DNA from: an uncultured bacterium
Lineage (GTDB): Bacteria; CSSED10-310; CALFER01
NCBI GenBank assembly: GCA_937951895.1
Contig: CALFER010000090.1
Location: 25,648 to 89,647, forward strand
Reading direction: 5' to 3'
Length of the DNA stretch: 64,000 nucleotides
Shown: positions 1 through 64,000 of the stretch, piece by piece
Layout of the letters: every line of letters begins with the position of its first letter
Position numbering within the stretch: the first letter of the stretch is position 1
Made by a program: the position numbers and the translations under genes
The notes under the pieces: model-generated
Database searches by the model: none
What the model saw: only the letters and a program-made list of their open reading frames with translations
What the model was told of the DNA's origin: nothing

Positions 1-1
1 C

Positions 2-304
2 CATACACTCAGACTCGATCAGGATCGCATGGCGTTCGATGTCGAGATCATTGTCAAGGCCGTCAGACACGGATACCGCATCCGGAATCTGGAGGTACCC
101 GTCCGCTATTTCAAGGGAAGCGAGCGTGTCACGCATTTTCGTCTGTTTCGGGACAACTGGGAGATGAGCAAGCTGCATTTCCTGTTTACCTGGGGATGCC
201 TCGTTCACTGGCCCGCCATGCTGATTCCGCGTTATGACGAGCAGTTCCGCCGACCGATGCACCGACAGCATTTCCCTATTGATTCCCGGTCGGCATCATC
301 ATAG
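2..304 (+). CDS. C-terminal fragment of a family-2 glycosyltransferase (DPM1-like); the gene starts upstream of the window
   Basis: Frame is open from the window edge. The translation ...GYRIRNLEVPVRYFKGSERVTHFRLFRDNWEMSKL resembles GT2 C-termini. The stop is at 304. Confidence 0.45.
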   Translation, partial: HTLRLDQDRMAFDVEIIVKAVRHGYRIRNLEVPVRYFKGSERVTHFRLFRDNWEMSKLHFLFTWGCLVHWPAMLIPRYDEQFRRPMHRQHFPIDSRSASS

Positions 305-357
305 CATGTTGTGCTGCTCCGGCGGCGAGACTCTCAACTACAGGAGGCACCATCCCA

Positions 358-1692
358 TTGTCCGCACTCAACCCACCCTATACCGATCGACGTGCTCTTC
401 CGATCTCGTTTTATCCGCTCCTGAGCGCTGAAGACGACGTCGATTCGGCCGCCATCGACCGCTTTACTGACTCACTCAAACAATCGGAGCCACCGGATCG
501 TTCGACGCTTTTGTACATCCACGTGCCCTTTTGCGAGTCCATATGCCGGTTCTGCGGATTCTATCGACGTCTGACGACCGATTTTGCGCCGCTCTCGCGC
601 GCCGAACTTCTCGATCGATTCACCTCGGCGCTGACCCGCGAGATCGCTTGCTGGCGCACCGTGATCGACCCGGGGGTGCATGCCATCGAGAGCATCTACA
701 TCGGAGGAGGCACCCCGAGTCTGCTCTCGTGTGCGAACATCGAAGCAATGATCGGAACCTTGCGCCGGCAGTTCGACCTGAGAGCGGATTGCGAGATCAC
801 TTTCGAAGGTGAGGTGCGCTCGATCGGCGATCCGGAGAAGCTATCCGTATTGAGGGATCTCGGTGTGACCCGTGTTTCGTTCGGTGTTCAGACTTTTCAC
901 GAATCCGTCCGGAAACTCAACGGCCTCCAACCGACTCTCGACCAGATCCGCCGCTGCGCGGACCGCGTGCGCAACGCCGGTTTCCAGGTCAACGTCGATC
1001 TGATGTACGGCCTCCCGTCACAGGATTTCGAGATCTTCATGAACGATCTGAGCATCGCCGTGCATGAACTCCGGGTATCACACATCGATCTGTACGACAC
1101 GATTCTCTACCCGAACATCGATCTCTTCACCCGGCGCGAAGTGTTTTCAGGAATGCTCCCCCCGGAGGAGGAAGGCGTTCGGATGCTGATGCGCGCAATC
1201 GAGTTCTTCCGTTCGGAGGGTTTCGTTCAACTCACGGCGGATGATTTCGTCCGGCCCGGAGCCGAGTATCGCATGAAGGATCTGATCTACGGGAGCCGCT
1301 CGGGGCATTCCCAGGTGCTCGCCATGGGACCCGCCGCCGTCGGATATCTCGGATACACGTCCTACCGGAACGAAGTTCTCGAACACTATCTGCCCTCTGA
1401 CTGGCAGCGTCCGACGATTCAGAGATTGCGCACGAGTGACGATCATGAGAAAGCCAACCGCGCGCTTATTTTTTATCCGAAGCGTCTGATGTTGAATGTG
1501 CCGGATCACTGCATCGAGCCATCACCTGAAGGCAAAGCGATTCTGGAACGTCAGATCGCCTGCGGGCTGGCGCAGCGACAGCCTGACGGGATTGTCCGGG
1601 CAACTGAACTGGGCAAACTCTGGGTCGACTCGATGTCCGCCGAATTTCTCAGCCCATCCGAAAAGCGCCGGATATTCAAACTGGTTCAGTAG
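358..1692 (+). CDS. Radical SAM enzyme of the HemN/HemW (class C) family. In this context it is more likely an acyl-chain modifying enzyme than a coproporphyrinogen oxidase.
   Basis: The CxxxCxxC motif sits in HVPFCESICRFCGFY. Length is 444 aa. TTG start with AGGAGG 9 nt upstream. It is the first gene of a translationally coupled operon. Confidence 0.8.
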   Translation: MSALNPPYTDRRALPISFYPLLSAEDDVDSAAIDRFTDSLKQSEPPDRSTLLYIHVPFCESICRFCGFYRRLTTDFAPLSRAELLDRFTSALTREIACWRTVIDPGVHAIESIYIGGGTPSLLSCANIEAMIGTLRRQFDLRADCEITFEGEVRSIGDPEKLSVLRDLGVTRVSFGVQTFHESVRKLNGLQPTLDQIRRCADRVRNAGFQVNVDLMYGLPSQDFEIFMNDLSIAVHELRVSHIDLYDTILYPNIDLFTRREVFSGMLPPEEEGVRMLMRAIEFFRSEGFVQLTADDFVRPGAEYRMKDLIYGSRSGHSQVLAMGPAAVGYLGYTSYRNEVLEHYLPSDWQRPTIQRLRTSDDHEKANRALIFYPKRLMLNVPDHCIEPSPEGKAILERQIACGLAQRQPDGIVRATELGKLWVDSMSAEFLSPSEKRRIFKLVQ

Positions 1693-1702
1693 CGGTTCCG
1701 TC

Positions 1703-3028
1703 ATGAAGATCCTTTTTGTCTATCCCCGATTCCGCAAGTTCCTCGATGACCTGTCCCCCGAGGATCGATCATTTTTCGAGCCGATCCTGGGCGGTTTCAA
1801 AACCCCGCCTTCCCTGGGCATCCCGATTCTGGCGGCGCTGACCCCCTCCCGCCACCACGTCGAACTGCTCGATGATAATCTCGGAGAATCCGTCCGATTC
1901 GATACCGACGCGGATCTGGTGGCCATCAACTGCTTTACCCCCCAGGCCACACGAGCCTTCGAGCTGGCGGATGGATTTCGCGCCGCGGGGAAACGGGTGA
2001 TCATGGGCGGCATTTTCCCTTCGGCCATGCCGGATGAGGTTCTGGAGCATGCGGACGCGGTGAATATCGGAGAGGGTGAGCCGACCTGGAGGGGGATTCT
2101 GGAGGATGCCGAACGGGGTGAACTCAAGCGACGATACCTGGGCGGGAAGGGATTCGATCTGGCGTCGATGCCGATTCCCGATCGATCTCTGTTTTATGCC
2201 AAAGCAGGTTATGATTGGCATTCCGCCCTGGTCCAGATCGCCAGGGGCTGTGGCTACAACTGCGCCATGTGCGTAATCCCCGAGCATTTCGGACACAGGA
2301 TTCGATTCCGGCCCATCGCAGACATCGTTGAGGAGATCAGGGCGCTGCCATATGACCAGATCTATCTCGCGGACGACACCCTGTTTCTGACCGACCGCCG
2401 GAGCGTGCAGTATGCGACGGATCTGTTCGCCGCGCTGGCCCCGCTGAAGAAGCGGCTGTTCCTTTCCTCGACGCTCGCGCTCAATACGGATCTCGAATTC
2501 CTCAAGCTCGCCCGGACAGCCGGTACGGAAACATTTTACTGTACCTTGAACGTCGATCCCGTTTCGATGCGGGCAATCTATCCGGAGACCCAGACGCATC
2601 GCAGGCGGCTCATCGATCTGGTACACGCCATCAAAGATCTCGGCATCCACTTCTACGCCTCGTTCGGGATCGGCCGGGACTGGGATGATGCGAGCATCAC
2701 GGAACGGATTCTGGAGTTGAGCGTGCAGGCGGGAATCGATATCGCGGAATTCTTTATTTTCTCGCCATTCCCGGGATCCGTGCAGTTCCAGCGGATGAAC
2801 TCGCAGAAACGATTGTTGCACCGCCGCTGGGAACTCTATAACGGAGCCAACGTCGTCTACCTGCCCCTGAAGATGGATCCGGATGTTCTCCAGGACGTTT
2901 TCATGCGGACCTGGCGTGAGTTTTATCGCATAAACCGCCGCGACTGGGTGCTCGAACGCATGGGAAAGCACACCTCGAAGAGTCCGCATCCCGATCATGA
3001 CGTTCCGGGCGGATTGACCCCGAGATGA
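1703..3028 (+). CDS. B12-binding domain radical SAM protein (class B radical SAM methyltransferase-like)
   Basis: The N-terminal MKILFVYPRF...GIPILAALT...VAINCFTPQ...VIMGGIFPS is a cobalamin-binding Rossmann-like domain. It is followed by the radical SAM motif ARGCGYNCAMCVIPEHFG. The track ORF 1496-3028 is an upstream extension overlapping gene 1. ATG at 1703 fits the family N-terminus. Confidence 0.8.
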   Translation: MKILFVYPRFRKFLDDLSPEDRSFFEPILGGFKTPPSLGIPILAALTPSRHHVELLDDNLGESVRFDTDADLVAINCFTPQATRAFELADGFRAAGKRVIMGGIFPSAMPDEVLEHADAVNIGEGEPTWRGILEDAERGELKRRYLGGKGFDLASMPIPDRSLFYAKAGYDWHSALVQIARGCGYNCAMCVIPEHFGHRIRFRPIADIVEEIRALPYDQIYLADDTLFLTDRRSVQYATDLFAALAPLKKRLFLSSTLALNTDLEFLKLARTAGTETFYCTLNVDPVSMRAIYPETQTHRRRLIDLVHAIKDLGIHFYASFGIGRDWDDASITERILELSVQAGIDIAEFFIFSPFPGSVQFQRMNSQKRLLHRRWELYNGANVVYLPLKMDPDVLQDVFMRTWREFYRINRRDWVLERMGKHTSKSPHPDHDVPGGLTPR

Positions 3029-5427
3029 CCGGGTACGCCCGCATCGCGATTACCGGGATCGGCGTCGTGAGCCCGATCGGATCGACAATCGACGCCTTTC
3101 TGGAATCCCTCAGCCAATCCCGCTGCGGCATTCGCCCGATGCAGGCATTCGACACCTCACCATTCCGGACAAATCTGGCCGGTGAGATTCCGGAGTTCGA
3201 TCCGCGGGATGAGTTGACGGACGACGAGATCGCCGAGTGGGGCGATCGGTATCTCTGGCTGGCGCTGTCCGCCGCACGGATGGCGATCCGGGATGCCGGT
3301 TACAGCGAGGGTTTCTCTGGAGCCCGCACGGTCGGAATCGCCGCGGGAACGTGCAACGGTGGATTACAGACCGCCGAACGGCTGTACCGGATGTTGCATG
3401 GAAACGAACCCGGGCATGTCGACGAACGGATGAACATCCTGTTCCGGTATTTTGCTCTGGGGCGCGCGCTTTCGAAGGTGTTCGCGATCGGAGGACCGGT
3501 GCATATCGTGACCACCGCGTGCGCCTCATCAACCGGCGCGCTGGGCCTGGGAGCCGACATGATCCGGTCCGGGCGCGCGGACTGCGTGCTTGCCGGAGGA
3601 GCCGATGCGTTGTGTCTGACGGCATATTCCGGTTTCAGCGGCATCAAGGCGATGGCAACCGGAATGACGACCCCATTCTCGGGCGCCGGAGAATACGGAT
3701 TGAATCTCGGCGAAGGAGCCGCCTTCTGGATTCTCGAGCACTTCGACGGGGCGATTGCGCGACAGGCGCGGATCTATGGTGAATTGCTGGATTACGGTCT
3801 TTCAGCGGATGCCTACCATGTCACGGCTCCTGATCCTCAGGGCGCAGGGACTCTGCGAGCCATGCGGTCCGCTCTGGAACGATCGGGAATCACCCCCGCG
3901 GAACTGGGATACATCAATCCGCATGGAACCGGAACCGAAGCCAACGATCGTTCGGAGTCTCGTGCAATCGAGAAACTGCTCGGTGACTCGAGTCTCACGG
4001 TACCGGTCAGTTCCTCCAAATCGTTTTTCGGACACTGTCTCGGAGCTGCGGGAATCCTGGAAGCTACGGCGTCTTTGCTCAGCATGCGAGCGGGTGTGAT
4101 CCCGCCGACGCTGAATTTTACCGACCCGAGACCAGGCTGCCGGTTGGATTATGTCCCGAATCAGGCAAGGCCGGCGCAATATCGTGCATTTCTGTCCAAC
4201 AGCATGGCATTCGGAGGCAACAATGCGGCGGTTTGCGTTAGTCTGGCCGGTGAATCTCCGCGTAACGGAACCGCGGCATCGGAGCGCAGGCGGGTCGTCA
4301 TAACGGGAACGGGAGCGGTGTCGCCGTTCGGACTGGATCCCGCCGCCCTGCTCACGGGACTCGCCACCGACCGATCAGCCATCCGCCCGATCGACCGTTT
4401 CAGCACTGACCATTGCGCATCACATCGAGCGGGTCTCGTTCCTCAGACCGATTGGAAACGTGCGGATCGCCGGATGAATCTCCAGGACCTGGAACCCCTC
4501 AGCCGCTATGCGACGTTGGCCGCCCGTCAGGCCCTCGATTCGGCGAATCTCAGGGTCACGCCCCGCAACTGTGATGCGGTCGGAATGATTCTCGGGGTCT
4601 GTGTCGGCCCGAACGAAGAAGTGCTGATGAACAGCGTCTGGGGTTCGCCCGACCACACACCGGACCTCGGGAAGTTTTCGGTCATCGTCGCCAATTCCGT
4701 CAGTGGGTGCGCATCCAAGGAACTCTTTTTGAAAGGCTATAACACCGTGCTTTCACCGGGGCATCACGCAGGCATGGCCGCGCTGATCCAGACCCAGGAC
4801 GCCATCGAACTCGGCCATTGCAACTCGATCGTCTGCGGGGCGAGTGATGAACTGTTTGCACGATACTTCTATAATTATGACACGGTGGGGTATCTGGCCC
4901 GTGCCTGCGATGAAATCCGATATGGCGAAGTGCTTCTTCCGGCCCGTCAGCGGGTTCTGGGAGAGGGGGCCGCTGCGCTGCTCGTGGAATCGCATGCGAC
5001 CGCCATCGAGAGCGGGCATGCGATTCTGGCCGAGATTCTCGGATCAGGCATGATCCACGACCCCGGACCGCTGCTCGAAGGCTGTCAATCCGAAGCCGGC
5101 CTTCTCGCCGCCATCGAAATCGCGTATGCACGCTCCGGTGTCGACCCGCGGCGCACGCAGTGCATCCTGCGCGCCCCTCAGGGGAATGCGGATGACCGAT
5201 TCGAACTCGGTGCAATCGAGCACTTTTTCGATCGATTTGGTGTTCATCCCTCCCGGCGCACGACTGTATTCCAAACCGGGTATGCCGAATCGGTTTCCGT
5301 ATTGTTCAACGTGGTGGCTATGTTGAACGGCTGGCGGGACGAGGCCATGCGCCTGCCGGGACACGTTCTGGTAACGGCATCGACGCTGATGGGGTACCAT
5401 TACGCGATGATCATGGAGGTTTTGTGA
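3025..5427 (+). CDS. Tandem ketosynthase didomain protein: N-terminal FabF-like KS with a full Cys-His-His triad, fused to a second KS-fold domain lacking the His motifs (CLF-like)
   Basis: Domain 1 has ITGIGVVSPIG, TACASS (active Cys), INPHGTGTEANDRSE and SSSKSFFGHCLGAAG. Domain 2 restarts with VVITGTGAVSPFG, has ANSVSGCASKELFLKG, but no HGTGT/GHxxGAAG motifs. The ATGA overlap with the upstream gene indicates translational coupling. Confidence 0.8.
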   Translation: MTGYARIAITGIGVVSPIGSTIDAFLESLSQSRCGIRPMQAFDTSPFRTNLAGEIPEFDPRDELTDDEIAEWGDRYLWLALSAARMAIRDAGYSEGFSGARTVGIAAGTCNGGLQTAERLYRMLHGNEPGHVDERMNILFRYFALGRALSKVFAIGGPVHIVTTACASSTGALGLGADMIRSGRADCVLAGGADALCLTAYSGFSGIKAMATGMTTPFSGAGEYGLNLGEGAAFWILEHFDGAIARQARIYGELLDYGLSADAYHVTAPDPQGAGTLRAMRSALERSGITPAELGYINPHGTGTEANDRSESRAIEKLLGDSSLTVPVSSSKSFFGHCLGAAGILEATASLLSMRAGVIPPTLNFTDPRPGCRLDYVPNQARPAQYRAFLSNSMAFGGNNAAVCVSLAGESPRNGTAASERRRVVITGTGAVSPFGLDPAALLTGLATDRSAIRPIDRFSTDHCASHRAGLVPQTDWKRADRRMNLQDLEPLSRYATLAARQALDSANLRVTPRNCDAVGMILGVCVGPNEEVLMNSVWGSPDHTPDLGKFSVIVANSVSGCASKELFLKGYNTVLSPGHHAGMAALIQTQDAIELGHCNSIVCGASDELFARYFYNYDTVGYLARACDEIRYGEVLLPARQRVLGEGAAALLVESHATAIESGHAILAEILGSGMIHDPGPLLEGCQSEAGLLAAIEIAYARSGVDPRRTQCILRAPQGNADDRFELGAIEHFFDRFGVHPSRRTTVFQTGYAESVSVLFNVVAMLNGWRDEAMRLPGHVLVTASTLMGYHYAMIMEVL

Positions 5428-7679
5428 AAGGGACGGCGGAGGTTCTGGTCACCGGGATCGGTATCGTATCCCCGATCGGAAATTCGGTTTCGGCCTTTCT
5501 GAACGCGTTGAAATCATCGAAATCCGGCATCCGTCCGATCGATCTCTTCGATGTAGCTCAGTTCAGGTCACATGTGTATGCACCGGCACATATCGAAACC
5601 TTGCCGGAACTCTCGGATCCCCCTGACACGGCGACCTGGGACCGGCATCTCCAGCTCGGCTATTTCGCTCTCAGGGATGCCCTGCGCGATGCCTCGATCG
5701 ACCGCGATCGCATTCCTGCACGAACCGGTCTGGTCTGTGCAACATGTTCCGGTCCGATGCTGACGATTGAAGCCGAGTATCTTCAGACGCCGATCGTACC
5801 GGGAGCGGGGGCGCGAACGGAATCCGTGTATCGGGATTACCGGCGGTATTACTCGATGGAGCGGACTCTCGTTCGCGTTTTCGGCATTCGTGGATTTTCG
5901 ACCACGGTTGTGACGGCGTGCGCCGCGAGCAGCAATGCGATCGGGCTGGGAGCCGATCTGATCGCCGAGGGCATTCTCGATCAAGTGTTCGTGGTCGGTT
6001 CGGATGCCTTTTCACCGTCGACGTTTGCCGGGTTCGATTTTCTGAAAGCCACCTGCATATCGGAATGTGCGCCGTTTTCGGACCCCGCCGGCATGAATCT
6101 GGGAGAAGGCGCCGGGGCCTGGGTGCTTGAAAACGGTGAGGTCGCCCGGCGACGGGGATCGAGGATCAGGGGACGGGTTCTGGGGTATGGCCTGAGCAAT
6201 GATGCCTACCATGCGACCGCGCCGGATCCGCAGGGCGAGGGGGCGATACTTGCGATGACCCGAGCCATGCATGATGCGGCGATCGACCCGGCATCCATCG
6301 GATACATCAACGCACACGGCACAGGAACGCTTCCGAATGACAGGACGGAATCGAGAGCGATCACGCGCGTGTTCTCCGATCGGACACCACCTCCGGTCAG
6401 TTCCTCAAAATCGTTCTTCGGTCATGCACTCGGTGCTGCAGGGATTCTTGAAGCATCCGCATCGCTGCTCATGATGAATGATGGCCTGCTGCCTCCGACA
6501 TTGCGATTCACGACCGCCCGGGAGGGTTGCGGACTGGATTACGTGCCGAATACGCCTCGCAAGACGGATGCCGGAGTGTTCTTGTCGAATAACTTCGCGT
6601 TTGCCGGCAATAACTCGGCGCTCTTGGTTGGAACAGTCGGGTGCGAAACCTCTTCCGCACGGGAATCGATGCCCAATGAAGTGGTGATCACGGGTTACAG
6701 CAGTCTGATGCCGGACGACACACGTGATCCGGCCGATCCGCGATCGTACACGTTCGACCTCGCGCGACTGGCACAGATGGATCGCCGTTTGCCCCTGAAG
6801 GAGATGGATGTGTCCAGTCAACTCGCGACACTGGCATCGAAGCGCGCGGTCCAGCATGCCGGATTATCGTTGAAGCCGCCGGATGCCAGGCAGATCGGCA
6901 TGATTCTTGGCCTCTGTGACGGTCCGAATCGCGGAGAAGCGGCGCATCTCAGGAGCATCGCGGTTTCCGGCCTGTCCGCTCCGAATCTCGTCATGTTTCC
7001 CTACATCGTCCTGAATTCGGTTGCCGGACAATGCTCGCGAGCATTGGGACTCAAAGGGTTTTCGTCGACTCTCTGCGGAGCCCCCGGTGCGGGGCTCCAT
7101 GCACTGATCTATGCCGCACTCGCAATCCGGCGCGGGCATGCGTCGATCTGTCTGGCATGCGGAGTCGATGAACGCCAGGAGTCGTATGTGTATGTGGATG
7201 AGAGTTCACATGCGGATGCCGGAATCGAGGATCGGCCTGTCAGTGACGGGGCGGCGTGCCTGGTTCTGGAGTCCGCCGGGTCCGCTCATGCGCGTCAGGC
7301 GAACGTCCTGGGCCGTTGGTTGAGCGGGTCGAGTTCCAATCTGGGGCCGGATCGATCCGAGGTGAACATCGGGCGTGAATGGGAGAGGTTCATTGAAGAA
7401 CTGGGCATCCCCCGCCGATCGATCGCAGGGATCGTGGTCGATGCCGATTATGGCATCGACGCGAAACGGATCGAGGAAGTGGCCCGGCGGTTTTCCTCCT
7501 CGACCGGAGCGAGGATTATCAGCGGAACGGAAGCCGGAAGCGCCCGTTCGTTGTCTTCCGGAGCACTCCGCAACATCTCGATCGCGCTGCAGATCCCGAA
7601 CTGTTCGGGGAAAACAGTCCTGACCGCCTACCTGTCGTCACTCGGACAACTCGGACTGATTGCGCTGCGGATCGAATAA
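5424..7679 (+). CDS. Second tandem KS/CLF-like didomain protein, paralogous to 3025-5427
   Basis: Domain 1 has VTGIGIVSPIG, TACAASSNAIGLGAD, INAHGTGTLPNDRTE and SSSKSFFGHALGAAG. Domain 2 has VVITGYSS...LNSVAGQCSRALGLKG without the His motifs. GTG start in a GTGA overlap, GGAGG 4 nt upstream. Confidence 0.8.
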   Translation: MKGTAEVLVTGIGIVSPIGNSVSAFLNALKSSKSGIRPIDLFDVAQFRSHVYAPAHIETLPELSDPPDTATWDRHLQLGYFALRDALRDASIDRDRIPARTGLVCATCSGPMLTIEAEYLQTPIVPGAGARTESVYRDYRRYYSMERTLVRVFGIRGFSTTVVTACAASSNAIGLGADLIAEGILDQVFVVGSDAFSPSTFAGFDFLKATCISECAPFSDPAGMNLGEGAGAWVLENGEVARRRGSRIRGRVLGYGLSNDAYHATAPDPQGEGAILAMTRAMHDAAIDPASIGYINAHGTGTLPNDRTESRAITRVFSDRTPPPVSSSKSFFGHALGAAGILEASASLLMMNDGLLPPTLRFTTAREGCGLDYVPNTPRKTDAGVFLSNNFAFAGNNSALLVGTVGCETSSARESMPNEVVITGYSSLMPDDTRDPADPRSYTFDLARLAQMDRRLPLKEMDVSSQLATLASKRAVQHAGLSLKPPDARQIGMILGLCDGPNRGEAAHLRSIAVSGLSAPNLVMFPYIVLNSVAGQCSRALGLKGFSSTLCGAPGAGLHALIYAALAIRRGHASICLACGVDERQESYVYVDESSHADAGIEDRPVSDGAACLVLESAGSAHARQANVLGRWLSGSSSNLGPDRSEVNIGREWERFIEELGIPRRSIAGIVVDADYGIDAKRIEEVARRFSSSTGARIISGTEAGSARSLSSGALRNISIALQIPNCSGKTVLTAYLSSLGQLGLIALRIE

Positions 7680-7798
7680 CCCGTAACGATCTCGATTCCA
7701 TAACCCGAAAAACGTTCTTGGAAATTGTGTCTCTATTTGCTAAACATATCTCTTCTATCGACCATCCAATCCAGTCAGGAAGGAAGAATCGCAATAGA

Positions 7799-8119
7799 AT
7801 GAATGCGTCAATCGAAAACAGAATAGCGACCCGGTCGGCAGTGATTTCCCGTGTCAAACGCGATCTGATCCAGAGGCTGTCACTTTCTTATACCGAAGAG
7901 GATCTGCATGAAGATGCATCGCTCATCGGCTCCGGTCTCGGACTCGATTCACTCGATGCGCTCGAAATCATTCTCGGGATCGAACAGGAATTCAGGGTCA
8001 AGATCGAGGAAGGCAACATTTCCGTGTTGCGCTCCATCAATACGATCGTCGACTATATTCTCGAAAATCAAACACACCCGGCCGCGTCGGCGCAGGTCAC
8101 GGAAGGAGGCACACGATGA
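7799..8119 (+). CDS. Acyl carrier protein
   Basis: The phosphopantetheine-site motif LGLDSLDALEI is present. About 106 aa if started at ATG 7799, which has AGGAAGGA upstream. The track ORF starts earlier at 7718. Confidence 0.75.
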   Translation: MNASIENRIATRSAVISRVKRDLIQRLSLSYTEEDLHEDASLIGSGLGLDSLDALEIILGIEQEFRVKIEEGNISVLRSINTIVDYILENQTHPAASAQVTEGGTR

Positions 8120-9231
8120 CGTACAGGTCTCCCCTGCATGACCTCTCAGTATCACGAAATGCCGTGCTGACGTCGCGGGACGGATTCACCGCGGTCTCGC
8201 GTTATCGCCCGCTGGAAGACGAGTATCGCACCATACGAGAAGCCGTCGGAATGACCGATTTTTCGCATTTCCAGAAGTTCTGTTTCCGGGGTGAGGAGGC
8301 GCTGTATTTTCTGGACGAGATTCTGCCTGCGAACATCGCCAACATCCGCTACGGCCGCGTCATCCACACGTTTCTCGCAGATGACGATGGGAACCTGTTG
8401 AGCGATGTGTATGTGGCGAATCAGGACGATACGATCTGGATGATCTGCGAGAGTTGCGTTGAAACCGCCGTCATCGAACAGCGGCTGGCTGCTGCGAATA
8501 GCCACCGAATTCCTTACGACCACCTGACCGACTCGTTTGCGGCATTCTCGATCGACGGACCGCAGGCCTGGGCGGTGGCGCGTGAGATGTTCGGCCCGGA
8601 TGTGCTGGGGATGCCCTACCTGTCCGTCGAACTGCACGATGAAAGCGGCGATGGCATCGTGCTGCTGCGCACAGGCAAAACCAGTGAGTTCGGATACCTG
8701 ATGCTGGTGCCGGTCGCGCGTTGCAGGGATGTCTACGAGCGTCTGCTGGCTCTGACAGAGACCCGGAGCGGGGCGGCATGCGGGATCGATGTGTTCGACA
8801 TCCTCAAGCTCGATGGTCGTTTCTTCAACATCAACCAGGAAGGGCGGATCGTCCGCGATCCTCTCACGCTGGGACTGCAATGGATGATCGACTTTCAGAA
8901 GGATACGTATCACGGCAAGTCAGCGATCGACAGGCGGCGTGAATCCGGATTGACTCGGAAGATCATCGGTTTGAAAGCACTCGCAGCGGGAACGCCGATG
9001 AATCGTGATACACGGATCGTTTCAGGTGAAGAAACAGTGGCTGAGGTCGTCACCGTGGGCTACTCGCAGGCACTGGACACCCAGATGGCGCTGGCATTGT
9101 TCGACATCCGTTATGCCTATTCCGGACTGGAGTTCATCGCGCAGACCGAGACTGGAAACGTGCCGGTGCAGACGGTATCGCTTCCTCCGTTCATCCCCCG
9201 GAGCCTCACGATCAAACTCGATGAGATGTAG
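8116..9231 (+). CDS. GcvT-fold (aminomethyltransferase / YgfZ-like) folate-binding family protein
   Basis: 371 aa. Overall resemblance to glycine-cleavage T-protein family proteins, for example the N-terminal ...IREAVGMTDFSHFQKFCFRGEEALYFLDEIL. ATGA overlap with the ACP stop. Confidence 0.55.
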   Translation: MTYRSPLHDLSVSRNAVLTSRDGFTAVSRYRPLEDEYRTIREAVGMTDFSHFQKFCFRGEEALYFLDEILPANIANIRYGRVIHTFLADDDGNLLSDVYVANQDDTIWMICESCVETAVIEQRLAAANSHRIPYDHLTDSFAAFSIDGPQAWAVAREMFGPDVLGMPYLSVELHDESGDGIVLLRTGKTSEFGYLMLVPVARCRDVYERLLALTETRSGAACGIDVFDILKLDGRFFNINQEGRIVRDPLTLGLQWMIDFQKDTYHGKSAIDRRRESGLTRKIIGLKALAAGTPMNRDTRIVSGEETVAEVVTVGYSQALDTQMALALFDIRYAYSGLEFIAQTETGNVPVQTVSLPPFIPRSLTIKLDEM

Positions 9232-9237
9232 TCGGGC

Positions 9238-9675
9238 ATGAAACGGGAGATCCGCGGATCGATCGATATCCGGGTCGAGTTTCGTGATGTGGATATGCTC
9301 GGAGTCGCGCACAACTCGGTTTATTTTCTTTGGTTCGAGCGCGGGAGACTTGCTCTGCTCGAATCGATCATTCCCTTTCAAACCGCATTGGATCAGCAGA
9401 TCGCTCTGATCGTCGTGCGGCAAACCTGTGAGTACCATGCTCCGGCGCTCCTCGGAGATGATCTGATCCTGACGACACGTACCGATCTGTCTGATGCCTA
9501 TGGCGGCCGCATTCGATGCGCGCATACGCTTTCCAATCGTCGAACCCTGATCGAGATTGCCTCGGGGGAAACGGATCTGACCATGTGGAACATCGAATCA
9601 CGCAAGCTGATACGCGAGATACCCGATTTCATCCGGACTCGGATCCGGGATCTCCTGCATGGAGTGACGTCATGA
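9238..9675 (+). CDS. Hotdog-fold acyl-CoA/acyl-ACP thioesterase (4HBT/YbgC-like)
   Basis: 145 aa. [30 protein letters not shown] is typical of 4HBT thioesterases. Its stop overlaps the fabG-like start (ATGA). Confidence 0.6.
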
Positions 9676-10418
9676 GCACGTTGCTGGAAGGCAAAACCGT
9701 CATTGTGACGGGAGGAACGCGAGGAATCGGACGGGCGATTGTCGAATGCCTGCATCGTGAAGGGGCCCGGGTCTGGTTCACGTACATCCGGAGCGATGCC
9801 ATCGCCGCCGAGATGCAGCAGTCGCTTGACGGTGTCCGCTCGTTCCGGATCGACGGAACCGATCGATCCGCGATCGCGGCGTGTCTGGACGAATGCCAGT
9901 CGACGTGCGGCGCCCCCGACGTCCTCGTCAACAATGCGGGCGTGACCAGCAACATGTTCTTCCCGATGATGAATTCCGAAGAGTGGAACAGGGTCATCGC
10001 AGCGAATCTCACCACCGTGTTCAACTGGACGAGGGAAACGATCCGGCCGATGTTGATCGCGCGGAAAGGATCGATCATCAACATTGCCTCCGTGTCGGGC
10101 GTCTTCGGAGTCTCGGGTCAGTCGGCCTACAGTGCCTCCAAAGGAGCGATGCTGGCGTTTACCCGGACCATCGCCGCTGAAACGGCATCGAAAGGCATCC
10201 GAGTCAATGGAATCGTGCCTGGATTCATCGACACGGAGATGACGGCGAAGATACCGAAACCGCTTCGGATGAAATACCTCGAACGCATCAGCATGCAACG
10301 GTTCGGGACACCGGATGAAGTCGCATCGGTCGTTCTGTTTCTGGCCTCGGATCTCTCATCGTATATCACCGGTCAGACCATCATCGTCGATGGCGGTTTG
10401 ACGGCGACCTTCAACTGA
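9672..10418 (+). CDS. fabG: 3-oxoacyl-ACP reductase (SDR, FabG-like)
   Basis: [23 protein letters not shown] contains the NAD(P)-binding motif. The catalytic-region motifs ...SVSG...YSASKGA are present. The track ORF 9516 is an upstream extension. Confidence 0.8.
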
Positions 10419-10419
10419 G

Positions 10420-11352
10420 ATGAAAACGGCGTTTCTGTTTCCCGGACAGGGTTCGCAGTTTGTCGGCATGGGTCGCGATCTCGTCCGATCATCCCCCTCC
10501 GCACTTGCGCTTTTCGAACGCGCGTCCGAGATTTCCGGAATCGATATCGCCGCTGCGTGTGTTCGCGGCCCCCTGTCGCGATTGTCCCGGACCGATGTGC
10601 TTCAGCCGTGCATCACAACCGTCAACCTCGCGGTACTCGAAGAACTCACCGCAAGGGGCGTCCGAGCGGAAGCGGCGGCCGGCCATTCGCTGGGTGAGTT
10701 TTCCGCATGTGTGGCCTCGGGTGTATTCCCGGCGGACACCGCCATCGAATTGACAACCCGCCGCGGACATCTGATGCACGAAGCGTCCATATCGACGCCG
10801 GGAACCATGGCTGCCGTCATCGGTTTACCGGCCGATCGGATCGAGTCCCTGATCAGCGTTCGCTGCGATCCGTTGCTGGTGGCCGCGAATTTCAATGCAC
10901 CGGATCAGACGGTCGTATCGGGACCGCGCGCGGCCATTGACTCACTTTCCGCTTCGATACGTGACGAAGGCGGTCGAATCGTCTTTCTTCAGGTTTCAGG
11001 TGCCTGGCACTCTCCGGCTATGAATTCCGCCGCAGATCTCTGGAAAGATGCGGTCGATCGAGTTCCGATCCGTCCTCCGGCGATCGATCTTTACATGAAT
11101 GTATCGGGTTGCGCCGAGTCCGACCCGTCCGCGATACGCCGATGCATGGAATCCCAGTTGGTCCGTCCTGTTCGCTGGACGACGATCCTGACGCACATGT
11201 ATCGATCCGGTGTTCGCCGGTTCCTGGAAATCGGCCCCGGAACGGTTCTCAGGCAACTGCTCCGCGCCAATCCTTTCCCGCCCGAAAGTTACACCGTGCA
11301 CTCCGTCGCTGATATCAGAAGCATCGATAATCTCCTTGCCCACTCCCCCTGA
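10420..11352 (+). CDS. fabD: Malonyl-CoA:ACP transacylase (FabD-like)
   Basis: MKTAFLFPGQGSQFVGMG and GHSLGEFSA (active-site Ser) are present. 310 aa. Confidence 0.85.
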   Translation: MKTAFLFPGQGSQFVGMGRDLVRSSPSALALFERASEISGIDIAAACVRGPLSRLSRTDVLQPCITTVNLAVLEELTARGVRAEAAAGHSLGEFSACVASGVFPADTAIELTTRRGHLMHEASISTPGTMAAVIGLPADRIESLISVRCDPLLVAANFNAPDQTVVSGPRAAIDSLSASIRDEGGRIVFLQVSGAWHSPAMNSAADLWKDAVDRVPIRPPAIDLYMNVSGCAESDPSAIRRCMESQLVRPVRWTTILTHMYRSGVRRFLEIGPGTVLRQLLRANPFPPESYTVHSVADIRSIDNLLAHSP

Positions 11353-11384
11353 ACATTCTATTCTCATAAGGAATTGCCGAGGAG

Positions 11385-12860
11385 GTGACGATGACGCTCC
11401 GACTTGCCGTTCCCTGTATTGTTGTGCTCTTGTTTGCGATTCCGTCGAGTCTGTCGACCCCGCCGCAACCGTATGAATTCGATTACGGCCAGAGTCGCCC
11501 GGGGGGACTCGATCGGACTTTTGATCATAACAGGACTCCGACGATCGATCATGTGAGGGAATGGGAGCAGATCTGCCTTTTCCTGGATCGATGGCAGGTC
11601 AGCGATCCGACCGACCCCGAATTCGGAGGCATGATCGAAGATGAGTATCGAACGGGTGCGGATCGGATCGTCGAATCCGACAACACGCAGGAGGCGATTT
11701 TCGCCTGGTGCCGGTACATGGAACTGACGGGATCGACGCAATTCGATCAGAATGTCACCGACGCCTGGACCTACCTCACGGTATTCCCGGCCTGGCTGGA
11801 AGAACCCGTTCACTATGCTCTCTGGAATTGCGCGTGGGGCATTCAGGCTCACAGACAGTATCAAAAAACCTACGCATCGGATGCGCACCGCGCTTACGCA
11901 GACCAGTGCGCCGAATTCATTCTCACGCATGATCTTTCTTTCCAGGGCACTCCGCCGCAGGTGGGCTACCGGAACGTGTTCATCACAGCCTGGGCTGCCT
12001 ATCATCTCCATCTGTTTGCCTCGGAAGCACCGGATCCGGATCTGATTATCCGCGCGGAAAACATGGCAACCCGCGTCAGGGATTGGCTGGCCGAGGATCC
12101 GGCGAACATTCTGAAAACCGGATGGGCGCTGTCGGGGGGTGCGGCTGCGGCCGCGGTGATCCATGTGCTGTATCATGACGATCCCGAAGGAGCGTTGGCG
12201 TACTATGAAGCGAATCTGCTGGACATGCCTCTGTACTTCGATCCGGCCGATTTCAATCCCTCCTCGTGGATCCACGCCTGGGACAGTTTTCTTGCACTCG
12301 CCCAGAACACCCTCTGGCGCGTCACACAGCGGTTTGAATTCCGCTTGAATGCGCTCGAACAATCCGAATTCATGCGATCGCACGATGGGGACGGCGACGG
12401 AGGGATTCCTCCGAATCCTTCGATGTCGGACACCGAGGATCACACCTGGGTATCGACCTACATCACGGTGATGGGATTCGATATGCTGGATGAACCGTCT
12501 CGGGTCAGTCTTTCGATGCCGGACTCATCGCTTGCAGCCGGTGATCGCATGGAGGCGGGAATCCAGGTTGTCGCTCCGGGATTGGATCGAACTGCCGACC
12601 TGTATCTCGTTCTCGAAATCGCCAACCAGTTTCTGTTCTTCCCGCAGTTCACGGACCAACCCGAAGCCATACGGCTTGTTTGCCCGATCGGGTACGATCT
12701 CGCGGCAGCTCTCGGTTTCCAGGACACCATCCCCTTCCTGACAATTGATCCGTGGCCGTCAGCCGGCTCATTTTCGGCCACCTGGTGGGCCGCATTGATC
12801 GACCCGGCCACATCTGAATTGATCGGTGATCTCATTACCCTGCCGTGGGCCTCGGAATGA
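11385..12860 (+). CDS. Secreted hypothetical protein (signal peptide), function unknown
   Basis: Hydrophobic N-terminus MTMTLRLAVPCIVVLLFAIPSS. GGAGG RBS. No recognisable catalytic motif. Confidence 0.5.
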   Translation: MTMTLRLAVPCIVVLLFAIPSSLSTPPQPYEFDYGQSRPGGLDRTFDHNRTPTIDHVREWEQICLFLDRWQVSDPTDPEFGGMIEDEYRTGADRIVESDNTQEAIFAWCRYMELTGSTQFDQNVTDAWTYLTVFPAWLEEPVHYALWNCAWGIQAHRQYQKTYASDAHRAYADQCAEFILTHDLSFQGTPPQVGYRNVFITAWAAYHLHLFASEAPDPDLIIRAENMATRVRDWLAEDPANILKTGWALSGGAAAAAVIHVLYHDDPEGALAYYEANLLDMPLYFDPADFNPSSWIHAWDSFLALAQNTLWRVTQRFEFRLNALEQSEFMRSHDGDGDGGIPPNPSMSDTEDHTWVSTYITVMGFDMLDEPSRVSLSMPDSSLAAGDRMEAGIQVVAPGLDRTADLYLVLEIANQFLFFPQFTDQPEAIRLVCPIGYDLAAALGFQDTIPFLTIDPWPSAGSFSATWWAALIDPATSELIGDLITLPWASE

Positions 12861-12895
12861 GCCCGGCTCACCTGACGAACAGGAGCGGCGCTGCG

Positions 12896-14242
12896 ATGAA
12901 CGAATCCAGACGGACACTGATAGAAAACGCACGGATCTGGGCGGGACCCGGATCGGAAATAGAACACGGTGCGATTGCTTTCGAGGGGAACCGATTCATC
13001 GATCCGGCAACAGCCAGGGACGATCCGGGCAGCATTCGGAGAGACGGGAGCAATCTCCTCCACATGCCGGGCTTCGTGAACGCGCACGGCCATCTTTACA
13101 GTGCGCTCGCCCGAGGCATGCCGGCACCTCCCCGGCAAGCCGGAAACTTCGCGCAGATTCTGGAATACATCTGGTGGAGGCTGGACAAGGCACTGGACCC
13201 GGAATCCCTATTGATGAGTGCATACACCGGGATTATGGACAGCATCCGCTCCGGGGTGACCACGATCTTCGATCATCATGCGAGCCCTCGTGCCATCGAC
13301 GGCAGTCTTTCCGTAATTGCGTCGGCACTCAAGGATATCGGGATGCGGGGAGATCTCTGTTACGAAGTTTCGGATCGCGACGGAACAGCCGCGGCCCGGG
13401 CTGGAATCCGGGAGAACGAACGGCACCTCGAGTCGCTCAGACAACATCCCGATCCGCTTCTGGCCGGCCATTTCGGCCTGCACGCTCTGTTCACGCTTTC
13501 AGACGAGACACTGAAGGAATCGGTTCAGGCGGCGGAGAAACTCGGAACGGGGTTTCATGTTCATGTGGCGGAGGGTCCGGAGGATGTGGAACTCTCTCAG
13601 ACCCGTCACGGCATGGGGCTAATCCCGAGAATGCTGAAACACGACATGCTCAGACCCGATACATTGCTGATCCATGGCGTGCATCTGACTTCGGATGATC
13701 TGGCGACGCTTGCCCGCCACCCGGTCACGCTCGTGCACAATCCCCAGTCCAATCAGAACAATGCGGTCGGATTCTGCGATATCACAGCCGTTCATGATGC
13801 CGGAGTCAATCTGGCACTCGGGAACGATGGAATCGGAGGAGCGATCCTCCCCGAGCTTCGTGCGGCGGTGTTTGCAGGACACCATGCCGCCCGGTCACCG
13901 GGCAGGCCTTCCTGGGCGCTCCCGTTCTCGATGCTCATGCACGCCAACACTACCCTTGCAACAAAGGCGTTCGGCATCCCGATCGGAAGAATTGAGCCGG
14001 GATATGCCGCGGATTTCATCACGGTCGACTACATCCCTCCGACACCCTGGACCATAGACAACACCATCGGTCATTTCCTGTTCGGATTGTGTGAACGGCT
14101 TCGGGTGCATGACGTCTGGGTGAACGGCACTCAGGTTTTAGGCGGCGGACGGTTCATCCGGATCGACGAGGATCAGATCGCGGAGCGAAGCCGGGCGGCC
14201 GCGACAGCAGTATGGGAAAAACTCTCCGCCGATCGATTGTAA
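12896..14242 (+). CDS. ssnA: SsnA-family aminohydrolase (amidohydrolase superfamily)
   Basis: HMPGFVNAHGHLYSALARGM...ILEYIWWRLDKALDPESL...IFDHHASP closely parallels E. coli SsnA (PGIVCSHNHFYSGLSRG...WWRLDRALDEESL...IDHHASP). ATG 12896 has an AGGAG RBS. The track ORF starts at GTG 12845. Confidence 0.75.
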   Translation: MNESRRTLIENARIWAGPGSEIEHGAIAFEGNRFIDPATARDDPGSIRRDGSNLLHMPGFVNAHGHLYSALARGMPAPPRQAGNFAQILEYIWWRLDKALDPESLLMSAYTGIMDSIRSGVTTIFDHHASPRAIDGSLSVIASALKDIGMRGDLCYEVSDRDGTAAARAGIRENERHLESLRQHPDPLLAGHFGLHALFTLSDETLKESVQAAEKLGTGFHVHVAEGPEDVELSQTRHGMGLIPRMLKHDMLRPDTLLIHGVHLTSDDLATLARHPVTLVHNPQSNQNNAVGFCDITAVHDAGVNLALGNDGIGGAILPELRAAVFAGHHAARSPGRPSWALPFSMLMHANTTLATKAFGIPIGRIEPGYAADFITVDYIPPTPWTIDNTIGHFLFGLCERLRVHDVWVNGTQVLGGGRFIRIDEDQIAERSRAAATAVWEKLSADRL

Positions 14243-14280
14243 GCGGTCGCGTCACCCGGCGAGATCGGTAGATTCTGGCC

Positions 14281-15174
14281 ATGTTTCACGAGCACATCGG
14301 AGAGGTCGCCGCCCTTCTGACCGCCGCATTCTGGACAACCACCGCCATGTCCTTCGAAATTGCGGGAAAACGCGTCGGATCGCTCCCCGTGAATCTCATT
14401 CGCCTGTTTTTCGGTTTCGGATTCCTCTCGACTTACTCGATCCTGTCCCGGGGCATGTTTCTCCCGATCGATGCCTCGATGCATGCCTGGTTCTGGCTGT
14501 CGCTGTCCGGATTCGTCGGCTTTGTGATCGGCGATCTTCTTCTGTTCCGGGCATTTGTTCTCATAGGTTCCAGGACATCCATGCTGATCATGTCCGCGGT
14601 GCCACCCATGACAGCACTTATCGGTTGGGTATTTCTGGGAGAGACGCTGTCGGCGAGGCATCTGGTGGGCATGAGTGTGACGGTGGCGGGGATTGCCATG
14701 GTCGTGCTGAAAAAAAACCATGCCACCTCCCCCGCTCTTTCCGCGAACATCCCGGGGTATCTGTGTGCAACCGGAGGTGCGCTGGGGCAGGCGGTCGGCC
14801 TCGTGCTCAGCAAATTCGGAATGGAATCCTACAATGCCTTTGCCGCCACTCAGATTCGGATCATCGCAGGACTGATCGGTTTCGCAGCAGTATTCGCTTT
14901 TAGAAAAGAGTGGCACAGAGTGTTTCGTGCGTTTCGGGATGGACGGGCGATGCTGTTCCTGACGATCGGCTCCTTTTTCGGTCCTTTTCTGGGGGTTTCG
15001 TTTTCGCTTCTGGCGGTTCAGCATACTGCCACCGGCATCGCATCGACGATCATGTCGATCGTTCCGATCCTGATCATTCCTCCCGCAGTCATCTTCCTGA
15101 AAGAAAGCGTCAGTCTCCGGGAGGTGGTCGGCGCAGCGATCGCCGTGATCGGAATCGCGATGATGTTCGTGTGA
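14281..15174 (+). CDS. EamA/DMT-superfamily transporter
   Basis: About 10 predicted TM helices. The two-repeat EamA architecture is present. Confidence 0.7.
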   Translation: MFHEHIGEVAALLTAAFWTTTAMSFEIAGKRVGSLPVNLIRLFFGFGFLSTYSILSRGMFLPIDASMHAWFWLSLSGFVGFVIGDLLLFRAFVLIGSRTSMLIMSAVPPMTALIGWVFLGETLSARHLVGMSVTVAGIAMVVLKKNHATSPALSANIPGYLCATGGALGQAVGLVLSKFGMESYNAFAATQIRIIAGLIGFAAVFAFRKEWHRVFRAFRDGRAMLFLTIGSFFGPFLGVSFSLLAVQHTATGIASTIMSIVPILIIPPAVIFLKESVSLREVVGAAIAVIGIAMMFV

Positions 15175-15186
15175 TACGGAAGCCGT

Positions 15187-16272
15187 ATGACTGATCCCGG
15201 AAAATCAGCAGAGCACCGAGAGTGCGGCAGGCCGCTGCGGATCATCTTTTTGTCGGATACCCATCTGGGATTCGACGATCCGGTCTCACCTCGCGTCCAT
15301 CGCAGGCGCCGGGGACCGGATTTCATGAAATCGTTTCTCGCTGTTCTGACCCGTGCCCGACAGACACGACCGGCTCTCATTGTGCACGGAGGTGATGTGT
15401 TTTTCCGCAGCAGGGTCCCGGCGAGTCTGGTGGAGGTTGCGTTCGGTCATCTGAAGCGGGTCGCCGAGCAGGGTATTCCGATACTGATCGTCCCGGGTAA
15501 TCATGAACGCGGAGCGATTCCGAGGGGGTTGCTGGCGATTCATCCCGGGATTCACATCTTCGATCGGCCGAGAACGGTTACGATCGAGACCGACGGGATT
15601 CGGGTGGCGCTGGGAGGCTTCCCGAATGTGCGGGGTGATATCCGGGGACGTTTCCCCGGCCTGTATCGGGAGACTGGATTGTCGGTGACCCGCGCGGATT
15701 ATCGGTTCCTGTGCATCCACCAGGCGGTGGATCACGCGGTGGTCGGCTCCGGACGATATCGCTTTCTGAATCGCCCTGATGTGGTCGATGAGCGCAGCAT
15801 CCCGGATGGGATCGACGCCGTTCTGTCCGGACACATTCATCCTCATCAGGTCTTGCTTCCAGACGCCTTCCGAGGCGGCTTGCGTGTCCCCGTGATCTAC
15901 TCGGGGTCCACCGAACGGACTTCATTTGCCGAGGAAAATGAGACCAAGGGGTATGTTGAAATCGGAATATCCGGTCCCGGAGCGCGTTCGGATCGTGCAA
16001 TCCGCTGGCGATTTCAGCCGCTCGACACGCGACCCATGCGCACCATCCGGATCGATTGCGCGGGAACCCCGCCGGAAGCCGGTCGGATCATGGACATCAT
16101 GAAACAGAGACTGGCTCAACTGCATCCGGATTCCATCGTGAGAATCCGTCTCGATCACATCCCCGGAGACACGCTGGCCGCGATTACCGCCACCCGCATT
16201 CGATCGCTCGGGTTCGACTCCATGAACATCACTCTCGCGGTTCACCCAGAATCGTATACAGAAATCGCTTGA
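15187..16272 (+). CDS. Calcineurin-like metallophosphoesterase (SbcD/Mre11-like nuclease family)
   Basis: Contains the IIFLSDTHLG ... GDVF ... GNHE motifs. Confidence 0.7.
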   Translation: MTDPGKSAEHRECGRPLRIIFLSDTHLGFDDPVSPRVHRRRRGPDFMKSFLAVLTRARQTRPALIVHGGDVFFRSRVPASLVEVAFGHLKRVAEQGIPILIVPGNHERGAIPRGLLAIHPGIHIFDRPRTVTIETDGIRVALGGFPNVRGDIRGRFPGLYRETGLSVTRADYRFLCIHQAVDHAVVGSGRYRFLNRPDVVDERSIPDGIDAVLSGHIHPHQVLLPDAFRGGLRVPVIYSGSTERTSFAEENETKGYVEIGISGPGARSDRAIRWRFQPLDTRPMRTIRIDCAGTPPEAGRIMDIMKQRLAQLHPDSIVRIRLDHIPGDTLAAITATRIRSLGFDSMNITLAVHPESYTEIA

Positions 16273-17890
16273 TCTTCTTGGAGGGTGTTTTTTCGAATTC
16301 GCGGGGATAGAGATCGATTCGGGTGACCTGGGCAAAACCGGGCAACTGTGCATTCAGGTCCTTCCGGTTGTTTTCCATGATTTTTGCCAGATCCGCTTCG
16401 GCGATCCCGTGCTGATCGATCCACTCCATATCGGGAAAGACGAGCGCCACGAGTTTTTCGTTTCGGTCGATGACAACGGACTCGAGCACACAGGGCATGT
16501 TATTGAGTTTTGCTTCGATTTCCTCGGGATAGATATTCTGACCGGATGCACCGAGAATCAAGCTTTTGCATCGGCCTTTGAGGAAGATGAAGGTATCGGC
16601 ATCAACCGTGCCGAGATCGCCGGTATGGAGCCACCCTTCCGAATCGATTGTTTCAGCGGTCGCGGTTTCACTCTTGTAGTACCCCAGCATCACATTTTCA
16701 CCCCTCACGCAGACTTCTCCGATTCCGCTGCCGGGATCCGGATCGATCACCTTCGCTTCCAGCACATCGATCGTCCGGCCTGCGGATCCGAGTTGTCTGG
16801 CATTCCATGGAGCATAGCTGATCAGCGGCCCGCATTCCGTCATTCCATATCCGATCGTGAACGGGAACCCGATTTCGGTCAGGAACGATTCGACCTCGTG
16901 ATTCAGCGCTGCGCCGCCGATGATGATTTCCCGGAACTCGCCGCCGAACAGATCGATCAGTTTCCTGCGGATCGTGTGTTTGATCTGCCGGTTGATTCCG
17001 GGTGTTCTGAGCAGCATCCGCATCGAGAACCGTTCGAGTTTCGGTTTGAGTTGTTTCCTGTAAATCTTTTCCAGGATGAGCGGGACCATCAGGATGAGAT
17101 GCGGTTTGACATCTGAAAATGCCTGGAGGAGCAGTTTGGGTGTCGGGATCTTCCCCAGAAAGGTGATGTGGCAGCCTTGAACGAAAGGAAACAGGAACTC
17201 GAACGCGCAACCGTAGGAGTGTGCGAGGGGGAGCATAGAAAGGATGCGGTTCCCCGATTCGAGATGCATGTTTTCGATCGCGAACTTCACGTTCGCCATC
17301 AGGGAGTTATGCTGCAACATGACTCCCTTCGAAAAGCTTGTCGTTCCGGATGTGTATACGATGGCGGCCAGATCTGAATTCGAGATTTCGGGAAACACTA
17401 TATCGGAGCGCGCGCGCGGTTTCTCCTGGAATTCACTCGTCACCTTCTCGACCACGGCCTGCACGTGTTTCTTCTTCGCCTGAAGGATGGAAAAATCGCG
17501 CAGTGAAAAGACGGCGCTGAGTCCCGGGACTTGAGTCTCATCGAGATTCTCCCAGAGTGATTCGTTGATGAACAGCAGAATCGAGTCGCTGTGATTGATG
17601 ATGTACTGGGTATCATTCGAATGGAACTCGGACAGGATCGGAACGATGACAGCGCCGTAGGTGATGGCCGCGAGATATGTGATGCCCCAATTCGATGAAT
17701 TCTTCCCGATCAGCGCGATTTTGTCTCCTTTTTTAATATGCAGTCGCTGGAAAACGGAGTGCAGCCACAGAATGCGGACTCCGACCTGCGCATATGAAAA
17801 GGATGATTCACCGTAATCCGTGAATGCGAGGTTGTCCCAGTTCGACAGAATGCTGCTGCGAATACTCCCGACGAAGTTTTCCGCGATCAT
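16229..17890 (-). CDS. Long-chain fatty-acid--CoA ligase (AMP-binding family)
   Basis: Has the AMP-binding signature YTSGTTSFSKGVMLQHNSL, the motif GYGMTE, and a C-terminal lysine region. Confidence 0.8.
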   Translation of the reverse strand: MIAENFVGSIRSSILSNWDNLAFTDYGESSFSYAQVGVRILWLHSVFQRLHIKKGDKIALIGKNSSNWGITYLAAITYGAVIVPILSEFHSNDTQYIINHSDSILLFINESLWENLDETQVPGLSAVFSLRDFSILQAKKKHVQAVVEKVTSEFQEKPRARSDIVFPEISNSDLAAIVYTSGTTSFSKGVMLQHNSLMANVKFAIENMHLESGNRILSMLPLAHSYGCAFEFLFPFVQGCHITFLGKIPTPKLLLQAFSDVKPHLILMVPLILEKIYRKQLKPKLERFSMRMLLRTPGINRQIKHTIRRKLIDLFGGEFREIIIGGAALNHEVESFLTEIGFPFTIGYGMTECGPLISYAPWNARQLGSAGRTIDVLEAKVIDPDPGSGIGEVCVRGENVMLGYYKSETATAETIDSEGWLHTGDLGTVDADTFIFLKGRCKSLILGASGQNIYPEEIEAKLNNMPCVLESVVIDRNEKLVALVFPDMEWIDQHGIAEADLAKIMENNRKDLNAQLPGFAQVTRIDLYPREFEKTPSKKIKRFLYTILGEPRE

Positions 17891-19548
17891 CGTGACTCTC
17901 CTTCTGTTTTGCGGAACTGATGCCGGGGTCGGCCTTGATCACGTGCCGCATCCCCGATCGATTCCAGCCGATACAGATGAATCGGTGGATAGCAGAAGCA
18001 GTTGACGATTTCAAGCGGGTGATCGACTCGTTTGAGCCCCAATCGGAACAGAATCCCGTCGCTCTCATGATCATGCCCGGATGGAATCAACAGCAGTCTA
18101 TCCGAGTTCCAATGTCTGATTCGGGATTCGATTACCCGGTCGAGATCGGTGTTCGGGACATCCAGATCGTGGAAATTGCTCTGAAGTCGGAGGAACTCGA
18201 AGTGAGAGGGAAAATAGGGAATGAGGTAGGAAACGGGCTGGTGCGATCCTACCAGAACCTGCGTGGGAAGTGTCGTGTCGATGGCCGACAGATCGATGCA
18301 CATGCTGTCGTCGCCCCAGGCGGTTCTTCCCCATGACGGCACGTCCTCAAACCACAATCCGCCCCAGCATGCGGCAACGGCCAGGATGACGGCAATCCTG
18401 TCGGAGCGTAGGGCACACCTCAACAGGATGAGGATGGTGACGGGAAACAGGATATCGATGACCGCCAGATATCGGTAGACACCGAACAGACGGATCCAGA
18501 CGGCGTATCCGATGAGGACGAACAGGATCAGGAAGAGGTCGGATCGGAATGTCGCGATTCGATCCGGTGTGTCGGTTCTGCGTCCGGGGAGTTTGATGAG
18601 GATGATCGAACCGGCGATGATGGTCAGCGTGATCAGGACGGCGGGTCTGTAATCCCTCAGGCGCATTTCGCCGAATTGCCAGCCGCATGAGAGAACGCGG
18701 ATCGGGAATTCGAGAGCTGATGCGAGTGATCGGACGAGAAAGCGATCGTCCGTGATATTGACGGGTTCGAAAAAGGAACTCCGGAACAACGCATTGAAGT
18801 TAGGGAAAAAGGGGTTTCTGAATCGTTTCCAGAGAGAGATGGCCCAGTGTCCGTAGGAGATGAGAAACCCGATGAATGCGCCGGAGCCGGTCCACAGGAG
18901 CGTACGGATTCGGCCCCGGAGGCCGGGAATCGTGAGGGCGAGTGACAGCAGGGCCGCGAGTGAGTACAGGGCGGTCGTGAGTTTCAAACCGGTCGCGATT
19001 CCGAGGAACATGCCGGAAGCGAGCAGCGCCTGAGCGGTCCGACCGCCCGGGCTGAATGTATCCGGGCGGATCAGAATGAACAGCGCGCTCAGAATGAACA
19101 GCGACACGATGAGATCATGGAAGCATGTTCCGATCTCCGCCAGGAACACGATTCCCAGTGCGCCACCCAAAGACAGGGCTGCGGCGGCGATCACTCGCCA
19201 GAACGGTCGTCGGATGGAAAGCGTGCGATGGGCGATCAAAAAGAGCAGATACAGATTGATGCCGTGCAGAGCCCCCATCACCAGGCCATACTCGACAGGA
19301 CGCAATGACCGGATCAGGAGGTATGTCAGGGTGTCGAGAGCGGGATTGAAGTAGGTCTGGATCTGACAGACCGCGATGTCGACGTCGAGTCGGTCATTGA
19401 GGAATGCGTAGCCGTTATAGAAATGGTAGTTGGCAAGATCCCAGTTTGTGTCGAGGCCGCTTTGGATCGAAATCCACGCTCCGAACGCCATCATCGCCGC
19501 GAGCCAGAGCGGTTGAATCCAGACAGTCAGACGGGCAACGGAACGCAT
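17887..19548 (-). CDS. Polytopic membrane protein, GT-C-fold glycosyltransferase-like (DUF2029/PMT-like)
   Basis: More than 12 hydrophobic segments. The N-terminal loop has DxD-like acidic motifs. The family call is tentative. Confidence 0.45.
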   Translation of the reverse strand: MRSVARLTVWIQPLWLAAMMAFGAWISIQSGLDTNWDLANYHFYNGYAFLNDRLDVDIAVCQIQTYFNPALDTLTYLLIRSLRPVEYGLVMGALHGINLYLLFLIAHRTLSIRRPFWRVIAAAALSLGGALGIVFLAEIGTCFHDLIVSLFILSALFILIRPDTFSPGGRTAQALLASGMFLGIATGLKLTTALYSLAALLSLALTIPGLRGRIRTLLWTGSGAFIGFLISYGHWAISLWKRFRNPFFPNFNALFRSSFFEPVNITDDRFLVRSLASALEFPIRVLSCGWQFGEMRLRDYRPAVLITLTIIAGSIILIKLPGRRTDTPDRIATFRSDLFLILFVLIGYAVWIRLFGVYRYLAVIDILFPVTILILLRCALRSDRIAVILAVAACWGGLWFEDVPSWGRTAWGDDSMCIDLSAIDTTLPTQVLVGSHQPVSYLIPYFPSHFEFLRLQSNFHDLDVPNTDLDRVIESRIRHWNSDRLLLIPSGHDHESDGILFRLGLKRVDHPLEIVNCFCYPPIHLYRLESIGDAARDQGRPRHQFRKTEGESR

Positions 19549-20112
19549 TTACTGAAGGGAACCGATCGCATGCAGGGGCCAGAATCGGAATGTGATGCGG
19601 CCCTCGATGCAGCGTTCCGGAACAAACGGATAGACTTCATGGGCAAGCGCCCATACTCGGCTGTCGTTGCTGTTGGTTCGATGATCGCCGGCCACGAAGT
19701 AGAATCCGCGAGGCACTCGTGTCGGGCGGATCGATTCAGCCGACCGGAATTCCGGGATGACGTAGGATTCGGCCTGGCGGGTGCCGTTGATGAAAACATC
19801 TCCCGATCGGATTTCGACCAGATCCCCGGGTTCAGCCAGAATCCGCTTGATGAGCTGCATTCCGGGGTCAGCCGGACTCTGGAACACGACGATGTCCTGC
19901 CGATGATATCCGTTCCAGCGTGCCGAGATTTTATCCGCGAACACGAAGTCGCCGTGGTGAAGGAGAGGATTCATCGATCCGCCTTCGATCTTGAAGCCCT
20001 TACAGATGTAACCGGTGAGGAAGAACACGAACAGCCCACTCCAGAAAACCGCCCGAAGCCAGTCGCGAATGACGATGTAGTTGATCCCGGTGACAGTTCG
20101 CGCCATGATCAT
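19549..20112 (-). CDS. lepB: Signal peptidase I
   Basis: Has GGSMNP (catalytic Ser) and GDHRTNSNDSR boxes. Confidence 0.85.
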   Translation of the reverse strand: MIMARTVTGINYIVIRDWLRAVFWSGLFVFFLTGYICKGFKIEGGSMNPLLHHGDFVFADKISARWNGYHRQDIVVFQSPADPGMQLIKRILAEPGDLVEIRSGDVFINGTRQAESYVIPEFRSAESIRPTRVPRGFYFVAGDHRTNSNDSRVWALAHEVYPFVPERCIEGRITFRFWPLHAIGSLQ

Positions 20113-21143
20113 TCTCCTGATACTCGAAGCACCTTGGCACCTCGAATGATGCGTTTTTTCAGTTCAATCAATGCCCGATTCGCATCGAGCAAGTCATATT
20201 CCTGCACGTCGGGCCTGACATCCAGATCGCTCGCGATCGATAAAAACTGCCGGATATCCTCACGCGTCACATTGGCGACCGACTTGATCTCTTTCTCCAT
20301 CCATACCTGCTTCTCATAATCCAACGACGACAGAATCCGGATATCGGCTGTTTCTTTCCTGATCGCGTTCACAACGACACGGCCGCCCGGTCTGAGAAAC
20401 TGCAGCGCTTTGAGCACGGGTGTCCACACAGGGGTCGTATCGATGGCGGCATCGAGCATTGCCGGAGGCGTATCCGTGATGTCGCCGGTCCAGTGTGCTC
20501 CGAGCGATCGGGCGAAATCCCTCTCCGATTCATTCCGGGCGAACACAAACACATGGACGTCCGGTGTCCGGTTTCGGATCAGCTTGAGAACCAGATGGTT
20601 GGATGCGCCGAATCCCATCAGGCCGATCGTTCCCGAGCACCGAGCGCCCGTGAGGTGCCAGCTGCGAAACCCGATTGCGCCGGCACACAGAAGCGGAGCG
20701 GCATCCAGATCCGAAATCGACTCCGGAATCGCGACTGCAAAGTGCTCGCGGGCCAGCATGTATTCGGCATAGCCTCCATGCCGATCCCGACCCGTGGCGC
20801 GAAACGCCTCACAGAGATTCTCCTGATGCTCACGACATCGCTCGCACACACCGCATGCCGATGCAATCCAGCCAACGCCCACCCGATCTCCGCAGTGATG
20901 CGCGGTCACACCCGAACCGATGGCGTCGACGATGCCGACAACCTGATGACCCGGAATCATCGGCAGAGATTCAGGAGCGGTGCGACCTTCGATTTCGTCC
21001 AGTTCGGTATGGCAGACGCCGCAGACAAGCACGCGAATCCGAATTTCACCGGAACCGGGCTCCGGCACGGGGATCTCGATCAAGCCCAGCGGCGATTGAT
21101 TATCAGCGATATTGCTTACCTTATGAATTGCCATCGCCCGCAT
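20109..21143 (-). CDS. Zinc-dependent alcohol dehydrogenase family protein
   Basis: Has VCGVCHTELDEIEG (zinc-ligand region) and the GxGxxG fold. Confidence 0.8.
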   Translation of the reverse strand: MRAMAIHKVSNIADNQSPLGLIEIPVPEPGSGEIRIRVLVCGVCHTELDEIEGRTAPESLPMIPGHQVVGIVDAIGSGVTAHHCGDRVGVGWIASACGVCERCREHQENLCEAFRATGRDRHGGYAEYMLAREHFAVAIPESISDLDAAPLLCAGAIGFRSWHLTGARCSGTIGLMGFGASNHLVLKLIRNRTPDVHVFVFARNESERDFARSLGAHWTGDITDTPPAMLDAAIDTTPVWTPVLKALQFLRPGGRVVVNAIRKETADIRILSSLDYEKQVWMEKEIKSVANVTREDIRQFLSIASDLDVRPDVQEYDLLDANRALIELKKRIIRGAKVLRVSGE

Positions 21144-22596
21144 TGGTTGCTTTCCTTAAAAACCAGTCCAGAATCCAGAGGTCTGCTGAATCGGTATCGT
21201 GGACCATGCCTTCGATCTGGGCGTTGTAGACGGCTTCGAGTGGTTCACTGAAGTGTGGTCCCCCTCGGAGAAACACCGCATCGATCCGGTTGGTTCGAGC
21301 GAGTCGGATGAGGTCGCGTCCCTGGAAGACCGGAGGAGCGGGGTGGTGGGTGACGCCGAGAGTGTTTGCGCGATCGAGCAGAAAGCGGAGTCCATCGTCG
21401 GCGGTGCTTCCGTCCGGCCTCAGCGATGCTCGGGAGTCGGCTTCGACCAGACAGGCCAGATCGGCGATCGATGCCGGTTCGATTGATTTTGCGAGTCTTC
21501 GGATGGCGGCATCGGACACGTGATCGGCAGCCGCAAGCTGCATCGGCCGCATATGATGGGATGTCAGGGCGGTCACGAGTTCGAGCGTGCGGGTATGATT
21601 CGTGATCCGGCCCAGAAGATTCGTAGCGCGTTCCGTTCCGGCCGCGTCGTGTCCATAGGATCGGATCGACCCGTCCGGATCGATGGAGGTCGTTGTGGCT
21701 TTCCCCAGGTCGTGGCACAGGACGGAAAGTCCGAGATACCAGCGCTGATCATCGCTGAGGGCATCGCGTCCGGCGATGTCCAGGAATCGGCTGAGCGCGA
21801 GTGCTGTGTGTTCGAATGCATCGCCCTCCGAGTGAAATCGGGGATCCTGCTGGATTCCGGAGAGGTCGGCGAGTTCAGGGAACAGTGCGCGGAGGATACC
21901 GGTATCACGCGCGAATCGCATGGCCTGGACGATTGCATCCGGACGACCCCGCGTGAGGAGTTTCCGGATCTCCTCCCCGATCCGCTCCCGCGGCAGGGTT
22001 GCGAGTAATCCTTCGCCGACCATCTCCCGGCACAGCACGCGGGTTCCCTCGTGGATCTCGAACCCGAACCGCGCGGAAAACTGCACGATTCTCAATACCC
22101 GGAGCGGGTCTTCGCGAAATCTCGGTCCGACATGTCTGAGAATCCCCTGATGAAGATCCGAGCGGCCGTCGAACGGATCGATGATATCCCCGTTGAGCGG
22201 ATCATAGCTGATGGCATTGATTGTGAGATCCCGGCGCGATGCCGCTTCCATGAAGCTCATGGAGGGGTCCGCCTGCACGCTGAACGAGGTGTGACTGCAT
22301 CCTTCCTGGATTTCGCGGCGGGGCACCGAGACATCGATGGTTTGTCCGTTTGCGAGCGTGACTTTCAGTACGGCGAAGGCGGCGCCGACGAGCATGACAT
22401 GTCCGTGTCTCCGGCAGATCGATTTGAGTTGGAGGGGATCGATGCCGAAGACTTCGACATCGAGATCTTTCATGGGGAGGCCGAGCAGGTGATCGCGAAC
22501 GGCGCCGCCGACCAGCAGGGCGCGTCCGCCATGATCGGAAACATCGGTCAGAAAGGTTGTCAGTGCTTCGTCCATGGGTCGTTTTCCACCGAGCAT
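21121..22596 (-). CDS. cca: CCA-adding tRNA nucleotidyltransferase with HD domain
   Basis: LVGGAVRDHLLGLPMKDLDVEV is the polymerase-beta-type nucleotidyltransferase motif. An HD domain (HD...H) lies downstream. The true start may be the internal MDEALTT. Confidence 0.8.
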   Translation of the reverse strand: MLGGKRPMDEALTTFLTDVSDHGGRALLVGGAVRDHLLGLPMKDLDVEVFGIDPLQLKSICRRHGHVMLVGAAFAVLKVTLANGQTIDVSVPRREIQEGCSHTSFSVQADPSMSFMEAASRRDLTINAISYDPLNGDIIDPFDGRSDLHQGILRHVGPRFREDPLRVLRIVQFSARFGFEIHEGTRVLCREMVGEGLLATLPRERIGEEIRKLLTRGRPDAIVQAMRFARDTGILRALFPELADLSGIQQDPRFHSEGDAFEHTALALSRFLDIAGRDALSDDQRWYLGLSVLCHDLGKATTTSIDPDGSIRSYGHDAAGTERATNLLGRITNHTRTLELVTALTSHHMRPMQLAAADHVSDAAIRRLAKSIEPASIADLACLVEADSRASLRPDGSTADDGLRFLLDRANTLGVTHHPAPPVFQGRDLIRLARTNRIDAVFLRGGPHFSEPLEAVYNAQIEGMVHDTDSADLWILDWFLRKATNAGDGNS

Positions 22597-22745
22597 GCAT
22601 CATCATCGCGAAGGCATGCATTGTCAAGGATCCACTCCGCAAACAAGTTGTTGAACCGCGTTTTTTTCGTTAATGTGTTTTGTTTGTGCAGTCCAGTCAG
22701 TTATTCGGACTGCGGTGATTCAACGTTTTGAAGGAAGAGGTTTCA

Positions 22746-25319
22746 ATGAGAATCAAGCCGTTCCTCGTGCACACCAACATCCCGGATCGCCTTCAACATC
22801 TTCGTGAATTAGCCATGAACCTCTGGTTTTCATGGAACACCGAAGCCCTCGACCTCCTCATCCGGCTCGGCTACAAACCCAGTCAGACCTCGAAGATCGA
22901 CTACTGGGAGGAGTCGGATCAGAACCCCGTCAAGATGCTCGGTCTCCTGCCACAAAAGGAATTCATTGAAGCGTGCAACGACGAAAGCTTTCTGTCGAAT
23001 CTCGATCGAGTCTATTCCCGTTTTCAGGAGTATCTGACGCGTAAGGCCTGGTTTGCTCGGAACTACCCCGGGGATAAAGATTTTCTGGTCGCATACTTCT
23101 CCTGCGAATACGGATTGGACGAATGCCTGCCGGTCTACAGCGGAGGTCTCGGCATCCTCTCCGGTGATCACCTCAAATCCTCCAGCGATCTCGGAATCCC
23201 GCTCGTCGGCATCGGACTCCTCTACCAGGAAGGCTACTTTCAGCAGTATCTGAACAACGACGGGTTTCAGCAGGAGCGGTATCCGACGAACGATTGGTAC
23301 AATATGCCCGTCACACAGGAGACCGATGCGAACGGCCGGCCGATTCAGATCAGTGTCGAATTGGAGGATGAGGAGGTGCATGTGCGCGTCTGGCGCGTCC
23401 AGGTTGGACGGACGCCGCTGTATCTTCTGGATACGAATTTTCCCGAGAACGATCCGGAGTATCGGAAGATCACGAGCCGGTTGTACGGTGGAGACCGTGA
23501 GATGCGGATCCGGCAGGAGATCGTCCTGGGCATCGGTGGCGTACGCGCACTCGATGCGCTCGGAATCACGCCCACCGTGTATCATATCAACGAGGGCCAT
23601 TCGGCGTTCCTGGCGATCGAACGCATCCGTCAGCTCATGGATGCGCACGATGTGACATTTTCCGAAGCGTTCGAGATCGTATGGGCATCAAATGCTTTCA
23701 CGACACATACTCCGGTTCCGGCCGGAAACGAAACATTCTCGATCGACCTGATCCAGAAGTATTTCACGACCTACTCCAAGGACATCGGCATGACGATCGA
23801 CCAGTTCATCGAGTTCGGGCAGGAAAAACCCGGCAAGTCACCGGTGTTTTCGATGACCGTGCTCGCACTCCGGATGTCCGCGTTTTGCAATGGCGTCTCG
23901 AAACTCCACGGAGACACCTCGCGCAGAATGTGGCAATTCCTGTGGCCGGATCTGCCACTCGACGAAGTGCCGATCACGAGCATCACCAACGGTATTCACA
24001 CGATGTCCTGGATCAGCAACGGCATGCGGGATCTTTTCGAGCGTTACATCGGTCCGCAGTTTCGCGAGGAACCCGAAAATGTGGCGCTCTGGGACCGGGT
24101 GGACAACATACCGGACAACGAACTCTGGCGGGTGCATCAGATCCGTCGCGAGCGTCTGATCGCCTTTACGCGAAAACGTCTGGTGCGCCAGTTGCGAAGG
24201 AGGGGTGCGAGTCCGGGTGAGGTTCGTCCCGCCGAGGAAGTGCTCGATCCGCATGCCCTGACCATTGGCTTTTCGCGCCGTTTCGCGAGCTACAAGCGGG
24301 CGTCGCTCCTGTTCACCGATCTCGACCGGCTCGCGGCTATCCTCAATCACACCGATCGGCCCGTCCAGATCATCTTCGCCGGGAAGGCGCACCCGCAAGA
24401 CAACCCGGGAAAGGAACTGATCCGTCAGATCATCAAGGTTGCGAACATGCCGCAGTTCCGCGATCGGGTGGTCTTCATCGAGAATTACGATATTTGCGTT
24501 GCCCGCTATCTGATTCAGGGAACGGATATCTGGCTCAACACCCCCAGACGCCCGCTCGAGGCCTCCGGAACATCCGGAATGAAAGCCGCCCTCAACGGCG
24601 CGCTCAATGTCAGCGTCCTGGACGGATGGTGGGTCGAAGGCAATGGTGAACTCAATGGATGGGCAATCGGCTCGGGTGAGGAGTATCGGGACGCCGAGAT
24701 TCAGGACGAGATCGAGAGTGAAGCGCTCTACAGATTGCTCGAAAACGACATCATTCCGACGTTCTATGAACGGGACAGGGCGGGACTCCCGCGACAGTGG
24801 ATCCGCATGATGAAATCCTCGATCAAGAATCTCGGATCTTACTTCAACACCCACCGCATGCTGATCGACTACACCCAGAGTTCCTACATCAATGCCTCGC
24901 ATGCGCATGCCGCTCTGTTATCCGATCAGTGCAAAGCCGCACGGGAACTCGCGCAATGGCGAGACCGCATCACGAGGGCCTGGTCGCAGGTCGCCATCGG
25001 CAACGGCACACTCGACCGTGAAACTGATATCAAATCTGGCGACCAGGTCGGGATCAGCGCCCGGGTATGGCTCGGATTCCTCTCCCCGCAGGATGTCAGT
25101 GTCGAGGTCTATTTCGGGCGGCTGGACAGCGATGATGAGTTTATCGACGGTGAGATCATCCCGATGCAGCCTGCGGGACAGTCGGATGGGGCCGTGCTGT
25201 ATCGCGGATTGATCAACGTGCGCTATCACGGCCGCTGCGGCTATGCGATCCGTGTGCTCCCCAGACACCCGAATCTCGTGCATCCCTACACGCCATCATT
25301 GATCCGCTGGGAAAAGTAA
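22746..25319 (+). CDS. glgP: Alpha-glucan (glycogen/maltodextrin) phosphorylase, GT35
   Basis: EASGTSGMKAALNGA is the pyridoxal-phosphate Lys region. ATG 22746 has AGGAAGAGG upstream. The track ORF starts at TTG 22728. Confidence 0.9.
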   Translation: MRIKPFLVHTNIPDRLQHLRELAMNLWFSWNTEALDLLIRLGYKPSQTSKIDYWEESDQNPVKMLGLLPQKEFIEACNDESFLSNLDRVYSRFQEYLTRKAWFARNYPGDKDFLVAYFSCEYGLDECLPVYSGGLGILSGDHLKSSSDLGIPLVGIGLLYQEGYFQQYLNNDGFQQERYPTNDWYNMPVTQETDANGRPIQISVELEDEEVHVRVWRVQVGRTPLYLLDTNFPENDPEYRKITSRLYGGDREMRIRQEIVLGIGGVRALDALGITPTVYHINEGHSAFLAIERIRQLMDAHDVTFSEAFEIVWASNAFTTHTPVPAGNETFSIDLIQKYFTTYSKDIGMTIDQFIEFGQEKPGKSPVFSMTVLALRMSAFCNGVSKLHGDTSRRMWQFLWPDLPLDEVPITSITNGIHTMSWISNGMRDLFERYIGPQFREEPENVALWDRVDNIPDNELWRVHQIRRERLIAFTRKRLVRQLRRRGASPGEVRPAEEVLDPHALTIGFSRRFASYKRASLLFTDLDRLAAILNHTDRPVQIIFAGKAHPQDNPGKELIRQIIKVANMPQFRDRVVFIENYDICVARYLIQGTDIWLNTPRRPLEASGTSGMKAALNGALNVSVLDGWWVEGNGELNGWAIGSGEEYRDAEIQDEIESEALYRLLENDIIPTFYERDRAGLPRQWIRMMKSSIKNLGSYFNTHRMLIDYTQSSYINASHAHAALLSDQCKAARELAQWRDRITRAWSQVAIGNGTLDRETDIKSGDQVGISARVWLGFLSPQDVSVEVYFGRLDSDDEFIDGEIIPMQPAGQSDGAVLYRGLINVRYHGRCGYAIRVLPRHPNLVHPYTPSLIRWEK

Positions 25320-27030
25320 TCCATCGGGAATACGCAGCATTACCCATCAGTTTCTGCATCATCGCCCGAGGTGCATCCGCCAGATCTACAGCGACAAGCG
25401 CATCCGTTGTGTGATTGAAGCGCGGATCGACATTGAACTGAACGATCTTACCTCCCAGATTCAAATACTGACGCACGAGAACCGGTATTTCGGCAGATTC
25501 CGGATCGATGTCAGCGATCACCTCAGATAACTCATCGATCGAACGAACGAACTCAACGATCGACCGGTCATCCTGCATGAATCGCCGACGCCAGCGATAC
25601 GGGTTTCGTGGTTTGACGAAGGAATGCAGATCGGTATGAAAATGGTGCATTTTCAGATAAGCGAGAATCAGTTGGACAGTGCGGTGATGATATCTGGGTG
25701 AGATACTGACAACGCCGAACAGATATCGGTATTGCGGATTTTCAGAAAGGTAGCAGGCGATACCCTTCCAAAGCAAAAAGAGCGGCCAGAAGGATTTCTG
25801 AAACTCAGGAAGCACAAAAGAACGTCCCAATTCAATTGAAGGTGTTTTAAAAAGTGGCATCCCGGGGCTGAATTTAAAGAGCGTAGACGTATAAATACCA
25901 ACCATCCCCCTGAGTCTCAGTTGTTCATCGACAAGACCCATCCGGTATCCACCCGCTATGCGTCCTGCGTCATTGTTCCAAAGGATCACATGCAGATAAT
26001 CCGAGTCGAATCGATCGAGATCAACCGGATGACCGGTACCTTCACCGGCCATTCTGAAGGTGAACTCACGCAGCAGTCCAATTTCGGAAATCGCATGCGG
26101 CGCGGCGCGTGAGGTGGTCAGAAACACCTCATAGTCTCCTCCCCCCACAAGCCATCGCGAACCTTTGGAATTACGCAGTTCAGATTCAATCCGGTGCAGA
26201 ACATCTCGATCTGAGGCTGGCGATAATGTCGCATCTGTTGATTGGATTTTCGAGTATCGAACAGCATCTGGTTTCATGGATACCTGGTGACCGAGGCAAT
26301 ACGTTCGAGCTCTGAGGTACGATGTTGTCATATCCTGATGCTCTTGACGATTCTGGAGATCCAACGCAATCGGACGGCCGATTCTCACGCTGATTTTCCG
26401 GCGCACTTTATTCATCAGTTCATGGGGAAGCATCAAGGTGCGCAGGCGGGGGTGTATAAGACCGAGAAGGTGAAACGGGAGACTATTCGATCCGGCGATA
26501 TATACAGGGATGACAGTTGCAGCAGTCCGCGCGATAAGACGAGCCGCGAAATTTTTCCAGGGAGGGTCCGTAATCCTTCGCTCTTTGAGACGCAGATGGG
26601 AAACCTCGCCGGCTGGAAAGAGTGCAAGAAGGCCATTGTTTCCAACGTGCTCGACAGCTTTCCGGATCGAAACCGTGTTGAAGCGGACTGATTCGTGGGA
26701 TTCAAATGGATCGATCCAGAAGAAGAACGGTTGGAGTTCTGGGATGATGCTGAGCCATTTATTGGCGAGCATTTTTGAATCGTGGCGACGCCTTTTCAGA
26801 AGCAGCGCAAGGATTAACCCTTCAATCGCCCCGAATGGATGATTGGCGACAACGATGACAGGTCCCTCCTGCGGAATTCGCTCGAGTTGCTCAGATGGAC
26901 AATCGATTGTGACTTCGAGTTCACGAAGTGCGCGTTCGATAAACGCAGGACCGCTAGCATTGGGCATCTGAACTCGCGCATATGTCTTTCTCAGCTTTCC
27001 AGGTACCGGTATCCTTGCCGCAATATTCAT
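25213..27030 (-). CDS. Bifunctional OlsF-like acyltransferase: N-terminal lysophospholipid (PlsC/OlsA-like) O-acyltransferase plus C-terminal OlsB/GNAT-like N-acyltransferase
   Basis: The N-terminal VVANHPFGAIEGL is an HX4D/E acyltransferase-type motif. The C-terminal half resembles OlsB-type N-acyltransferases. The roughly 600 aa fused architecture matches OlsF-type aminolipid synthases. Confidence 0.65.
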   Translation of the reverse strand: MNIAARIPVPGKLRKTYARVQMPNASGPAFIERALRELEVTIDCPSEQLERIPQEGPVIVVANHPFGAIEGLILALLLKRRRHDSKMLANKWLSIIPELQPFFFWIDPFESHESVRFNTVSIRKAVEHVGNNGLLALFPAGEVSHLRLKERRITDPPWKNFAARLIARTAATVIPVYIAGSNSLPFHLLGLIHPRLRTLMLPHELMNKVRRKISVRIGRPIALDLQNRQEHQDMTTSYLRARTYCLGHQVSMKPDAVRYSKIQSTDATLSPASDRDVLHRIESELRNSKGSRWLVGGGDYEVFLTTSRAAPHAISEIGLLREFTFRMAGEGTGHPVDLDRFDSDYLHVILWNNDAGRIAGGYRMGLVDEQLRLRGMVGIYTSTLFKFSPGMPLFKTPSIELGRSFVLPEFQKSFWPLFLLWKGIACYLSENPQYRYLFGVVSISPRYHHRTVQLILAYLKMHHFHTDLHSFVKPRNPYRWRRRFMQDDRSIVEFVRSIDELSEVIADIDPESAEIPVLVRQYLNLGGKIVQFNVDPRFNHTTDALVAVDLADAPRAMMQKLMGNAAYSRWITFPSGSMMACRDARDSGVWGAHGSHSRSGRDSAR

Positions 27031-27175
27031 GCGTCATTCCTCCCATGCGTATCATGAGCGGATCAGATTCAATGATCGTGAGAATCTCGCAAGATTTTCC
27101 ACATCCAATCAAACCTCGCTCTTGACCGCCGCCGAACACGCTTTCTATATTGGAAGGATTGCAAGGAGGTTCATC

Positions 27176-28372
27176 ATGATTGAGATTCAAAAACAGCGTC
27201 AGGAGATCGAAACCAATGTGTCCCAGTTTCTGGGAGATATGATCCGAATCCCCTCGACCAGCGGGAATGAAGGAGGCGTGATCCATCGCATCGCTTCCGA
27301 AATGAAAACGGTCGGATTCGATGATGTCAGAATCGATCCATTCGGGAATGTCATCGGAAGAATCGGATCAGGGCCTCGCCTGATTGCTTTCGATGCGCAT
27401 GTCGATACGGTGGATGTCGGAAACCGGAGCCTGTGGGAATTCGACCCGTTTTCAGGTCACATCCGGGACGGATTTGTCTGGGGTCGCGGCGCATCCGATC
27501 AGGAAGGCGGCATGGCATCCATGGTCCACGCCGGATGGCTCATGAAGAAATACGGTCTTCTCGATCCCGAATTCACGGTGCTCATGACCGGAACCGTCTC
27601 GGAGGAAGATTGCGATGGATTGTGCTGGCGATACCTGATCGAGAAGGAGGGGATTCGGCCGGAACTGGTCGTGGTTACAGAACCGACGGACTGCCGATTG
27701 TATCGCGGACAGCGGGGACGGATGGAAATCACGGCGACCATGCCGGGAGTCAGCTCGCATGGATCCGCTCCGGAACGCGGCGACAACGCGATCATCAAGA
27801 TGGCCGAGATCATCCGGCAGGTCCCTTCGCTGGCTAAGCGTCTGGGTGTCGACGAGTTTCTCGGGAAAGGCTCCATCACGATCAGTCAGGCCACATCGAC
27901 CGCCCCCTCCCTGTGCTCGGTGGCGGACTCCTGCCAGATCTACTTCGATCGCCGGCTGACCTGGGGAGAAACACCGGATCACGCGGTCGAGGAAATCCGG
28001 AAGCTCGATCCGACCGGACAACTCAAGGTCGAGGTTCCCGAGTATACGACTCCGACGCACACCGGACTGGTGTATCCGGTCGTAAAGGAGTTTCCCGCCT
28101 GGAAGACACCCGAGTCGCATGCATCGGTGCAGGCCGGTATCCGGACATTCAGCGAACTGTTCGGCCGTCCCGTCGAGGTCGGCCGCTGGACGTTCTCGAC
28201 GAACGGCGTGGCGATTTCCGGAGTGCACCGGATTCCGTGCATCGGATTCGGACCGGGGCGCGAGGAATGGGCGCACGCGCCGAACGAGCGGATCGCGATC
28301 GAACAACTCACGATGGCGGCCCTGTTTTATGCGTACTTCCCGTCGTTTTATCTGAAGGCCTGTCGCGGGTGA
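27176..28372 (+). CDS. M20 family peptidase/deacylase (YgeY-like)
   Basis: MIEIQKQRQ...IPSTSGNEGGV...GRGASDQEG is typical of M20 peptidases. AGGAGG RBS before ATG 27176. The track ORF starts earlier at 27029. Confidence 0.7.
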   Translation: MIEIQKQRQEIETNVSQFLGDMIRIPSTSGNEGGVIHRIASEMKTVGFDDVRIDPFGNVIGRIGSGPRLIAFDAHVDTVDVGNRSLWEFDPFSGHIRDGFVWGRGASDQEGGMASMVHAGWLMKKYGLLDPEFTVLMTGTVSEEDCDGLCWRYLIEKEGIRPELVVVTEPTDCRLYRGQRGRMEITATMPGVSSHGSAPERGDNAIIKMAEIIRQVPSLAKRLGVDEFLGKGSITISQATSTAPSLCSVADSCQIYFDRRLTWGETPDHAVEEIRKLDPTGQLKVEVPEYTTPTHTGLVYPVVKEFPAWKTPESHASVQAGIRTFSELFGRPVEVGRWTFSTNGVAISGVHRIPCIGFGPGREEWAHAPNERIAIEQLTMAALFYAYFPSFYLKACRG

Positions 28373-28399
28373 ACCGGATTTAACTCGTAATGCATTCAT

Positions 28400-28427
28400 T
28401 TGATTGACTTCATCTTCATGTTATGAT
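28400..28427 (+). promoter_or_regulatory. Putative sigma70-type promoter for the ygeW-hyuA pair (TTGATT-16-TATGAT)
   Basis: AT-rich gap after the M20 gene. -35 TTGATT at 28400-28405 and -10 TATGAT at 28422-28427, with 16-nt spacing. It lies about 40 nt upstream of the ygeW start. Confidence 0.3.
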
Positions 28428-28467
28428 GCACGAGGTCACTCAACGGACTTTATACAAGGAGGAGCGG

Positions 28468-29454
28468 ATGCAGACATTGTTCAGAAACAAACACCTGATC
28501 ACTCTTCAGGAATGGACACGCGAAGAAATCGACACCCTGCTCGAAACATCCAAACACCTCAAACTGATGTTTGCGATGGGTCAGCCGCACCGGTATCTGC
28601 AGGATAAAACCGCGTTCATGATCTTCTTCGAGCAGTCGACACGGACTCGGAATTCCGTGGAAGCCGGCATCACCCAACTCGGCGGACATGCCCATGATCT
28701 GACACCGGACAAGATGCAGTTGTCTCATGGTGAGTCGGCGAAGGATACCGCGATGGTGCTGTCTCGATTCGGTCATGGCATTGCAATCCGGAATTGTTTT
28801 TATGGAATCGGCAACAAGTATCTCCGGGAAGTCGCTCACTACAGCTCAATCCCGATCATCAATCTCCAGGATGATCTCTATCACCCGCTTCAGGCATTGG
28901 CCGATCTGATGACCATCCAGGAAAAGTTCGGCTCCACGCAGGGGCTCAAAGTCACGATTTCATGGGCATATGCCACCTCTCATGCGAAACCGCTCTCCGT
29001 TCCGTTATCCCAGATCCTTCTGTTCACGCGTTACGGGATGGATGTCACGGTGGCCGCACCGAAGGAATTCCCCCTGCTTCCGGATCTGGTGGCTCAAGCT
29101 GATCAAAATGCACAACAGCACGGCGGCAAACTGTCGTTCGTCGACAATATGGACGAGGGGTTCAAGGGCGCTCACGTCGTGATCCCGAAAAACTGGGGTG
29201 GGTTCGCCTGCACGCAGGATCCCAAGGAAATGTCCGCGAATCTTGAAAAGTACAAGAGCTGGATCTGCAACGAACAACGCATGGCACTTGCATCGAAGGA
29301 CGTCGTCTACATGCATGCTCTCCCGGCGGACCGTGGAAAGGAAGTCACCGACGCGGTCATCGACGGACCACACTCGATAATCTATGACGAGGCCGAAAAT
29401 CGACTGCATACCGTCAAGGCCGTCATGGCGCTGACCATGGGAGGCCGTCCCTGA
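28468..29454 (+). CDS. ygeW: YgeW-type knotted carbamoyltransferase
   Basis: FEQSTRTRNS (the STRTR carbamoyl-phosphate motif), ...KPLSVP... and TRYGMDVTVAAPKEF parallel E. coli YgeW (STRTR, KPLSVPQ, TRFGMDVTLAHPEGY). AAGGAGG RBS. Confidence 0.8.
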   Translation: MQTLFRNKHLITLQEWTREEIDTLLETSKHLKLMFAMGQPHRYLQDKTAFMIFFEQSTRTRNSVEAGITQLGGHAHDLTPDKMQLSHGESAKDTAMVLSRFGHGIAIRNCFYGIGNKYLREVAHYSSIPIINLQDDLYHPLQALADLMTIQEKFGSTQGLKVTISWAYATSHAKPLSVPLSQILLFTRYGMDVTVAAPKEFPLLPDLVAQADQNAQQHGGKLSFVDNMDEGFKGAHVVIPKNWGGFACTQDPKEMSANLEKYKSWICNEQRMALASKDVVYMHALPADRGKEVTDAVIDGPHSIIYDEAENRLHTVKAVMALTMGGRP

Positions 29455-30842
29455 GGCATCGCGCCGATTTCGATCATCCTGCGGACAACTGGATCATTCG
29501 TGGCGGTGCGATCGTCACCCCGGACGCCCTGATTCAGGGCGATATCCGGGTATCGGACGGTCGCATCGCCGAGATTGCCCCGGCCGTTCACGGAGTTTCC
29601 GCTCCGGAACTGGACGCTTCCGGCAAAATCGTACTCCCGGGGATCGTCGATCCCCATGTCCACTTTTCACTGCCGGTCGGTGAACGCATCACCTCCGATG
29701 ATTTTTCAGCCGGTTCCCGCGCGGCTCTGTTCGGAGGAGTCACAACCGCCATCGATTTTTCAACCCCCTCCCCCGCCATGTCCCTCTCGGATTCCATCCG
29801 CTCCCGTGTCCACGAACGACGGTTCAGTCGGATCGATATGGCGATCCACGGCACGATCTGCGGCTGGTCCGATTCCATGGCGACTGATATCGAAGCAGCC
29901 ATTGCCGACGGAGTCACCAGTTTCAAGTTTTTCACAACATACGAGGAGAGCGGCCGGAGAACGACGTACGGAGAGTTGGAAGCAGCCGCCCGATGCCTGG
30001 CGGATCTCGGCGTGATCATGACCGTACACGCCGAGGATAACTCGGTGATTCAAGCCTCTGCACCACGGAGTGATTCATTCAGTCTGTATGAATCCTCCAG
30101 ACCTGAAGCAGCCGAAGCCGAGGCAATAAGTCGATTGGCTTATATTGCGGATTCGATCGATGTCGGGATCTACATTGTCCATCTGAGTTCCCGGTTGGGG
30201 TACGAAGCGGCCGTCGGATCGAAGCTGATGCTGGAAACCTGCCCGCATTACCTGCTCCTCGATCGATCGCGTTTCGACCGACCGGATGGTTATCGGCATG
30301 CGCTTGCCCCCCCCCTGCGCAGCATCGAATCACAATCTGTGCTTTGGGAGGGGCTCAAAAGCGGCCGGATTGCGACGATTGCGACCGATCATTGTGTCTT
30401 CTCTCCGGAAGAGTATCGATCAGCCGGAGATCACTTTCGTCAGGCACCGTACGGTCTTCCGGGAGTCGAAACCTCACTGCCGCTCATGGTCACCCATGGT
30501 GTCAAGACCGGACGCATGAGTTGGAACGATCTGGCGGATCGGATGAGCACCGGGCCGGCGAAGATTTTCGGGTTATGGCCGGAGAAGGGTGAGATTCGTG
30601 TTGGGGCGCATGCCGATCTCGTGATTCTGGATCCGACCCATTCGCGGGCGGTCGAACCGCTTGATCTGCATAGCCGGACCGACTGGAATCCGTATTCGGG
30701 AATGATCCTTTTCGGATGGCCGGAAATCGTTTTTCTTAGAGGCCGGATTGCAATTGCTTCCGGTCAATGTTTTCTGGAGCCGGGAGCAGGCCGATACTTA
30801 CCGCGTGGCGTTTCGCATGACGCACACAGTCCCCTCGGATAA
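29451..30842 (+). CDS. hyuA: D-phenylhydantoinase/dihydropyrimidinase-family cyclic amidohydrolase (HyuA-like). The start is non-canonical.
   Basis: GIVDPHVHFSLPVGERITSDDFSAGSRAALFGGVTTAIDF matches E. coli HyuA ([40 protein letters not shown]). The homologous region begins near 29493, but the first ATG/GTG/TTG in frame is at 29778. CTG 29451 with GGGAGG 6 nt upstream is proposed as the start. Confidence 0.7.
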   Translation: MRHRADFDHPADNWIIRGGAIVTPDALIQGDIRVSDGRIAEIAPAVHGVSAPELDASGKIVLPGIVDPHVHFSLPVGERITSDDFSAGSRAALFGGVTTAIDFSTPSPAMSLSDSIRSRVHERRFSRIDMAIHGTICGWSDSMATDIEAAIADGVTSFKFFTTYEESGRRTTYGELEAAARCLADLGVIMTVHAEDNSVIQASAPRSDSFSLYESSRPEAAEAEAISRLAYIADSIDVGIYIVHLSSRLGYEAAVGSKLMLETCPHYLLLDRSRFDRPDGYRHALAPPLRSIESQSVLWEGLKSGRIATIATDHCVFSPEEYRSAGDHFRQAPYGLPGVETSLPLMVTHGVKTGRMSWNDLADRMSTGPAKIFGLWPEKGEIRVGAHADLVILDPTHSRAVEPLDLHSRTDWNPYSGMILFGWPEIVFLRGRIAIASGQCFLEPGAGRYLPRGVSHDAHSPLG

Positions 30843-31640
30843 TCGTCCATATCGAATCGCCTGCAGTTCCGCCATGATCGACACTGCGATTTCGGTTGGA
30901 TTGTCACCCCCGATATCGAGACCGATCGGTGAAAATACCCGGTCCAGTGCATCCCTTTGAACACCCGATTTTGCGATGTTTTCAAGAACCGTCCCGACTT
31001 TTTTCCTCGATCCGATCATCCCGATATAACGGGGAATCTCCGATTCGTTCCTGAGCAACGCATTGAGGACGTCCGAATCATATCGGTGATTATGGGTCAG
31101 GATGACGATCGAGTCGGATGGAAACAACGGCATGATCCCGGCATGTTCGACGGGGTGTGCGCAGATGACCGTGGTACGGTTGGAGAATCGATCTGCACGA
31201 GCAAAATCAGGGCGATCATCGATGATGGTGACATCGAATCCGCATCCCTGCGCAATCGGAGTTATCGCGGAACCGATGTGCCCTGCACCGAAAATGATAA
31301 TCCGGTCGAGAGGACGGAGCAACTCGTAGTAAAGCGTCATCAGACCGCCGCAAAGCATGCCGGTCTTCTGACTGACCGGGTTGATCACTCCGGATGTCAG
31401 GTCATACTCCTGCAGCATGTTCTGCTCACGTCCGGAAAACATCCGGCAAGCGGTTTCCTTCGCGATGTTTTCGATCGCTCCTCCACCGATCGTGCCCATG
31501 ATGTCCCCTGAGTGGCGAACCAGCATTTTCGATCCGGCAGCACGGGGAGAACTGTCCTGAGCGCGCACAACCGTCACCAGTACGGCGGGTTCGGCACTGC
31601 CGTTTTCAATGCGGATGATCTCTTCATAGAGATTCTTCAT
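30798..31640 (-). CDS. XdhC/CoxI-family molybdenum-hydroxylase accessory protein
   Basis: An N-terminal XdhC_CoxI domain is followed by a Rossmann-like IIFGAGHIGSAI. Convergent with hyuA, overlapping it by 45 bp. Confidence 0.7.
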   Translation of the reverse strand: MKNLYEEIIRIENGSAEPAVLVTVVRAQDSSPRAAGSKMLVRHSGDIMGTIGGGAIENIAKETACRMFSGREQNMLQEYDLTSGVINPVSQKTGMLCGGLMTLYYELLRPLDRIIIFGAGHIGSAITPIAQGCGFDVTIIDDRPDFARADRFSNRTTVICAHPVEHAGIMPLFPSDSIVILTHNHRYDSDVLNALLRNESEIPRYIGMIGSRKKVGTVLENIAKSGVQRDALDRVFSPIGLDIGGDNPTEIAVSIMAELQAIRYGRLSEGTVCVMRNATR

Positions 31641-31796
31641 GCTTGTTCCTCCGGGTTGACCTCTGATCGACAGGATATCCCCAACCTGCTCGATTTTCCA
31701 GCTATTCCTCCGTCCGTGATTCGGATCAACCCGGGGATGCGCGATGCTTGAGACATCCGGTCTGGTTCGCTATATTGCCCTTATGAGGCGCATCCC

Positions 31797-32711
31797 ATGA
31801 AACAGCGCTCCCTGATCCTGACCGGGGCAACCGGATTCCTGGGCTACAGTCTGATTCAGGAACTGAGTCCGTCCTTTAGAATCATTGCCGGAATCCATGT
31901 CCGGCAACCCCGATATCCGGTCAGCGAGACCGTTGCAGTCGATCTCGAAGGCGACCTCCCGGATCTGGACCGCCTCTGTGCCGCATCGACAAAGGCCGGA
32001 TCGCCGCCCATCATCCTGCATGCCGCTGCGGTTTCCACGGTACGGGAATGCGAGGAAAACCCGATTCTGGCACGGACAGTGAATTCGGATGGTACGGCTC
32101 GTCTGGCAGCCATCGCTGCGCGTTATGAATGCCCTCTTTTCGTCATCTCGACAGACCTGGTCTACGGCGCCGGCAGACCTCCATTTTCGGAATCCGAGGC
32201 GATGGCGACATCTGTGTACAGCAGATCCAAGCTTGAGGCGGAGGTGGCAGCGCAGTCGATCCATCCGGCATCCATCGTGCTCAGATGTGCGCTGATGATC
32301 GGCCCGGACACACCGTCGGCACCCTCGCATATCCGGAAAATGGATCGTTCGATCCGGCAGGGAACCGCATTGCATCTGTTTTTCGATGAATTCAGAACTC
32401 CTGTCTGGACTCCGGACATTGCCCGCGTCGTGCTGCGATCCATCGAGCTCGGGATTACGGGCCGGATCTACAATGTCGGCGGACCGGATCGAATCTCCCG
32501 GTATGATCTCGGATTACGGGCAGCCCGATTACTGGGCTGGCCACCTGAGCGTCTCGTTCCGGTATCGTCGGATTCGGTCGCACAGCCCGGACCTCGTCCC
32601 AAAGACTGTTCGCTCGATATCTCACGACTGAAGGTGGAACTGGGTCTCGACATGACTCCTGTTGATGCGGGACTTCAGATGCTTGCCCGGGATTGGAAAC
32701 GAGATGTCTGA
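31797..32711 (+). CDS. NAD-dependent epimerase/dehydratase family protein (RmlD-like)
   Basis: The N-terminal LILTGATGFLGYSL is the GxxGxxG motif. The YxxxK-type catalytic region is present. Confidence 0.7.
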   Translation: MKQRSLILTGATGFLGYSLIQELSPSFRIIAGIHVRQPRYPVSETVAVDLEGDLPDLDRLCAASTKAGSPPIILHAAAVSTVRECEENPILARTVNSDGTARLAAIAARYECPLFVISTDLVYGAGRPPFSESEAMATSVYSRSKLEAEVAAQSIHPASIVLRCALMIGPDTPSAPSHIRKMDRSIRQGTALHLFFDEFRTPVWTPDIARVVLRSIELGITGRIYNVGGPDRISRYDLGLRAARLLGWPPERLVPVSSDSVAQPGPRPKDCSLDISRLKVELGLDMTPVDAGLQMLARDWKRDV

Positions 32712-32982
32712 GCCTCGGCAGTGCTCGCGATGCGGCGCGCGACTCGGGCCCGGCATCCCGTCCTGGGTTTTGCGAATCGAGCTGACGGCGAATTTCGACG
32801 GGACGTTGGATTGTTCTTCAAAAGCGGCGAATGAGGCGGACCGGGCGATCGAAACGGTTCTCAGGCAGATCGAATGGATGGATGCAGAGACGCTTGAGAA
32901 TCAGGTCTATCAGTTCTTCGAGTTTACCTTGTGCCGGGATTGCCGGGATCACTACTCGGCGAATCCGCTGTACATTACGTGA
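32704..32982 (+). CDS. Small zinc-ribbon protein (CxxC ... CxxC), hypothetical
   Basis: Has CSRCGA ... CRDCRD. ATG 32704 overlaps the upstream stop. Weak support. Confidence 0.3.
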   Translation: MSEPRQCSRCGARLGPGIPSWVLRIELTANFDGTLDCSSKAANEADRAIETVLRQIEWMDAETLENQVYQFFEFTLCRDCRDHYSANPLYIT

Positions 32983-33274
32983 GGGAGTATCAAGGCAAGG
33001 CTGCATTCACAGGTTCGATACCATTCCACCACATCGACCAGGAGAGCAGCCACTCGGAAGGAATGCAGACAAGCGCGATCAGCAAAACGATGAGACAGCA
33101 GATGAGCAATCGATCGAAACGATCCTCGCATCGATCGATTGTGCGCTGTTCCGTGGGGGAGGCCGATCCGGGCGAACCGATATTCATCTCATTAATTTCC
33201 TGTTCATCGTCCATTTCATTTAATAAAATGGTGACTTTGAAGTCAAGCGGTCGAATGGTCGGGAAGCGAGACGC

Positions 33275-35164
33275 ATGGTGAAACTGGAATCGTGTCTGAT
33301 CCACACTCCTCAGCAGAATCTCCGCGCCATTGCCCTGCATCATCACATCGAACTTCCCGGGAACGCCGCACGAGCCGACATCGTCGTCGCTGTTCTCGAT
33401 CATCTCGGCTCACGCCATACCCTCAGCCGCCTGTTATCCTCTTGCACGGCGAATGAACGGGAGATCCTTCTGGCAATCCGAGCGACAGCCGGATCGATCG
33501 AGATCTCCATCCTGCAGAAAATGTTCGGAAGTGATGATCCCGATGTTCTTGCCAGATCCTTCTGGGGGCAGCCGGTGCCGGAAGGCATCGGGTCGCTTCG
33601 CCTCAAAGGCCTTGTTTTTCTGTTTTCAACCCCTGAGCAGACGGCTGAGAACTACGCCATTCCCGACGAGGTTCTCGCGTTGCTCAACGAAGACGTTTTA
33701 CCGGTTTCTGATTTGTCCGGGAGTGCACCTCCATACTATTCGGAGTTCTGCGATACGAACTGTTTGAAGGATTTCCTGACGTTTATCTGCGACGTCGATC
33801 GACGGAAAATCCGGCCGCTCACGGATGGATCACTGGGTTTGAGACATCGGAAGCACATCTCTGATTCCATTGCCGGAAACAATCCTCAAATCGCACGGGA
33901 GGAGATTCCGGAATATGTCTGTTTTCTTCATGCATGCGCCGTTCAGCTCGGTTTGCTGAAACACATCGGCGGCCGGTTGAGAATCGCGCGTTCCTTTGAG
34001 ACATGGGTCCGGCAGGAGCCATTCGATCAGTTACGGGATCTGTTCGATGCATGGAAGATGCTTCCCGGTTACGACGAGTTTCTCGGAATATCGACGATCC
34101 GAGTGTTGTCCGGGGGTCTCAGGCAGGCTCCCCGCCACGTTCGACTCATCATTCTTGACATGCTGCGTTCCGTTTCGCCCGGCGTCTGGGTGGACCTGAC
34201 GCGTCTGCATGATCACGCCGAGCGGAACCGACCTCGTTTTTTTCGCCCCATCCACCCGAAGCGACACTGGTCAGTCACGATCCCTTCCTCCGAGACCGAA
34301 CCCGATCATCCTTTCATGCTCGAACGGTTACTCCTCAATCATTTCATTCAACGCCACCTGTTCTGGCTCGGCATGATCCATCTCGGAACCGATGCACACC
34401 AGCACCCGGTCTCTTTCATGCTTTCGTTCACCGGTCACTCATTGCTTTGCGGAGGTACGCCTCCGGAGCGCAAGGAAGCACCGATACCCTGTGATCAGAT
34501 CATGGTGCAGCCTGACTTCGAGATTCTGATTTCAGAAACCGCGGTCCTGTCGGTCCGCTACATGGTGAGTCGGATAGGTGAACCGGCGGGATCCGGACCC
34601 GTCGACCGGTTCCGTCTGACGAGGAAGAGTATCGCGAGAGCGCTGGAAGCGGGTGTTGAATCCCATGAAATCCTTCGATTTCTGGATGCATCGAGTTCCG
34701 TCGGCATTCCGCAGAACGTGCGCGCTTCGATCGAGACCTGGATCAATCAGTATGGGCGCGTGCGGATCGGTTCAATGTTCTATCTCGAAACCAAAGACCA
34801 TTTCATCATGAAGGAACTACAATCGCATAGCAGCATTTCCGAATTGGTAGGCGACCCGATCGGGCTTGTCACAAACCGTCTCGACCCGGAAAAACTCATG
34901 CCCCTGGTCGATGAATTGAAACGCTGTGGCTATCTGCCGAAGATCGATCCGCACCTCAACGTCGATCTCGATGAACCACCGAAAACTCTGATGCTGTCCG
35001 AAACGCAACTGAAAGTACTGAAACGCCTATTGGCAACGGTTTTGCAGAAGAAACCGGCCTGGCTGGACGTACGATCGTTTGAAGTGATCGAAAAAATCGT
35101 GCGCACCAATCAGACGCTTTTTCCTGGAACTCATACAGACGCAATCTCTGAGAAGGAGGAATGA
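33275..35164 (+). CDS. Large hypothetical protein (629 aa), first gene of a nine-gene operon
   Basis: Long ORF, no Walker or other catalytic motifs recognised. Followed by 4-bp overlaps. Confidence 0.5.
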   Translation: MVKLESCLIHTPQQNLRAIALHHHIELPGNAARADIVVAVLDHLGSRHTLSRLLSSCTANEREILLAIRATAGSIEISILQKMFGSDDPDVLARSFWGQPVPEGIGSLRLKGLVFLFSTPEQTAENYAIPDEVLALLNEDVLPVSDLSGSAPPYYSEFCDTNCLKDFLTFICDVDRRKIRPLTDGSLGLRHRKHISDSIAGNNPQIAREEIPEYVCFLHACAVQLGLLKHIGGRLRIARSFETWVRQEPFDQLRDLFDAWKMLPGYDEFLGISTIRVLSGGLRQAPRHVRLIILDMLRSVSPGVWVDLTRLHDHAERNRPRFFRPIHPKRHWSVTIPSSETEPDHPFMLERLLLNHFIQRHLFWLGMIHLGTDAHQHPVSFMLSFTGHSLLCGGTPPERKEAPIPCDQIMVQPDFEILISETAVLSVRYMVSRIGEPAGSGPVDRFRLTRKSIARALEAGVESHEILRFLDASSSVGIPQNVRASIETWINQYGRVRIGSMFYLETKDHFIMKELQSHSSISELVGDPIGLVTNRLDPEKLMPLVDELKRCGYLPKIDPHLNVDLDEPPKTLMLSETQLKVLKRLLATVLQKKPAWLDVRSFEVIEKIVRTNQTLFPGTHTDAISEKEE

Positions 35165-35739
35165 CGATGCAACACTCCGGTTACTTGAAAGGGTTCATGA
35201 TCGTTCTCCTGGGAATCATCCCGGGCCTGATTGGACAGGCTGCCAACCCCCCACTGTTCGAACTGAAGAATCTTGACGGCGGCTCATACGCGCTGCAAGA
35301 TGATCTCGGAAAATCTGTCATCGTTCTCGACTTCTGGGCAACATGGTGCAAACCGTGTCTCCGGGAATTGCCGCATATCAACACGATTTACGAGAAGTAC
35401 CGTGAGAAAGGCTTGAAGGTGTACGCCATCTCTGTCGATGACGCCTCTTCGACCTCCAGTATCAAACCCACTCTCAAACGATACTCCTTCACCATGCCGA
35501 TTCTTCTTGATCCCAATAGTGATGTCATTCGCAAATACAACGCCAACCGGAACATACCGTTTCTCGTGATCATCGGTTCTGATGGCCAGATCGTCCGTGA
35601 TTTCACAGGTTATAAACCGGGCGATGAAAAACTGGTCGAGGAACTGGTCGAGGCGGAACTGGCGAAGATGAGCAAACCGGAATCCACCGCCGGGCAGTCC
35701 GCACCGAAGGAAGCAGAAACCGGAGGACAGACGGAATGA
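35161..35739 (+). CDS. TlpA/ResA-like periplasmic thiol:disulfide oxidoreductase (redoxin)
   Basis: N-terminal TM/signal sequence. Thioredoxin CxxC motif in LDFWATWCKPCLRELP. Confidence 0.75.
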   Translation: MTMQHSGYLKGFMIVLLGIIPGLIGQAANPPLFELKNLDGGSYALQDDLGKSVIVLDFWATWCKPCLRELPHINTIYEKYREKGLKVYAISVDDASSTSSIKPTLKRYSFTMPILLDPNSDVIRKYNANRNIPFLVIIGSDGQIVRDFTGYKPGDEKLVEELVEAELAKMSKPESTAGQSAPKEAETGGQTE

Positions 35740-37277
35740 CATTCCAGCGATTTCTTTGCATCGTTTTCTCCCTGGCTCTCCTCTCTGCACCGACCCTCGC
35801 GGGCACTCTCTTCGACGATTTCAAGTTATCCGGAACGTTTGAAAGTCAGTATTGGAATCATGACCCCAACGACTGGACCGACGGCGAAGATCCGGTCTAT
35901 GAAGGCCCTTATACATCCTGGGAAAACATTCTCGGACTCAATCTGGACTGGCGGTCCTATTTCGCCGAAGTTCGTCTCAGATCCATGCAATATACCGATC
36001 CGATTCATTATGACCCGAGGTCTCGCGAGCACGAAACAGACTTCGAGTTGTTCAAGTTTGCCGCGGGATATCGTGGAGAGTGGCTGAAAGTCACAGGCGG
36101 CGACTTCTACAAATCCTACGGACGCGGTCTCGTTCTGTTCGTCCAGGAAGACAAGGAACTCAATCTCGATCGCAGCATCCGCGGAGGTTCTGTCGATCTG
36201 ACTACCCGCTGGATCGATTTCAATATCTTCGGCGGAGACATCCGTTGGCACCTGTTTAAGGATCTTCTGAGTTCCATGACCATCGAAGATTTTAACATCA
36301 AGGATCGGGCAGTCGGAGCCAGAGCGGTCGGACATCTGCCGTTCAATATGAATCTCGGAGCCAGCTATGTCGCTGTGAAACAGTACGAGATCATCCGAGA
36401 TAAGTATGAAGACGAAGACCTGGCACTCGGAAGCGTCGATTTCCAGATCGCCGGCCTGTTCGATGGAATGCTGGACTTGTATACCGAGTATGCCGAACTG
36501 AAATGGGATTCCGAGGAACCCTTCGGTGAGGATCTCGATGACGGCAAAGCACTTTACTCCAGCATCACCTTGTATGCCGGCCCCGTTACGATTCTCGGAG
36601 AATACAAGGATTATGATTTCTGGGCATCTCGGTACAGCAGACCACCGACTGCTGACAGGGATGACGAAATCGCCGAGACCGACGATATCCGGGGTCCGCG
36701 AATCAGGGTGGATTACTTCCTCGCATCAACGGACACCCTTTTCTATGTCAGCGGGAGTCGATTCGACAATCATGCGCATGAAACCTCCTTCGGCAGCGTA
36801 TTCCGAAATCGAATCGATCATCTTTATGGTGGAATCGAGCAGAAATGGGATAATCTCTATGCTCATGTGACCTATGGCTACAAAAAATACGTCACACTGG
36901 ATGAGATTCACCGCCGGATTACCTCTGATATTGAATACACCATCGTCGGCAACCACAGCATCAATCTCTATTATGAGTATAAATTCACAGGAAATCCCGG
37001 TGCGGAAAAAGACGAGCATAAAAGCTATCTGACCTATTCCATCAGTCCCTTTCTCTCTGTGACTGCACACTACAGCAAACACATCATCCAGCAGACAGGA
37101 AAGAACAGGACCGAAGACGAATGGATCGCCGGCGAAATCAGCACGACGCCGATCCCTGCCCTGACACTCATGGTTGTTTACGGCAAACTGCCGCCAGGCC
37201 TCATCTGCAGCGGCGGCCAATGCCGGATCGCACCTGAATTTGAAGGCATTCAGGCATCGCTCAGTTACCGATTCTGA
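35736..37277 (+). CDS. Outer-membrane beta-barrel protein, function unknown
   Basis: Signal peptide (LALLSAPTLAG). Alternating amphipathic beta-strand pattern. C-terminal ...SLSYRF ends in the aromatic residue typical of OMPs. Confidence 0.5.
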   Translation: MTFQRFLCIVFSLALLSAPTLAGTLFDDFKLSGTFESQYWNHDPNDWTDGEDPVYEGPYTSWENILGLNLDWRSYFAEVRLRSMQYTDPIHYDPRSREHETDFELFKFAAGYRGEWLKVTGGDFYKSYGRGLVLFVQEDKELNLDRSIRGGSVDLTTRWIDFNIFGGDIRWHLFKDLLSSMTIEDFNIKDRAVGARAVGHLPFNMNLGASYVAVKQYEIIRDKYEDEDLALGSVDFQIAGLFDGMLDLYTEYAELKWDSEEPFGEDLDDGKALYSSITLYAGPVTILGEYKDYDFWASRYSRPPTADRDDEIAETDDIRGPRIRVDYFLASTDTLFYVSGSRFDNHAHETSFGSVFRNRIDHLYGGIEQKWDNLYAHVTYGYKKYVTLDEIHRRITSDIEYTIVGNHSINLYYEYKFTGNPGAEKDEHKSYLTYSISPFLSVTAHYSKHIIQQTGKNRTEDEWIAGEISTTPIPALTLMVVYGKLPPGLICSGGQCRIAPEFEGIQASLSYRF

Positions 37278-38209
37278 TGCGTCTCATCCACCTCACTCTC
37301 CCCCATTCTCACCCTCTCAGCCCTCATTTCGATCTTATACTCCCGACCGACAGACCACACGTCCGCCGGTCGGCCCCGTTCACGCCACCGCTCATCGCCG
37401 GACATTCCAATCCGATCGTTCTCACCGGACATGCAGTCATCACCGATTGGGAATCTTCAAACCGCCGATCCATCCCGGCCCTGGTCAGCCTTCCGGATCG
37501 TTCATCGTTAGCGAGACTCTGGAAGACACGATGGGCACTCGCCGAGCAGAATCGTCATTCGGACATCGAGATTGCTCTCGCGTTCCATCGGTGCGTCCTT
37601 GACTGCTCAGTCAAACCAGCCGAGGCATTTAGCTGGATCCCGGAACACCTTCGCACACACGGTCCCGATGAACTGTTGCGCGTCGGAGCATTGCCGCGAT
37701 CGTTTCTTATCCGGTTGCACACATCTTCCCTTGATTGGTCGACTGTAAGCAGATTGGCTGATTTTTATCCTTCGGACCGCAGAAGCCTTTTTTCGGTCTG
37801 TTGCCTGTTTTCACAGGCATCATCCAGCCAGTTTCGCATGATTGTCGATGTTCTTCAGGAACTCGCGATCATCGGCAACACGACGATACGCGATTATCTG
37901 CGAGATCCCGTCTGGCGGAAAAACGTAGCGGAGCGAACTCGAAAACAGCGCGCGCAACTCCTCACCACACATCTCAACCGACTCCGAAACCCCCTGCAAA
38001 CGAGATTCCAGGAAAAAATCAATGACATGATCGCTGATGTGGCGCTGCCTCCCGGGGCCAGACTGCTGACTCCGCCGGGAGGCGAGGGCTGCACGATTGA
38101 TCTGAACATGAGACTCACTTCAATCAACGAACTGGACGAGTATGCCGAGGCCCTCCGGAACAGTCGACAGGCAATCGAGCGACTCCTGACATTCTTGCGG
38201 GATGAATAA
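37277..38209 (+). CDS. Hypothetical protein
   Basis: ORF in the operon with coupled overlaps. No motif recognised. Confidence 0.4.
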   Translation: MRLIHLTLPHSHPLSPHFDLILPTDRPHVRRSAPFTPPLIAGHSNPIVLTGHAVITDWESSNRRSIPALVSLPDRSSLARLWKTRWALAEQNRHSDIEIALAFHRCVLDCSVKPAEAFSWIPEHLRTHGPDELLRVGALPRSFLIRLHTSSLDWSTVSRLADFYPSDRRSLFSVCCLFSQASSSQFRMIVDVLQELAIIGNTTIRDYLRDPVWRKNVAERTRKQRAQLLTTHLNRLRNPLQTRFQEKINDMIADVALPPGARLLTPPGGEGCTIDLNMRLTSINELDEYAEALRNSRQAIERLLTFLRDE

Positions 38210-39230
38210 CCGGAAGAGGGTCTCGCAATTCCTGATCGATGATTCTCTCACCCGACATCCGTTAATCGGTGAATTGCTCGCGTGTTGTCGCCCCATCCCC
38301 GTCGCGTGGTTTTCGAACTCCGCGGAGCAACTCCTGCGATCGATTCGCGGCCAATCGACTCGAACCGTCGTCATCACGCGGAACCCGGGACTCTTTTTCA
38401 AGCCCATGCATGCTTCGGGCGGGATCCCGGATCCGGAACGCATCGGACACTATCGCTTCGACATGCTGCAGGGATGTCCGGGGCGCTGTCTGTACTGTTT
38501 TTGCCGGTGTTACCTGAACACGCCTTCTCCGCATGTATTTTTGAACATCGAAGACGCAACAGGTGAACCGGCTTGTAGAGTTCCGAGCCGACTTGTAACC
38601 GGAGATATCGCCGACAGCCTCGCTCTCGGATCATTGTCGCTCCTTCTGCATGAGTATGCGGCGATATGCCTTCCGGATTCGCGCTTCGAACTGCGGTCGA
38701 AGTTCGCGCTTCCTCCCGGCTGGCAACGATTGGATCCCCGCCGATTCAGACTCGACTGGAGTATCAGCCCCGCACGGGCGATTCGATCGTTCGAGCCCGG
38801 CACCGATCACCTCGATACCCGTCTCGACTCGATCGGAAAAGCTGTGCAGGCGGGATTCCCGGTCGGGCTGCGTCTGGATCCTCTGCAGAATTACGCCTCC
38901 GATGATCTGTCGTACGTCGAACTGATCTGTGAAATCGCTCGCAGGATGAGAGGATGGATGCCGGAAGCCATCGTTCTGGGAGCATACAAGCTGACTCCTG
39001 AACTCAGACAACTCATCTTGAAGACATCACCGTTATCCGGGATCAACACGATCGAGTGGACATTATGCGAAGATGCCAAGTATCGTCCTTCTCGCGCACT
39101 CCGTATTCCGCTTTACCGCCGGATGATCGACCAGATCGATGCGTGTTTCCCGGGTGTGCAGATCCATCTGAGCATGGAGCCGGCGTGGGTATGGAATCTA
39201 TTCCCGAGATGCCGGGTGGAATCGGACTAA
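38202..39230 (+). CDS. Radical SAM protein, spore-photoproduct-lyase (SPL) family-like
   Basis: Has CPGRCLYC (CxxxCxxC). The overall layout resembles SPL-family radical SAM DNA-repair/lyase proteins. Confidence 0.6.
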   Translation: MNNRKRVSQFLIDDSLTRHPLIGELLACCRPIPVAWFSNSAEQLLRSIRGQSTRTVVITRNPGLFFKPMHASGGIPDPERIGHYRFDMLQGCPGRCLYCFCRCYLNTPSPHVFLNIEDATGEPACRVPSRLVTGDIADSLALGSLSLLLHEYAAICLPDSRFELRSKFALPPGWQRLDPRRFRLDWSISPARAIRSFEPGTDHLDTRLDSIGKAVQAGFPVGLRLDPLQNYASDDLSYVELICEIARRMRGWMPEAIVLGAYKLTPELRQLILKTSPLSGINTIEWTLCEDAKYRPSRALRIPLYRRMIDQIDACFPGVQIHLSMEPAWVWNLFPRCRVESD

Positions 39231-39255
39231 ACCTTGCGATAGCCGAACGAGTCTA

Positions 39256-39828
39256 ATGGTCTGGATTGGACGTGATGCCGTGGACGACACCGAACTGATC
39301 GAACAAGTAAAAGCAGGGAATCAATCAGCCTACTCCAGCCTCATGGACCGGTACATGCCGCTCGTTTATTCCCTGAATCTGCGGATGCTCCGGAATCCGC
39401 AGGATGCCGAAGATGCCACACAGGATGTCTTCATTCGGGCGTATCAGCAGATCAATCAGTTCAGGGGACAATCGCGATTCAGCACATGGTTATACCGGAT
39501 TGCGGTGAACATGAACCTACGGAAACTCAAGAAAATCAACAGGATCAACCATGAAATCGACGTGAGCGCCTTGGTGGATCTCCCGGACCCGGGCGGTAAC
39601 CCTCTGACGCACACTCTCGCACGCGATGAACGTGAAACACTCGATCGATTGATCACCAGGCTGCCCCCCAAGCAAAAACTCGTGCTGATGCTTCGGGCAA
39701 TCCGGCAGATGCCATTTTCTGAAATCGCCGCGATCACGAAGCGCTCACTGGGATCGGTCAAGGCCAATTACTTTCTCGCAGTCCAGAATCTGACTCTCGC
39801 AATGCGGAAGGAGACCGGGAAATCATGA
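39256..39828 (+). CDS. ECF-subfamily RNA polymerase sigma-70 factor
   Basis: Sigma-70 region 2 (..DAEDATQDVFIRAYQ..FSTWLYRIAVN) and region 4 (LPPKQKLVLML) are present. Confidence 0.85.
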   Translation: MVWIGRDAVDDTELIEQVKAGNQSAYSSLMDRYMPLVYSLNLRMLRNPQDAEDATQDVFIRAYQQINQFRGQSRFSTWLYRIAVNMNLRKLKKINRINHEIDVSALVDLPDPGGNPLTHTLARDERETLDRLITRLPPKQKLVLMLRAIRQMPFSEIAAITKRSLGSVKANYFLAVQNLTLAMRKETGKS

Positions 39829-40430
39829 ACGAGTGCAACCGTTTCCGAAAGCAGGTTTCTCTGGGACATTTCGACGAATCTCTCCGGGAAGTGTCGCTTT
39901 CGAACCAAAACCATATCGCGTCCTGCCCGGATTGCCGCGAATGGATCAGCCAACTCGGGAAGATTGAAGAGCAGTTGAATCCTGACCGGGAGATTCCGGC
40001 GATCGAACCGGAAGTACTGAGACGAATGAAGCGGAGTGTTATGGTTGCGATCGATGCGACACCGATTCGAGCCGGATTTCTGCGATCGTTTCTGCTGTCG
40101 ACGAAACTCATCGCATTTTCTTCGGCAGCCGCCCTTCTGATATTGATTATCGCATTCAGGATCGCTCCGATCCGCCATGGATCGGACCATGACAGCGAAC
40201 GTGCGATCGCTGCGGCAACGCTGTTGGTCGAAGAAACGGACTCGCTGGATACCGCAGACCCCGAAGTTCTTTCTCAAGCGCTATGGATTCAGATCGACAC
40301 GGCTCTGATGCCGTTCATCGAGGAAGAAATCGAGACATCCGATTCGACCGGACTGTCGGATTCCATGTTGGAAACTGCACGGAGTTTTCAGGAGGATGAC
40401 TGGAACGCTCTCAGGAGGTATTTATCATGA
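39825..40430 (+). CDS. Anti-sigma factor (zinc-finger N-terminus, single TM)
   Basis: Sits immediately downstream of, and coupled to, the ECF sigma gene. Has an HxxxCxxC-like motif HIASCPDCREW and a central hydrophobic helix. Confidence 0.6.
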   Translation: MNECNRFRKQVSLGHFDESLREVSLSNQNHIASCPDCREWISQLGKIEEQLNPDREIPAIEPEVLRRMKRSVMVAIDATPIRAGFLRSFLLSTKLIAFSSAAALLILIIAFRIAPIRHGSDHDSERAIAAATLLVEETDSLDTADPEVLSQALWIQIDTALMPFIEEEIETSDSTGLSDSMLETARSFQEDDWNALRRYLS

Positions 40431-41014
40431 GATGCACGGGAGTATTTGAACGATGGGCTGTCATTGTTTTCCTGTTGCTCGGCGCGACAGTGTCGGCGCA
40501 GGAAGGTTCACCGACTCAGAATGACCATAAGCGGCGTGAAGATGCCCGTGAGATGATGGAATCGATCCGCATCTGGAAGATCACGCAGGAACTGGAAGTC
40601 GATGAGTCACTCGCGTCACGCCTCTTTCCCAGGATCAACGAAAGCAATCGGATTCGACGCCAAACCGACCGGGATATTGCGAAATCTCTTGCTGAACTGC
40701 AAGTTCTCATCGAAAAAGGCGCTCCGGATTCTGCGTTGAACGCAGGGCTGGAAAACGTGATTCAGGTCCGCGAGAACGGCATGCGTGCGATCAGGCAATC
40801 CGAAGATCGCATCATGGAACTCCTGACGCCGAAACAGAAGGCGAAGTATCTGGTGCTGGAATCCGAGTTCCCCCGCAAGGTGCGGGATTTCATGCGGCAG
40901 CACCGAAGTCAGAAGCGCGGAGAAGCCGGTAATGGATCAGGACCACCGCCCTGGACGGATCCCCTACCTCCCGACGGACCCCCGGATTTTCCCGAACATC
41001 CTCACGGTGAGTAA
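40427..41014 (+). CDS. Periplasmic LTXXQ-motif protein (Spy/CpxP-like)
   Basis: Signal peptide. LTPKQKAKY is an LTXXQ motif. Coiled helical repeat. Confidence 0.55.
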   Translation: MRCTGVFERWAVIVFLLLGATVSAQEGSPTQNDHKRREDAREMMESIRIWKITQELEVDESLASRLFPRINESNRIRRQTDRDIAKSLAELQVLIEKGAPDSALNAGLENVIQVRENGMRAIRQSEDRIMELLTPKQKAKYLVLESEFPRKVRDFMRQHRSQKRGEAGNGSGPPPWTDPLPPDGPPDFPEHPHGE

Positions 41015-41511
41015 GTTTTCTCTGCCTGCTGTGCGTCCCGGATGACCTTGTTCGACAGATTCTGCTTATAGGCGTGCAGCAGGGGTTTCAGTTCGGTGAA
41101 TTCATTTGCAATGACCTGAACGGCAAACAGCGCGGCATTCCGGGCGCCTCCCTGTCCAACAGCCATCGTCGCCACCGGCACTCCGGGGGGCATCTGCACC
41201 ATCGACAGCATGGCATCCATTCCGAGCAGAACGGAAGAGGGAATCGGAACTCCGACAACCGGCAAGGTGGTCTCGGCTGCGATGGCTCCGGGTAATCCTG
41301 CAGACCAGCCCGCAGCCGCGATGATCACTCTCACTCCCAGCCCTTCTGCCTCCCGTGCGAGTGTGACCGTTCGTTCCGGTGTCCGGTGTGCGCTGCTCAC
41401 CGTCATCCGATATGGCACTTTGAACTCCTCGAGAATCTCGATTGCACCCGACACAACCGACAGATCCGATGAACTTCCGATAATGATTAAGACACGAGGA
41501 CACGATTTCAT
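41002..41511 (-). CDS. purE: N5-carboxyaminoimidazole ribonucleotide mutase
   Basis: VLIIIGSSSDL..., PVVGVP and the MAVGQGGARNAAL motifs are present. Confidence 0.85.
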   Translation of the reverse strand: MKSCPRVLIIIGSSSDLSVVSGAIEILEEFKVPYRMTVSSAHRTPERTVTLAREAEGLGVRVIIAAAGWSAGLPGAIAAETTLPVVGVPIPSSVLLGMDAMLSMVQMPPGVPVATMAVGQGGARNAALFAVQVIANEFTELKPLLHAYKQNLSNKVIRDAQQAEKTYSP

Positions 41512-42797
41512 TTCCCGACCTCCCTATCCAGCGCTCTCCAACCGATGTCATTCCGATAATAGATACCCTCAAACTGAATTTTTTTCAGGCGAGCATACGC
41601 CCGATCGCGAGCTCTCCGGAATGTGTCGCCCAGCGCACAGACCGCCAGCACGCGGCCTCCTGCAGTCCTGATCCCGCCGTCGGAATCACTCGCCGTTCCC
41701 GCATGAAACACCTCCACACCGGTCTCAGCGGCATCCCATGACGCATCGATGATCGGATAGCCCGATCGATACGCGCCCGGATACCCTCCGGACGCGGCAA
41801 CGACACAAACCGACGGACTGGGATCCCAGACCAGAGGTGGGAGTGCAGCGATCGTACCATTCACGGCCGCAAGGATCACATCGCAGAGATCGCTTTTCAG
41901 ACGCATGAGAACAGACTGGGTTTCCGGATCTCCGAAGCGCACGTTGTATTCGAGCACGTAAGGATGCGAATCGACAACCATGATTCCGACATACAGGATG
42001 CCGATGAAGGGGGAGCCATCCCGTCGCATCCCGAGAATTGTCGGGCGTATGATCTGTTCTTCGATCGTGTGTTTCAGCGGGGGTGTGATGACGGGAGCCG
42101 GCGAGTATGATCCCATTCCACCGGTGTTTGCACCCGTATCGCCTTCTCCGACAGCCTTGTGATCCTGGCTGGTTTCAAGCAGACACCAGCTTTCTCCATC
42201 ACTGACCGCCATGATCGAAGCCTCTTCCCCCACCAGTTTTTCCTCGACAAGTATCGTCGCGCCGGCATCTCCGAATCGTTTGTCGACGAGCATCATTCGT
42301 GCGGCAGAATCCGCCTCTTCCTCCCCGGAGCAGACCACCACCCCTTTTCCTGCCGCAAGGCCATCCGCCTTGATGACACATGCACCGTTGAATTGTCTGA
42401 TCGCGTTCCCGGCTTCCTCCAAGCTTCGACAGATCCTCCAGCGGGCAGTTGGAATCCCGTGTCTCGCCATGAACTCCTTCGCATACACTTTGCTGCCCTC
42501 GAGGCGAGCGGCACGTTCTGACGGCCCGAAGATTCGACAATCACCCAGTCGATCGACCAATCCCATGGTCAGAGGCGCTTCCGGGCCGATAACGATCAGA
42601 TCCGGTCGAAGATTCCGGGCGAATTGACAGAGGTCATCGATCCGATCAGACGGAATCGCATGACACGAGGCAATCCTGCTGATTCCTGCATTTCCCGGTG
42701 TCACGTGCAACTCGTGTCGATGCGCGGAGCGTTTCAGCGCCCAAACAATGGCGTGCTCGCGTCCCCCCCCACCGATAATCAGTATTTTCATGTTCAA
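41508..42797 (-). CDS. purD: Phosphoribosylamine--glycine ligase
   Basis: [19 protein letters not shown] and an ATP-grasp domain. Confidence 0.9.
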
Positions 42798-42803
42798 CCT
42801 CTC

Positions 42804-44372
42804 TCAATGCCTGAAATGTCGTTTGTCCGTGAAGATCATGGCAATCCCCTGCTCGTTGCAGGCCGCGATCACCTCATCGTCCCGCTTCGAACCTCCGGGT
42901 TGAATGACAGCCGTCACCCCATGCCGTGCCGCATGGTCGATCCCGTCCCGGAACGGGAAGAAGGCATCCGATGCCAGAACAGCCCCCCTCACACGCTGCC
43001 CGCCTTTTGTGCAAGCGATCGTGACCGAATCCACCCGACTTACCTGACCTCCACCGATCCCGACCGTTGCGCCATTCGATGCACAAACGATCGCGTTCGA
43101 TTTGACGTGACGCACGATCCTCCAGGCAAAATCCAGATCCCTGAGTTCTTCGGAAGTCGGAGCACGATTCGTCACCACCCGATGCGGCACACATCCGCGG
43201 TCGCTTCGATCCCGCTCCTGAATGAGGGCGCCTGAACCCATGAAACGCAGATCGAATGTCTGTTCCCTGAGGTCCGGAGGCATGCTGAGGATACGCCGGT
43301 TTTTCTTTTTCAGGAGCAGTTTCAAAGACTCTTCGGGATAATCCGGGGCGATGATGACTTCCAGAAAGGGTGTCTCGTTGAGAAGTTGAGCGACATCCAT
43401 CGTGACCGATTGATTGAGTGCGGCGATACCGCCATAGGCCGATACGGGATCACTGTCATACGCACGCCGGTAGGCATCGGCCAGGTTGTTCGCAGATGCA
43501 GCGCCGCATGGTGTCTGATGTTTGATTATCGCCACGGCAGCTTCGTCAAATGATCCCGCGACATCCCAGGCTGCCTGAGCATCCAGGATGTTATTGAAAG
43601 ACATCTCCAACCCGCCGTGAACGCGCGCGTTCAGGACACTGACTTTACTGGACAGCGGTACGACATAACGGGCGGCTTTCTGATGGGGATTTTCACCATA
43701 CCGAAGATCGGACTCATGCCGGAAAGGTATTGTGAGCAATCCGGATGGGAGCCCGGGGGTAGTGTGGGATCGAACGGCGTGTTGCCGGTAAAAGTAATCC
43801 GCAATCACGGCATCATAGTATGCTGTGTGCTGAAAGGCTTTCATGGCCAGTTCGAATCGGAAGGATTCCGGCAACACACCGTTTTCCCGTTCCAGCAAGT
43901 CGATAATCCTGGCGTAATCGCAGGTATCGGTAACAATTGCCGTATGCCGATAGTTCTTGGCAGCAGCACGGATCATCGAGGGCCCACCGATATCGATGTT
44001 TTCGATAATCAACTCGTGATCTTCCGGATCCTGCATGACAGTACGCTCAAAGGGATAAAGATTGACAACGATGATGTCAAAGGGTTCGATCGCGAGTGAA
44101 CGCAGGGTTTCAATGTGTCTCGAGTCGGATCGATCCGCCAGAATGCCGGCATGGATGTTCGGATGAAGCGTCTTGACCCGTCCATCCAGAATCTCCGGGA
44201 AATGTGTCACCGCACTGACATCGATCACTCGAAGTCCTTCCTTGCGAAGTGCGGTCGCTGTGCCGCCGGTCGAAATGATCTCAAAGCCATGATCACGGAG
44301 ATGCGTTGCGAACGTCGCGATGTCTGTCTTATCGGAAACACTGATAAGTGCTCGTTTCAAGGACGAATTCAT
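42804..44372 (-). CDS. purH: Bifunctional AICAR transformylase/IMP cyclohydrolase
   Basis: [33 protein letters not shown] (MGS-like) plus an AICARFT domain. Confidence 0.9.
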
Positions 44373-44395
44373 CTCTGTTCCTTTCGATGATGATC

Positions 44396-45055
44396 TCAGG
44401 GTATCGAGGCTGCCTGAAGGAGATCCGCAACCGCTTTGGCCGGATCCGGTGTTTTGAAAACCGAATTGCCGGCAATCACGATTCGTGCTCCGGCTCGGAC
44501 CAGTTCTTTGACATTGGAAAGATTGACGCCGCCATCCACGGATATGATCGCTCGGAGATTTCTGGACCGGATCACATTATTCAGACGCGCGATTTTATCG
44601 ATAGTCTCCGGTATGAAGTCCTGTCCGCCGAATCCGGGATTGACCGCCATGACAAGGACGAAATCGACGAGATGGAGGATTTCGGCGAGATGGCCGAGCG
44701 GAGTCGAAGGATTGATCGCGACTCCCGCCTTGACACCCGTCGAACGGATCATAGTCAACGTGCGGTGGAGGTGAACACAGGCTTCGACATGCACGGAAAG
44801 CCGGTCCGCTCCGGCCTTCACGAATGCGTTGATGTATCGATCCGGTTCGGTGATCATGAGATGAACATCGAGAGGCAGTCGCGATGCATTTTTTACGGAA
44901 TTGACCACGAGCGGGCCGATTGTGATGTTTGGAACAAAATGCCCATCCATGACATCCATATGAATCAGATGGGCTCCTCCGCGGCTCACGAGATCGATCT
45001 GAGAACCCAGTTGGGAGAAATCGGCAGACAGAATCGATGGCGCAATCTCAATCAT
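44396..45055 (-). CDS. rpe: Ribulose-phosphate 3-epimerase
   Basis: APSILSADF ... HLDVMDGHFVPNITIG. Confidence 0.9.
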   Translation of the reverse strand: MIEIAPSILSADFSQLGSQIDLVSRGGAHLIHMDVMDGHFVPNITIGPLVVNSVKNASRLPLDVHLMITEPDRYINAFVKAGADRLSVHVEACVHLHRTLTMIRSTGVKAGVAINPSTPLGHLAEILHLVDFVLVMAVNPGFGGQDFIPETIDKIARLNNVIRSRNLRAIISVDGGVNLSNVKELVRAGARIVIAGNSVFKTPDPAKAVADLLQAASIP

Positions 45056-45065
45056 CCCTCCCTCC

Positions 45066-45986
45066 TCACCATTTTTCGTTCAAAACCTTTCGACCATCCA
45101 GATAAACTTCGATTCGGCCTTCCCCCGTTTTCGAAACCACCACACTGACCGTATCTCCGGGAGTCGGTGCCATCCGACGCAGTATGCGACGTTCATCACC
45201 CAGAATATACTCGATCTGCAGCTGTTTCGCCACCGTGTCATCGGGAATCCGATATGTGAAAGTCTCCGAGTCTGACCCGTTGGAATCGGTGTCTTCCGGA
45301 GTGATCTCGAGGGATATCGAATCGCGCTCCGTGAGCATTTCCCCGGCTTTGGGGATTTGCGAGACGACCATACCGGGTTGCTGCATGCGGGTCTGTGAAA
45401 TCACGATTTCAGGGTTGAAGTGACTACCCAGAATTCTGCGGCTTTCCTCAATCGATAGACCGATCAGGTCAGGCATTCGGAACTCCATCGGCTTCTCGCC
45501 GAGGCTGACGAGAAATCGGACGGGGGAACCGGGAAGCACGACCTCACCCGGTCCCGGCGCATGCGCGATGACCTCCCCTTCATGGTATACAGCCTCATGC
45601 AGAAGGATCTCGGAGATGGAACCGAACCCGAGCTGTGAGGCCTCGATGCGCGCCTGACGGATGCCGAACCCGGAAAGATCAGGCATGTCAATATGTTCAG
45701 GCCCCGAGGAGATGACCAGGTGAACCGTCGAGTAACGCTTTCGGGATTCTCCGGCAGGCGGAGATTGCGATATGATGCTGCCGCGCGGGATCGTTTCATG
45801 AGCCTGTTCACCGTCGATCACGCTGTAAATTTGCGTTTCCTGCAGATGCTGGATGGCGGATGCGAGATCCTTTCCGGTGACATCCGGAAGCACGATGTCT
45901 CCGCCACTGGTGATGAGCTGAAGAGTCACCCAACCTGCCAATGCGGCAAGGATGCAGAATACCACGAAGAAAAACAGATACTTCAT
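45066..45986 (-). CDS. Stand-alone membrane-anchored PASTA-domain protein (three PASTA repeats, no kinase or PBP domain)
   Basis: N-terminal TM. Three repeats begin PDVTGKDLASA / PDLSGFGIRQA / PDLIGLSIEES, each about 65-70 aa. Confidence 0.7.
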   Translation of the reverse strand: MKYLFFFVVFCILAALAGWVTLQLITSGGDIVLPDVTGKDLASAIQHLQETQIYSVIDGEQAHETIPRGSIISQSPPAGESRKRYSTVHLVISSGPEHIDMPDLSGFGIRQARIEASQLGFGSISEILLHEAVYHEGEVIAHAPGPGEVVLPGSPVRFLVSLGEKPMEFRMPDLIGLSIEESRRILGSHFNPEIVISQTRMQQPGMVVSQIPKAGEMLTERDSISLEITPEDTDSNGSDSETFTYRIPDDTVAKQLQIEYILGDERRILRRMAPTPGDTVSVVVSKTGEGRIEVYLDGRKVLNEKW

Positions 45987-46008
45987 CGATACCTCGGCAA
46001 CGACCCCA

Positions 46009-46980
46009 TCACAAAGAGGGCTTCCCCTGAAATCGGTCCCCTATTCTCACATATCTCCCATTGATGAGCAAATCAGCGCGCATCCGAGCTTTCGATGGAG
46101 GTTGAACCTGCTCCAAACGCAACAGGCCACTGCCGGTCTGGATCAAAAGCCCCTTGTTCGGTAACGATCCGACGATGCAACCGGGATCGGCATCCGAAAC
46201 GATGCCGCAGACAGTACGATCCTGGACGGCTGCCCGGTGAATTTTAATACGCAGATCATTGACAATCGAGAATGCACCGGGTCTCGGAGTCGTGCCGCGT
46301 ATGTAACGGGCTATTTGTTCCGATGTGGATGACCAGTCGAGCATCCCGTCCGATGACTGCAGCTTCGGCGCAAAGGTCGCATGCTGATGGTCCTGGGCGA
46401 TCGGGGTCAAGCGATTTTCGACATAATCCAACAGAGTCGGTGGCAAAAGGTTCGCTCCAAGATCCGCAAGCTTCGACTCCAGAGAATCCACATCGTCTTC
46501 GTCGGAGATCTCGATCGAACTCTGCCCGAGAATCGGTCCCGCATCCATCTCACGGCAGGTCTTCATGATCGATACCCCCGTGTGCGTGTGACCTTCGATG
46601 ATGGCCCAGTTGATCGGAGCCGCTCCTCGCAGAGCAGGGAGAAGGGATGCATGCACATTGACAACCCCATACCGGGCAGATCTCAGGTGTCGCTCCGTCA
46701 GGATTTTTCCGTAGGATGCAGTCACCATCAGGTCGGGCGCGAGCGACTCGAGCAACTGATAGAATTCAGGAGTCCGGATTTTTTCTGGTTGCACGATCCG
46801 CGCTGAAAACTCGGCTGCCTTCACCTTACAGCACGGAGATTCCAGATGCTGATGCCTGCCTTGCGGTCGATCCGGTTGCGTCACGACCAGCACGACATCA
46901 AAGGACTCCGTCATCAGACTGCACAGCATCGGAACGGCAAACCGAGAGGTTCCCATGAAGACAACCCGGAGTGGGTTCAC
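46009..46980 (-). CDS. fmt: Methionyl-tRNA formyltransferase
   Basis: RVVFMGTSRFAVP..., a formyltransferase core, and a C-terminal domain. Confidence 0.9.
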   Translation of the reverse strand: MNPLRVVFMGTSRFAVPMLCSLMTESFDVVLVVTQPDRPQGRHQHLESPCCKVKAAEFSARIVQPEKIRTPEFYQLLESLAPDLMVTASYGKILTERHLRSARYGVVNVHASLLPALRGAAPINWAIIEGHTHTGVSIMKTCREMDAGPILGQSSIEISDEDDVDSLESKLADLGANLLPPTLLDYVENRLTPIAQDHQHATFAPKLQSSDGMLDWSSTSEQIARYIRGTTPRPGAFSIVNDLRIKIHRAAVQDRTVCGIVSDADPGCIVGSLPNKGLLIQTGSGLLRLEQVQPPSKARMRADLLINGRYVRIGDRFQGKPSL

Positions 46981-47495
46981 GCGGGAAGAGGTTCCTTCCT
47001 GAGTCTTCTTCGGAGTTTCCTATGGGCAAATTCCTTTTTGATCGGGGAGAGTCTGTCGACGAACAGAACGCCGTTGAGGTGATCCGTTTCATGCTGGATA
47101 ATTCTGGCCGTCGTTCCTGTTTCCCTGAAAGTGACGGGTGTGCCATCCCGAAGGACCGCCTCCACGTCGATCTCACGCCATCGTTCGACATCCGCCGTAT
47201 AATCCGGAATGCTCAGGCAACCTTCCTCACAGACATCTCGTTCACGTCCATGCGCAACGATGTTGGGGTTGACGAGTTCGCGCACCTCCGGGTGTCCTTC
47301 GTCGAGCCCGAAAGTAACGATGATGACCCGTTTGGAAACACCGATCTGAGGCGCGGCCAGCCCGATACCCGGCGCGCGATCCATCGTCTCCTTCATATCC
47401 TCGATCAGTTGTTCCAGCTCTGCATCGAACTCGGTGACTGGCTCGGCCACCTGTTTCAGGACTGAATCCCCGTAGGTTTTTATTCGACGTAACAC
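46977..47495 (-). CDS. def: Peptide deformylase
   Basis: GIGLAAPQIG, EGCLS and HETDHLNG motifs. Confidence 0.9.
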   Translation of the reverse strand: MLRRIKTYGDSVLKQVAEPVTEFDAELEQLIEDMKETMDRAPGIGLAAPQIGVSKRVIIVTFGLDEGHPEVRELVNPNIVAHGRERDVCEEGCLSIPDYTADVERWREIDVEAVLRDGTPVTFRETGTTARIIQHETDHLNGVLFVDRLSPIKKEFAHRKLRRRLRKEPLPA

Positions 47496-47585
47496 GTTTC
47501 ACCCTCCACGATTCATATCTCCACTCCGATTTTACTGAGTGTCTGACAGCATAGCAAGCAGCAGGTCGATCGCGACAACAGCGCA

Positions 47586-48320
47586 TCACCGGGTAACGGC
47601 TATCGGCCTCCCGAGATACTTCATGACTTCCTGGACATCCTCCCAGACCGGCTTCCGGTATTCCGGATTGCGCAGCAAGGCGGCCGGATGATAGGTGGCT
47701 CTCAGACAGATACCTTTATAATCATGAAACTGGCCGCGCAAAGCGACCATCGGTGCTGACTTCCCCAGCAACCATTTTGCGGCGGTGGCGCCCAGTGCCA
47801 CGATGATCCTTGGTTGCAGAACCATGATCTGCTGCTCGAGAAAAGCGCCACATACCGTCATCTCATCAGTTTCCGGTACACGATTGTTCGGAGGCCTGCA
47901 TTTCACGACATTGCAGATATAGACATCCTTTCGACTCAGTCCCATTGCCAGAATTATCCGATCCAACAACTGTCCGGCTTTGCCGACAAACGGCAGTCCG
48001 GTCTGATCTTCTTCAGATCCCGGACCCTCCCCGACAAAAACAATCTCGGGATCCGGATTTCCTTCTCCGAATACAATGTGAGTCCTCGTCAGATGCAGCT
48101 TGCAGCGGTGACAGTCCCCAATCCGATCTCGAATGGATCGAAGCGACACGTCTTCGTGAGGAGATACCGGTTCCGATGCCGTCACATCTGTTCGCGTGAC
48201 CGATTCTTGTGCGGCAGTGGTCTTGCGCATATCAATCGAATCGACGCCTTCCGATTTCAGGCGCTCCAGATATCGGTGAACGTCGATCAGGATACCTCTG
48301 AGACCATCATTCAGGTCCAT
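47586..48320 (-). CDS. Family 4 uracil-DNA glycosylase
   Basis: [27 protein letters not shown] and Cys ligands for a 4Fe-4S cluster (CHRCKL...). Confidence 0.8.
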   Translation of the reverse strand: [244 protein letters not shown]

Positions 48321-48329
48321 TGTGCGTCG

Positions 48330-49751
48330 TTAACCGGCTTTCTGGATGGCAGCAAGAAGCCCGTCGATCGTTTTGTTAACATCGGTGTTCATGTTGGCGT
48401 CGCGCAGTTTGCTCAGATAGGGGACCGCATCCTTGCCACCCAGTTTTCCCAACGTCTGAAGCAGTTGGGAGACAGCAGGGGTCCCCGGCGTGGCGATCTT
48501 GGCGGCGAGATAACGCAGCACGCGCGGTCGTTCGAGTTCAGACAAAGCGGTGATCGTTTCGGCAAGATAGTCCGGTTCGCCAAGAAATGAAACCAGATGC
48601 GTTACCGCGCGTTCCTGATCCAAAGTACGAATGATCCGGATCACATCAGGCCCCAGTTCCGGAAGGGAGATGAAACGAGTCAGCAGCCGGATGCTGCGAC
48701 GGGAACTGATCCCGGCGAAAACCTCCAGGATGACGAGTTTGACCGGCACCGGGGCATCTTGAATCATTTCCTCAAGCAGATTGATCGCTTCTTCGGAACC
48801 AATCTGACCGATCGTGCGGATCGCACTCTGCTTGAGCGTCCAGTTTTCGGACTTCAAACACCGTTTGAGCATGGAAAAAACAACTGGGAGTTTCGATGAG
48901 GACAACACTTCCATCGTTCTCCGCCGAACCGATATATTCTGGTCACTCAATCCACTGATAATCATCGACACACTGTCATCCGAGTTTAGACCGGCAAGAA
49001 CGCTGATTGCATTTAGTTTCGCGACGGTGCTACCCTGCGCCAGAATATCACTCATGGCATCGATGACATCATCATCGGCATGTCGAATGAGAATCTCGAC
49101 GACACTCAAATGAACGAGTCTGTTGGGATTTGCAAGTTCTTTCTTCGCTCGACTGAGAATCGCGCCGGTTTCAATTGCAATCAACGCGCGGATGGCGGCA
49201 TTCCGAACATTCCATGATTGATCACTGAGAGCATCAATCAGGCAGTCGACCGCCCGTTCTTCCTGTCGCTTTCCAAGTAGCTCGATAATCGTGGATTTCA
49301 ATTCATCGTCATTGGAGTTACCGAACAACTGGATCAGGAGGTCGGTTGCAGCGGACGAATCATAACGTGCGAGCACGACAGCGATGTTTTTTCGGAGAGC
49401 GGCGTCGCCGCCCGGAGAAGACAGAATGCCACGGAAAGCAGGAAGTGCGATCCGGGGTGAAACCTGGGCCAGGGCATCCTGAGCGGAATTCCGTGTAATC
49501 CAGGAATCATCGTACAGTAAATGAAGCAGTGAAGGAATCACCGTTTCGTCGCCCAGCTTGCCGATCAGTTTTGCAGCAACCGAGCGAATTTTGTGGTTGT
49601 TGTCCTTCAGGGCGTCGAACAACAGATCTTTGATTTCATCGAAGGCATGATTCGGAAGAGCCATCAGCGCCTGATGCCGTTCGGCGAGCGTTCCGGTCTG
49701 GAACAGCTTGACCAGTTGTTCGAGCGATTGCTGCGGCACCGGTTTGCTCAT
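48330..49751 (-). CDS. HEAT-repeat (PBS-lyase-like) protein
   Basis: More than 10 roughly 30-aa HEAT-like repeats (..VRxxAxxALgxig..). Confidence 0.65.
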   Translation of the reverse strand: MSKPVPQQSLEQLVKLFQTGTLAERHQALMALPNHAFDEIKDLLFDALKDNNHKIRSVAAKLIGKLGDETVIPSLLHLLYDDSWITRNSAQDALAQVSPRIALPAFRGILSSPGGDAALRKNIAVVLARYDSSAATDLLIQLFGNSNDDELKSTIIELLGKRQEERAVDCLIDALSDQSWNVRNAAIRALIAIETGAILSRAKKELANPNRLVHLSVVEILIRHADDDVIDAMSDILAQGSTVAKLNAISVLAGLNSDDSVSMIISGLSDQNISVRRRTMEVLSSSKLPVVFSMLKRCLKSENWTLKQSAIRTIGQIGSEEAINLLEEMIQDAPVPVKLVILEVFAGISSRRSIRLLTRFISLPELGPDVIRIIRTLDQERAVTHLVSFLGEPDYLAETITALSELERPRVLRYLAAKIATPGTPAVSQLLQTLGKLGGKDAVPYLSKLRDANMNTDVNKTIDGLLAAIQKAG

Positions 49752-49763
49752 TGAATAGAACCT

Positions 49764-50369
49764 CTACCAGCCGAATTTCTTGTAGTTGTCAATTCGTTCG
49801 ATCGCTTCCTCCGCAAAGAAGCGTACCAGTTCATCGGCATCTTCTTTGGCTTTCTGCAATAGAGGAACCGCCTGATCATCTCCCAGCAATCCCAAGGAAT
49901 ATGCAGCGGTCTGCCGAACGCGAGGGTCGGAATCGCTGAGAAGTCCGCTGATATCCGGAAATGCTTCGTTTGCCTGCATGAATCCGAGCGCTCGCATGGC
50001 GTGTTCTTTCTTCGAAGTACTCCCTTTCAACATGTCACGCAACGGTTGGATCGCACGTTTATCACCGATCCAGCCGAGAATGAACGCTGTGTATTCCGGA
50101 ACGCCGTCCTGATCGGTCTTGAGATTTTCAATCAGAAAAGGAGCGACGACGCCTGGTTTTTCCTGTTCGATCAATCGGAATTTAAAATACATTTTGTTAC
50201 GCATCGGTGTGTTGTTATCAGCGATGGAGCGGTTGAGAGTGTCGATTGCAGAACGGATGTCGTCTTCAGTAGAGATCGGTGGGTCCTCTGCGCGGAGCGT
50301 CTGCAACGGTCCTGCCGAGGCTATGACCAGGATGGCTGAGTATATGAAAATGCGATGAATGGAATGCAT
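49764..50369 (-). CDS. Secreted HEAT-repeat protein
   Basis: Signal peptide. PBS-lyase/HEAT-like repeats (DPRVRQTAAYSLGLLGD). Confidence 0.55.
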   Translation of the reverse strand: MHSIHRIFIYSAILVIASAGPLQTLRAEDPPISTEDDIRSAIDTLNRSIADNNTPMRNKMYFKFRLIEQEKPGVVAPFLIENLKTDQDGVPEYTAFILGWIGDKRAIQPLRDMLKGSTSKKEHAMRALGFMQANEAFPDISGLLSDSDPRVRQTAAYSLGLLGDDQAVPLLQKAKEDADELVRFFAEEAIERIDNYKKFGW

Positions 50370-50391
50370 GTGATGCTCCTTCCCTGTTCGC

Positions 50392-51291
50392 CTACTTCTT
50401 CTTCAACCGGATCACACCGGATTTGAAGAAATTGTACATGATGCCGTATGCGCGCAAGGGTTTGACTCCACTGATGGCAACAATCCCCTTGATATCCGTT
50501 TTCCCGTCTATCCGGCTGAAAATGAAGCCTTCCTGGGTATTGAAATCCAGTCCGATGAAATCCTCCGGACGATCGGACGTACGAACCGGGACTGCATCTT
50601 TACTGCCGAGCACATCGAGATACTTCTTCATCAGCTGGGTACGGGCAATTTCCATGAACTTCCTGACTTCCACATCTTTCGGATACTCGACGTTCAGATC
50701 TTCCCAGATCTGCAACGCCTCTTCGTACATGCGCTCCTTGAAGTAGTCGTTAGCCAGTTTCTTTTTCGTGGCAAGCGGATCCGCAGGTGAAGCCGATGGG
50801 GGGGGGGTATGTACCGGAGGCGGCGGTGGAGACGGCTTGATCGTTTCAATCACCTGAGTGGAATCAGATGAAGCCGGCCGGGAAGGCAACCCGGTCGGCT
50901 TCATTGTTGTTCTTCTGAGTAACGCCTGAAGACGGGCAACGAGTTCATCGAGATGAAACGGTTTGACCAGGTAATCATCCGCACCCGAGTTCAATCCGAG
51001 AACACGATCCTTGACGGAATGTTTCGAGGACAGGATGAGAATAGGTCTGTCGGCGACGGAAGGGGTCTTTCGAATCACACGACACAGTTCCAGACCATCG
51101 ATACCCGGCAGCATGATATCGACGACGAACAGGTCGGGAACAACGCGGAGCAGGGTTTTCTGAGCATCCTCGGCCGAACTTGTCGGGACGACTGCAAACC
51201 CCTCCGCATTCAGAACATCGTCGAGCAACTTTTGGATGAACTCGTCATCATCGACGACCATCACCGTTGTCTTCTGCAGGCGTGAAGTCAC
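50392..51291 (-). CDS. Response regulator (receiver domain) with a Pro-rich linker and an uncharacterised C-terminal domain (not a classical DNA-binding output)
   Basis: VMVVDDDEFIQ...VVDIMLPGIDGLEL is a CheY-like receiver. The C-terminal roughly 120 aa has no HTH. Confidence 0.75.
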   Translation of the reverse strand: MTSRLQKTTVMVVDDDEFIQKLLDDVLNAEGFAVVPTSSAEDAQKTLLRVVPDLFVVDIMLPGIDGLELCRVIRKTPSVADRPILILSSKHSVKDRVLGLNSGADDYLVKPFHLDELVARLQALLRRTTMKPTGLPSRPASSDSTQVIETIKPSPPPPPVHTPPPSASPADPLATKKKLANDYFKERMYEEALQIWEDLNVEYPKDVEVRKFMEIARTQLMKKYLDVLGSKDAVPVRTSDRPEDFIGLDFNTQEGFIFSRIDGKTDIKGIVAISGVKPLRAYGIMYNFFKSGVIRLKKK

Positions 51292-54047
51292 TATTTCTTT
51301 TCCTCCAGTACAGCCTGTGCGGCCGCCAACCGGGCGATCGGCACGCGGAAAGGCGAACAGCTCACATAATCCATTCCGACCTTATGGCAGAATTTCACGC
51401 TGCGCGTTTCGCCTCCATGTTCCCCGCAGATCCCGATCTTGAGTGAGGGGCGGGTTTTTCGTCCCTTCTCGACGGCCATCCGGATGAGCAATCCGACACC
51501 ATCCTGATCAAGAACCTGGAAGGGGTCGTAATCGTATACGCCCAATTTTACATACTCCGGGAGAAACTTTCCAGCGTCGTCGCGACTAAAGCCGCAACTC
51601 ATCTGTGTCAAATCGTTGGTTCCGAAGCTGAAAAACTCGGCAACTTCCGCGATTTCATTGGCCGTAACGGCTGCACGCGGCACCTCGATCATCGTCCCGA
51701 TCAGAACCTCGAACGGTAATCGTTCCAGGCCCCGTTCCTCGCAAACCTGCTTGATGACACCCAGTGCCACCTCCCGTTGGAGGATCAGTTCTTTCCGATG
51801 ACCGACCAGAGGAATCATGATCTCAGGATGCACCTTGATGCTCTCGTTGTGAACATCCAATGCCGCTTCAATGATCGCTCGCACCTGCATCGCGGTTACC
51901 TCGGGGTAACTGATTCCCAGTCGACAGCCGCGATGACCCAGCATGGGGTTGAATTCATGCAGCGAATTGACGATTTTGCGGATTTCCTCGACCGACACAT
52001 GCATTGCATCAGCCATTTCCTGCTGACCTTCGTCATCGTGCGGCACAAATTCATGAAGCGGAGGATCCAGAGTGCGAATGGTTGCGGGACGACCTTCGAG
52101 AGCCTTGAATATACCGTAAAAATCCGAACGCTGCAGCGGGAGAAGTTCGGCAAGTGCCTGATTGAACTGCTGTTCGGGAGCCGACAGAGAAACACGAATC
52201 ATCTCGATTTTCTCCGGATCGGTTTCGTTGGCCAACTCATTTCTCAGTTGTTTGACTCGTTCTGCCACTAGAATCAGGCGACGGAACGACGTGATCCGCT
52301 CGCCTTCAAAAAACATATGCTCGGTCCGGCACAACCCGATCCCTTCAGCGCCGAATTGGACCGCGACCTGGGTGTCACGGGGTGTGTCCGCATTCGTACG
52401 AACCTTCAGACGGCGAATTTCATCCGCCCATCCCATCAAGATCTGGAAAGGTCCGCTGAGTTCCGGCGGCTTCGTTTTGATACGACCCTGATAGACGATT
52501 CCGAGTGAGCCATTCAGGCTGATCCAATCCCCTTCCTTCAGCACACGTCCGGAAACAGTCAACGTTTTCTTCTCGTAGTTGACCTGAATCTCACCTGCCC
52601 CGGCAACACAGCATTTTCCCATCCCGCGAGCCACGACCGCCGCATGGGATGTCATGCCGCCACGGGCCGTCAGGATACCCATCGCGACCGCCATACCGCC
52701 GATGTCCTCGGGAGATGTTTCAACCCGAACCAGAATGACGGGTTCACGGTCTTTCTCAGGTACTCCCCTTTCAATCTGGGCTTTCACCTGGGATTCAGCA
52801 GATTCGGCACTGAAAACGATGCGTCCGTACGCCGCACCCGGACTTGCGGGAAGACCTCGGGTCAAGATCTGAGCCGCAGTCTCTTCCTTCTCCTCGAATA
52901 CCGGATGCAGGATCTGGTCGAGCGAGGCCGGTTTGATGCGCATCACGGCTTGTTCCTTCGTGATCAACCCCTCTTCCACCATGTCAACGGCGATTTTTAC
53001 GGATGCGAATGTCGTCCGCTTCCCATCGCGGGTCTGAAGAATGTAGAGTTTCCCCTGCTGGATGGTGAATTCGAGATCCTGCATGTCCCGATAGTGCTTC
53101 TCCAGTGTTTGCCGAACCGACAGAAGTTCGTTATAAATTCGAGGATTCTCTTGATTCAGTGCGTCGATCGAAAGTGGTGTGCGAATGCCGGCAACAACAT
53201 CCTCACCCTGCGCATTCATCAGATACTCACCATAAAATGAGTTCTCACCGGTCGACGGATTGCGCGTGAAGGCGACGCCTGTTCCGCTGTCATCCCCCAG
53301 GTTCCCGAATACCATGGCCTGGACGTTGACGGCCGTGCCAATGAGACCTCGGATATCGTTCAACTCGCGATACTTATTCGCACGCGGATTGTTCCAGGAA
53401 CGAAAAACCGCTTCGATCGCTTTCAGAAGCTGATCGTGCGGATCCGTCGGGAACTTTTCATTCGTGTATCGCTCATAGGTCGCTTCGTAACGGCCGATAA
53501 GAGTTTCGAGATCCGATTCGTTCAGTTCTGTATCCAATTTCACACCGCGGTCTTTTTTCAGATGATCGATCGCATCTTCAAACTCGTGATGCGGGACATT
53601 CATGACCACATCGCCAAACATCTGCATGAACCGGCGGAATACATCCAGCGCGAACCGACGATTGCCCGATTTCTTCGCCATGCTCTCGACAACCGTCCGA
53701 TTCACTCCGAGATTCAGAACCGTATCCATCATTCCCGGCATCGAACTGGCCGCGCCGGATCGAACGGAAACCAGAAGCGGTTGCTCCGGGTCACCAAATC
53801 GGGCATTCATGACCGATTCGAGTTTTCGGATGTTTTCGTTCAATTCCGCATACAAGGCATCCGGTGTTCGCTGACCATTGTCATAATAGCTCTTGCATAC
53901 TTCTGTGGTAATGGTGAATCCCGGCGGCACCGGTATCCCAATATTGGTCATCTCCGCCAGATTCGCGCCTTTCCCGCCCAGCAACTCTTTCATTGTTTTG
54001 TTGCCTTCGGCCTTCCCATTTCCGAAAAAATAAATCAGCTTCGTCAT
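51291..54047 (-). CDS. ppdK: Pyruvate, phosphate dikinase
   Basis: MTKLIYFFGNGKAEGNKTMKELLGGKGANLAEM. Phosphohistidine domain GGMTSHAAVVARG. PEP-utilising C-terminal domain. Confidence 0.92.
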   Translation of the reverse strand: MTKLIYFFGNGKAEGNKTMKELLGGKGANLAEMTNIGIPVPPGFTITTEVCKSYYDNGQRTPDALYAELNENIRKLESVMNARFGDPEQPLLVSVRSGAASSMPGMMDTVLNLGVNRTVVESMAKKSGNRRFALDVFRRFMQMFGDVVMNVPHHEFEDAIDHLKKDRGVKLDTELNESDLETLIGRYEATYERYTNEKFPTDPHDQLLKAIEAVFRSWNNPRANKYRELNDIRGLIGTAVNVQAMVFGNLGDDSGTGVAFTRNPSTGENSFYGEYLMNAQGEDVVAGIRTPLSIDALNQENPRIYNELLSVRQTLEKHYRDMQDLEFTIQQGKLYILQTRDGKRTTFASVKIAVDMVEEGLITKEQAVMRIKPASLDQILHPVFEEKEETAAQILTRGLPASPGAAYGRIVFSAESAESQVKAQIERGVPEKDREPVILVRVETSPEDIGGMAVAMGILTARGGMTSHAAVVARGMGKCCVAGAGEIQVNYEKKTLTVSGRVLKEGDWISLNGSLGIVYQGRIKTKPPELSGPFQILMGWADEIRRLKVRTNADTPRDTQVAVQFGAEGIGLCRTEHMFFEGERITSFRRLILVAERVKQLRNELANETDPEKIEMIRVSLSAPEQQFNQALAELLPLQRSDFYGIFKALEGRPATIRTLDPPLHEFVPHDDEGQQEMADAMHVSVEEIRKIVNSLHEFNPMLGHRGCRLGISYPEVTAMQVRAIIEAALDVHNESIKVHPEIMIPLVGHRKELILQREVALGVIKQVCEERGLERLPFEVLIGTMIEVPRAAVTANEIAEVAEFFSFGTNDLTQMSCGFSRDDAGKFLPEYVKLGVYDYDPFQVLDQDGVGLLIRMAVEKGRKTRPSLKIGICGEHGGETRSVKFCHKVGMDYVSCSPFRVPIARLAAAQAVLEEKK

Positions 54048-54069
54048 CTGTATCTCCTTAAAAAAAGCT

Positions 54070-54100
54070 GAATGCCTACAAGTATCTCAGTAGGCATCTC
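54070..54100 (-). terminator. Putative intrinsic terminator/attenuator hairpin (ATGCCTAC-N10-GTAGGCAT) followed on the minus strand by a U7 tract
   Basis: Perfect 8-bp inverted repeat at 54072-54079 / 54090-54097. On the minus strand it is followed by cagc + TTTTTTT, then directly AAGGAG-N6-ATG of ppdK. Confidence 0.4.
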
Positions 54101-54180
54101 GCGCTGCTTGTGACGTTCTGCGTACACAACTCCCGTGCAGCACAGCGGAAGTCCAGCTATGAAATATCAGTCAGCTCAGG

Positions 54181-54843
54181 TTATGACAAGTGAAATTTAC
54201 TCCCCTTGCCTTCAATCACCTTTTTATCCGCAATCAGTTCCTTGAGGATAATTTCGAGACCCGCGGGGTTGCGGCCGAGAACCGCGGCAAGTTCTGCAAC
54301 GGTCAATCCTTCCGGTCGTCCCCTGAATGCTGTCAGGGTCTTGAATTTCAAGATTTCCTTCTCCCTGACCGACATCTCGGGCATGTCCACCGGCGGTTTC
54401 TCCGGAATCGGCGTATCCAGCACTTTTGCATCAACAACCCGTCTCCTGGTTGCGGGCCGCTCCACCACCGGAATCGTCTCGGAGACCGGCCCTTTCAGGC
54501 TATATATTTTATCGTTTTTGAGTATTTTATCCTGAGCAATGAGTCTTCGGATCGGAATACGGAGAAAGTGCCACTGCACCGCAAGCGAACCGGCAAGTTC
54601 CTTCAACGTACAACCCTTCGGAAAGTTCGCCAGAGCTGCCATTACTTTTTCTTCAAGCTCCGCAAACTCCTTCTGTCCGACTTTCTTGGGCTGACTGCTT
54701 TTCTGCGTCCGTTCAGCGCTTGTTTTCCGATGCTCCACGACCGGCTTCGTGAGGGAATCAGATCGGCCGACCTGAACCATGTTCGAGTAGAATTCTTCGA
54801 ATGTCTTGACAAGACCCTTAATAAACAACTCCAATTCCTGCAT
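54181..54843 (-). CDS. Hypothetical protein with two winged-helix-like repeats (possible DNA-binding)
   Basis: Two similar segments (..CTLKELAGSLAV.. and ..LTVAELAAVLGRN..) and a basic N-terminus. Weak. Confidence 0.4.
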   Translation of the reverse strand: MQELELFIKGLVKTFEEFYSNMVQVGRSDSLTKPVVEHRKTSAERTQKSSQPKKVGQKEFAELEEKVMAALANFPKGCTLKELAGSLAVQWHFLRIPIRRLIAQDKILKNDKIYSLKGPVSETIPVVERPATRRRVVDAKVLDTPIPEKPPVDMPEMSVREKEILKFKTLTAFRGRPEGLTVAELAAVLGRNPAGLEIILKELIADKKVIEGKGSKFHLS

Positions 54844-55145
54844 AGTTTAATCCTCCATGCGTTTTCGATCGCGAGTATCCCGCAACCCGATTGTATTCCG
54901 TAAATCTGATTCTATTGTATTCCTATTTCAGGAAGAATGGAAGGATGAAATCATGCCTCCCGAACCAATCAACCTTATGTATAGAGTCTGGTTTCTGGAA
55001 TTGCAAGCCCCGTCTTCATGTTTTTTCAACGATTTTGAAGAATCGGTAAAGACCTGAATCTGCAGGTATCTGCCTGGTCATCCAGTATGACAGCCGCATT
55101 TGCGCTTGCCGTTCGTCTGACACTTCCCCCTGCCGGCTGCACACC

Positions 55146-55175
55146 AAAAAAAAAGAGCGACCTCATCGGTCGCTC
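55146..55175 (-). terminator. Rho-independent terminator downstream of the FN3-repeat gene
   Basis: GAGCGACC-tcatc-GGTCGCTC hairpin at 55155-55175. On the minus strand it is followed by T9 (plus-strand A-run 55146-55154). It lies 22 nt after the stop. Confidence 0.55.
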
Positions 55176-55196
55176 CCTGAGTCACCATCGAGATGC

Positions 55197-56813
55197 CTAT
55201 CTGCAAGGCCCATAACCGAACGTATACAAAGCGTAATCTCCTATGATCTCGGTGATCTGCAGATTCGTAATAGCTCCCCATACCCTGATTCCCGAGTAAC
55301 TGCCTTCCACCTCAGGCCAGACAAAAGCAGGAATGATCACCTTCGTCGTCCAACCTGTCGCGAAGCTTGCGAGGATATAATCCATGTCCTGGCTCCAGGA
55401 GTCCGCAAACCAGTAGCTGCCTTCGATATCGAGAATGACAAACAGAGGGAACGCCTCAGCCTGGTTCGGATTGCATACCTGTGCATTCAGATAACAAGTC
55501 TCGCCCGGGCAGAAATATTCATCTCCCATATCGAGCACAACCCCGTAGGCGGTGCATGGGTTCGATGAGGGAGTCGGTGTCGGATCCGTCGCCGAGCCGG
55601 TTGTAAACATCCAGACATCTCCGATCGTCGATGCCTGATGGGAATCGCGCGATACGATCTTCCAATAATAAACGGTGTATTCCGACAACGAACCCGGATC
55701 ATACACTGCGGACGAAACGCCCTGGGCAATCAGAGGAGGATTGGACGAGTTGCCGAAAAATACATCGTACACCACTGAGTCTCCGGTATCAGGGTCACCT
55801 CCAACCCACGACAGATCAGTCTGGATATAAACCCCTGTCGCACCATTTGCGGGGTTCGGGTTACTGGCCTGATACGGAGGATTGTTATCGCCACCGGACA
55901 TCGTGGTAAAGTGCCATATCGGACCCGTTGTCTCCGATCCCCATGCATCCCGCGCCACGATCTTCCAGTAATAAACCGTCGAACCGTTCATCGTACCGGG
56001 ATCATACGGAATGGTGGAGATGTCCTGAGCGACTCTCTGCGGGTTCGCGGAAGTTCCGAAATAAACGTCGTACGTCAACACATCACCCGGATCCGGATCA
56101 TTGCACTGCCAGGACAGATCGGCATTGGTATCGATGTTGGTCGCCGCATCCGACGGGATGGGGTTGACAGGAGCATACGGAGCGGCATTCGACCGGGTCT
56201 GGAAACTCCAGACCGGGCCCGAAGTGGTCGCCTCCCAGTTGTCTCTTGCGAGGATTTTCCAATAATACTGAGTATTGGGGGCCAGATTCGTTGTACTGTA
56301 TGATGTTGAACTCTGATGATCATTCACAAGAGCCGGTGGATTGGTTGAACCGAAGTAGACATCATAATTCAACGTGTCCTCTGCATTCGGATCACCGCCT
56401 TGCCATCCGAGCGTCAGATCCTTCGGTTGATTCGTCGCACCATTGGCCGGATTGGGGTTCGAGGGTTCATACGGCGGGAGATTGTCACCATATCCCCCCA
56501 GATCAGCCGATGTATAGAATGAATATAATGGCACATCCTGATGTTCGGTTGCATACTGCCAGCGCAATTCCGGCTCCTTATGCTGCTCCCGGAGCATCTG
56601 CATGATCTCGCCTTTGTGCTCCACGGATTGAAGCACCTCAGAAATCGAATTCAAACCCTGCAATTCATAGATGATAGCCACACGCTGGAGAACCTCGGTC
56701 ACGGCATCGGGATCTATCGTCATCGATTCATTCTGAATGTAGCCTTCGATCGACCCCAGTGCGATACCCATACTCCACATAACCATACAACCAATTACAA
56801 ATGATCGCGCCAT
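55197..56813 (-). CDS. Secreted protein with three tandem fibronectin-type-III-like repeats and a C-terminal domain
   Basis: Signal peptide MARSFVIGCMVMWSMGIALG. Three roughly 100-aa repeats each contain NPxPxxGAT...L.W.GGDPD.GD...YDVYFG...P.......YYWKI..RD...T.GP.W.F.T. ATG 56813 has a G-rich RBS. Confidence 0.65.
   Translation of the reverse strand: MARSFVIGCMVMWSMGIALGSIEGYIQNESMTIDPDAVTEVLQRVAIIYELQGLNSISEVLQSVEHKGEIMQMLREQHKEPELRWQYATEHQDVPLYSFYTSADLGGYGDNLPPYEPSNPNPANGATNQPKDLTLGWQGGDPNAEDTLNYDVYFGSTNPPALVNDHQSSTSYSTTNLAPNTQYYWKILARDNWEATTSGPVWSFQTRSNAAPYAPVNPIPSDAATNIDTNADLSWQCNDPDPGDVLTYDVYFGTSANPQRVAQDISTIPYDPGTMNGSTVYYWKIVARDAWGSETTGPIWHFTTMSGGDNNPPYQASNPNPANGATGVYIQTDLSWVGGDPDTGDSVVYDVFFGNSSNPPLIAQGVSSAVYDPGSLSEYTVYYWKIVSRDSHQASTIGDVWMFTTGSATDPTPTPSSNPCTAYGVVLDMGDEYFCPGETCYLNAQVCNPNQAEAFPLFVILDIEGSYWFADSWSQDMDYILASFATGWTTKVIIPAFVWPEVEGSYSGIRVWGAITNLQITEIIGDYALYTFGYGPCR
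55580..56480 (-). repeat. Three tandem roughly 300-nt coding repeats (FN3-like modules) inside 55197-56813. Coordinates are approximate.
   Basis: The protein-level triplication is clear from the translation. DNA-level boundaries are estimated from residue positions of about 113-412. Confidence 0.45.
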
Positions 56814-56862
56814 GGTATCCCCCCCGATTTCCTTCAGAAAACTGATCCGAACATCCTTATAA

Positions 56863-56893
56863 TCATATATCATCCGATCCGCTCTCGAGTCAA
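56863..56893 (-). promoter_or_regulatory. Putative sigma70-like promoter for the FN3-repeat gene (TTGACT-17-TATATGAT on the minus strand)
   Basis: AT-rich 116-nt gap. The -35 is plus-strand agtcaa at 56888-56893. The -10 is plus-strand atcatata at 56863-56870. Confidence 0.3.
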
Positions 56894-56929
56894 GCCGTCA
56901 GAACACCATCCCCATCGTCATTCAATCGA

Positions 56930-59341
56930 TCAATCCGGAGGAATCACCAACCCCGGTATACCCTCCAGATCCGTTCTCTGCAATCCCAGAGATCGCACAT
57001 TTCGGATCACCGCCGGTTGTTTGGGATTGATCATGAGCGACCGCTTCCACAGAGACATCGCAGTATCCCGATCACCGCACTGAATACTCAACAGAGCCCT
57101 GTTGTTCAGAATGACCGGGTTATCCGGCGACCGACGCTCCAAACGCTCAAAAGCTTCAATCGCCTCAGGATAATGACCTTGTTCGGCGAGCACCACCGCA
57201 CGGTTTATCTCCGTTACAATCGAGTCGGACAGTATCGCGGCCCGATTCAATGCTTCAAGGGCATGAATCTCTTGTCCGGATGCGGAATAGGCCGACCCGA
57301 GAGCTGACCAGATTGCAGCATGATCCGGCATCTCCTCCGATAAAATTACCAGGATTTCGATTGCTTCCTCCGGTTGCTGATTGTGGATGTAAGCGGTGGC
57401 CAGATTGTATCGAACCTCCCATGAATTCCGATGATATCTCAATGCAGCCGACAACTCTTCGATCGCCTGATCGAATTCACCCTCTCTCAGATAGACGAGA
57501 CCGAGCGTCTGATGCGCACGACCCAGAGCAATCTGCTGATCCTTGGCTTTCAGATAATGTGGAAGCGCTCTCTCATACTCCCCGCGCCTCATGAAGATGT
57601 TCCCCAGGTTGTGATGCGCCTGATAAAATTCCGAATCTAAAGCAAGCGATTTTTCAGCATACCGTTGCGCACGTTCCAGGTCGCCGCGTTTGAAGCAGAT
57701 CGCCGACAGGTTATTCAATACCAGATTGTTGTCGAATGCCATCGCCTCTGCTCTTTTCAGCATGTCATCCCCACTGACCGGGTCTCCCCGGTCCATACTC
57801 CATTCCGCCCGATGGTAATAGTATTCAGCGATCAAGGCACGGGAATGAAAGTCGAGCGCACCTGACGGATGGAGCAGTCTGTGCGTCCGGATGAAGTTCC
57901 AGCGATCCCGTGCCGGTTCGGCCGGAGGTTGACTGAAAAACCTGTAAACATAACCTTCCGGCACGAATATCGCCCTCTCCATGTTCGGCAATTCTACCGG
58001 GACGGTCGTCATGACCGGCACCGACCACTGCTGATGCATCGCATCGAAAAACACCCTTCCCTTGTAATCCACCACGATGCGCACATCCGGTCTGAATTGC
58101 ATGACATTCTCAAAATACGTGAATATAAAAGGAGAACTCCATCCCTGCGTCACAAGAATCGAATCCGGATCCAATGACTGCAGCACGCTGATACCGTAAT
58201 CATAGGCGACGGTATTCGTGGATCGATCGTTCGGATGATACTGACGGATCAGCATGAAAAAAGCCAGTCCAAGCCATATCACCCCGATCGATACAGCTCC
58301 GAATCTCCTGCTTTTCAACAGCGCTCGAAACACCATCCCGAACCCTATTGAGATCCAGATTATCACGAACAGATACACTTGCAGATAATAAACTTCGATA
58401 TCGATTATTCGATAGTTTAAGATAAACACAAGCACCGAGATGACCGATATTGTCATCCCCCAGAACAATCGACGATCATTTTTACAACTGATCACTGCTC
58501 CTGGAACCGCCAGGATCAAAAGCGGAAAGGGCCAGTTTGCGATCAGTTTTCGCAACAGCCCCAAAAAGTTGCCCCACACATCCTCCAACCCGATTCCAAA
58601 CATCACTGAACGGAATTGGCTTCCTGATACATGAAACAGAAATCCCTTCCATTCATGCATCGGGATCCAGCGGAAGGCACAGTACTCCACAGACCGGATC
58701 GGAAAGTACAGCTCGATTGCTGCTGACAGGAGACTAAACAGCACGATCGATCCGAATCTGAGCCTGGCCGGAAGTGGATTTCCACGCGATACAAGCATGA
58801 TCAGCACACCCGGGAGTGCAAAAACGGCCAGCAAGTGATGCGTTGTCGCCAGCCCGACCAGAAAACCCAGTGACATGTAATCTCGGATCCGAACGCTTCG
58901 AACACAGCGATGGGCAGCACCTAAAAGTAAAACGAGCAACAGAAAATGAAGACTGTAAACTTCCTGAATCACACCTTGTGACCACAGTGTCGGTGAAAGC
59001 CCGGCGATGACAGGGATCAAAAATGCTTCCTTCCAGCCGATCCCATACCGGATCCACATCATCATAATCGTGACTGCCAGGGCGCCGGCAACCGCAGAAA
59101 ACAACGCGACCCGATGCGCGATGTTGCTCAGCGGAATCAGCACCGAAAATGCATGTATGAGCGTATTGTAACCCGCATATCCCGTGGGATGCGGAATTCC
59201 GAGAACGCTTCCGGACGTCGTCAGTTCACCGCTGTCGGCCGTAAACACCTCGGTGGAGGATGTCCGGAGATACACGGAGAACAGACATAAAAAAACGAGC
59301 GACCACATCCATGCCGCGTGACCAAACACTCTCATGGGCAT
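56930..59341 (-). CDS. DUF2723-like polytopic membrane glycosyltransferase (GT-C fold) with C-terminal TPR repeats
   Basis: The N-terminal TADSGELTTSGSVLGIPHPTGYAGY loop is typical of DUF2723/PMT_2 proteins. About 11 TM segments. At least 6 TPR repeats at the C-terminus. Confidence 0.55.
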   Translation of the reverse strand: MPMRVFGHAAWMWSLVFLCLFSVYLRTSSTEVFTADSGELTTSGSVLGIPHPTGYAGYNTLIHAFSVLIPLSNIAHRVALFSAVAGALAVTIMMMWIRYGIGWKEAFLIPVIAGLSPTLWSQGVIQEVYSLHFLLLVLLLGAAHRCVRSVRIRDYMSLGFLVGLATTHHLLAVFALPGVLIMLVSRGNPLPARLRFGSIVLFSLLSAAIELYFPIRSVEYCAFRWIPMHEWKGFLFHVSGSQFRSVMFGIGLEDVWGNFLGLLRKLIANWPFPLLILAVPGAVISCKNDRRLFWGMTISVISVLVFILNYRIIDIEVYYLQVYLFVIIWISIGFGMVFRALLKSRRFGAVSIGVIWLGLAFFMLIRQYHPNDRSTNTVAYDYGISVLQSLDPDSILVTQGWSSPFIFTYFENVMQFRPDVRIVVDYKGRVFFDAMHQQWSVPVMTTVPVELPNMERAIFVPEGYVYRFFSQPPAEPARDRWNFIRTHRLLHPSGALDFHSRALIAEYYYHRAEWSMDRGDPVSGDDMLKRAEAMAFDNNLVLNNLSAICFKRGDLERAQRYAEKSLALDSEFYQAHHNLGNIFMRRGEYERALPHYLKAKDQQIALGRAHQTLGLVYLREGEFDQAIEELSAALRYHRNSWEVRYNLATAYIHNQQPEEAIEILVILSEEMPDHAAIWSALGSAYSASGQEIHALEALNRAAILSDSIVTEINRAVVLAEQGHYPEAIEAFERLERRSPDNPVILNNRALLSIQCGDRDTAMSLWKRSLMINPKQPAVIRNVRSLGLQRTDLEGIPGLVIPPD

Positions 59342-62300
59342 GAAATCTCACCCAATCGCGCGCTCAGATCCCGCGATATTCTCTCATCACGCAGATGCTC
59401 TTCTGCGAACCGGCATACCGTCTCCCGGACGGAGTCCTTACGCGGAGACAGGCTCAGGAGATTCAATTGACGCCATCCCTCGCTTTCAGGATCATCGGGG
59501 GTTACATCGAGAACGAACTTCAGATACGTCTCGGATCGATCGAATTCACCCGCGAGGTGGCTGGCCATGCCCAGATACCGCAGGATGCTGATATTGTACG
59601 GCCGTTCGCAAAGCGAACGCTCCAGATGATCGATCGCCTGTCGGTACTGCCCCAGATAATACCTGCAGATGCCGATTTGCGACTGTATGTCGGTAATCTC
59701 CGGCTCCCGTTCTGCGGCACGGATCAGATATGTCAAGGCTTCATCATACTTGTTCTGATGCATGCGAACAGCGCCGATGCCACGGAACAAACTCCCCGAT
59801 TCGACCCCCTCGGCGGCCGCTTCGAAGAAGCACTTTTCCGCTTTTTCGAAGTCTCCTTTCGCAAGAGCTGCGTTTCCCTGCACGACCTTGTAATCCGGGC
59901 TGTCGGCTGTGTATGCCTCCAGCACTCGATGCGAATCATCCGAAGTGTCGGCCGATGAATCGAACAGAATCTTCCAGCGCCTCGACAGGCGCAATGCATC
60001 CATGTACTCCAGACGCGCCCAACGAGCTCGAATCAATCGGCGCCTCCGCTCATCGATACCATCGATCCCATCATCCATCAGCCGGGATTCGAGGTTGGAC
60101 AGAATCGAATCCAACGGAACGCGAATCTCCTGCGTCTCACCAACTTGATAATCGAATTTCCCATATCGCTCCGTCAGGAATTGCCTCAATGTCGCACCAC
60201 GAATGACAAACTCCCCTGGTCTCAGCGTGAAACTCCTCAGAATGCCTGTCACAAGGCCGGGATCGTACTGAATCGATTCCGCTAAAAGATCCTCCACGTC
60301 TTTTTCCGGATCGAGCAACAGCATGGAAAAAACCAAATCGATATGAAAGAATCTACCCAGAAGCCCATGCGGATCCATCTTAAGAGCAGACTGAAAGGTA
60401 TCGACTCTTCGTTCCGCGTCCCGATCGATCCATGCCCGGATCGCTCGGTTTTCAAGCCAGTCCGGACGCACCTCCGAAGCAGCTCGAATGATCGAGGATG
60501 TCCGAGCGACGAGATCGCGATTCTGAAGACATCGGATACTTTCTTCGACGGATTGCCGATGCCAGGGCCGGTAAAATACCGCCTTTTCGTATGCACTGAA
60601 TGCCCAGACAGGATCTTCCGCAACCTTGCGGTCGCCACGGGCAAGCCAGTGCTCGCCAAGGGCCGGAAAACAGACCAAACCGACCAGCCCCGCAATACCC
60701 AGAAGCGGCACCACCGATTCATACCTCTTCCGATTCTTGATCCTGTCCCATGAACAACGGATCGGTATCCGCTCCATCGCCGGAAGGGGTTCAGCAAGGA
60801 ATCCAAACAGTACAACGACCAGCATGCAGACGGCCGGGTAATACAGGGTGAAATCGAACAGACACGAAACGAGAACAACCGCTAACGCACGACCCATGTA
60901 ACGTTTTCCGGAATCCGCCCCTTTCTGGTTACTTCTCATGCCTTCCCTCATCTCGTACAGAGCGACCACCAGGACGATCAACCCGACCATTCCGAACGTC
61001 CATGCCGTTTCGAGGATCAGATTATGAAAATGACGCCCCAGACGATCCCACTTGAGCCAACTGATGATAAACGCATGATCGCGAGACCAATAATCCGATA
61101 CATACGACGCCGCCAGCGAATGAGTCTGGAGACCGTGCCCCATGACCGGTGCATCTGCTGCACCCGCTATGGCGAGCCACCAGACATCGATCCGATCTCG
61201 AACCGCTGAAAGATCCGCCACGCGGTACCATGTAACCGCAACGACAATGATGAGCATCGCCATCCCTGCGGTGATCGTCAGCAGCATCCCCGGAGGAACC
61301 CGGTGTCGCGATGAGCAGTCCGTCCCCTCTGCGCCTTTACGATTCATCCCGACAATCGCAACGATGAGCAAACTCAACCAACTGGCCCGTGACGATGTCA
61401 GAACCAGCATGATCCCCGACAGAGAAATCCAGCCGAGTCGGATCCATCGATTGAATCGATCCGGACGCAGTGCCAAAGCAAGGAAACAGCATGACGCACA
61501 ATACACACCCAACGCATTGGGATGGTTATCCGTAATCCACAACTTGGAGGTCATTGCGGACCAGAGGGATCCCTTCTCGGCCAGCGTGTAGATCCGGTGA
61601 CAGGTCAGACAGAACAGGACGACGGTTTGATAGACCTGAAACCGCACGAAATCCTGAACCTCGATTTCGACCCACCGTTTCCGGAGCATGTACAGACTGA
61701 ACAAACATGCCAGAGCGATCAGCAGCATCGAGAATGTCGGGTAGAAAAAATCGGGTTGATGACCCCACTGAACGATTGCCACATTCGCACTGATGACCGA
61801 AAAGAGAAGTGCACTGAGGGGGTAAGTGCCGCGATTCGCCGCTCCGGTACCACCGCGAGATGCTCCGAAGAACACCTCGATCCAGATCGTCGACGCGCAA
61901 ATGAGTGGATAGGCGGCCGCCATGGGCTGTTTATCGATGCATTGCGTAAATGAAAACGACGTCATTCCATATAAAACCAGAAACCCGAACCGCCAGGGGA
62001 TCCAATCATCGCGTGATGCCACGAAGAGCATCACGAACAGGCTTGCCGACCAGATCGAGATGATGAACGGCAAGGCCCCCACAAACCCGGTCAGTTCCGG
62101 CTCGGGAGAAAACTTCGATGTGAAATAGAGATATGCAACCGCCTGCACGGCATATGTCCATCGGAATATGTATCGGGCGGGACGATGACGTTTGTACACA
62201 TCGACTGCGGCAACGGCACCGACTACGATTGTTCCGCTGATCAGCAACCCGGATCCGAACGAGGTAACAATTCCCAGATTCAGGGGGATCCATATTGAGA

Positions 62301-62418
62301 GAATGGTTGAAACACCGAGATACAGGACAGTTGACAGTCGTGCCGTCATACTGCGCACAATCTCATGCCACCCCCGCGAGATGCTCGCCAAGAACGTCAA
62401 ACAGTTCCATGAATTCAA
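59332..62418 (-). CDS. O-antigen ligase (Wzy_C)-like polytopic membrane protein with a large C-terminal TPR domain
   Basis: The large periplasmic loop has HFHNLILETAWTFGMVG, an O-antigen-ligase-type motif. More than 12 TM segments. C-terminal TPRs. Confidence 0.55.
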   Translation of the reverse strand: MNSWNCLTFLASISRGWHEIVRSMTARLSTVLYLGVSTILSIWIPLNLGIVTSFGSGLLISGTIVVGAVAAVDVYKRHRPARYIFRWTYAVQAVAYLYFTSKFSPEPELTGFVGALPFIISIWSASLFVMLFVASRDDWIPWRFGFLVLYGMTSFSFTQCIDKQPMAAAYPLICASTIWIEVFFGASRGGTGAANRGTYPLSALLFSVISANVAIVQWGHQPDFFYPTFSMLLIALACLFSLYMLRKRWVEIEVQDFVRFQVYQTVVLFCLTCHRIYTLAEKGSLWSAMTSKLWITDNHPNALGVYCASCCFLALALRPDRFNRWIRLGWISLSGIMLVLTSSRASWLSLLIVAIVGMNRKGAEGTDCSSRHRVPPGMLLTITAGMAMLIIVVAVTWYRVADLSAVRDRIDVWWLAIAGAADAPVMGHGLQTHSLAASYVSDYWSRDHAFIISWLKWDRLGRHFHNLILETAWTFGMVGLIVLVVALYEMREGMRSNQKGADSGKRYMGRALAVVLVSCLFDFTLYYPAVCMLVVVLFGFLAEPLPAMERIPIRCSWDRIKNRKRYESVVPLLGIAGLVGLVCFPALGEHWLARGDRKVAEDPVWAFSAYEKAVFYRPWHRQSVEESIRCLQNRDLVARTSSIIRAASEVRPDWLENRAIRAWIDRDAERRVDTFQSALKMDPHGLLGRFFHIDLVFSMLLLDPEKDVEDLLAESIQYDPGLVTGILRSFTLRPGEFVIRGATLRQFLTERYGKFDYQVGETQEIRVPLDSILSNLESRLMDDGIDGIDERRRRLIRARWARLEYMDALRLSRRWKILFDSSADTSDDSHRVLEAYTADSPDYKVVQGNAALAKGDFEKAEKCFFEAAAEGVESGSLFRGIGAVRMHQNKYDEALTYLIRAAEREPEITDIQSQIGICRYYLGQYRQAIDHLERSLCERPYNISILRYLGMASHLAGEFDRSETYLKFVLDVTPDDPESEGWRQLNLLSLSPRKDSVRETVCRFAEEHLRDERISRDLSARLGEISCP

Positions 62419-63370
62419 ATACTTCTGGTTCTTTTGAGATGCAGGACAGATATGCGATCAAGGGATCCATGTACGGTATGTACATCGGATTTGCCCGCAC
62501 GGTGGCCTGAAAGCCGAATGTGCCAAGTGCTTTGATGTTTCGCTGGATACAGGTCAGGTAGAAACATCTGCGGAACTGCTCGGGCGGCATATCCTTGCGC
62601 AGGGAGCCATGGTGAAACTGGTCGAGAAGACCGTTGACGACCGGCTCAGGCAGCGTGACATAAGCATCACGAAGCAAGGATGCCAGATCATACTCCGGCA
62701 ACCCCATACGGGCATCCTGAAAATCGATCAGGACGAGATCATCCGATCGGATCATGAGATTCCTGGAATGAAAATCCCGATGAACAAACACCTGAGGCTG
62801 GAGCGCAAGTTCCCGGGATATTCGTAGAAACCATGACGACAGACGAGCGAACATCGATGATTCAATCGGGACGCCGAGATATCCATGAAGAAAATGCCTG
62901 TTGAAGAATTCGAACTCCTCCATGAATTTGTCGGCATCGAATCGTCTGTGGAAGGCGGGACACTGCGGATCCAGTTGTTCGACTGTATCGCGCTGCATCC
63001 GCAGCATCAGTTCGACCGCACGCGGATAAAATTGGCCGATCGATGACGGCTGACTCCCGACACGGATCTGAAGGGTGGTATCCCCGAGATCTTCCAATAA
63101 CACCAGACCCCAATCCGGTGCAGCATTCATGATTTGCGGAACTGGCAGGTGGACAGAATCGAGCAGGTGTTGAATTGAAAAGAAAGGATCTGAAGCAGGA
63201 TCAAATGTCTGCCCGAGTTCCATAATGATGTACGAAGAATTCCCGACTCGCGCACGGTGATAGATGCGCGTGCTTGCATCACCCGCCAGTTTCGCGATAG
63301 TGTCCGCACTCCTGCCGATTGAATCGACCAGAAATCGATTCAAGTTTTCCCATGGGTGCAATGCGATCAT
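62363..63370 (-). CDS. Aminoglycoside-phosphotransferase-fold sugar kinase (AmgK-like anomeric MurNAc/GlcNAc kinase)
   Basis: APH-family motifs: IYHRARVG..., Brenner-like HRDFHSRNLMI, DFQDA. Confidence 0.55.
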   Translation of the reverse strand: MIALHPWENLNRFLVDSIGRSADTIAKLAGDASTRIYHRARVGNSSYIIMELGQTFDPASDPFFSIQHLLDSVHLPVPQIMNAAPDWGLVLLEDLGDTTLQIRVGSQPSSIGQFYPRAVELMLRMQRDTVEQLDPQCPAFHRRFDADKFMEEFEFFNRHFLHGYLGVPIESSMFARLSSWFLRISRELALQPQVFVHRDFHSRNLMIRSDDLVLIDFQDARMGLPEYDLASLLRDAYVTLPEPVVNGLLDQFHHGSLRKDMPPEQFRRCFYLTCIQRNIKALGTFGFQATVRANPMYIPYMDPLIAYLSCISKEPEVFEFMELFDVLGEHLAGVA

Positions 63371-63383
63371 CCGGTCTCCTGTA

Positions 63384-64000
63384 TCATGGTGTTATACCGA
63401 TTGTGATCGATTCGTCAGGTCCGAATACGATGGCGTTCTTCAGGTCGGCGCCGGCTGGAATCTCAATACCATCCCAGACGATGACATTTCGGAGATGCGC
63501 GCGGGAACCGATCACGCAATTTCGTCCCAGCGCCACGATTCCCTCGAACCGGGCATCCGGAGCGATCGTACAACCGTGGTCCCTGTGGATCCACCTGTCG
63601 TCCTGCCATACCGACACTTTTTCGGATCGAAACAGCTCACCTGACTCGACTTTAAAACCCAACCAGTCTCTATGAGCCTCGAAGTAGCGATCGGGAGTCC
63701 CCGCATCGTTCCAGTAGCCATCATGACAGAAAGCCAGTAACGAGTGACCGTTCCGTATCATTTCGGGGTAAACCGATTCGGTACTCGTCAGAAAGCGCCG
63801 GGAGCGGAGGTAGTCAAGATAACGGAATGAAACGATCTGAACTCCGGTGAACGTTCCACCCCATGAATATGAGCCTGATCGGATGCTGCTGTAGGGGAAG
63901 CGCGTGATTCGACCGGATTCATCCGCCCCGATCACGGGAAATCCCCGCTGGGATGAGCCGGGATGCAACGCCAAAGTAGCATCAGCACCCGTATCGCGAT
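63384..64000 (-). CDS. Sugar-1-phosphate nucleotidyltransferase (MurU/GlmU-like) with a C-terminal hexapeptide-repeat region. Partial: the N-terminus lies beyond the window end.
   Basis: GTPDRYFEAH is typical of NTP-transferases. The reading frame stays open to position 64000. The LbH-like C-terminus is ...VIGSRAHLRNVIVWDGIEIPAGADL. Confidence 0.5.
   Translation of the reverse strand, partial: RDTGADATLALHPGSSQRGFPVIGADESGRITRFPYSSIRSGSYSWGGTFTGVQIVSFRYLDYLRSRRFLTSTESVYPEMIRNGHSLLAFCHDGYWNDAGTPDRYFEAHRDWLGFKVESGELFRSEKVSVWQDDRWIHRDHGCTIAPDARFEGIVALGRNCVIGSRAHLRNVIVWDGIEIPAGADLKNAIVFGPDESITIGITP

Follow-up and report, generated by a model that had tools for sequence, protein, structure and literature searches.

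The locus studied here resembles two kinds of described cluster: “Cluster I” of anammox bacteria, and BGCs termed “ladderane-like” from non-anammox phyla (PMC2649909, PMC9902471, bioRxiv 10.64898/2026.05.19.726425). In anammox bacteria, the heterodimer of amxFabF2 and a chain-length-factor (CLF)-like partner decarboxylates malonyl-ACP (bioRxiv 10.64898/2026.05.19.726425), and antiSMASH “ladderane” BGCs have been reported from Desulfobacterota, Fibrobacterota, Myxococcota and Verrucomicrobiota (PMC9902471). Class C radical SAM (rSAM) enzymes add SAM-CH2• to sp2 carbons, the substrates of Jaw5 being ACP-tethered enoyl thioesters (PMC10114718, PMC13459092).

The window, the whole stretch of 64,000 nucleotides that we analyzed, opens within one real biosynthetic operon of ~12 genes from an uncultured bacterium (Table 1). 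We propose that this operon assembles a specialised acyl chain, lipid or polyketide-like, and alkylates it at carbon on its own ACP, a reading to which we give about an even chance. Neither the family libraries nor the literature searched yielded a match to a characterised pathway, nor did we find a paper describing the cassette, in keeping with the initial annotation, which had proposed the locus as a candidate for an undescribed system; however, the gene set is not unique. It resembles the anammox and “ladderane-like” clusters and is a rare variant, HemN-bearing, of a conserved cassette that is widespread. Altogether, the observations of that annotation were partly confirmed and its interpretation partly supported.

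Table 1. Features of the operon that lie within the window
Feature	Position	Strand	Evidence or remark
GT2 glycosyltransferase 3' end, polyprenyl-phosphate / ApeJ-like type	1..304	+	gene starts outside window
HemN/ChuW-like (putative class C type) radical SAM enzyme, 444 aa	358..1692	+	Radical_SAM 68.6 bits
B12-binding (class B type) radical SAM enzyme, 441 aa	1703..3028	+	B12-binding 39 bits, Radical_SAM 29.7 bits
Predicted KS–CLF fusion 1, 800 aa	3025..5427	+	ketoacyl-synt, Ketoacyl-synt_C
Predicted KS–CLF fusion 2, 751 aa	5424..7679	+	Pfam/NCBIfam matches, residue check, PDB match 9s5h_B
Dedicated acyl carrier protein, 106 aa, DSL motif	7799..8119	+	PP-binding 31.2 bits
GcvT-like (T-protein fold) folate-type enzyme, 371 aa	8116..9231	+	GCV_T 125.4 bits, GCV_T_C 26.2 bits
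Hot-dog (4HBT/YbgC-type) thioesterase, 145 aa	9238..9675	+	4HBT_2 49.5 bits
FabG-type 3-ketoacyl-ACP reductase, 248 aa	9672..10418	+	adh_short_C2 215 bits
FabD-type malonyl-CoA:ACP transacylase, 310 aa	10420..11352	+	Acyl_transf_1 146.5 bits
Conserved 489-aa protein, signal-peptide-like N-terminus; probably part of the operon	11391..12860	+	follows MAT in relatives

Organization of the operon

The operon is arranged in the order ApeI-like dehydratase, GT2, HemN-like rSAM, B12-rSAM, KS–CLF, KS–CLF, ACP, GcvT-like protein, thioesterase (TE), ketoreductase (KR) and malonyl transacylase (MAT). Domain identities, catalytic motifs and the tight operon structure were established computationally: HMM searches against Pfam and NCBIfam, with the curated model cut-offs as family cut-offs, confirmed every domain previously assigned (HemN-like, B12-rSAM, KS, ACP, GcvT-fold, TE, KR and MAT). 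The nine genes at 358–11352 are all present on the + strand, but the overlaps of 1–4 bp said to chain them occur at only four of the eight junctions, each of 4 bp (ATGA at 3025, 8116 and 9672; GTGA at 5424), the others being gaps of 10, 119, 6 and 1 nt. None of the intergenic gaps of the cluster contains a terminator-like site. The cluster encodes neither a phosphopantetheinyl transferase nor an exporter.

The operon does not start at 358, as had been supposed. Contig L001, identical to window positions 1–3884, reveals an ApeI-like hot-dog dehydratase (ApeI-like/FabA match at 8806–9156 of L001) and a complete GT2 (Glycos_transf_2 match of 70.7 bits at 9153–9947) directly upstream of the HemN-like gene, the pair being preceded by a promoter-like site (TTGACT-17-TATCTT). 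The earlier statement that both dehydratase and enoyl reductase are missing holds for the cluster as regards enoyl reductase, but for dehydratase it is therefore valid only between 358 and 11352, not for the operon. The same dehydratase–GT2–HemN order is found in two further loci, L086 and L003.

At the other end, the secreted 489-aa protein 3' of MAT probably belongs to the operon, and is probably an accessory member of the HemN-bearing variant. It has no match in Pfam or NCBIfam, yet it lies 3' of MAT in four loci (L086, L090, L093 and L094) with an identity of 44–71%. Its family counts 155 representatives in 1.84 billion proteins, relatives of which bear T9SS sorting, NlpC/P60 or chitobiase domains.

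Alternatively, the operon could be a pigment cluster, a variant of the aryl-polyene (APE)/flexirubin type, in which KS–CLF, KR and the ApeI-like dehydratase would make a polyene, an ApeK-like TE would release it and an ApeJ-like GT2 would anchor it, with the rSAM enzymes as extra tailoring. The dehydratase matches the ApeI-like Pfam family, and its best PDB match is 6qsr, which we take to be from the Xenorhabdus APE cluster. GT2, 4HBT thioesterase and KS–CLF architecture are present and enoyl reductase is absent, as this alternative would have it, and the flexirubin SDR model FlxB scores 207 bits; moreover, two loci with HemN relatives (L087 and L088) contain LpxL-type acyltransferase, AMP-ligase and KSIII genes, like APE clusters. 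However, the operon lacks an aryl-starter adenylating enzyme, LolA/MMPL export genes and LPLAT, and the FlxB score falls below the cut-off of 340. The KS domains score higher against FabF/amxFabF2 (267–289 bits) than against 6qsp, presumably an APE KS (~156 bits), and the widespread core has neither the ApeI-like dehydratase nor GT2. A pigment cluster is thus unlikely.

Two radical SAM enzymes

Both rSAM proteins have a readable CxxxCxxC motif. The HemN-like gene starts with TTG, with an AGGAGG ribosome-binding site 5' of it. Its product lacks the HemN_C domain in Pfam, and among NCBIfam models it scores best against ChuW/HutW (199.8 bits, cut-off 400), followed by HemW (152, cut-off 205) and HemN (142, cut-off 325). 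ChuW and HutW are methyl-transferring class C enzymes; given that all curated family scores lie below the cut-offs, a class C type reaction remains putative here. The subfamily is small, with ~28 members that always reside among KS/CLF/ACP/B12-rSAM genes and share an invariant C59/C63/C66 motif, and a hot-dog dehydratase always adjoins the HemN-like gene in relatives. These features bear out the idea of a dedicated ACP-based assembly system, to whose core cassette the HemN-like enzyme is a rare add-on.

Matches in PDB include NocN and, as the best solved structure, HemN (1OLT, 118 bits). The enzyme might accordingly have kept HemN-type chemistry, in which a carboxylate side chain is oxidatively decarboxylated to vinyl, so that the TE-released acid would become a terminal alkene anaerobically; or, instead of a membrane lipid, the pathway might yield an acid or a cofactor-like compound that is small and diffusible. 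The cluster indeed contains a hydrolytic thioesterase, and the chain could be short because enoyl reductase is absent and only two KS–CLF units are present. Furthermore, a five-gene ACP–GcvT–TE–KR–MAT cassette often stands alone, with no KS genes nearby. We nevertheless consider this pair of possibilities improbable: ChuW/HutW, not HemN, is the best family match, the RNFQGY region of HemN is not kept, and the companion of the HemN-like gene is the dehydratase, not the thioesterase. Lipid-type genes recur beside the core cassette: a PlsC-type acyltransferase, a FabA-like dehydratase and an FMN-reductase/SCP2 protein, the first and last of which favour a lipid fate.

Of all the cassette proteins, B12-rSAM is the best conserved, with 55–58% identity to the KS–CLF-fused version in other phyla. 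It scores 69.8 against TIGR04013 and 51.1 against TIGR04072 (rSAM_ladder_B12), the latter having a cut-off of 360. The reactions of B12-rSAM enzymes also include chemistry other than methylation.

KS–CLF fusions

The N-domains of both KS didomains retain Cys/His/His (TACASS, HGTGT and GH), whereas all three residues are gone from the C-domains. Judged by these residues, both are predicted KS–CLF fusions, not four elongating synthases, and the former assignment of two elongating ketosynthase pairs does not stand. In KS–CLF 1, the N-domain is predicted to be an active ketosynthase and the C-domain to be inactive and chain-length-factor-like.

Among solved structures, both KS domains match chain 9s5h_B, the Brocadia amxFabF2 (9S5H), best. 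This agrees with the priming step proposed below, and would also fit a pathway to strained-ring lipids, ladderane-type (cyclobutane) or other, related to anammox Cluster I. The two systems share the logic of ACP, KS/CLF, hot-dog dehydratase and B12-rSAM (bioRxiv 10.64898/2026.05.19.726425), and the phyla with antiSMASH “ladderane” BGCs are those in which the core cassette was found. However, amxFabF2 outscores ordinary FabF by little (289 vs 267 bits for KS–CLF 1, 230 vs 228 bits for KS–CLF 2), the CLF domain shows no special closeness to amxFabFmut, B12-rSAM falls far below the TIGR04072 cut-off, and a phytoene-desaturase-like gene is absent, making such a pathway very unlikely.

ACP, GcvT-like protein and FabG/FabD-type enzymes

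ACP scores below the cut-offs of the NCBIfam ACP family models. The GcvT-like protein also remains below those of GcvT models (137, cut-off 300; 119.6, cut-off 236). Its AF2 model (pLDDT 91) is closest to true T-proteins, with a TM of 0.85–0.87, including T-proteins crystallised with H-protein. The subfamily has a mean column identity of 60% and an invariant Asp97, whereas one of the folate-site arginines of T-protein (Tm R227) is replaced by Phe/His. The thioesterase has 52.2 bits against YbgC/FadM (cut-off 68.7), and its position in the cassette is conserved. KR exceeds the cut-off of the FabG subfamily model NF009466 (239.7 vs 222) and displays TGxxxGIG and YxxxK motifs; MAT reaches 251.1 against TIGR00128 fabD (cut-off 260.9), with a readable GHSLG motif.

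Proposed pathway

Based on these parts, we propose that MAT would put malonate onto ACP, and a KS–CLF unit would prime by decarboxylation of malonyl-ACP, as in the anammox amxFabF heterodimer, after which both units would elongate. KR would yield a beta-hydroxy intermediate and the ApeI-like dehydratase an enoyl one; as enoyl reductase is absent, the chain might remain hydroxylated or unsaturated. We reasonably infer C-alkylation of the ACP-bound chain: following the Jaw5 paradigm, the HemN/ChuW-like enzyme may alkylate enoyl-ACP at an sp2 carbon with a C1 unit from SAM, so that either a methyl branch or a cyclopropane is formed, and B12-rSAM, jointly with KS–CLF 1, may methylate an unactivated carbon of the tethered chain or perform another radical C–C step. 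Purely speculatively, the GcvT-like protein might dock the ACP arm as T-protein docks H-protein, and swap a one-carbon unit with tetrahydrofolate. The thioesterase would free the acid, and GT2 and the secreted protein would act on a carrier lipid or at an envelope destination.

Conservation of the core cassette

A search for co-occurrence of these genes across genomes, proposed in the initial annotation, showed that a core of B12-rSAM, KS–CLF, KS–CLF, ACP, GcvT-like, thioesterase, KR and MAT recurs in metagenomes and across phyla. The relatives observed all come from MAGs or metagenomes. Protein searches found core-cassette MAGs of Fibrobacter, Chitinivibrionales, Verrucomicrobiota, Myxococcota and “Deltaproteobacteria”, the cassette being present in Fibrobacter sp., one “Deltaproteobacteria” MAG and 80 metagenome loci. 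Its gene order is repeated on dozens of independent metagenome contigs, which is more than chance. Cross-phylum conservation, gene fusion and the adjacency of ACP to GcvT-like and of HemN-like to dehydratase genes were established computationally. ACP lies immediately 5' of the GcvT-like gene in 67 of 68 metagenome loci, and B12-rSAM upstream of it in 24 of 32; downstream follow KR (31/37 loci) and MAT (32/37). An in-frame fusion of B12-rSAM to KS–CLF, seen in 22 of 24 loci, upholds the link drawn previously between rSAM chemistry and the assembly system.

Although relatives are publicly annotated as “coproporphyrinogen III oxidase” and “glycine cleavage system T protein”, it is extremely improbable that hemN/hemW (heme) and gcvT (glycine cleavage) housekeeping genes lie beside a fab operon by chance, given that all three proteins concerned stay under the cut-offs curated for those families, HemN_C is absent, the surroundings contain neither gcvH or gcvP nor heme genes, junctions are translationally coupled and the neighbourhood is kept across phyla, gene fusions included; housekeeping FAS II or heme metabolism is refuted as far as comparative genomics can do so.

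Among the HemN-bearing relatives, L086 shows full 11-gene synteny with 71% identity, and in a 46%-identical relative (GCA_053939005.1) the cluster is divided over two loci, L003 and L090. This split arrangement, together with the AT-rich gap of 119 nt that precedes the ACP gene, leaves room for two transcription units.

Organization of the operon

ORF listing combined with inspection of start sites yielded nine co-directional genes at positions 358-11352 of the window, and Pfam and NCBIfam agree for every domain, which bears out the gene content and domain assignments of the initial annotation. The chained overlaps described there are present at four junctions, each of 4 bp (three ATGA and one GTGA), whereas the remaining junctions have gaps of 10, 119, 6 and 1 nt. 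No terminator-like site lies within the intergenic gaps of the operon. In addition, an Rfam search for cobalamin, SAM, THF and glycine riboswitches gave no match in window 1-13000, including the 119-nt gap, or upstream of the operon in L001, a contig that is identical to window 1-3884 and continues upstream of the window.

On L001, the GT2 glycosyltransferase gene overlaps (ATGA) a gene for an ApeI-like/FabA hot-dog dehydratase, the best PDB match of which is 6qsr. This gene is divergent from an aminotransferase gene and preceded by a promoter-like site, TTGACT-17-TATCTT. The operon thus includes a dehydratase, contrary to the first view that it had none. The absence of an enoyl reductase noted at the same time holds even after the upstream extension: no gene for an enoyl reductase (FabI/K/L/V) or for KSIII/FabH turned up in the operon or immediately beside it, and the set does not amount to a housekeeping FAS cycle.

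Genes of the operon and the adjoining gene, in window coordinates
Feature	Position	Strand	Remark
GT2 glycosyltransferase, 3' part	1-304	+	window begins within gene
HemN-like radical SAM	358-1692	+	TTG start behind AGGAGG
B12-binding radical SAM	1703-3028	+	
KS didomain 1	3025-5427	+	800 aa
KS didomain 2	5424-7679	+	751 aa
ACP	7799-8119	+	
GcvT-like	8116-9231	+	
4HBT thioesterase	9238-9675	+	
FabG-type KR	9672-10418	+	
FabD-type MAT	10420-11352	+	
489-aa protein	11391-12860	+	signal-peptide-like N-terminus; after MAT here and in four related loci

The 119-nt gap (window 7680-7798), between the second KS didomain and the ACP gene, is AT-rich in an otherwise tightly packed operon of 58% GC. The cluster of another genome is split at exactly this boundary, between the loci L003 and L090. 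The gap may be an internal promoter or a module boundary.

Conservation of the core cassette

Relatives of the core cassette (B12-binding radical SAM enzyme, two KS–CLF proteins, ACP, GcvT-like protein, thioesterase, KR and MAT) comprise hundreds of protein clusters and 209 stretches confirmed in a metagenome scan with the GcvT-like subfamily; 80 loci were fetched and mapped by tblastn. The ACP gene is directly upstream of the GcvT-like gene in 67 of 68 loci, and downstream of the latter are KR (31 of 37 loci), MAT (32 of 37) and thioesterase (24 of 37) genes. Two KS–CLF genes are present in 17 of the 32 core loci. The named carriers, all MAGs, belong to Fibrobacter sp., Chitinivibrionales, Verrucomicrobiota, “Deltaproteobacteria”, Myxococcota and Polyangia. 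The HemN-like gene appears in none of the 32 core loci. Compared to that first view, the HemN-bearing form is rarer and the core form more widespread.

In some genomes, the five-gene set ACP–GcvT–TE–KR–MAT is found apart from KS genes. As the genes upstream of these KS-less sets are unrelated (FGE-sulfatase, CsgG-like and others), these cassettes have simply become separated from their KS genes.

No description of the cassette was found in the literature searched for the gene combination; the papers returned concern other systems (the sponge swf cluster, imidacins and coelulatin). Altogether, the system is real, coherent and uncharacterised.

Two kinds of accompanying genes were seen downstream of the cassette. 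About 9-11 of 36 long loci carry a convergent trio that encodes a PlsC-type acyltransferase, a FabA-like dehydratase and an FMN-reductase/flavodoxin-like protein ending in an SCP2 domain (for example, L097 13375-16141 and L098 15384-15851, both on the minus strand). The trio is indicative of a lipid as the destination and might include an electron donor to the radical SAM enzymes. Four loci, including L113 (15529-17352), have a FeeM-type N-acyl amino acid synthase (GNAT) fused to a class I/II aminotransferase resembling alpha-oxoamine synthases, hinting at amino-acid-linked lipids in some carriers.

The KS didomains are KS–CLF fusions

Alignment of the four KS-like domains revealed that both N-domains retain the Cys/His/His triad (TACASS, HGTGT, GH), whereas both C-domains lack all three residues, with His in one and Pro in the other at the position of the active-site Cys. 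Judged from these motifs, each didomain is an intact KS covalently fused to a homologous, triad-less partner, namely a KS–CLF unit, so that the two elongating KS pairs of the initial annotation, or four elongating synthases, do not stand. Scores of 466.5 and 355.1 for TIGR03150 (fabF; cut-off 493.75) place both outside the FabF/FabB equivalog.

Among all solved structures, the best match of both N-domains is chain B of 9S5H (289 and 230 bits), with a modest margin over the best canonical FabF matches (267 and 228 bits). According to the supplement of Granatino et al., 9S5H is the amxFabF2/amxFabFmut heterodimer of Brocadia fulgida; this KS/CLF-like pair of a candidate ladderane cluster decarboxylates malonyl-ACP (bioRxiv 10.64898/2026.05.19.726425). 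The KS of the window is the closest relative found of the structurally characterised amxFabF2, and could therefore offer an easier experimental route to the cooperation of B12-binding radical SAM enzymes with KS/CLF. In a comparison, the CLF domain showed no special closeness to amxFabFmut.

The B12-binding radical SAM enzyme and its fusion to KS–CLF

The second radical SAM protein has the domains of class B enzymes, scoring 39.0 for PF02310 (cut-off 32.1) and 29.7 for PF04055 (cut-off 29.5), with the CxxxCxxC motif in the form GCGYNCAMC. It lies outside TIGR04072 (rSAM_ladder_B12), to which it matches partially with 51.1 bits against a cut-off of 360. Its family has 773 members at E <= 1e-30, and remoter relatives are found in Spirochaetes MAGs. 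A homologue more than 45% identical to that of the window is encoded upstream in 24 of the 32 core loci, and is fused in frame to KS–CLF in 22 of these 24.

The resulting rSAM::KS::CLF triple fusion is a single polypeptide of about 1250 aa, seen in L092 (3617-7378; a Fibrobacter sp. MAG) as well as in the 22 of 24 metagenome loci (L095, L097 and L113 among them). No description of this architecture was found in the literature searched.

A relative with 42% identity is encoded in a different ACP-based cluster of the cultured anaerobe Dehalobacterium formicoaceticum (L173, 7400-21356). This cluster comprises MAT, an aldehyde:ferredoxin oxidoreductase, two crotonase-fold proteins, a 4HBT thioesterase, KSIII, a second B12-binding radical SAM enzyme, a 3-hydroxyacyl-CoA dehydrogenase, a KS and two FMN reductases, and the organism could be a cultivable model for B12-rSAM/ACP chemistry.

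The HemN-like radical SAM enzyme

The HemN-like protein, in which PF04055 is the only domain detected and HemN_C is absent, has ChuW/HutW (TIGR04107) as its best curated family. ChuW/HutW proteins are anaerobic heme-degrading class C methyltransferases. The full-length score, at 199.8 bits, is half of the cut-off of 400; a heme-uptake/utilisation context is absent, and the neighbours are always KS/ACP genes. The HemW (152 against 205.4) and HemN (142 against 324.95) cut-offs are missed as well. Scores, domains and gene context thus place the protein outside both HemN/HemW and ChuW/HutW. As a candidate class C methylase (C1 transfer to an sp2 carbon with SAH as co-product), the protein keeps the HemN-like core and CxxxCxxC, the residues of the second SAM site having been compared in part.

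The subfamily is small: of 5.8 billion proteins, those exceeding 33% identity fall into about 28 clusters. In every context read, the gene lies among KS/CLF, ACP and B12-binding radical SAM genes: the lineage of the window (L001, L086), GCA_053939005.1 (L003), a Desulfobacteraceae MAG with three HemN-like, two B12-binding radical SAM and five KS genes (L004/5/7), a Polyangiaceae MAG (L006), L087, the HemN-like protein of which clusters with one from a Chloroflexota MAG, and two further loci (L088, L089). A hot-dog dehydratase gene always adjoins it, in the order DH-GT2-HemN or HemN-DH. A genome scan with the HemN-like alignment used patterns that were too generic, 78 of 80 loci being ordinary HemW/ChuW-type genes; its relevant matches were confined to the Polyangiaceae and Desulfobacteraceae MAGs, and it missed the window's own genome.

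The cluster of these two MAGs (L004/L005/L007 3000-20400 of Desulfobacteraceae bacterium SURF_4, and L006) is much larger, at about 17 kb. Besides the three HemN-like, two B12-binding radical SAM and five KS/CLF genes, it encodes ACP, KR, an acyl-ACP thioesterase, two kinds of dehydratase (ApeI-like and MaoC) and a ferredoxin, and it probably corresponds to the cluster of Desulfotalea type considered by Rattray et al. 2009.

The GcvT-like protein and the ACP

The GcvT-like subfamily is tight, with 60% mean column identity and the invariant C-terminus SMPPIMPKSLTVKLDEM. Scores of 137 against 300 and of 119.6 against 235.85 leave it outside the GcvT equivalog, and in nearly all loci its neighbours are ACP, TE, KR and MAT genes rather than gcvH/gcvP. 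Superposition of an AlphaFold2 model (pLDDT 91) gave the best fits to true T-proteins (1YX2, 1WOS and 1WOO; TM 0.85-0.87), compared to weaker ones to DmdA (0.81), LigM (0.69) and YgfZ (0.62). Asp97 is invariant and aligns with the catalytic Asp96 of Thermotoga maritima; one folate-site Arg is replaced in the family. The predicted three-domain T-protein fold and the conserved catalytic Asp place the protein in the GcvT-fold superfamily, with putative folate binding. The ACP shows no special likeness to that of anammox bacteria, its best PDB match being 6LVT, the Thermotoga maritima ACP.

The arrangement resembles the T-/H-protein pair of glycine cleavage, as a protein of T-protein fold with the catalytic Asp follows directly, in the same 67 of 68 loci, a small carrier with a swinging thiol arm. 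However, a phosphopantetheinyl ACP takes the place of the lipoyl H-protein here, P- and L-protein genes are absent, the scores are far below the GcvT cut-offs and the folate site has lost one arginine.

Comparison with known systems

A housekeeping origin, with heme genes lying merely beside a fab operon or with FAS and glycine-cleavage genes, is rejected in view of the family cut-offs and the conserved synteny: the HemN-like, GcvT-like and KS scores are all below curated cut-offs, and gcvH/P and heme genes are absent elsewhere in the window.

Aryl polyene (APE) type II PKS clusters encode a KS–CLF (ApeC/O), dehydratases (ApeI/P), a KR (ApeQ), a thioesterase (ApeK) and a GT2 (ApeJ). The operon shares with them the ApeI-like dehydratase, the KS–CLF logic, KR, 4HBT thioesterase and GT2, as well as the lack of an enoyl reductase. 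It differs in having radical SAM and folate-type enzymes instead of an aryl-starter ligase, export/acyltransferase genes and a SAM O/C-methyltransferase. Ligase, LPLAT and LolA/MMPL export genes are absent both in and beside the operon, which by gene content falls outside the APE clusters.

The jawsamycin system consists of the iterative type I PKS Jaw4, Jaw5 and the KR Jaw6. The substrate of Jaw5, a HemN-like cyclopropanase, is an alpha,beta-unsaturated thioester tethered to the ACP (PMC10114718, PMC13459092). By gene content, the operon is similar in encoding a HemN-like, putative class C radical SAM enzyme with KS, KR and ACP machinery, and since the HemN-like gene is always beside a dehydratase gene, a Jaw5-type substrate would be made by that dehydratase. 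Nevertheless, the proteins of the window are type II (discrete or fused KS–CLF), and a second, class B radical SAM enzyme and the GcvT-like protein have been added.

Anammox Cluster I (KustE3603-3608), a candidate ladderane cluster, encodes amxACP, amxFabZ, amxFabF2/amxFabFmut, a phytoene-desaturase-like protein and a B12-binding radical SAM enzyme. The two clusters share a dedicated ACP, a KS paired with an inactive CLF-like protein, a hot-dog dehydratase and a radical SAM enzyme of the cobalamin type; for neither is the product chemistry proven. In the window, however, KS and CLF are fused, the B12-binding enzyme is outside TIGR04072, a phytoene-desaturase-like gene is absent, and a HemN-like radical SAM enzyme, GcvT-like protein, KR, MAT, TE and GT2 are extra; moreover, the host is not an anammox planctomycete. 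Clusters of FAS genes with radical SAM genes were described in both anammox bacteria and deltaproteobacteria (Rattray et al. 2009, PMC2649909), and the unexplained “ladderane” BGCs called by antiSMASH in a Cariaco Basin study (PMC9902471) come from Desulfobacterota, Fibrobacterota, Myxococcota and Verrucomicrobiota, phyla that overlap those carrying the cassette. The cassette bears on ladderane biosynthesis. Unexplained “ladderane-like” BGC calls outside anammox bacteria could be due to it, and possibly also orphan lipids, branched or cyclic, of anoxic sediments and peat.

Proposed route

Two features give strong hints at function: a B12-binding radical SAM enzyme fused to KS–CLF, and an ACP coupled to a T-protein homologue. 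Gene anatomy, motifs, fusions and co-occurrence are observations, and we infer every chemical step set out here. In the scheme with the best support, MAT would load the ACP, and the KS–CLF units would prime and then extend the chain, which KR and the ApeI-like dehydratase might convert to hydroxy and enoyl intermediates without further reduction. As in the paradigm for class C enzymes, for which Jaw5 is the precedent (PMC10114718, PMC13459092), the class C-type enzyme would put a SAM-derived C1 unit on an sp2 carbon of the enoyl chain, so that a methyl branch or a cyclopropane arises. The B12-binding enzyme, given its frequent fusion to KS–CLF, may act on the KS- or ACP-bound chain. The T-protein homologue would dock the ACP arm and exchange a folate C1 unit, and the thioesterase would free the product.

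Taken as a whole, an undescribed decoration route is a speculative and rather improbable reading: the T-protein homologue would use the phosphopantetheine arm of the ACP as its “H-protein” to move a folate C1 unit onto or off a tethered intermediate, together with the KS-fused cobalamin radical SAM enzyme and, in the variant of the window, the class C-type enzyme acting on an enoyl. In uncultured anaerobes of several phyla, this would lead to lipids that are branched or have strained rings (cyclopropane- or ladderane-like). If this decoration route were true, the cassette would be an accessible, widespread cousin of the anammox ladderane machinery.

The 489-aa protein and neighbouring genes

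The 489-aa protein belongs to a small uncharacterised family (155 representatives among 1.84 billion proteins), and its single-sequence structure model has a pLDDT of 45. Among its relatives (proteins P0367-P0516), the longer ones reach about 890 aa and carry a T9SS sorting domain at the end, and NlpC/P60 or chitobiase domains occur in others, a pattern suggestive of a helical enzyme domain that is extracellular.

The rest of the window consists of ordinary genes, including an SsnA-like hydrolase, an EamA transporter, purD/purH, PPDK and TPR proteins. Directly after the cluster, the SsnA-like aminohydrolase (12896-14242, plus strand; NF005540 434.7 bits, just below the cut-off of 444) is probably unrelated to it, and is followed by the EamA transporter and a metallophosphoesterase. 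Convergent to the cluster, 16229-19548 on the minus strand holds an AMP-binding acyl-CoA-synthetase-like gene together with a 553-aa ORF that overlaps it and has no Pfam match. On the same strand, 25213-27030 encodes a 605-aa fusion of a PlsC-type acyltransferase and a GNAT (Acetyltransf_5), the domain architecture of bifunctional OlsF-type ornithine-lipid synthases.

Follow-up and report, generated by a model that had tools for sequence, protein, structure and literature searches.

A HemN-like radical SAM gene in a type II fatty acid/polyketide-like operon of an uncultured bacterium, and its possible role in acyl chain tailoring

An operon with two radical SAM genes

The coordinates below refer to the window, i.e. 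the whole 64-kb stretch of DNA that was analysed, and all features are on its plus strand unless stated otherwise. The window opens within a glycosyltransferase gene, whose 3' end (2..304) encodes a GT2 of the polyprenyl-phosphate-sugar type with weak NCBIfam matches to PpgS/AglJ-type proteins. The gene begins outside the window, where it is preceded by a gene for an ApeI/FabZ-like dehydratase (DH). In L001 and L095, which are the window's own contig or sisters of it, genes for an ApeI-like DH and then a 264-aa GT2 lie directly upstream of gene 1.

Gene 1 (358..1692) encodes a HemN-fold radical SAM protein of 444 aa. It starts with TTG, and a Shine-Dalgarno-like AGGAGG (343..348) can be read in the sequence 9 nt before this codon. 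Gene 2 (1703..3028) encodes a radical SAM protein of 441 aa with a B12-binding domain. We place its start at the ATG at 1703, which gives the length seen in its homologues, and have set aside a longer ORF from 1496. Since this ATG is the real start, genes 1 and 2 do not overlap and are separated by 10 nt. The first-pass annotation described them as translationally coupled; they are indeed adjacent, a gap takes the place of an overlap, and coupling is plausible.

Downstream, Pfam and NCBIfam searches identify two fused KS-CLF-like proteins, one of 800 aa (3025..5427) and one of 751 aa with the same architecture (5424..7679). The N-terminal half of the former is FabF-like with Cys-His-His, and its C-terminal half is KS-like without the His motifs. 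Then come genes for a dedicated acyl carrier protein (ACP) of 106 aa with a DSL serine motif (7799..8119; the ACP in L095 has the same length and is 78% identical), a GcvT-like folate-binding aminomethyltransferase paralogue (8116..9231), a 4HBT/YbgC-type hotdog thioesterase (TE; 9238..9675), a FabG-like ketoreductase (KR; 9672..10418) and a FabD-like malonyl-CoA:ACP transacylase (10420..11352), with which the clearly biosynthetic part of the operon ends. ATGA overlaps join gene 2 to the first KS-CLF gene (3025-3028), the two KS-CLF genes to each other, the ACP gene to the GcvT-like gene and the TE gene to the KR gene. The result is a type II FAS/PKS-like operon of about 11 genes: ApeI-like DH, GT2, HemN-like, B12-domain radical SAM, two KS-CLF, ACP, GcvT-like, TE, KR and malonyl transferase. 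No enoyl reductase (ER) gene was found in it.

A 491-aa ORF that follows the transacylase gene is probably outside the operon chemistry, because its product carries a signal peptide and lacks homologues of known structure. Antisense ORFs over genes 1 and 2, such as one of 409 aa at 1769-2998 on the minus strand, match nothing in Pfam and were taken as high-GC artefacts. A scan for promoters and terminators returned intragenic matches at chance level only. In a search for PurH homologues, aimed at the taxonomic position of the window, the closest relatives were 65% and 57% identical.

Gene 1 and its place among HemN-like proteins

Gene 1 was studied by Pfam and NCBIfam searches, AF2 modelling with Foldseek comparison, alignment, tree building and profile search. 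It matches the Pfam Radical_SAM model far beyond chance (E=9e-19), and the NCBIfam models for ChuW/HutW (E=7e-59), HemW (E=2e-44) and HemN (E=2e-41) also find it. The HemN/HemW signature noticed in the first-pass annotation is present: positions 520..564 encode the cluster motif HVPFCESICRFCGFY with Cys59, Cys63 and Cys66, as seen in the sequence and in alignments. Phe68 occupies the position of the fourth Cys of HemN, and the family consensus here is FCGFY. A GGGTP motif (G116-P120; 703..717) aligns with G111-P115 of HemN. The AF2 model (pLDDT 95.5) aligns with HemN (1OLT) over 444 columns with E=2e-29 and a TM-score of 0.75-0.77. Residues Y53, H55, C59/63/66, E150, Q178 and D214 align with Y56, H58, C62/66/69, E145, Q172 and D209 of HemN, with the SAM2-site residues as listed in the 1OLT literature. 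These HemN-aligned residues are invariant across the family, except for Thr119 of GGGTP. With CxxxCxxC, GGGTP, a HemN-like fold and the residues of both SAM sites, gene 1 belongs to the broad HemN-like, class C-type superfamily, and its model has the HemN three-domain fold with two predicted SAM sites.

Whether the C-terminal HemN_C domain is conserved, a question raised together with the first-pass annotation, has an answer in two parts. At E<=10, the Pfam domain (PF06969) is undetected in gene 1, in its C-terminal 115 aa and in the proteins P0022 and P0124, while the HemW-like control P0040 gives 39.3 bits. In the model, a structurally equivalent domain with a HemN_C-like fold does align, at approximately residues 354-444 (1417..1692); family alignments show the conserved motifs LTxxGxLWxDN and RRIFKxxQ in it.

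Gene 1 falls under every NCBIfam equivalog cut-off: 199.8 bits against 400 for ChuW (TIGR04107), 152 against 205.4 for HemW (TIGR00539), 142 against 324.95 for HemN (TIGR00538), 133 against 380 for STM4012 and 114 against 321 for HemZ. The top curated model, with a full-length alignment, is thus the methyltransferase ChuW. E. coli HemN shares the whole-chain fold, cluster motif, GGGTP and SAM-site residues with gene 1, but the two are only 24% identical, gene 1 has no heme-pathway context, and Phe replaces the fourth Cys of CX3CX2CXC. This Cys (Cys71 in E. coli) is essential in HemN. HemW of E. coli also has Phe at that position, and relatives of gene 1 are sometimes automatically named HemW. 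However, gene 1 has neither a Pfam HemN_C match nor the HNxxYW motif (HNLNYW of E. coli aligns with YRMKDLIYG), which is a proposed heme contact (PMC10114718), and it is about 66 residues longer (444 versus 378 aa in E. coli HemW), with a conserved N-terminal extension. ChuW/HutW (anaerobilin synthase) comes closer. It has CxxxCxxCGFY(R/Q), a similar N-terminal P-[YF]-x-x-R and a C-terminal LTxxGRxW in common with gene 1, and Pfam HemN_C is under threshold in both. Yet identity is about 30%, the clades are separate, and, compared with the E. coli chu locus, neither the window nor 10 related loci have heme-uptake or utilisation neighbours (chuX, chuY, transporters).

The surroundings of gene 1 tell a similar story. 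As the first-pass annotation had observed for its vicinity, heme-pathway genes are absent: none occurs among the ORFs scanned across the window, nor in the 10 kb upstream of it, judged from L001 and L095. A tblastn search of the window found no second HemN-like gene. A tetrapyrrole pair of the BchE/HemN type was considered and rejected: bch and heme genes are absent, and the BchE model gives 40 bits where 481 are required.

In a neighbor-joining (NJ) tree whose references were E. coli HemN, HemW and ChuW, database-named ChuW and HemW proteins and a partial NocN from the PDB, and which leaves out Jaw5, C10P, YtkT, NosN, TbtI, MenK and CoeI, the core clade of gene 1 has 82% bootstrap support and stands apart from ChuW, E. 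coli HemN and HemW, and NocN. Support is 50% at the deepest node uniting all 28 clade members and 68% for the family plus unnamed neighbours versus the named references; the ChuW clade, which includes E. coli ECs_4383, is distinct. In this tree gene 1 is thus apart from true HemN, one side of the phylogenetic check proposed with the first-pass annotation. Because of the failed cut-offs, the missing fourth Cys, HNxxYW and Pfam HemN_C, and its own clade, gene 1 is neither HemN, HemW nor ChuW.

Could gene 1 still be genuinely heme-related, as HemN, ChuW or a chaperone of the HemW type, and lie beside a lipid cluster by chance? The superfamily signature, the full-length HemN fold and the automatic annotations of its relatives all agree with this. 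But the failure of every cut-off, the three missing features just named, the separate clade and a KS/ACP context that is kept in four lineages without heme genes leave it very little probability.

The clade is a rare, uncharacterised branch of the HemN-like family. At >=380 bits, a profile search among 1.84e9 representatives finds about 8-10 clusters (50% identity), and neither this clade nor the neighbouring ones contain a characterised member. In a scan of genome contigs, at least two true clade members (L006 and L007) are among the matches listed. Besides the window's own lineage, clade contexts come from Chloroflexota, Desulfobacteraceae and Polyangiaceae. All those seen are clusters of a type II FAS/PKS-like kind that contain KS genes and additional radical SAM genes; an ACP gene is usually present, heme genes never are, and the KS/ACP setting pointed out in the first-pass annotation recurs in at least four lineages. 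The operon of L095 is identical in organization (71% identity), and L005 has the order ApeI-DH, GT2, gene 1, gene 2 and two KS-CLF genes. Clusters with KS, ACP and a B12-domain radical SAM gene occur in a Chloroflexota MAG (L086), a JGI contig (L087), Desulfobacteraceae (L003) and Polyangiaceae (L006). Pairing of a HemN-like with a B12-domain radical SAM gene, also part of the original observation, recurs in independent architectures: L003 has three HemN-like paralogues, two of which each adjoin a B12-domain radical SAM gene. The clade member of L088 has no such partner gene.

Relatives of gene 1 carry the database label coproporphyrinogen oxidase, and gene 1 would receive it too, just as anticipated from the sequence, even though it fails the HemN, HemW, HemZ and ChuW cut-offs. 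The mis-annotation of gene 1 is not new in itself, because HemN-like proteins are already known to be routinely mislabelled as coproporphyrinogen oxidases when they can be methylases or cyclopropanases (PMC10114718). What is new is a clade that spans several anaerobe-rich phyla and is seen only in type II FAS/PKS-like operons, usually next to B12-domain radical SAM genes. We found no literature on HemN-like enzymes in aryl-polyene-type clusters.

The B12-domain radical SAM protein

The assignment of gene 2 is based on Pfam, NCBIfam, homologue lengths, AF2 and Foldseek. A B12-binding-like Rossmann domain at about residues 36-129 (1808..2089) scores 39 bits with Pfam PF02310 (cut-off 32.1), and the radical SAM domain just passes with PF04055 (29.7 bits versus 29.5). 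The CxxxCxxC motif (Cys183/187/190; 2249..2272) is invariant in 55 homologues. The AF2 model has a pLDDT of 89, with the last 27 or so C-terminal residues disordered. Gene 2 therefore has the class B architecture, B12-binding plus radical SAM domains, and does not belong to a characterised methylase family. Its best NCBIfam scores are all below cut-off (TIGR04013, 70/251; TIGR04072, 51.5/360; MgmA-type TIGR04014, 45/360), and its only sequence match in the PDB is MgmA, with 35 bits over 45 residues. By Foldseek it resembles AprD4 most (TM 0.73), followed by MgmA, TsrM, CysS, OxsB and TokK (0.55-0.65). AprD4 and class B methylases such as MgmA, TsrM, CysS and TokK share with gene 2 an N-terminal Rossmann B12-like domain and a radical SAM barrel, but gene 2 is just 14-17% identical to all of them and has no equivalog match. 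AprD4, a diol dehydratase, is not known to need cobalamin; hence the fold of gene 2 alone settles neither cofactor nor chemistry. An Rfam search of the window and three related loci found no cobalamin or SAM riboswitch. The earlier assignment of gene 2 as a class B, cobalamin-dependent methylase is thus not upheld.

Nor is it supported that the two radical SAM genes form an obligate pair. In L089 an orthologue of gene 2 accompanies KS-CLF genes without any HemN-like gene, which is dispensable for this module, and in five database proteins a gene-2-type radical SAM domain is fused to the N-terminus of a KS.

Possible chemistry and related systems

Since its rare clade sits in fatty acid/polyketide-type clusters with a second radical enzyme, gene 1 most likely decorates a lipid chain and does not make heme. 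Our specific suggestion, to which we give about an even chance, is that gene 1 is a tailoring enzyme of the operon and carries out a two-SAM C1 transfer to an unsaturated ACP-bound chain. FabD would load malonyl onto the dedicated ACP, and the KS-CLF proteins, KR and DH would extend the chain. As the operon has no ER, enoyl- and polyenoyl-ACP intermediates would persist. Genomic context points to such an acyl-ACP as the substrate of gene 1. [quoted passage not shown] The SAM-methylene radical would then attack the unsaturated thioester on the ACP at an sp2 carbon, and loss of SAH would leave a methyl branch or, as with Jaw5, a cyclopropane. We infer both the two-SAM chemistry and this pair of outcomes. 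Gene 2 would be a distinct radical enzyme that associates physically with the KS-CLF proteins and modifies this same ACP-bound chain, as an sp3 C-methylase if it binds cobalamin and otherwise in a non-methylating radical step. If a housekeeping FAS supplied ER in trans, which it could, the sp2 substrate of gene 1 would be removed.

Comparable enzymes exist. Jaw5 of jawsamycin biosynthesis and the cyclopropanases C10P and YtkT are, like gene 1, HemN-like two-SAM radical enzymes from polyketide clusters. The substrate of Jaw5, which works iteratively, is an ACP-tethered alpha,beta-unsaturated thioester (PMC10114718), of a kind that may, by analogy, be expected in an operon without ER. However, the partner of Jaw5 in Streptomyces is an iterative type I PKS, whereas gene 1, from an uncultured lineage, lies with fused KS-CLF proteins of type II, and the two are compared by context. 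CoeI of coelulatin biosynthesis is a HemN-like methylase, a tailoring enzyme within a type II PKS cluster (PMC9714029). Yet the methyl group added by CoeI goes to an aromatic carbon of an anthraquinone that is already cyclised, while the operon of gene 1 has FabG, ApeI-like DH and 4HBT TE genes in the manner of FAS or aryl-polyene clusters, and lacks cyclases and aromatases. The ApeI-like DH and GT2 are shared with aryl-polyene (Ape) type II clusters. Anammox Cluster I and antiSMASH 'ladderane-like' clusters also combine, in one operon, a dedicated ACP, a FabZ/ApeI-like DH, a KS with an inactive CLF-like KS, and a B12-domain radical SAM gene. The present operon differs from all of these in that KS and CLF are fused (750-800 aa), twice, and a HemN-like enzyme is added; it lacks a phytoene-desaturase homologue, and its B12-domain radical SAM protein is not a TIGR04072 orthologue.

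Several other schemes should be weighed against C1 transfer. By sequence, C1 addition to an sp2 carbon is indistinguishable from HemN-type hydrogen abstraction, and the fold and two-SAM site of gene 1 are as in HemN. Gene 1 might then, for example, remove CO2 oxidatively and anaerobically from a released 3-carbon carboxylate terminus, leaving a terminal alkene, or desaturate the acyl chain without O2. The TE of the operon could free an acid for this, and FAS/radical-SAM clusters of Desulfotalea have been correlated with polyunsaturated hydrocarbons (PMC2649909). We nevertheless consider hydrogen abstraction unlikely: the HemN model scores under the ChuW model for gene 1, Phe68 stands in place of the essential fourth Cys of HemN, and the characterised non-heme HemN-like enzymes of natural-product clusters all transfer C1 (PMC10114718). 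A supply of one-carbon units by the GcvT-like protein to cobalamin on gene 2, with genes 1 and 2 alkylating successively, corresponds to the methyl relay of the first-pass annotation and appears decidedly improbable. The start of the GcvT-like gene overlaps the stop of the ACP gene, and its full-length product includes a folate-binding domain (Pfam GCV_T, 125 bits; NCBIfam GcvT, 137 bits versus a cut-off of 300; PDB T-proteins, about 100 bits), and a class D radical SAM methylase does use methylene-THF (PMC10114718). But the gene is restricted to the window and its closest relative, L095, and is missing in L005, in L089 and in every other context of the clade; the best fold match of gene 2 is AprD4, its cobalamin binding is only putative, and the window and three related loci gave no cobalamin riboswitch.

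A more speculative suggestion, which we regard as quite doubtful, is that genes 1 and 2 jointly introduce C-C cross-links or carbocycles, such as ladderane-like rings, into an ACP-bound polyunsaturated chain. In that case the operon would be related to the proposed ladderane machinery, though outside anammox bacteria. It does parallel anammox Cluster I (ACP, FabZ-like DH, KS/CLF heterodimer and B12-domain radical SAM; bioRxiv 10.64898/2026.05.19.726425), 'ladderane' cluster calls whose products are unknown are found in many non-anammox phyla (PMC9902471), pairs of B12-domain and HemN-like radical SAM genes recur, and gene 2 matches TIGR04072 weakly. That match, at 51.5 bits versus a cut-off of 360, means that gene 2 is not an orthologue; moreover, the operon has no phytoene-desaturase-like gene, and ladderanes are known only from anammox bacteria (PMC9902471). 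One form of this idea, equally doubtful, is that the HemN-like enzyme and the KS-associated B12-domain enzyme install small carbocycles (poly-cyclopropane or cyclobutane/ladderane-like) without oxygen on polyenoyl-ACP during elongation by the fused KS-CLF. If true, uncultured non-anammox bacteria would contain membrane lipids or glycolipids of a class not known before, with strained rings or heavy branching, and the operon would give an accessible model of ladderane formation, a problem still unsolved.

Whether gene 1 transfers C1 units, as we prefer, or does something else, the 11-gene operon and its simpler relatives with or without the HemN-like gene provide a natural comparison set for the chemistry of both radical enzymes. 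Such a set could reveal new anaerobic lipid modifications, which would be of interest as biomarkers and as strained-ring fuels.

The identity of gene 1

Gene 1 (358-1692, forward strand; 444 aa, with a TTG start nine bases after AGGAGG) encodes the motifs YIHVPFCESICRFCGFY (514-564, forward) and IGGGTPS (around 703-717, forward). It matches the Pfam Radical_SAM model (E=9e-19), aligns to HemN-like NCBIfam models across nearly its full length, and scores well under the cut-off of every curated equivalog model scored: 199.8 bits against 400 for ChuW/HutW, 152 against 205 for HemW, 142 against 325 for HemN, 133 against 380 for STM4012 and 114 against 321 for HemZ. The first-pass annotation had expected such a gene to be mistaken for a coproporphyrinogen oxidase. 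This is borne out by these scores and by the labels on its relatives, which include 'coproporphyrinogen III oxidase family protein', 'oxygen-independent coproporphyrinogen-3 oxidase' and 'anaerobilin synthase'. A live example of HemN-like mis-annotation is ChuW, an experimentally characterised heme-degrading methyltransferase, which is still labelled 'coproporphyrinogen oxidase' in RefSeq of E. coli O157:H7 Sakai (ECs_4383; 18189-19526 of the compared contig L094).

The AlphaFold model of gene 1 (pLDDT 95.5, 94 homologues used) has E. coli HemN (1OLT) as its Foldseek match, with a superposition that takes in all 444 alignment columns (E=2e-29, TM 0.75/0.77, 24% identity); after it come generic radical SAM barrels, at TM ~0.4. 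The Pfam HemN_C domain, whose conservation the first-pass annotation had proposed to check, goes undetected in gene 1 and its relatives even at E<=10, while control proteins score 39 bits (HemW-like) and just 14.6 bits (a ChuW). Since the superposition spans the whole length, the C-terminal domain of gene 1 is there in the predicted structure, with a sequence that has drifted beyond the reach of the Pfam model. This domain keeps LTxxGxxW, which is common to ChuW and HemN. In the family alignment, the counterparts of HemN Y56, H58, the three cluster Cys, GGGTP (except Thr119), E145, Q172 and D209 do not vary; in HemN, these residues line both SAM sites (1OLT). At the cluster motif, gene 1 shares the form CGFY(R/Q) with ChuW and differs from HemN CGCN and HemW CDFN, with Phe68 at the position of the fourth HemN cysteine (Cys71 of CX3CX2CXC). 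In an alignment with HemW, gene 1 was not found to contain HNxxYW, a motif tied to heme binding by HemW (PMC10114718).

A genuine heme role for gene 1 is a rival reading, for which the HemN fold and the labels on its relatives speak. The surroundings point elsewhere. As had been noticed from the sequence, there is no heme gene among the ORFs scanned over the 64-kb window; nor is there one beside gene 1 clade members in any context examined, or in the 10 kb upstream of the window as read on contigs L001 and L095, where heme genes would have spoken for that role. A tblastn search found no second HemN-like gene in the window. Very probably, gene 1 is not a heme enzyme and is part of a lipid/polyketide operon.

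A clade and its genomic contexts

A word-indexed search recovers ~28 relatives of gene 1 at 33-100% identity, followed by a drop to generic HemW/ChuW-like matches. When all 1.84 billion cluster representatives were searched exhaustively with a profile, only ~8-10 of the 35,691 HemN-like proteins reached at least 380 bits; below them lies a continuum of unassigned relatives, likewise under every curated cut-off. Placement in a tree had been suggested as a check, and a neighbour-joining tree (100 bootstraps) sets the family apart from its named references: the ChuW clade (including E. coli ChuW), HemN and HemW of E. coli, and NocN. Bootstrap support is 82% for a 24-member core, 99% for a 15-member subclade containing the window's gene and 50% for all 28; the family with its unnamed neighbours splits off from the named references at 68%. 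Among those neighbours, and not with E. coli HemW, is P0048, a Catellatospora chokoriensis protein named HemW at NCBI, a name that may be another over-annotation.

The clade is consistently linked to ketosynthase (KS)-based assembly. The locus most like ours, L095 (gene 1 71% identical), has the entire operon in the same order: ApeI-like dehydratase, GT2, HemN-like enzyme, B12-domain radical SAM enzyme, two ~800-aa KS proteins, ACP, GcvT-like protein, 4HBT thioesterase, KR and AT. The more distant L005 (46%) keeps only the ApeI-like DH, GT2, gene 1, gene 2 and two KS proteins. The clusters around other clade members differ from this operon and are related to it. A Chloroflexota MAG has two B12-domain radical SAM genes, an LpxL-type acyltransferase, KS, CLF, a KASIII-like protein and an acyl-AMP ligase; a JGI contig has B12-domain radical SAM genes, KS, CLF, ACP and KR. 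In the Desulfobacteraceae MAG L003 (QZKV01000190, 3900-19200), there are three HemN-like paralogues, and two of these each come right after a B12-domain radical SAM gene; with them lie five KS genes as well as ACP, DH, KR and ferredoxin genes. In the Polyangiaceae MAG L006 (5990-10210), which has KS genes too, two B12-domain radical SAM genes precede the HemN-like gene. The KS/ACP setting that the first-pass annotation had described thus recurs, with an ACP gene in most contexts, not all.

Of the proposed pairing with a class B enzyme, what recurs is adjacency to B12-domain radical SAM genes, and this is not obligatory: the cluster of clade member L088 combines KS and ferredoxin with other radical SAM genes and has no B12 domain, and locus L089 has a gene 2 orthologue with both KS proteins and without any HemN-like gene. 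For a neighbouring clade (P0031), the setting is aryl-polyene-like: the cluster holds ApeP/ApeI dehydratases, ACP, KS/CLF and KR, and also an oxidase resembling phytoene desaturase. Another neighbour, from the cultured Tumebacillus lipolyticus (L096, 4017-10699), looks RiPP-associated: it has two HemN-like genes with ~30% identity to gene 1, both with an MFS transporter gene behind them, and next to these are two M16 peptidases and very short ORFs (44 and 77 aa).

Gene 2 and the rest of the operon

Gene 2 (1703-3028, forward; 441 aa) has B12-binding and radical SAM domains, with CxxxCxxC at 2249-2272 (forward). It does adjoin gene 1, as had been stated. The two do not overlap: its ATG at 1703 stands ten bases past the gene 1 stop, and a longer ORF from 1496 is unsupported, homologues being 436-445 aa. 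At its own 3' end, stop and following start codon share an ATGA at 3025, and the same four-nucleotide overlaps occur at KS1/KS2, ACP/GcvT-like and TE/KR. The gene 2 family is larger and better conserved than that of gene 1 (55-86% identity, many Myxococcota and 'Deltaproteobacteria' MAGs). Five database proteins (P0146, P0180, P0165, P0183, P0192) join a gene-2-type enzyme and a KS N-terminus in a single ORF, and gene 2 itself ends in ~27 residues that the model shows as disordered, like a linker. Together with the KS-linked orthologues, this associates gene 2 primarily with the KS proteins.

The closest fold to the gene 2 model, at TM 0.73, is that of the radical SAM diol dehydratase AprD4 (6FD2); TM falls to 0.55-0.65 for the cobalamin enzymes MgmA, TsrM, CysS, OxsB and TokK and for the methylthiotransferase MiaB. 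Gene 2 meets no curated family (51.5 against a cut-off of 360 for the 'ladderane' B12-radical SAM model TIGR04072), and no cobalamin riboswitch was found in the window or in three related loci. The class B methylase of the first-pass annotation is hence a hypothetical assignment for gene 2.

In each of the two tandem KS proteins (3025-7679; 750-800 aa), the N-terminal half is FabF-like and keeps Cys-His-His, as an active KS, while the C-terminal half is KS-like and has lost the His motifs; each is in effect a fused KS-CLF. They echo the KS/CLF heterodimer recently described for anammox Cluster I, where genes for a dedicated ACP, a FabZ variant and a B12-radical SAM enzyme are found as well (bioRxiv 10.64898/2026.05.19.726425). 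The operon holds KR, DH, malonyl transferase and thioesterase, and no enoyl reductase, so unsaturated intermediates are expected unless a housekeeping FabI/FabK intervenes.

Several other genes of the window can be mentioned. Directly after the AT, here and in L095 (489 aa), comes a protein with an N-terminal signal peptide (11385-12860, 491 aa) and no Pfam, NCBIfam or PDB match. An SsnA-like aminohydrolase (12845-14242; 434 bits against a cut-off of 444) lies just downstream of the operon; its family includes 5'-deoxyadenosine and MTA/SAH deaminases, and it might salvage by-products of both radical SAM enzymes. Further away are a two-domain acyltransferase and GNAT protein resembling the bifunctional ornithine-lipid synthase OlsF (25213-27030, reverse) and, after DUF6029 and unknown ORFs, an ORF that Pfam matches weakly to spore-photoproduct lyase, a radical SAM enzyme (38202-39230, forward; 38 bits). 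The nearest database relatives of PurH (42804-44372, reverse), both from unclassified bacterial MAGs, are only 65% and 57% identical; the window appears to come from a poorly sampled lineage.

Possible chemistry

Our functional statements about the operon are drawn from sequence, predicted structure and gene context. Class C enzymes add a SAM-methylene radical to an sp2 carbon, yielding methyl, cyclopropane or related groups, and the iterative enzyme Jaw5 works in this way on an alpha,beta-unsaturated thioester tethered to ACP (PMC10114718); a HemN-like methylase is also known from a type II PKS, namely CoeI (PMC9714029). By analogy, gene 1 would most likely place a C1 unit onto an enoyl- or polyenoyl-ACP from the system lacking enoyl reductase, and a second radical step would fall to gene 2, docked on KS-CLF. 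We regard C1 transfer by gene 1 as an even bet. Less probably, its HemN-like fold would serve HemN-type hydrogen abstraction, resulting in decarboxylation or desaturation, or the radical enzymes of the operon might perform ring-forming chemistry.

A methyl relay through the GcvT-like protein, as suggested in the first-pass annotation, is a further, improbable alternative. The gene (8116-9231) encodes a full-length folate-binding paralogue (137 against the GcvT cut-off of 300), and its start codon overlaps the ACP stop codon. GcvT normally works on a swinging-arm carrier, the H-protein, so an ACP-tethered substrate is conceivable. Against such a relay, the gene is kept only in L095.

That HemN-like proteins are often mis-annotated is already well known, and HemN-like enzymes linked to polyketides have been described before; for ladderane-like clusters outside anammox bacteria, no products are known (PMC9902471). 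What is new is, first, the gene 1 clade and the fact that it is confined to operons of type II FAS/PKS-like kind ('ladderane-like' or aryl-polyene-like); second, its recurrent, non-obligatory adjacency to B12-domain radical SAM genes; and third, the fused KS-CLF proteins as partners.

Follow-up and report, generated by a model that had tools for sequence, protein, structure and literature searches.

The window, i.e. the whole stretch of 64,000 nucleotides analysed here, carries near its start a run of genes on the plus strand that includes two adjacent genes, ORF A and ORF B, each encoding a ketosynthase (KS) and a second, chain-length-factor (CLF)-like KS fold in a single chain. With position 1 as the first letter of the window, the features are:

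29-304, plus strand: 3' end of a glycosyltransferase-family-2-like (GT2) gene, cut by the window start (tblastn, 63% identity to the tail of the GT2 in L001)
358-1692, plus strand: HemN/ChuW-HutW-like (class C) radical SAM enzyme (PF04055, 9e-19; CxxxCxxC at Cys59)
1703-3028, plus strand: B12-binding radical SAM enzyme (PF02310, PF04055; CxxxCxxC at Cys183)
3025-5427, plus strand: ORF A, A-type single-chain KS and CLF-like didomain (800 aa; ATG start)
3025-4245, plus strand: ORF A N-terminal domain, active-type FabF ketosynthase (PF00109, PF02801)
3520-3522, 3922-3924, 4018-4020 and 4033-4035, plus strand: ORF A catalytic codons for Cys166, His300, Lys332 and His337
4246-4290, plus strand: ORF A linker, about 15 residues
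4291-5424, plus strand: ORF A C-terminal domain, KS fold without catalytic triad, CLF-like partner (phmmer)
5424-7679, plus strand: ORF B, B-type single-chain KS and CLF-like didomain (751 aa; GTG start)
5424-6638, plus strand: ORF B N-terminal domain, active-type FabF ketosynthase (PF00109, PF02801)
5919-5921, 6315-6317 and 6423-6425, plus strand: ORF B catalytic codons for Cys166, His298 and His334
6678-7676, plus strand: ORF B C-terminal domain, KS fold without triad, shorter and more degenerate
7799-8119, plus strand: dedicated acyl carrier protein (ACP), 106 aa, DSL motif, Ser51 (PF00550)
8116-9231, plus strand: GcvT-like protein, aminomethyltransferase-fold, folate-binding (PF01571, 3e-36)
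9238-9675, plus strand: 4HBT/YbgC-type hot-dog thioesterase (PF13279, PF03061; TIGR00051 under cut-off)
9672-10418, plus strand: FabG-like 3-ketoacyl-ACP reductase, 248 aa, true start 9672 (PF13561, PF00106, PF08659)
10420-11352, plus strand: FabD-like malonyl-CoA:ACP transacylase (PF00698; TIGR00128, 251 bits, cut-off 261)
11385-12860, plus strand: secreted protein without family match, N-terminal hydrophobic signal-like segment; pathway membership uncertain
12845-14242, plus strand: SsnA-like amidohydrolase, true start probably about 12896 (PF01979); pathway membership uncertain

Start and stop codons overlap at three junctions. The ORF A start overlaps the stop codon of the upstream B12-radical SAM gene (ATGA), the ORF B start overlaps the ORF A stop (GTGA, with GAGG four bases 5' of the GTG), and the ACP stop overlaps the start of the GcvT-like gene, an arrangement that points to translational coupling at all three. 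A start at the ATG at 1703 agrees with L001 and L003, where the gene is called with 441 aa, and with the fused homologues, whose N-termini first align at residue 70 of the mechanically called B12-radical SAM ORF. For ORF B, public assemblies hold an identical 751-aa gene call (P0121). Gene order is A then B in L001, L003, L005, L006, L085 and L086, and genes for the ACP, GcvT-like protein, thioesterase, ketoreductase and malonyl transferase lie 3' of the pair in L001, L003, L006 and L085. The gene cluster with the A/B pair is widespread; our literature search found no paper on it.

The N-terminal half of ORF A carries the motifs TGIGVVSPIG, TTACASS (Cys166), HGTGT (His300) and KSFFGHCLGAAG (Lys332, His337), that of ORF B TGIGIVSPIG, VTACAASS (Cys166), HGTGT (His298) and KSFFGHALGAAG (His334). 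Both match PF00109 and PF02801 well above the Pfam cut-offs, and the fabF model TIGR03150 with E = 6e-140 (A) and 4e-106 (B). Cys, His, His and Lys of this domain are invariant in all 241 homologues, and the catalytic residues of ORF B fall in invariant columns (alignment A2). Among PDB sequences, the N-domain of ORF A is closest to 9s5h_B (1.3e-85), ahead of FabF; this heteromeric KS entry may be the anammox amxFabF2/amxFabFmut complex. Against Iga11, the scores of the N-domains equal those against FabF (4.8e-76). Judged by these motifs, the N-terminal half of both proteins is probably a working condensing enzyme.

A second KS fold starts with RRVVITGTG (at about residue 423) followed by NSVSGCASKELFLKG in ORF A, and with EVVITGYS (at about 419) followed by NSVAGQCSRALGLKG in ORF B. 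These C-terminal halves match the KS fold significantly by themselves: that of A matches FabF structures at 3e-20, compared with 7e-9 for AntE and 1e-8 for the actinorhodin CLF, and that of B has the AntE chain-length factor 6smo_C as its top PDB match (8e-9). In an alignment of the four domains, in which the C-halves are about 20 residues shorter near the C-terminus, the triad positions are occupied by His580, Arg716 and Glu755 in ORF A and by Pro, Ala and Arg in ORF B. Across the 241 homologues the position equivalent to Cys holds Pro, His, Ala, Gln, Arg or Trp and in no case Cys, the equivalent of the first His is Trp in most A-clade and a varied non-His residue in B-clade sequences, and that of the second His is Glu in 201. 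The Lys-containing motif is absent from the aligned C-halves of ORFs A and B and of all 241 homologues. The original prediction had described each ORF as a complete FabF-type KS followed by a KS fold lacking the triad; all motifs quoted for this were found, and every homologue agrees. It had also called the second halves CLF-like, which holds in so far as they are triad-less partners of KS fold. Membership in the actinorhodin-type CLF family was rejected, as the phmmer search places FabF, and no solved CLF, nearest to the C-domain of A, and Gln, which CLFs typically have at the Cys position, occurs in only 10 of the 241 family members and in neither ORF A nor ORF B.

The AF2 model of ORF A (pLDDT 95.7, pTM 0.96) has its sole pLDDT dip at residues 411-420, and that of ORF B (pLDDT 92.3, pTM 0.95) is weak in the linker alone. 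In both models the two halves pack as an intramolecular KS-CLF-like dimer, as had been proposed. The best Foldseek match of both is 6RIW, the PfaC KS-CLF didomain (TMq 0.81 for A and 0.78 for B), with an identity of only 18% and a full-length rmsd of 5.6-6.8 Å. It was the sole full-length match (about 900 columns); all others covered one half each (TMq about 0.5). Since 6RIW alone superimposes over the full length, each modelled protein most likely joins KS and CLF-like partner covalently, as a pseudo-heterodimer with a single active site. As the best explanation overall, we consider it likely that A and B are self-contained pseudo-heterodimers of this kind, serving an ACP-dependent pathway.

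Alternatively, the C-domains might not be passive scaffolds, having gained a new activity or a docking role, for example in decarboxylative priming, in binding ACP-tethered intermediates for the radical SAM enzyme, or in recruiting the B12-radical SAM enzyme. A-clade C-domains strongly keep the motifs G-x-[H/D/Q]-A-G, W-A-P-Q-G and T-G-Y-x-E exactly at the old active site (G579, [H/D/Q]581, A582, G583, W716-A-P-Q-G, T751-G-Y-x-E755), which could mean a function beyond scaffolding; the prevalent Glu at the second His position and the fusion of the A type alone to the radical SAM enzyme (see below) point the same way. However, the two clades share no conserved nucleophile or known catalytic arrangement, these positions vary within the B clade, and characterised triad-less partners (CLFs, amxFabFmut) also keep non-catalytic residues, so that we regard such a role as unlikely; it would in any case overlap with the pseudo-heterodimer explanation rather than exclude it.

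The fusion is duplicated in tandem. The adjacent ORFs A and B are colinear and 41% identical over 691 residues, with domain identities of 47% (N-N), 35% (C-C) and 26-28% (N-C). The homologues (n=241, uninterrupted ORFs of about 750-830 aa) split into two clean clades, A (n=128) and B (n=113). Based on these comparisons, the fusion, from a FabF-like gene, probably predates the A/B duplication. The pair is an old, conserved duplication of free-standing, FabF-derived didomains, and both points are new. Most likely, the two paralogues act at different stages, or on different chain lengths, of one ACP-bound product; the two distinct chain-length regimes suggested in the original prediction would fit the data, because the A and B clades are both old and conserved and fusion to the radical SAM enzyme is limited to A.

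This B12-radical SAM enzyme forms the N-terminal part of a fusion with the A-type didomain in 73 of the 128 A homologues and is never fused to the B type; the A type always adjoins the B12-radical SAM gene, be it fused or neighbouring. Such physical coupling, missed by the original prediction, is the most distinctive feature of the system. The HemN-like radical SAM protein matches TIGR04107 (6.7e-59, under cut-off), and its gene is placed outside the conserved core because it is confined to the closest relatives of the cluster, L001 and L003.

A GT2 gene precedes the same cluster in L001, and the fragment at 29-304 itself had no match in Pfam. The 106-aa ACP gene call is common to L001-L004, and the protein scores under the cut-offs of all NCBIfam ACP models. 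The GcvT-like protein falls far under the GcvT equivalog cut-offs; its gene adjoins fused KS-CLF genes across many phyla. The FabG-like reductase, called with 248 aa in L001-L003, reaches 240.6 bits against NF009466 (cut-off 222). No match in Pfam or NCBIfam was obtained for the protein at 11385-12860, which has a homologue of 71% identity in L001, the closest relative of the cluster. The SsnA-like amidohydrolase scores 434.5 bits against NF005540 (cut-off 444); its gene is present in L001 and L002 and missing from L085. The part of the cluster within the window holds no dehydratase or enoyl reductase gene. An ApeI-like dehydratase turned up in L001 (upstream) and L085 (nearby) only.

As FabF, FabG, FabD and ACP models are the top NCBIfam matches, the operon could be taken for a housekeeping fatty-acid synthase with FabF isozymes rather than a specialised pathway. 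This is highly improbable, however: the KS proteins score 466 (A) and 355 (B) against a fabF equivalog cut-off of 493.75, the ACP, FabD-like and thioesterase genes are likewise under cut-offs, the operon is without FabZ, FabI and FabH and contains two radical SAM genes, a GcvT-like gene and a thioesterase, and the family distribution is patchy. Even less credible is a simple tandem duplication giving two active ketosynthases and two active sites per protein, for although both halves have the KS fold, the alignment refutes this, the second halves of ORFs A and B and of the 241 homologues being devoid of Cys, both His and the Lys motif. A frameshift or assembly error joining separate KS and CLF genes has practically no chance of being correct, even if a few C-domain matches of about 400 aa in the representative library could be split genes or fragments: at least four assemblies of the same organism, independent of one another (L002, L003, L004 and a 793-kb NCBI contig), carry the ORFs uninterrupted, homologues of 750-830 aa number in the hundreds across many phyla with the same layout in all 241 full-length ones, and the linker is short, with the domains in frame and the whole chain confidently modelled by AF2. 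The tandem duplication with a full triad and the frame error are the two readings that the original prediction had named as refuting it, and neither holds.

The covalent KS-CLF fusion had been implied to be unprecedented, which does not hold. The PfaC KS-CLF didomain of Moritella marina (6RIW) belongs to the established make-up of PUFA synthases and has been crystallised (Santin et al. 2020, as cited in PMC12895367); it performs the final elongations of PUFA synthesis (PMC12895367). Like A and B, it joins an active KS and then a triad-less CLF domain in one chain, as a pseudo-heterodimer that elongates ACP-bound chains with malonyl units. It is embedded in a KS-CLF-DH-DH megasynthase working with PfaA, PfaB, PfaD and tandem ACPs, whereas A and B are free-standing didomains of a dissociated type-II-like operon, and to our knowledge no radical SAM enzyme accompanies PUFA synthases. 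Against the PfaA model (cut-off 1010), A and B reach 74 and 72 bits. The FabF-like N-domains, together with C-domains nearer to FabF than to solved CLFs, suggest a fusion independent of PfaC. PigJ/RedX (prodigiosin, MBC), a free-standing protein too, has about 760 aa and contains two KS-type domains, only one of them active. The N-domains of A and B score 77 and 61 bits against its model NF053555 (759 positions; cut-off 900), and the active-KS match falls at model positions 496-721, in the C-terminal half; from this match and background knowledge, PigJ seems to carry the fused pair in reverse order, differing from A and B also in its pyrrole-chemistry pathway context.

In the putative ladderane Cluster I of anammox bacteria, amxFabF2 and amxFabFmut form a KS/CLF-like heterodimer encoded beside a B12-radical SAM gene, amxFabFmut being a triad-less FabF paralogue (Cys to Val/Thr; His to Asn/Glu/Cys) with a CLF role (bioRxiv 10.64898/2026.05.19.726425). 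Similar clusters have been noted in deltaproteobacteria (Rattray et al. 2009, PMC2649909). Both systems pair a FabF-derived active KS with a triad-less FabF paralogue in a fatty-acid-type pathway, but the anammox proteins are separate polypeptides, mutant then active, whereas A and B are fused, active then inactive, and duplicated. Unlike Cluster I, the A/B cluster has GcvT-like and HemN-like radical SAM genes and no phytoene-desaturase-like gene, and its B12-radical SAM enzyme matches the ladderane-type model TIGR04072 (rSAM_ladder_B12) weakly, with only 51.5 bits (cut-off 360). Type II PKSs (actinorhodin 1TQY, AntDE 6SMO, ishigamide Iga11/Iga12 6KXD, aryl-polyene ApeO/ApeC) share the active KS with an inactive, tunnel-shaping partner as well as the discrete ACP, ketoreductase and malonyl transferase, yet their KS-alpha and CLF are two polypeptides instead of one chain. 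In jawsamycin formation, the HemN-like radical SAM cyclopropanase Jaw5 and the iterative PKS Jaw4 set a precedent for modifying a growing ketoacyl chain. In the window, a HemN/ChuW-like gene lies at 358-1692, directly upstream of the B12-radical SAM and KS genes. Jaw4 is a type I PKS, unlike the dissociated type-II-like operon described here. Jaw5/Jaw4 are mentioned in PMC13459092.

The fused KS/CLF layout is thus already known from PfaC. Its setting in a radical-enzyme-linked cluster is new, as are the link or fusion of the A type to the B12-radical SAM enzyme and the association of the A/B pair with the ACP, GcvT-like protein, thioesterase, ketoreductase and malonyl transferase that travel with it. 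With A and B as pseudo-heterodimers, the N-half would act as a decarboxylative Claisen condensing enzyme, holding the acyl chain on Cys166 and extending it with malonyl-ACP; the ACP and FabD-like transacylase of the cluster would provide the extender, and the FabG-like reductase a reduced product. KS enzymes being obligate dimers, the catalytically dead C-half would stand in for the other subunit and, like the CLF of type II PKSs and PfaC, would complete and shape the tunnel in which the one active site binds the acyl chain. The B12-radical SAM enzyme may alkylate the growing chain, or rearrange it, between elongation steps or in their course, and the thioesterase would release the product, which is most likely a radical-SAM-modified, partly unsaturated lipid or polyketide.

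The six-frame ORF list contains two adjacent genes on the same strand, ORF A (ATG start) and ORF B (GTG start), which lie in a co-directional cluster where, at several junctions, the stop codon of one gene overlaps the start codon of the next. A and B each consist of a ketosynthase (KS) half with intact catalytic residues (N-half) and a second KS-fold half lacking the catalytic triad (C-half, here A_C and B_C). The cluster is composed as follows:

358-1692, forward strand: HemN/ChuW-HutW-like class C radical SAM (rSAM) enzyme, directly upstream of the B12-rSAM gene
1703-3028, forward strand: B12-binding rSAM enzyme, most likely starting at ATG 1703 (441 aa)
3025-5427, forward strand: ORF A, 800 aa
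5424-7679, forward strand: ORF B, 751 aa
7799-8119, forward strand: ACP with DSL motif, starting at 7799, not 7718
8116-9231, forward strand: GcvT-like folate-binding-fold protein (PF01571)
downstream of the GcvT-like gene, co-directional: 4HBT thioesterase (TE), FabG-like ketoreductase (KR; most likely starting at ATG 9672, 248 aa) and FabD-like malonyl transacylase (MAT)
11385-12860, forward strand: secreted protein of 491 aa with a hydrophobic, signal-like segment at its N-terminus; neither Pfam nor NCBIfam gave a match
after the secreted protein, at the end of the co-directional genes listed here: SsnA-like amidohydrolase

For the B12-rSAM enzyme and the KR, the mechanically derived ORFs (1496-3028 and 9516-10418) are too long, and the starts listed follow from homologue N-termini and public gene calls.

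All sequence motifs quoted in the original prediction are present in the translations of A and B. An origin of the long ORFs from a frame error joining separate genes was considered and rejected: several independent assemblies of this organism carry the same ORFs without interruption (loci L002-L004 and a 793-kb NCBI contig), and word-indexed searches returned hundreds of homologues. The NCBI names of these family members are generic. The N-halves score 171/128 bits (A) and 131/119 bits (B) with PF00109/PF02801, at a gathering cut-off of 20.8 bits. Their catalytic residues are C166, H300, K332 and H337 in A and C166, H298, K329 and H334 in B; within the two proteins this Cys-His-His plus Lys set is confined to the N-halves, where it is unchanged in 241 of 241 homologues in the full-length didomain alignment. 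The fabF equivalog model TIGR03150 matches both N-halves (E = 6e-140 for A, 4e-106 for B), with scores of 466.5 and 355.1 bits that miss its curated cut-off of 493.75 bits. With the looser subfamily model NF005589 (cut-off 387), A passes (434.8) and B fails (328.1). Judged by these profiles, A and B are FabF-like, yet not FabF equivalogs, and a housekeeping fatty acid synthase function was rejected, these sub-threshold scores being one of the reasons.

In the four-domain alignment, the positions of the catalytic Cys, His and His are occupied by His, Arg and Glu in A_C and by Pro, Ala and Arg in B_C, and close to the C-terminus some 20 residues are missing from each C-half. Among the 241 homologues, the Cys-equivalent of the C-domain is Pro in 141, His in 39, Ala in 28, Gln in 10 and some other residue in the rest, but never Cys. 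The column equivalent to the first His holds Trp in most A-clade sequences, whereas B-clade sequences have various residues other than His there; at the second His position, 201 of the 241 have Glu. A simple tandem of active ketosynthases with two working sites per chain, for which the original prediction had pointed to a full triad in the second domains as the deciding observation, was therefore rejected: no such triad occurs in A_C, B_C or any of the 241 homologues.

The C-domains agree with CLFs (chain-length factors) in some features and differ in others. A KS fold without the catalytic Cys and His, as in CLFs, is found in A_C, B_C and all 241 homologues. Type II PKS CLFs carry a conserved Gln where active ketosynthases have their catalytic Cys, and this Gln serves decarboxylative priming; the position is taken by His in A and by Pro in B, and the ten sequences mentioned are the only ones of the 241 with Gln. 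Nor did we find a sequence affinity to CLFs over active ketosynthases. Searched alone against PDB sequences, A_C matches FabF structures (E = 3e-20) better than the CLFs AntE (7e-9) and actinorhodin CLF (1e-8), whereas for B_C the AntE chain-length factor comes first (6smo_C, 8e-9), with FabF close behind (6e-7). Both tests speak against counting the C-domains among genuine type II PKS CLFs, and we rejected this assignment. Since A_C is nearer to FabF than to any solved CLF and the Gln is almost absent, these comparisons argue that the partner domain is CLF-like by analogy, and the simplest explanation would be that it evolved independently from FabF. An exhaustive HMMER search with the A C-domain against 1.84 billion cluster representatives yielded 512 with E <= 1e-10, of which 34 reached E <= 1e-30. 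The best 150 of the 512 are mostly 750-850 aa long and match at about residues 415-770, which argues that fusion is the normal state of this domain family.

AlphaFold2 models based on family alignments were of high confidence for both A (pLDDT 95.7, pTM 0.96), with the linker at residues 411-420 as the sole weak spot, and B (pLDDT 92.3, pTM 0.95). A Foldseek search of the PDB returned one full-length match per model, in both cases 6RIW, the crystal structure of the PfaC KS-CLF didomain (TMq 0.81 for A and 0.78 for B, about 900 columns, 18% identity). The remaining matches, FabF, Iga11, actinorhodin KS and AntD, cover one half only (TMq about 0.5). As 6RIW is the only full-length fold match, the N- and C-halves of each protein are predicted to pack as a KS dimer does. 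Model confidence and superposition on 6RIW thus speak for the intramolecular KS-CLF-like dimer that structure prediction had been suggested to reveal.

Across both halves, A and B align colinearly at 41% identity. Domain-by-domain BLAST identities amount to 47% between the N-domains, 35% between the C-domains, but only 26-28% between N- and C-domains, which argues that the fusion is older than the A/B duplication. Clustering of the 241 sequences gave two clean clades, A-type (n=128) and B-type (n=113), with about 50% identity inside a clade versus 36% between clades. In all six loci with readable context (L001, L003, L005, L006, L085 and L086), B directly follows A, and the homologue search tables contain many more apparent A/B pairs, recognised by contigs of equal length. 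Taken with the alignment and the models, the core of the original prediction, a covalent KS/CLF-like unit in duplicate, stands, and we hold the explanation by single-chain KS/CLF-like units with good confidence.

The most interesting aspect, which did not figure in the original prediction, is the coupling to the B12-rSAM enzyme together with a conserved ACP/GcvT-like pair. The block B12-rSAM, A, B, ACP, GcvT-like, TE, KR and MAT is also found in L001 (A 73%, B 61% identical to the window) and L085 (GCA_003165595.1), and in rearranged form in L006, a Verrucomicrobiia MAG. A Myxococcota locus has retained rSAM-A-B alone, beside sugar-modifying genes. The 491-aa secreted protein is 71% identical in L001 and missing from L085. 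Of the cluster relatives, only the closest (L001, L003) have the HemN/ChuW-like rSAM gene; class C rSAM enzymes include methylene-transferring cyclopropanases, e.g. Jaw5.

In 58 of the 120 A-type homologues of the first search, a B12-rSAM domain is fused N-terminally to the KS-CLF unit, giving proteins of about 1,250 aa; in the clustered alignment, 73 of the 128 A-clade sequences and none of the 113 B-clade sequences have this fusion. Such tri-domain B12-rSAM, KS and CLF-like fusions occur among the homologues P0014-P0120, for example at L085 10001-13750. Sources of the fused form include Fibrobacter, Chitinivibrionales and Chitinispirillaceae, those of the unfused form are named Deltaproteobacteria, Myxococcota and Polyangia. 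Because the B12-rSAM domain resides in the same chain as an A-type KS-CLF, the fusion is "Rosetta-stone" evidence for radical chemistry coupled directly to chain elongation. The B-type protein P0059 (1,257 aa) is extended at its N-terminus by a different segment, in which Pfam gave no rSAM match. Among the matches listed, distant single KS-CLF fusions are located beside ACP, GcvT-like, KR and FabA-type dehydratase (DH) genes with no rSAM gene; the hosts of these loci are Serratia silvae, Paraburkholderia, Streptomyces, Isoptericola, Acrocarpospora and a Bacillota MAG. A Pirellulaceae MAG (L010 5379-12336) carries a tandem of three fused KS-CLF-type genes. There, a GcvT-like gene precedes the trio and two MAT genes and a KR follow, an expanded version of the A/B arrangement.

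ACP and GcvT-like (PF01571) genes adjoin fused KS-CLF genes across distant phyla, with or without rSAM genes, including Serratia, Paraburkholderia, Streptomyces, Verrucomicrobiota and others. The two genes are found at the following loci:

window, 7799-9231: ACP/GcvT-like pair with a 4-nt stop/start overlap
L009, 8364-9934: the same pair with a 4-nt stop/start overlap
L085, 16098-17488: the same pair with a 4-nt stop/start overlap
L015, 7858-9907: both genes
L013, L014, L021, L083, L012, L010 and L007: further loci with both genes

The GcvT-like proteins score far under the cut-offs for true GcvT. The natural GcvT substrate rides on a lipoyl swinging arm, so that, as pure speculation by analogy, the GcvT-like protein might carry out C1 or aminomethyl chemistry on a group tethered to the ACP. 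A literature search for a link between GcvT or aminomethyltransferases and KS/CLF returned nothing relevant; the swf sponge cluster (PMC3908369) is unrelated. The association of this pair with fused KS-CLF genes from Serratia to Streptomyces constitutes a second, unexplained lead.

We compared the cluster with known systems, and housekeeping FabF, type II PKS CLFs, the PfaC megasynthase, PigJ and ladderane-type systems each fail at least one defining feature. For PigJ/RedX, the apparent domain order is reversed, with the inactive domain first, whereas the active one comes first in A and B. The PigJ model NF053555 (cut-off 900) gives 77.3 and 61 bits, and only its positions 496-721 align, to the N-domains of A and B. 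PfaC comes closer, as KS and CLF reside in one chain with the KS first, just as in A and B. Its KS-CLF carries out the final elongations of PUFA synthesis and is a direct precedent (PMC12895367), so that the fusion as such is not unprecedented, contrary to what had been implied. On the other hand, the Pfa megasynthase has a DH in cis, PfaA/PfaB/PfaD partners and tandem ACPs, whereas A and B end after the CLF-like domain and are flanked by discrete ACP, KR, MAT and TE genes. Their identity to 6RIW is 18%, and the PfaA model TIGR02813 (cut-off 1010) gives 74 and 72 bits.

The anammox proteins FabF2 and FabFmut form a KS/CLF-like heterodimer according to biochemistry and crystallography, and are encoded beside an ACP and a B12-rSAM enzyme (bioRxiv 10.64898/2026.05.19.726425). 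An active FabF paralogue, a triad-less FabF paralogue, a dedicated ACP and a B12-rSAM enzyme are thus combined in the ladderane-type anammox Cluster I; all four are present in the window, with the two KS folds fused. The window cluster resembles Cluster I in this logic, by analogy. The window B12-rSAM enzyme reaches 51.5 bits with TIGR04072 (rSAM_ladder_B12, cut-off 360), and neither a phytoene-desaturase-like gene nor amxFabZ was detected in window positions 1-20,000. The nearest solved sequence relative of the A N-domain is PDB 9s5h (chains B and C, two different KS-like chains of a heteromeric entry), with an E-value of 1.3e-85 and a score that exceeds that of the best FabF by about 22 bits. 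9S5H may be the amxFabF2/FabFmut complex of the 2026 preprint; the Cys-His1 spacing agrees with the residues given there, whereas the His2 numbering is off by 2. Atypical triad-less FabF paralogues beside rSAM genes, as separate genes, were described by Rattray et al. for anammox bacteria, Rhodopirellula and several deltaproteobacteria (PMC2649909). We found no paper on a fused didomain pair, an rSAM-KS-CLF fusion or the GcvT-like association. What is new is the tandem pair of KS-CLF didomains, free-standing and derived from FabF, within an rSAM-linked cluster that is uncharacterised.

Convergent to the KS cluster, at 16229-19548 on the reverse strand, an AMP-binding gene (acyl/aryl-CoA-ligase-like) is followed by a gene for a 553-aa polytopic membrane protein with at least eight predicted TM segments and no family match. 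At 25213-27030 (reverse strand), a 605-aa protein has an acyltransferase domain (PF01553/PF19576) at its N-terminus and a GNAT-like one (PF13444) at its C-terminus, a layout reminiscent of OlsF-type bifunctional ornithine/amino-acid lipid synthases. Two large membrane/TPR proteins encoded side by side at 56930-62418 (reverse strand), an 803-aa one with a TMEM260-like O-mannosyltransferase domain and TPRs and a 1,028-aa one with a Wzy_C O-antigen-ligase-like domain and TPRs, have no relation to the KS finding. No rRNA, tRNA or Rfam family was detected within the 64,000-nt window. In the work of Rattray et al. 2009, a "phenylacetyl-CoA ligase" and a "new membrane protein" are syntenic with rSAM/FabF clusters (PMC2649909).

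KS enzymes are obligate dimers that condense an acyl-Cys with malonyl-ACP in a ping-pong mechanism. Starting from what was directly observed, i.e. domain make-up, triad loss, conservation, predicted packing, and gene linkage and fusion, and from this general knowledge, we propose that the N-domain would catalyse such a condensation, while the dead C-domain would provide the partner half of the dimer interface lining the acyl tunnel. A and B would split the elongation programme between them, and the B12-rSAM enzyme would alter the chain while it is bound to A or to the ACP. As the operon has a KR but no enoyl reductase, and an ApeI/FabA-type DH would be external, the chain would probably be partly unsaturated; the thioesterase would free the product. 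Any statement on the product is made with much lower confidence than that on the architecture. A further and more novel reading, tentative and somewhat on the doubtful side, is that the core of B12-rSAM, KS-CLF A, KS-CLF B, ACP and GcvT-like protein represents an unrecognised dissociated fatty-acid/polyketide synthase. The cobalamin rSAM enzyme, often fused to the condensing enzyme, would carry out C-C or C-H chemistry on the chain while this is bound to the ACP or the KS, in between two elongation regimes that the two single-chain KS-CLF units would determine. This could lead to a new class of alkylated or cyclised lipids in anaerobic Desulfobacterota-, Myxococcota-, Fibrobacterota- and Verrucomicrobiota-type bacteria. 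If true, it would be the third case of an rSAM-modified ketoacyl lipid, after ladderanes and jawsamycin, and would offer a model for the unsolved ladderane problem that is easier to approach by genetics.

In the engineering of polyketides and fatty acids, a central question is how a dead partner sets the programme for chain length. In this family, the KS:partner stoichiometry is fixed by fusion in a small free-standing FabF-derived protein of about 800 aa that was then duplicated, and about half of the sampled A-type homologues have a B12-rSAM domain added to the same chain. With hundreds of sequences from several phyla, this family could be a tractable analogue of the anammox KS/CLF and B12-rSAM system.
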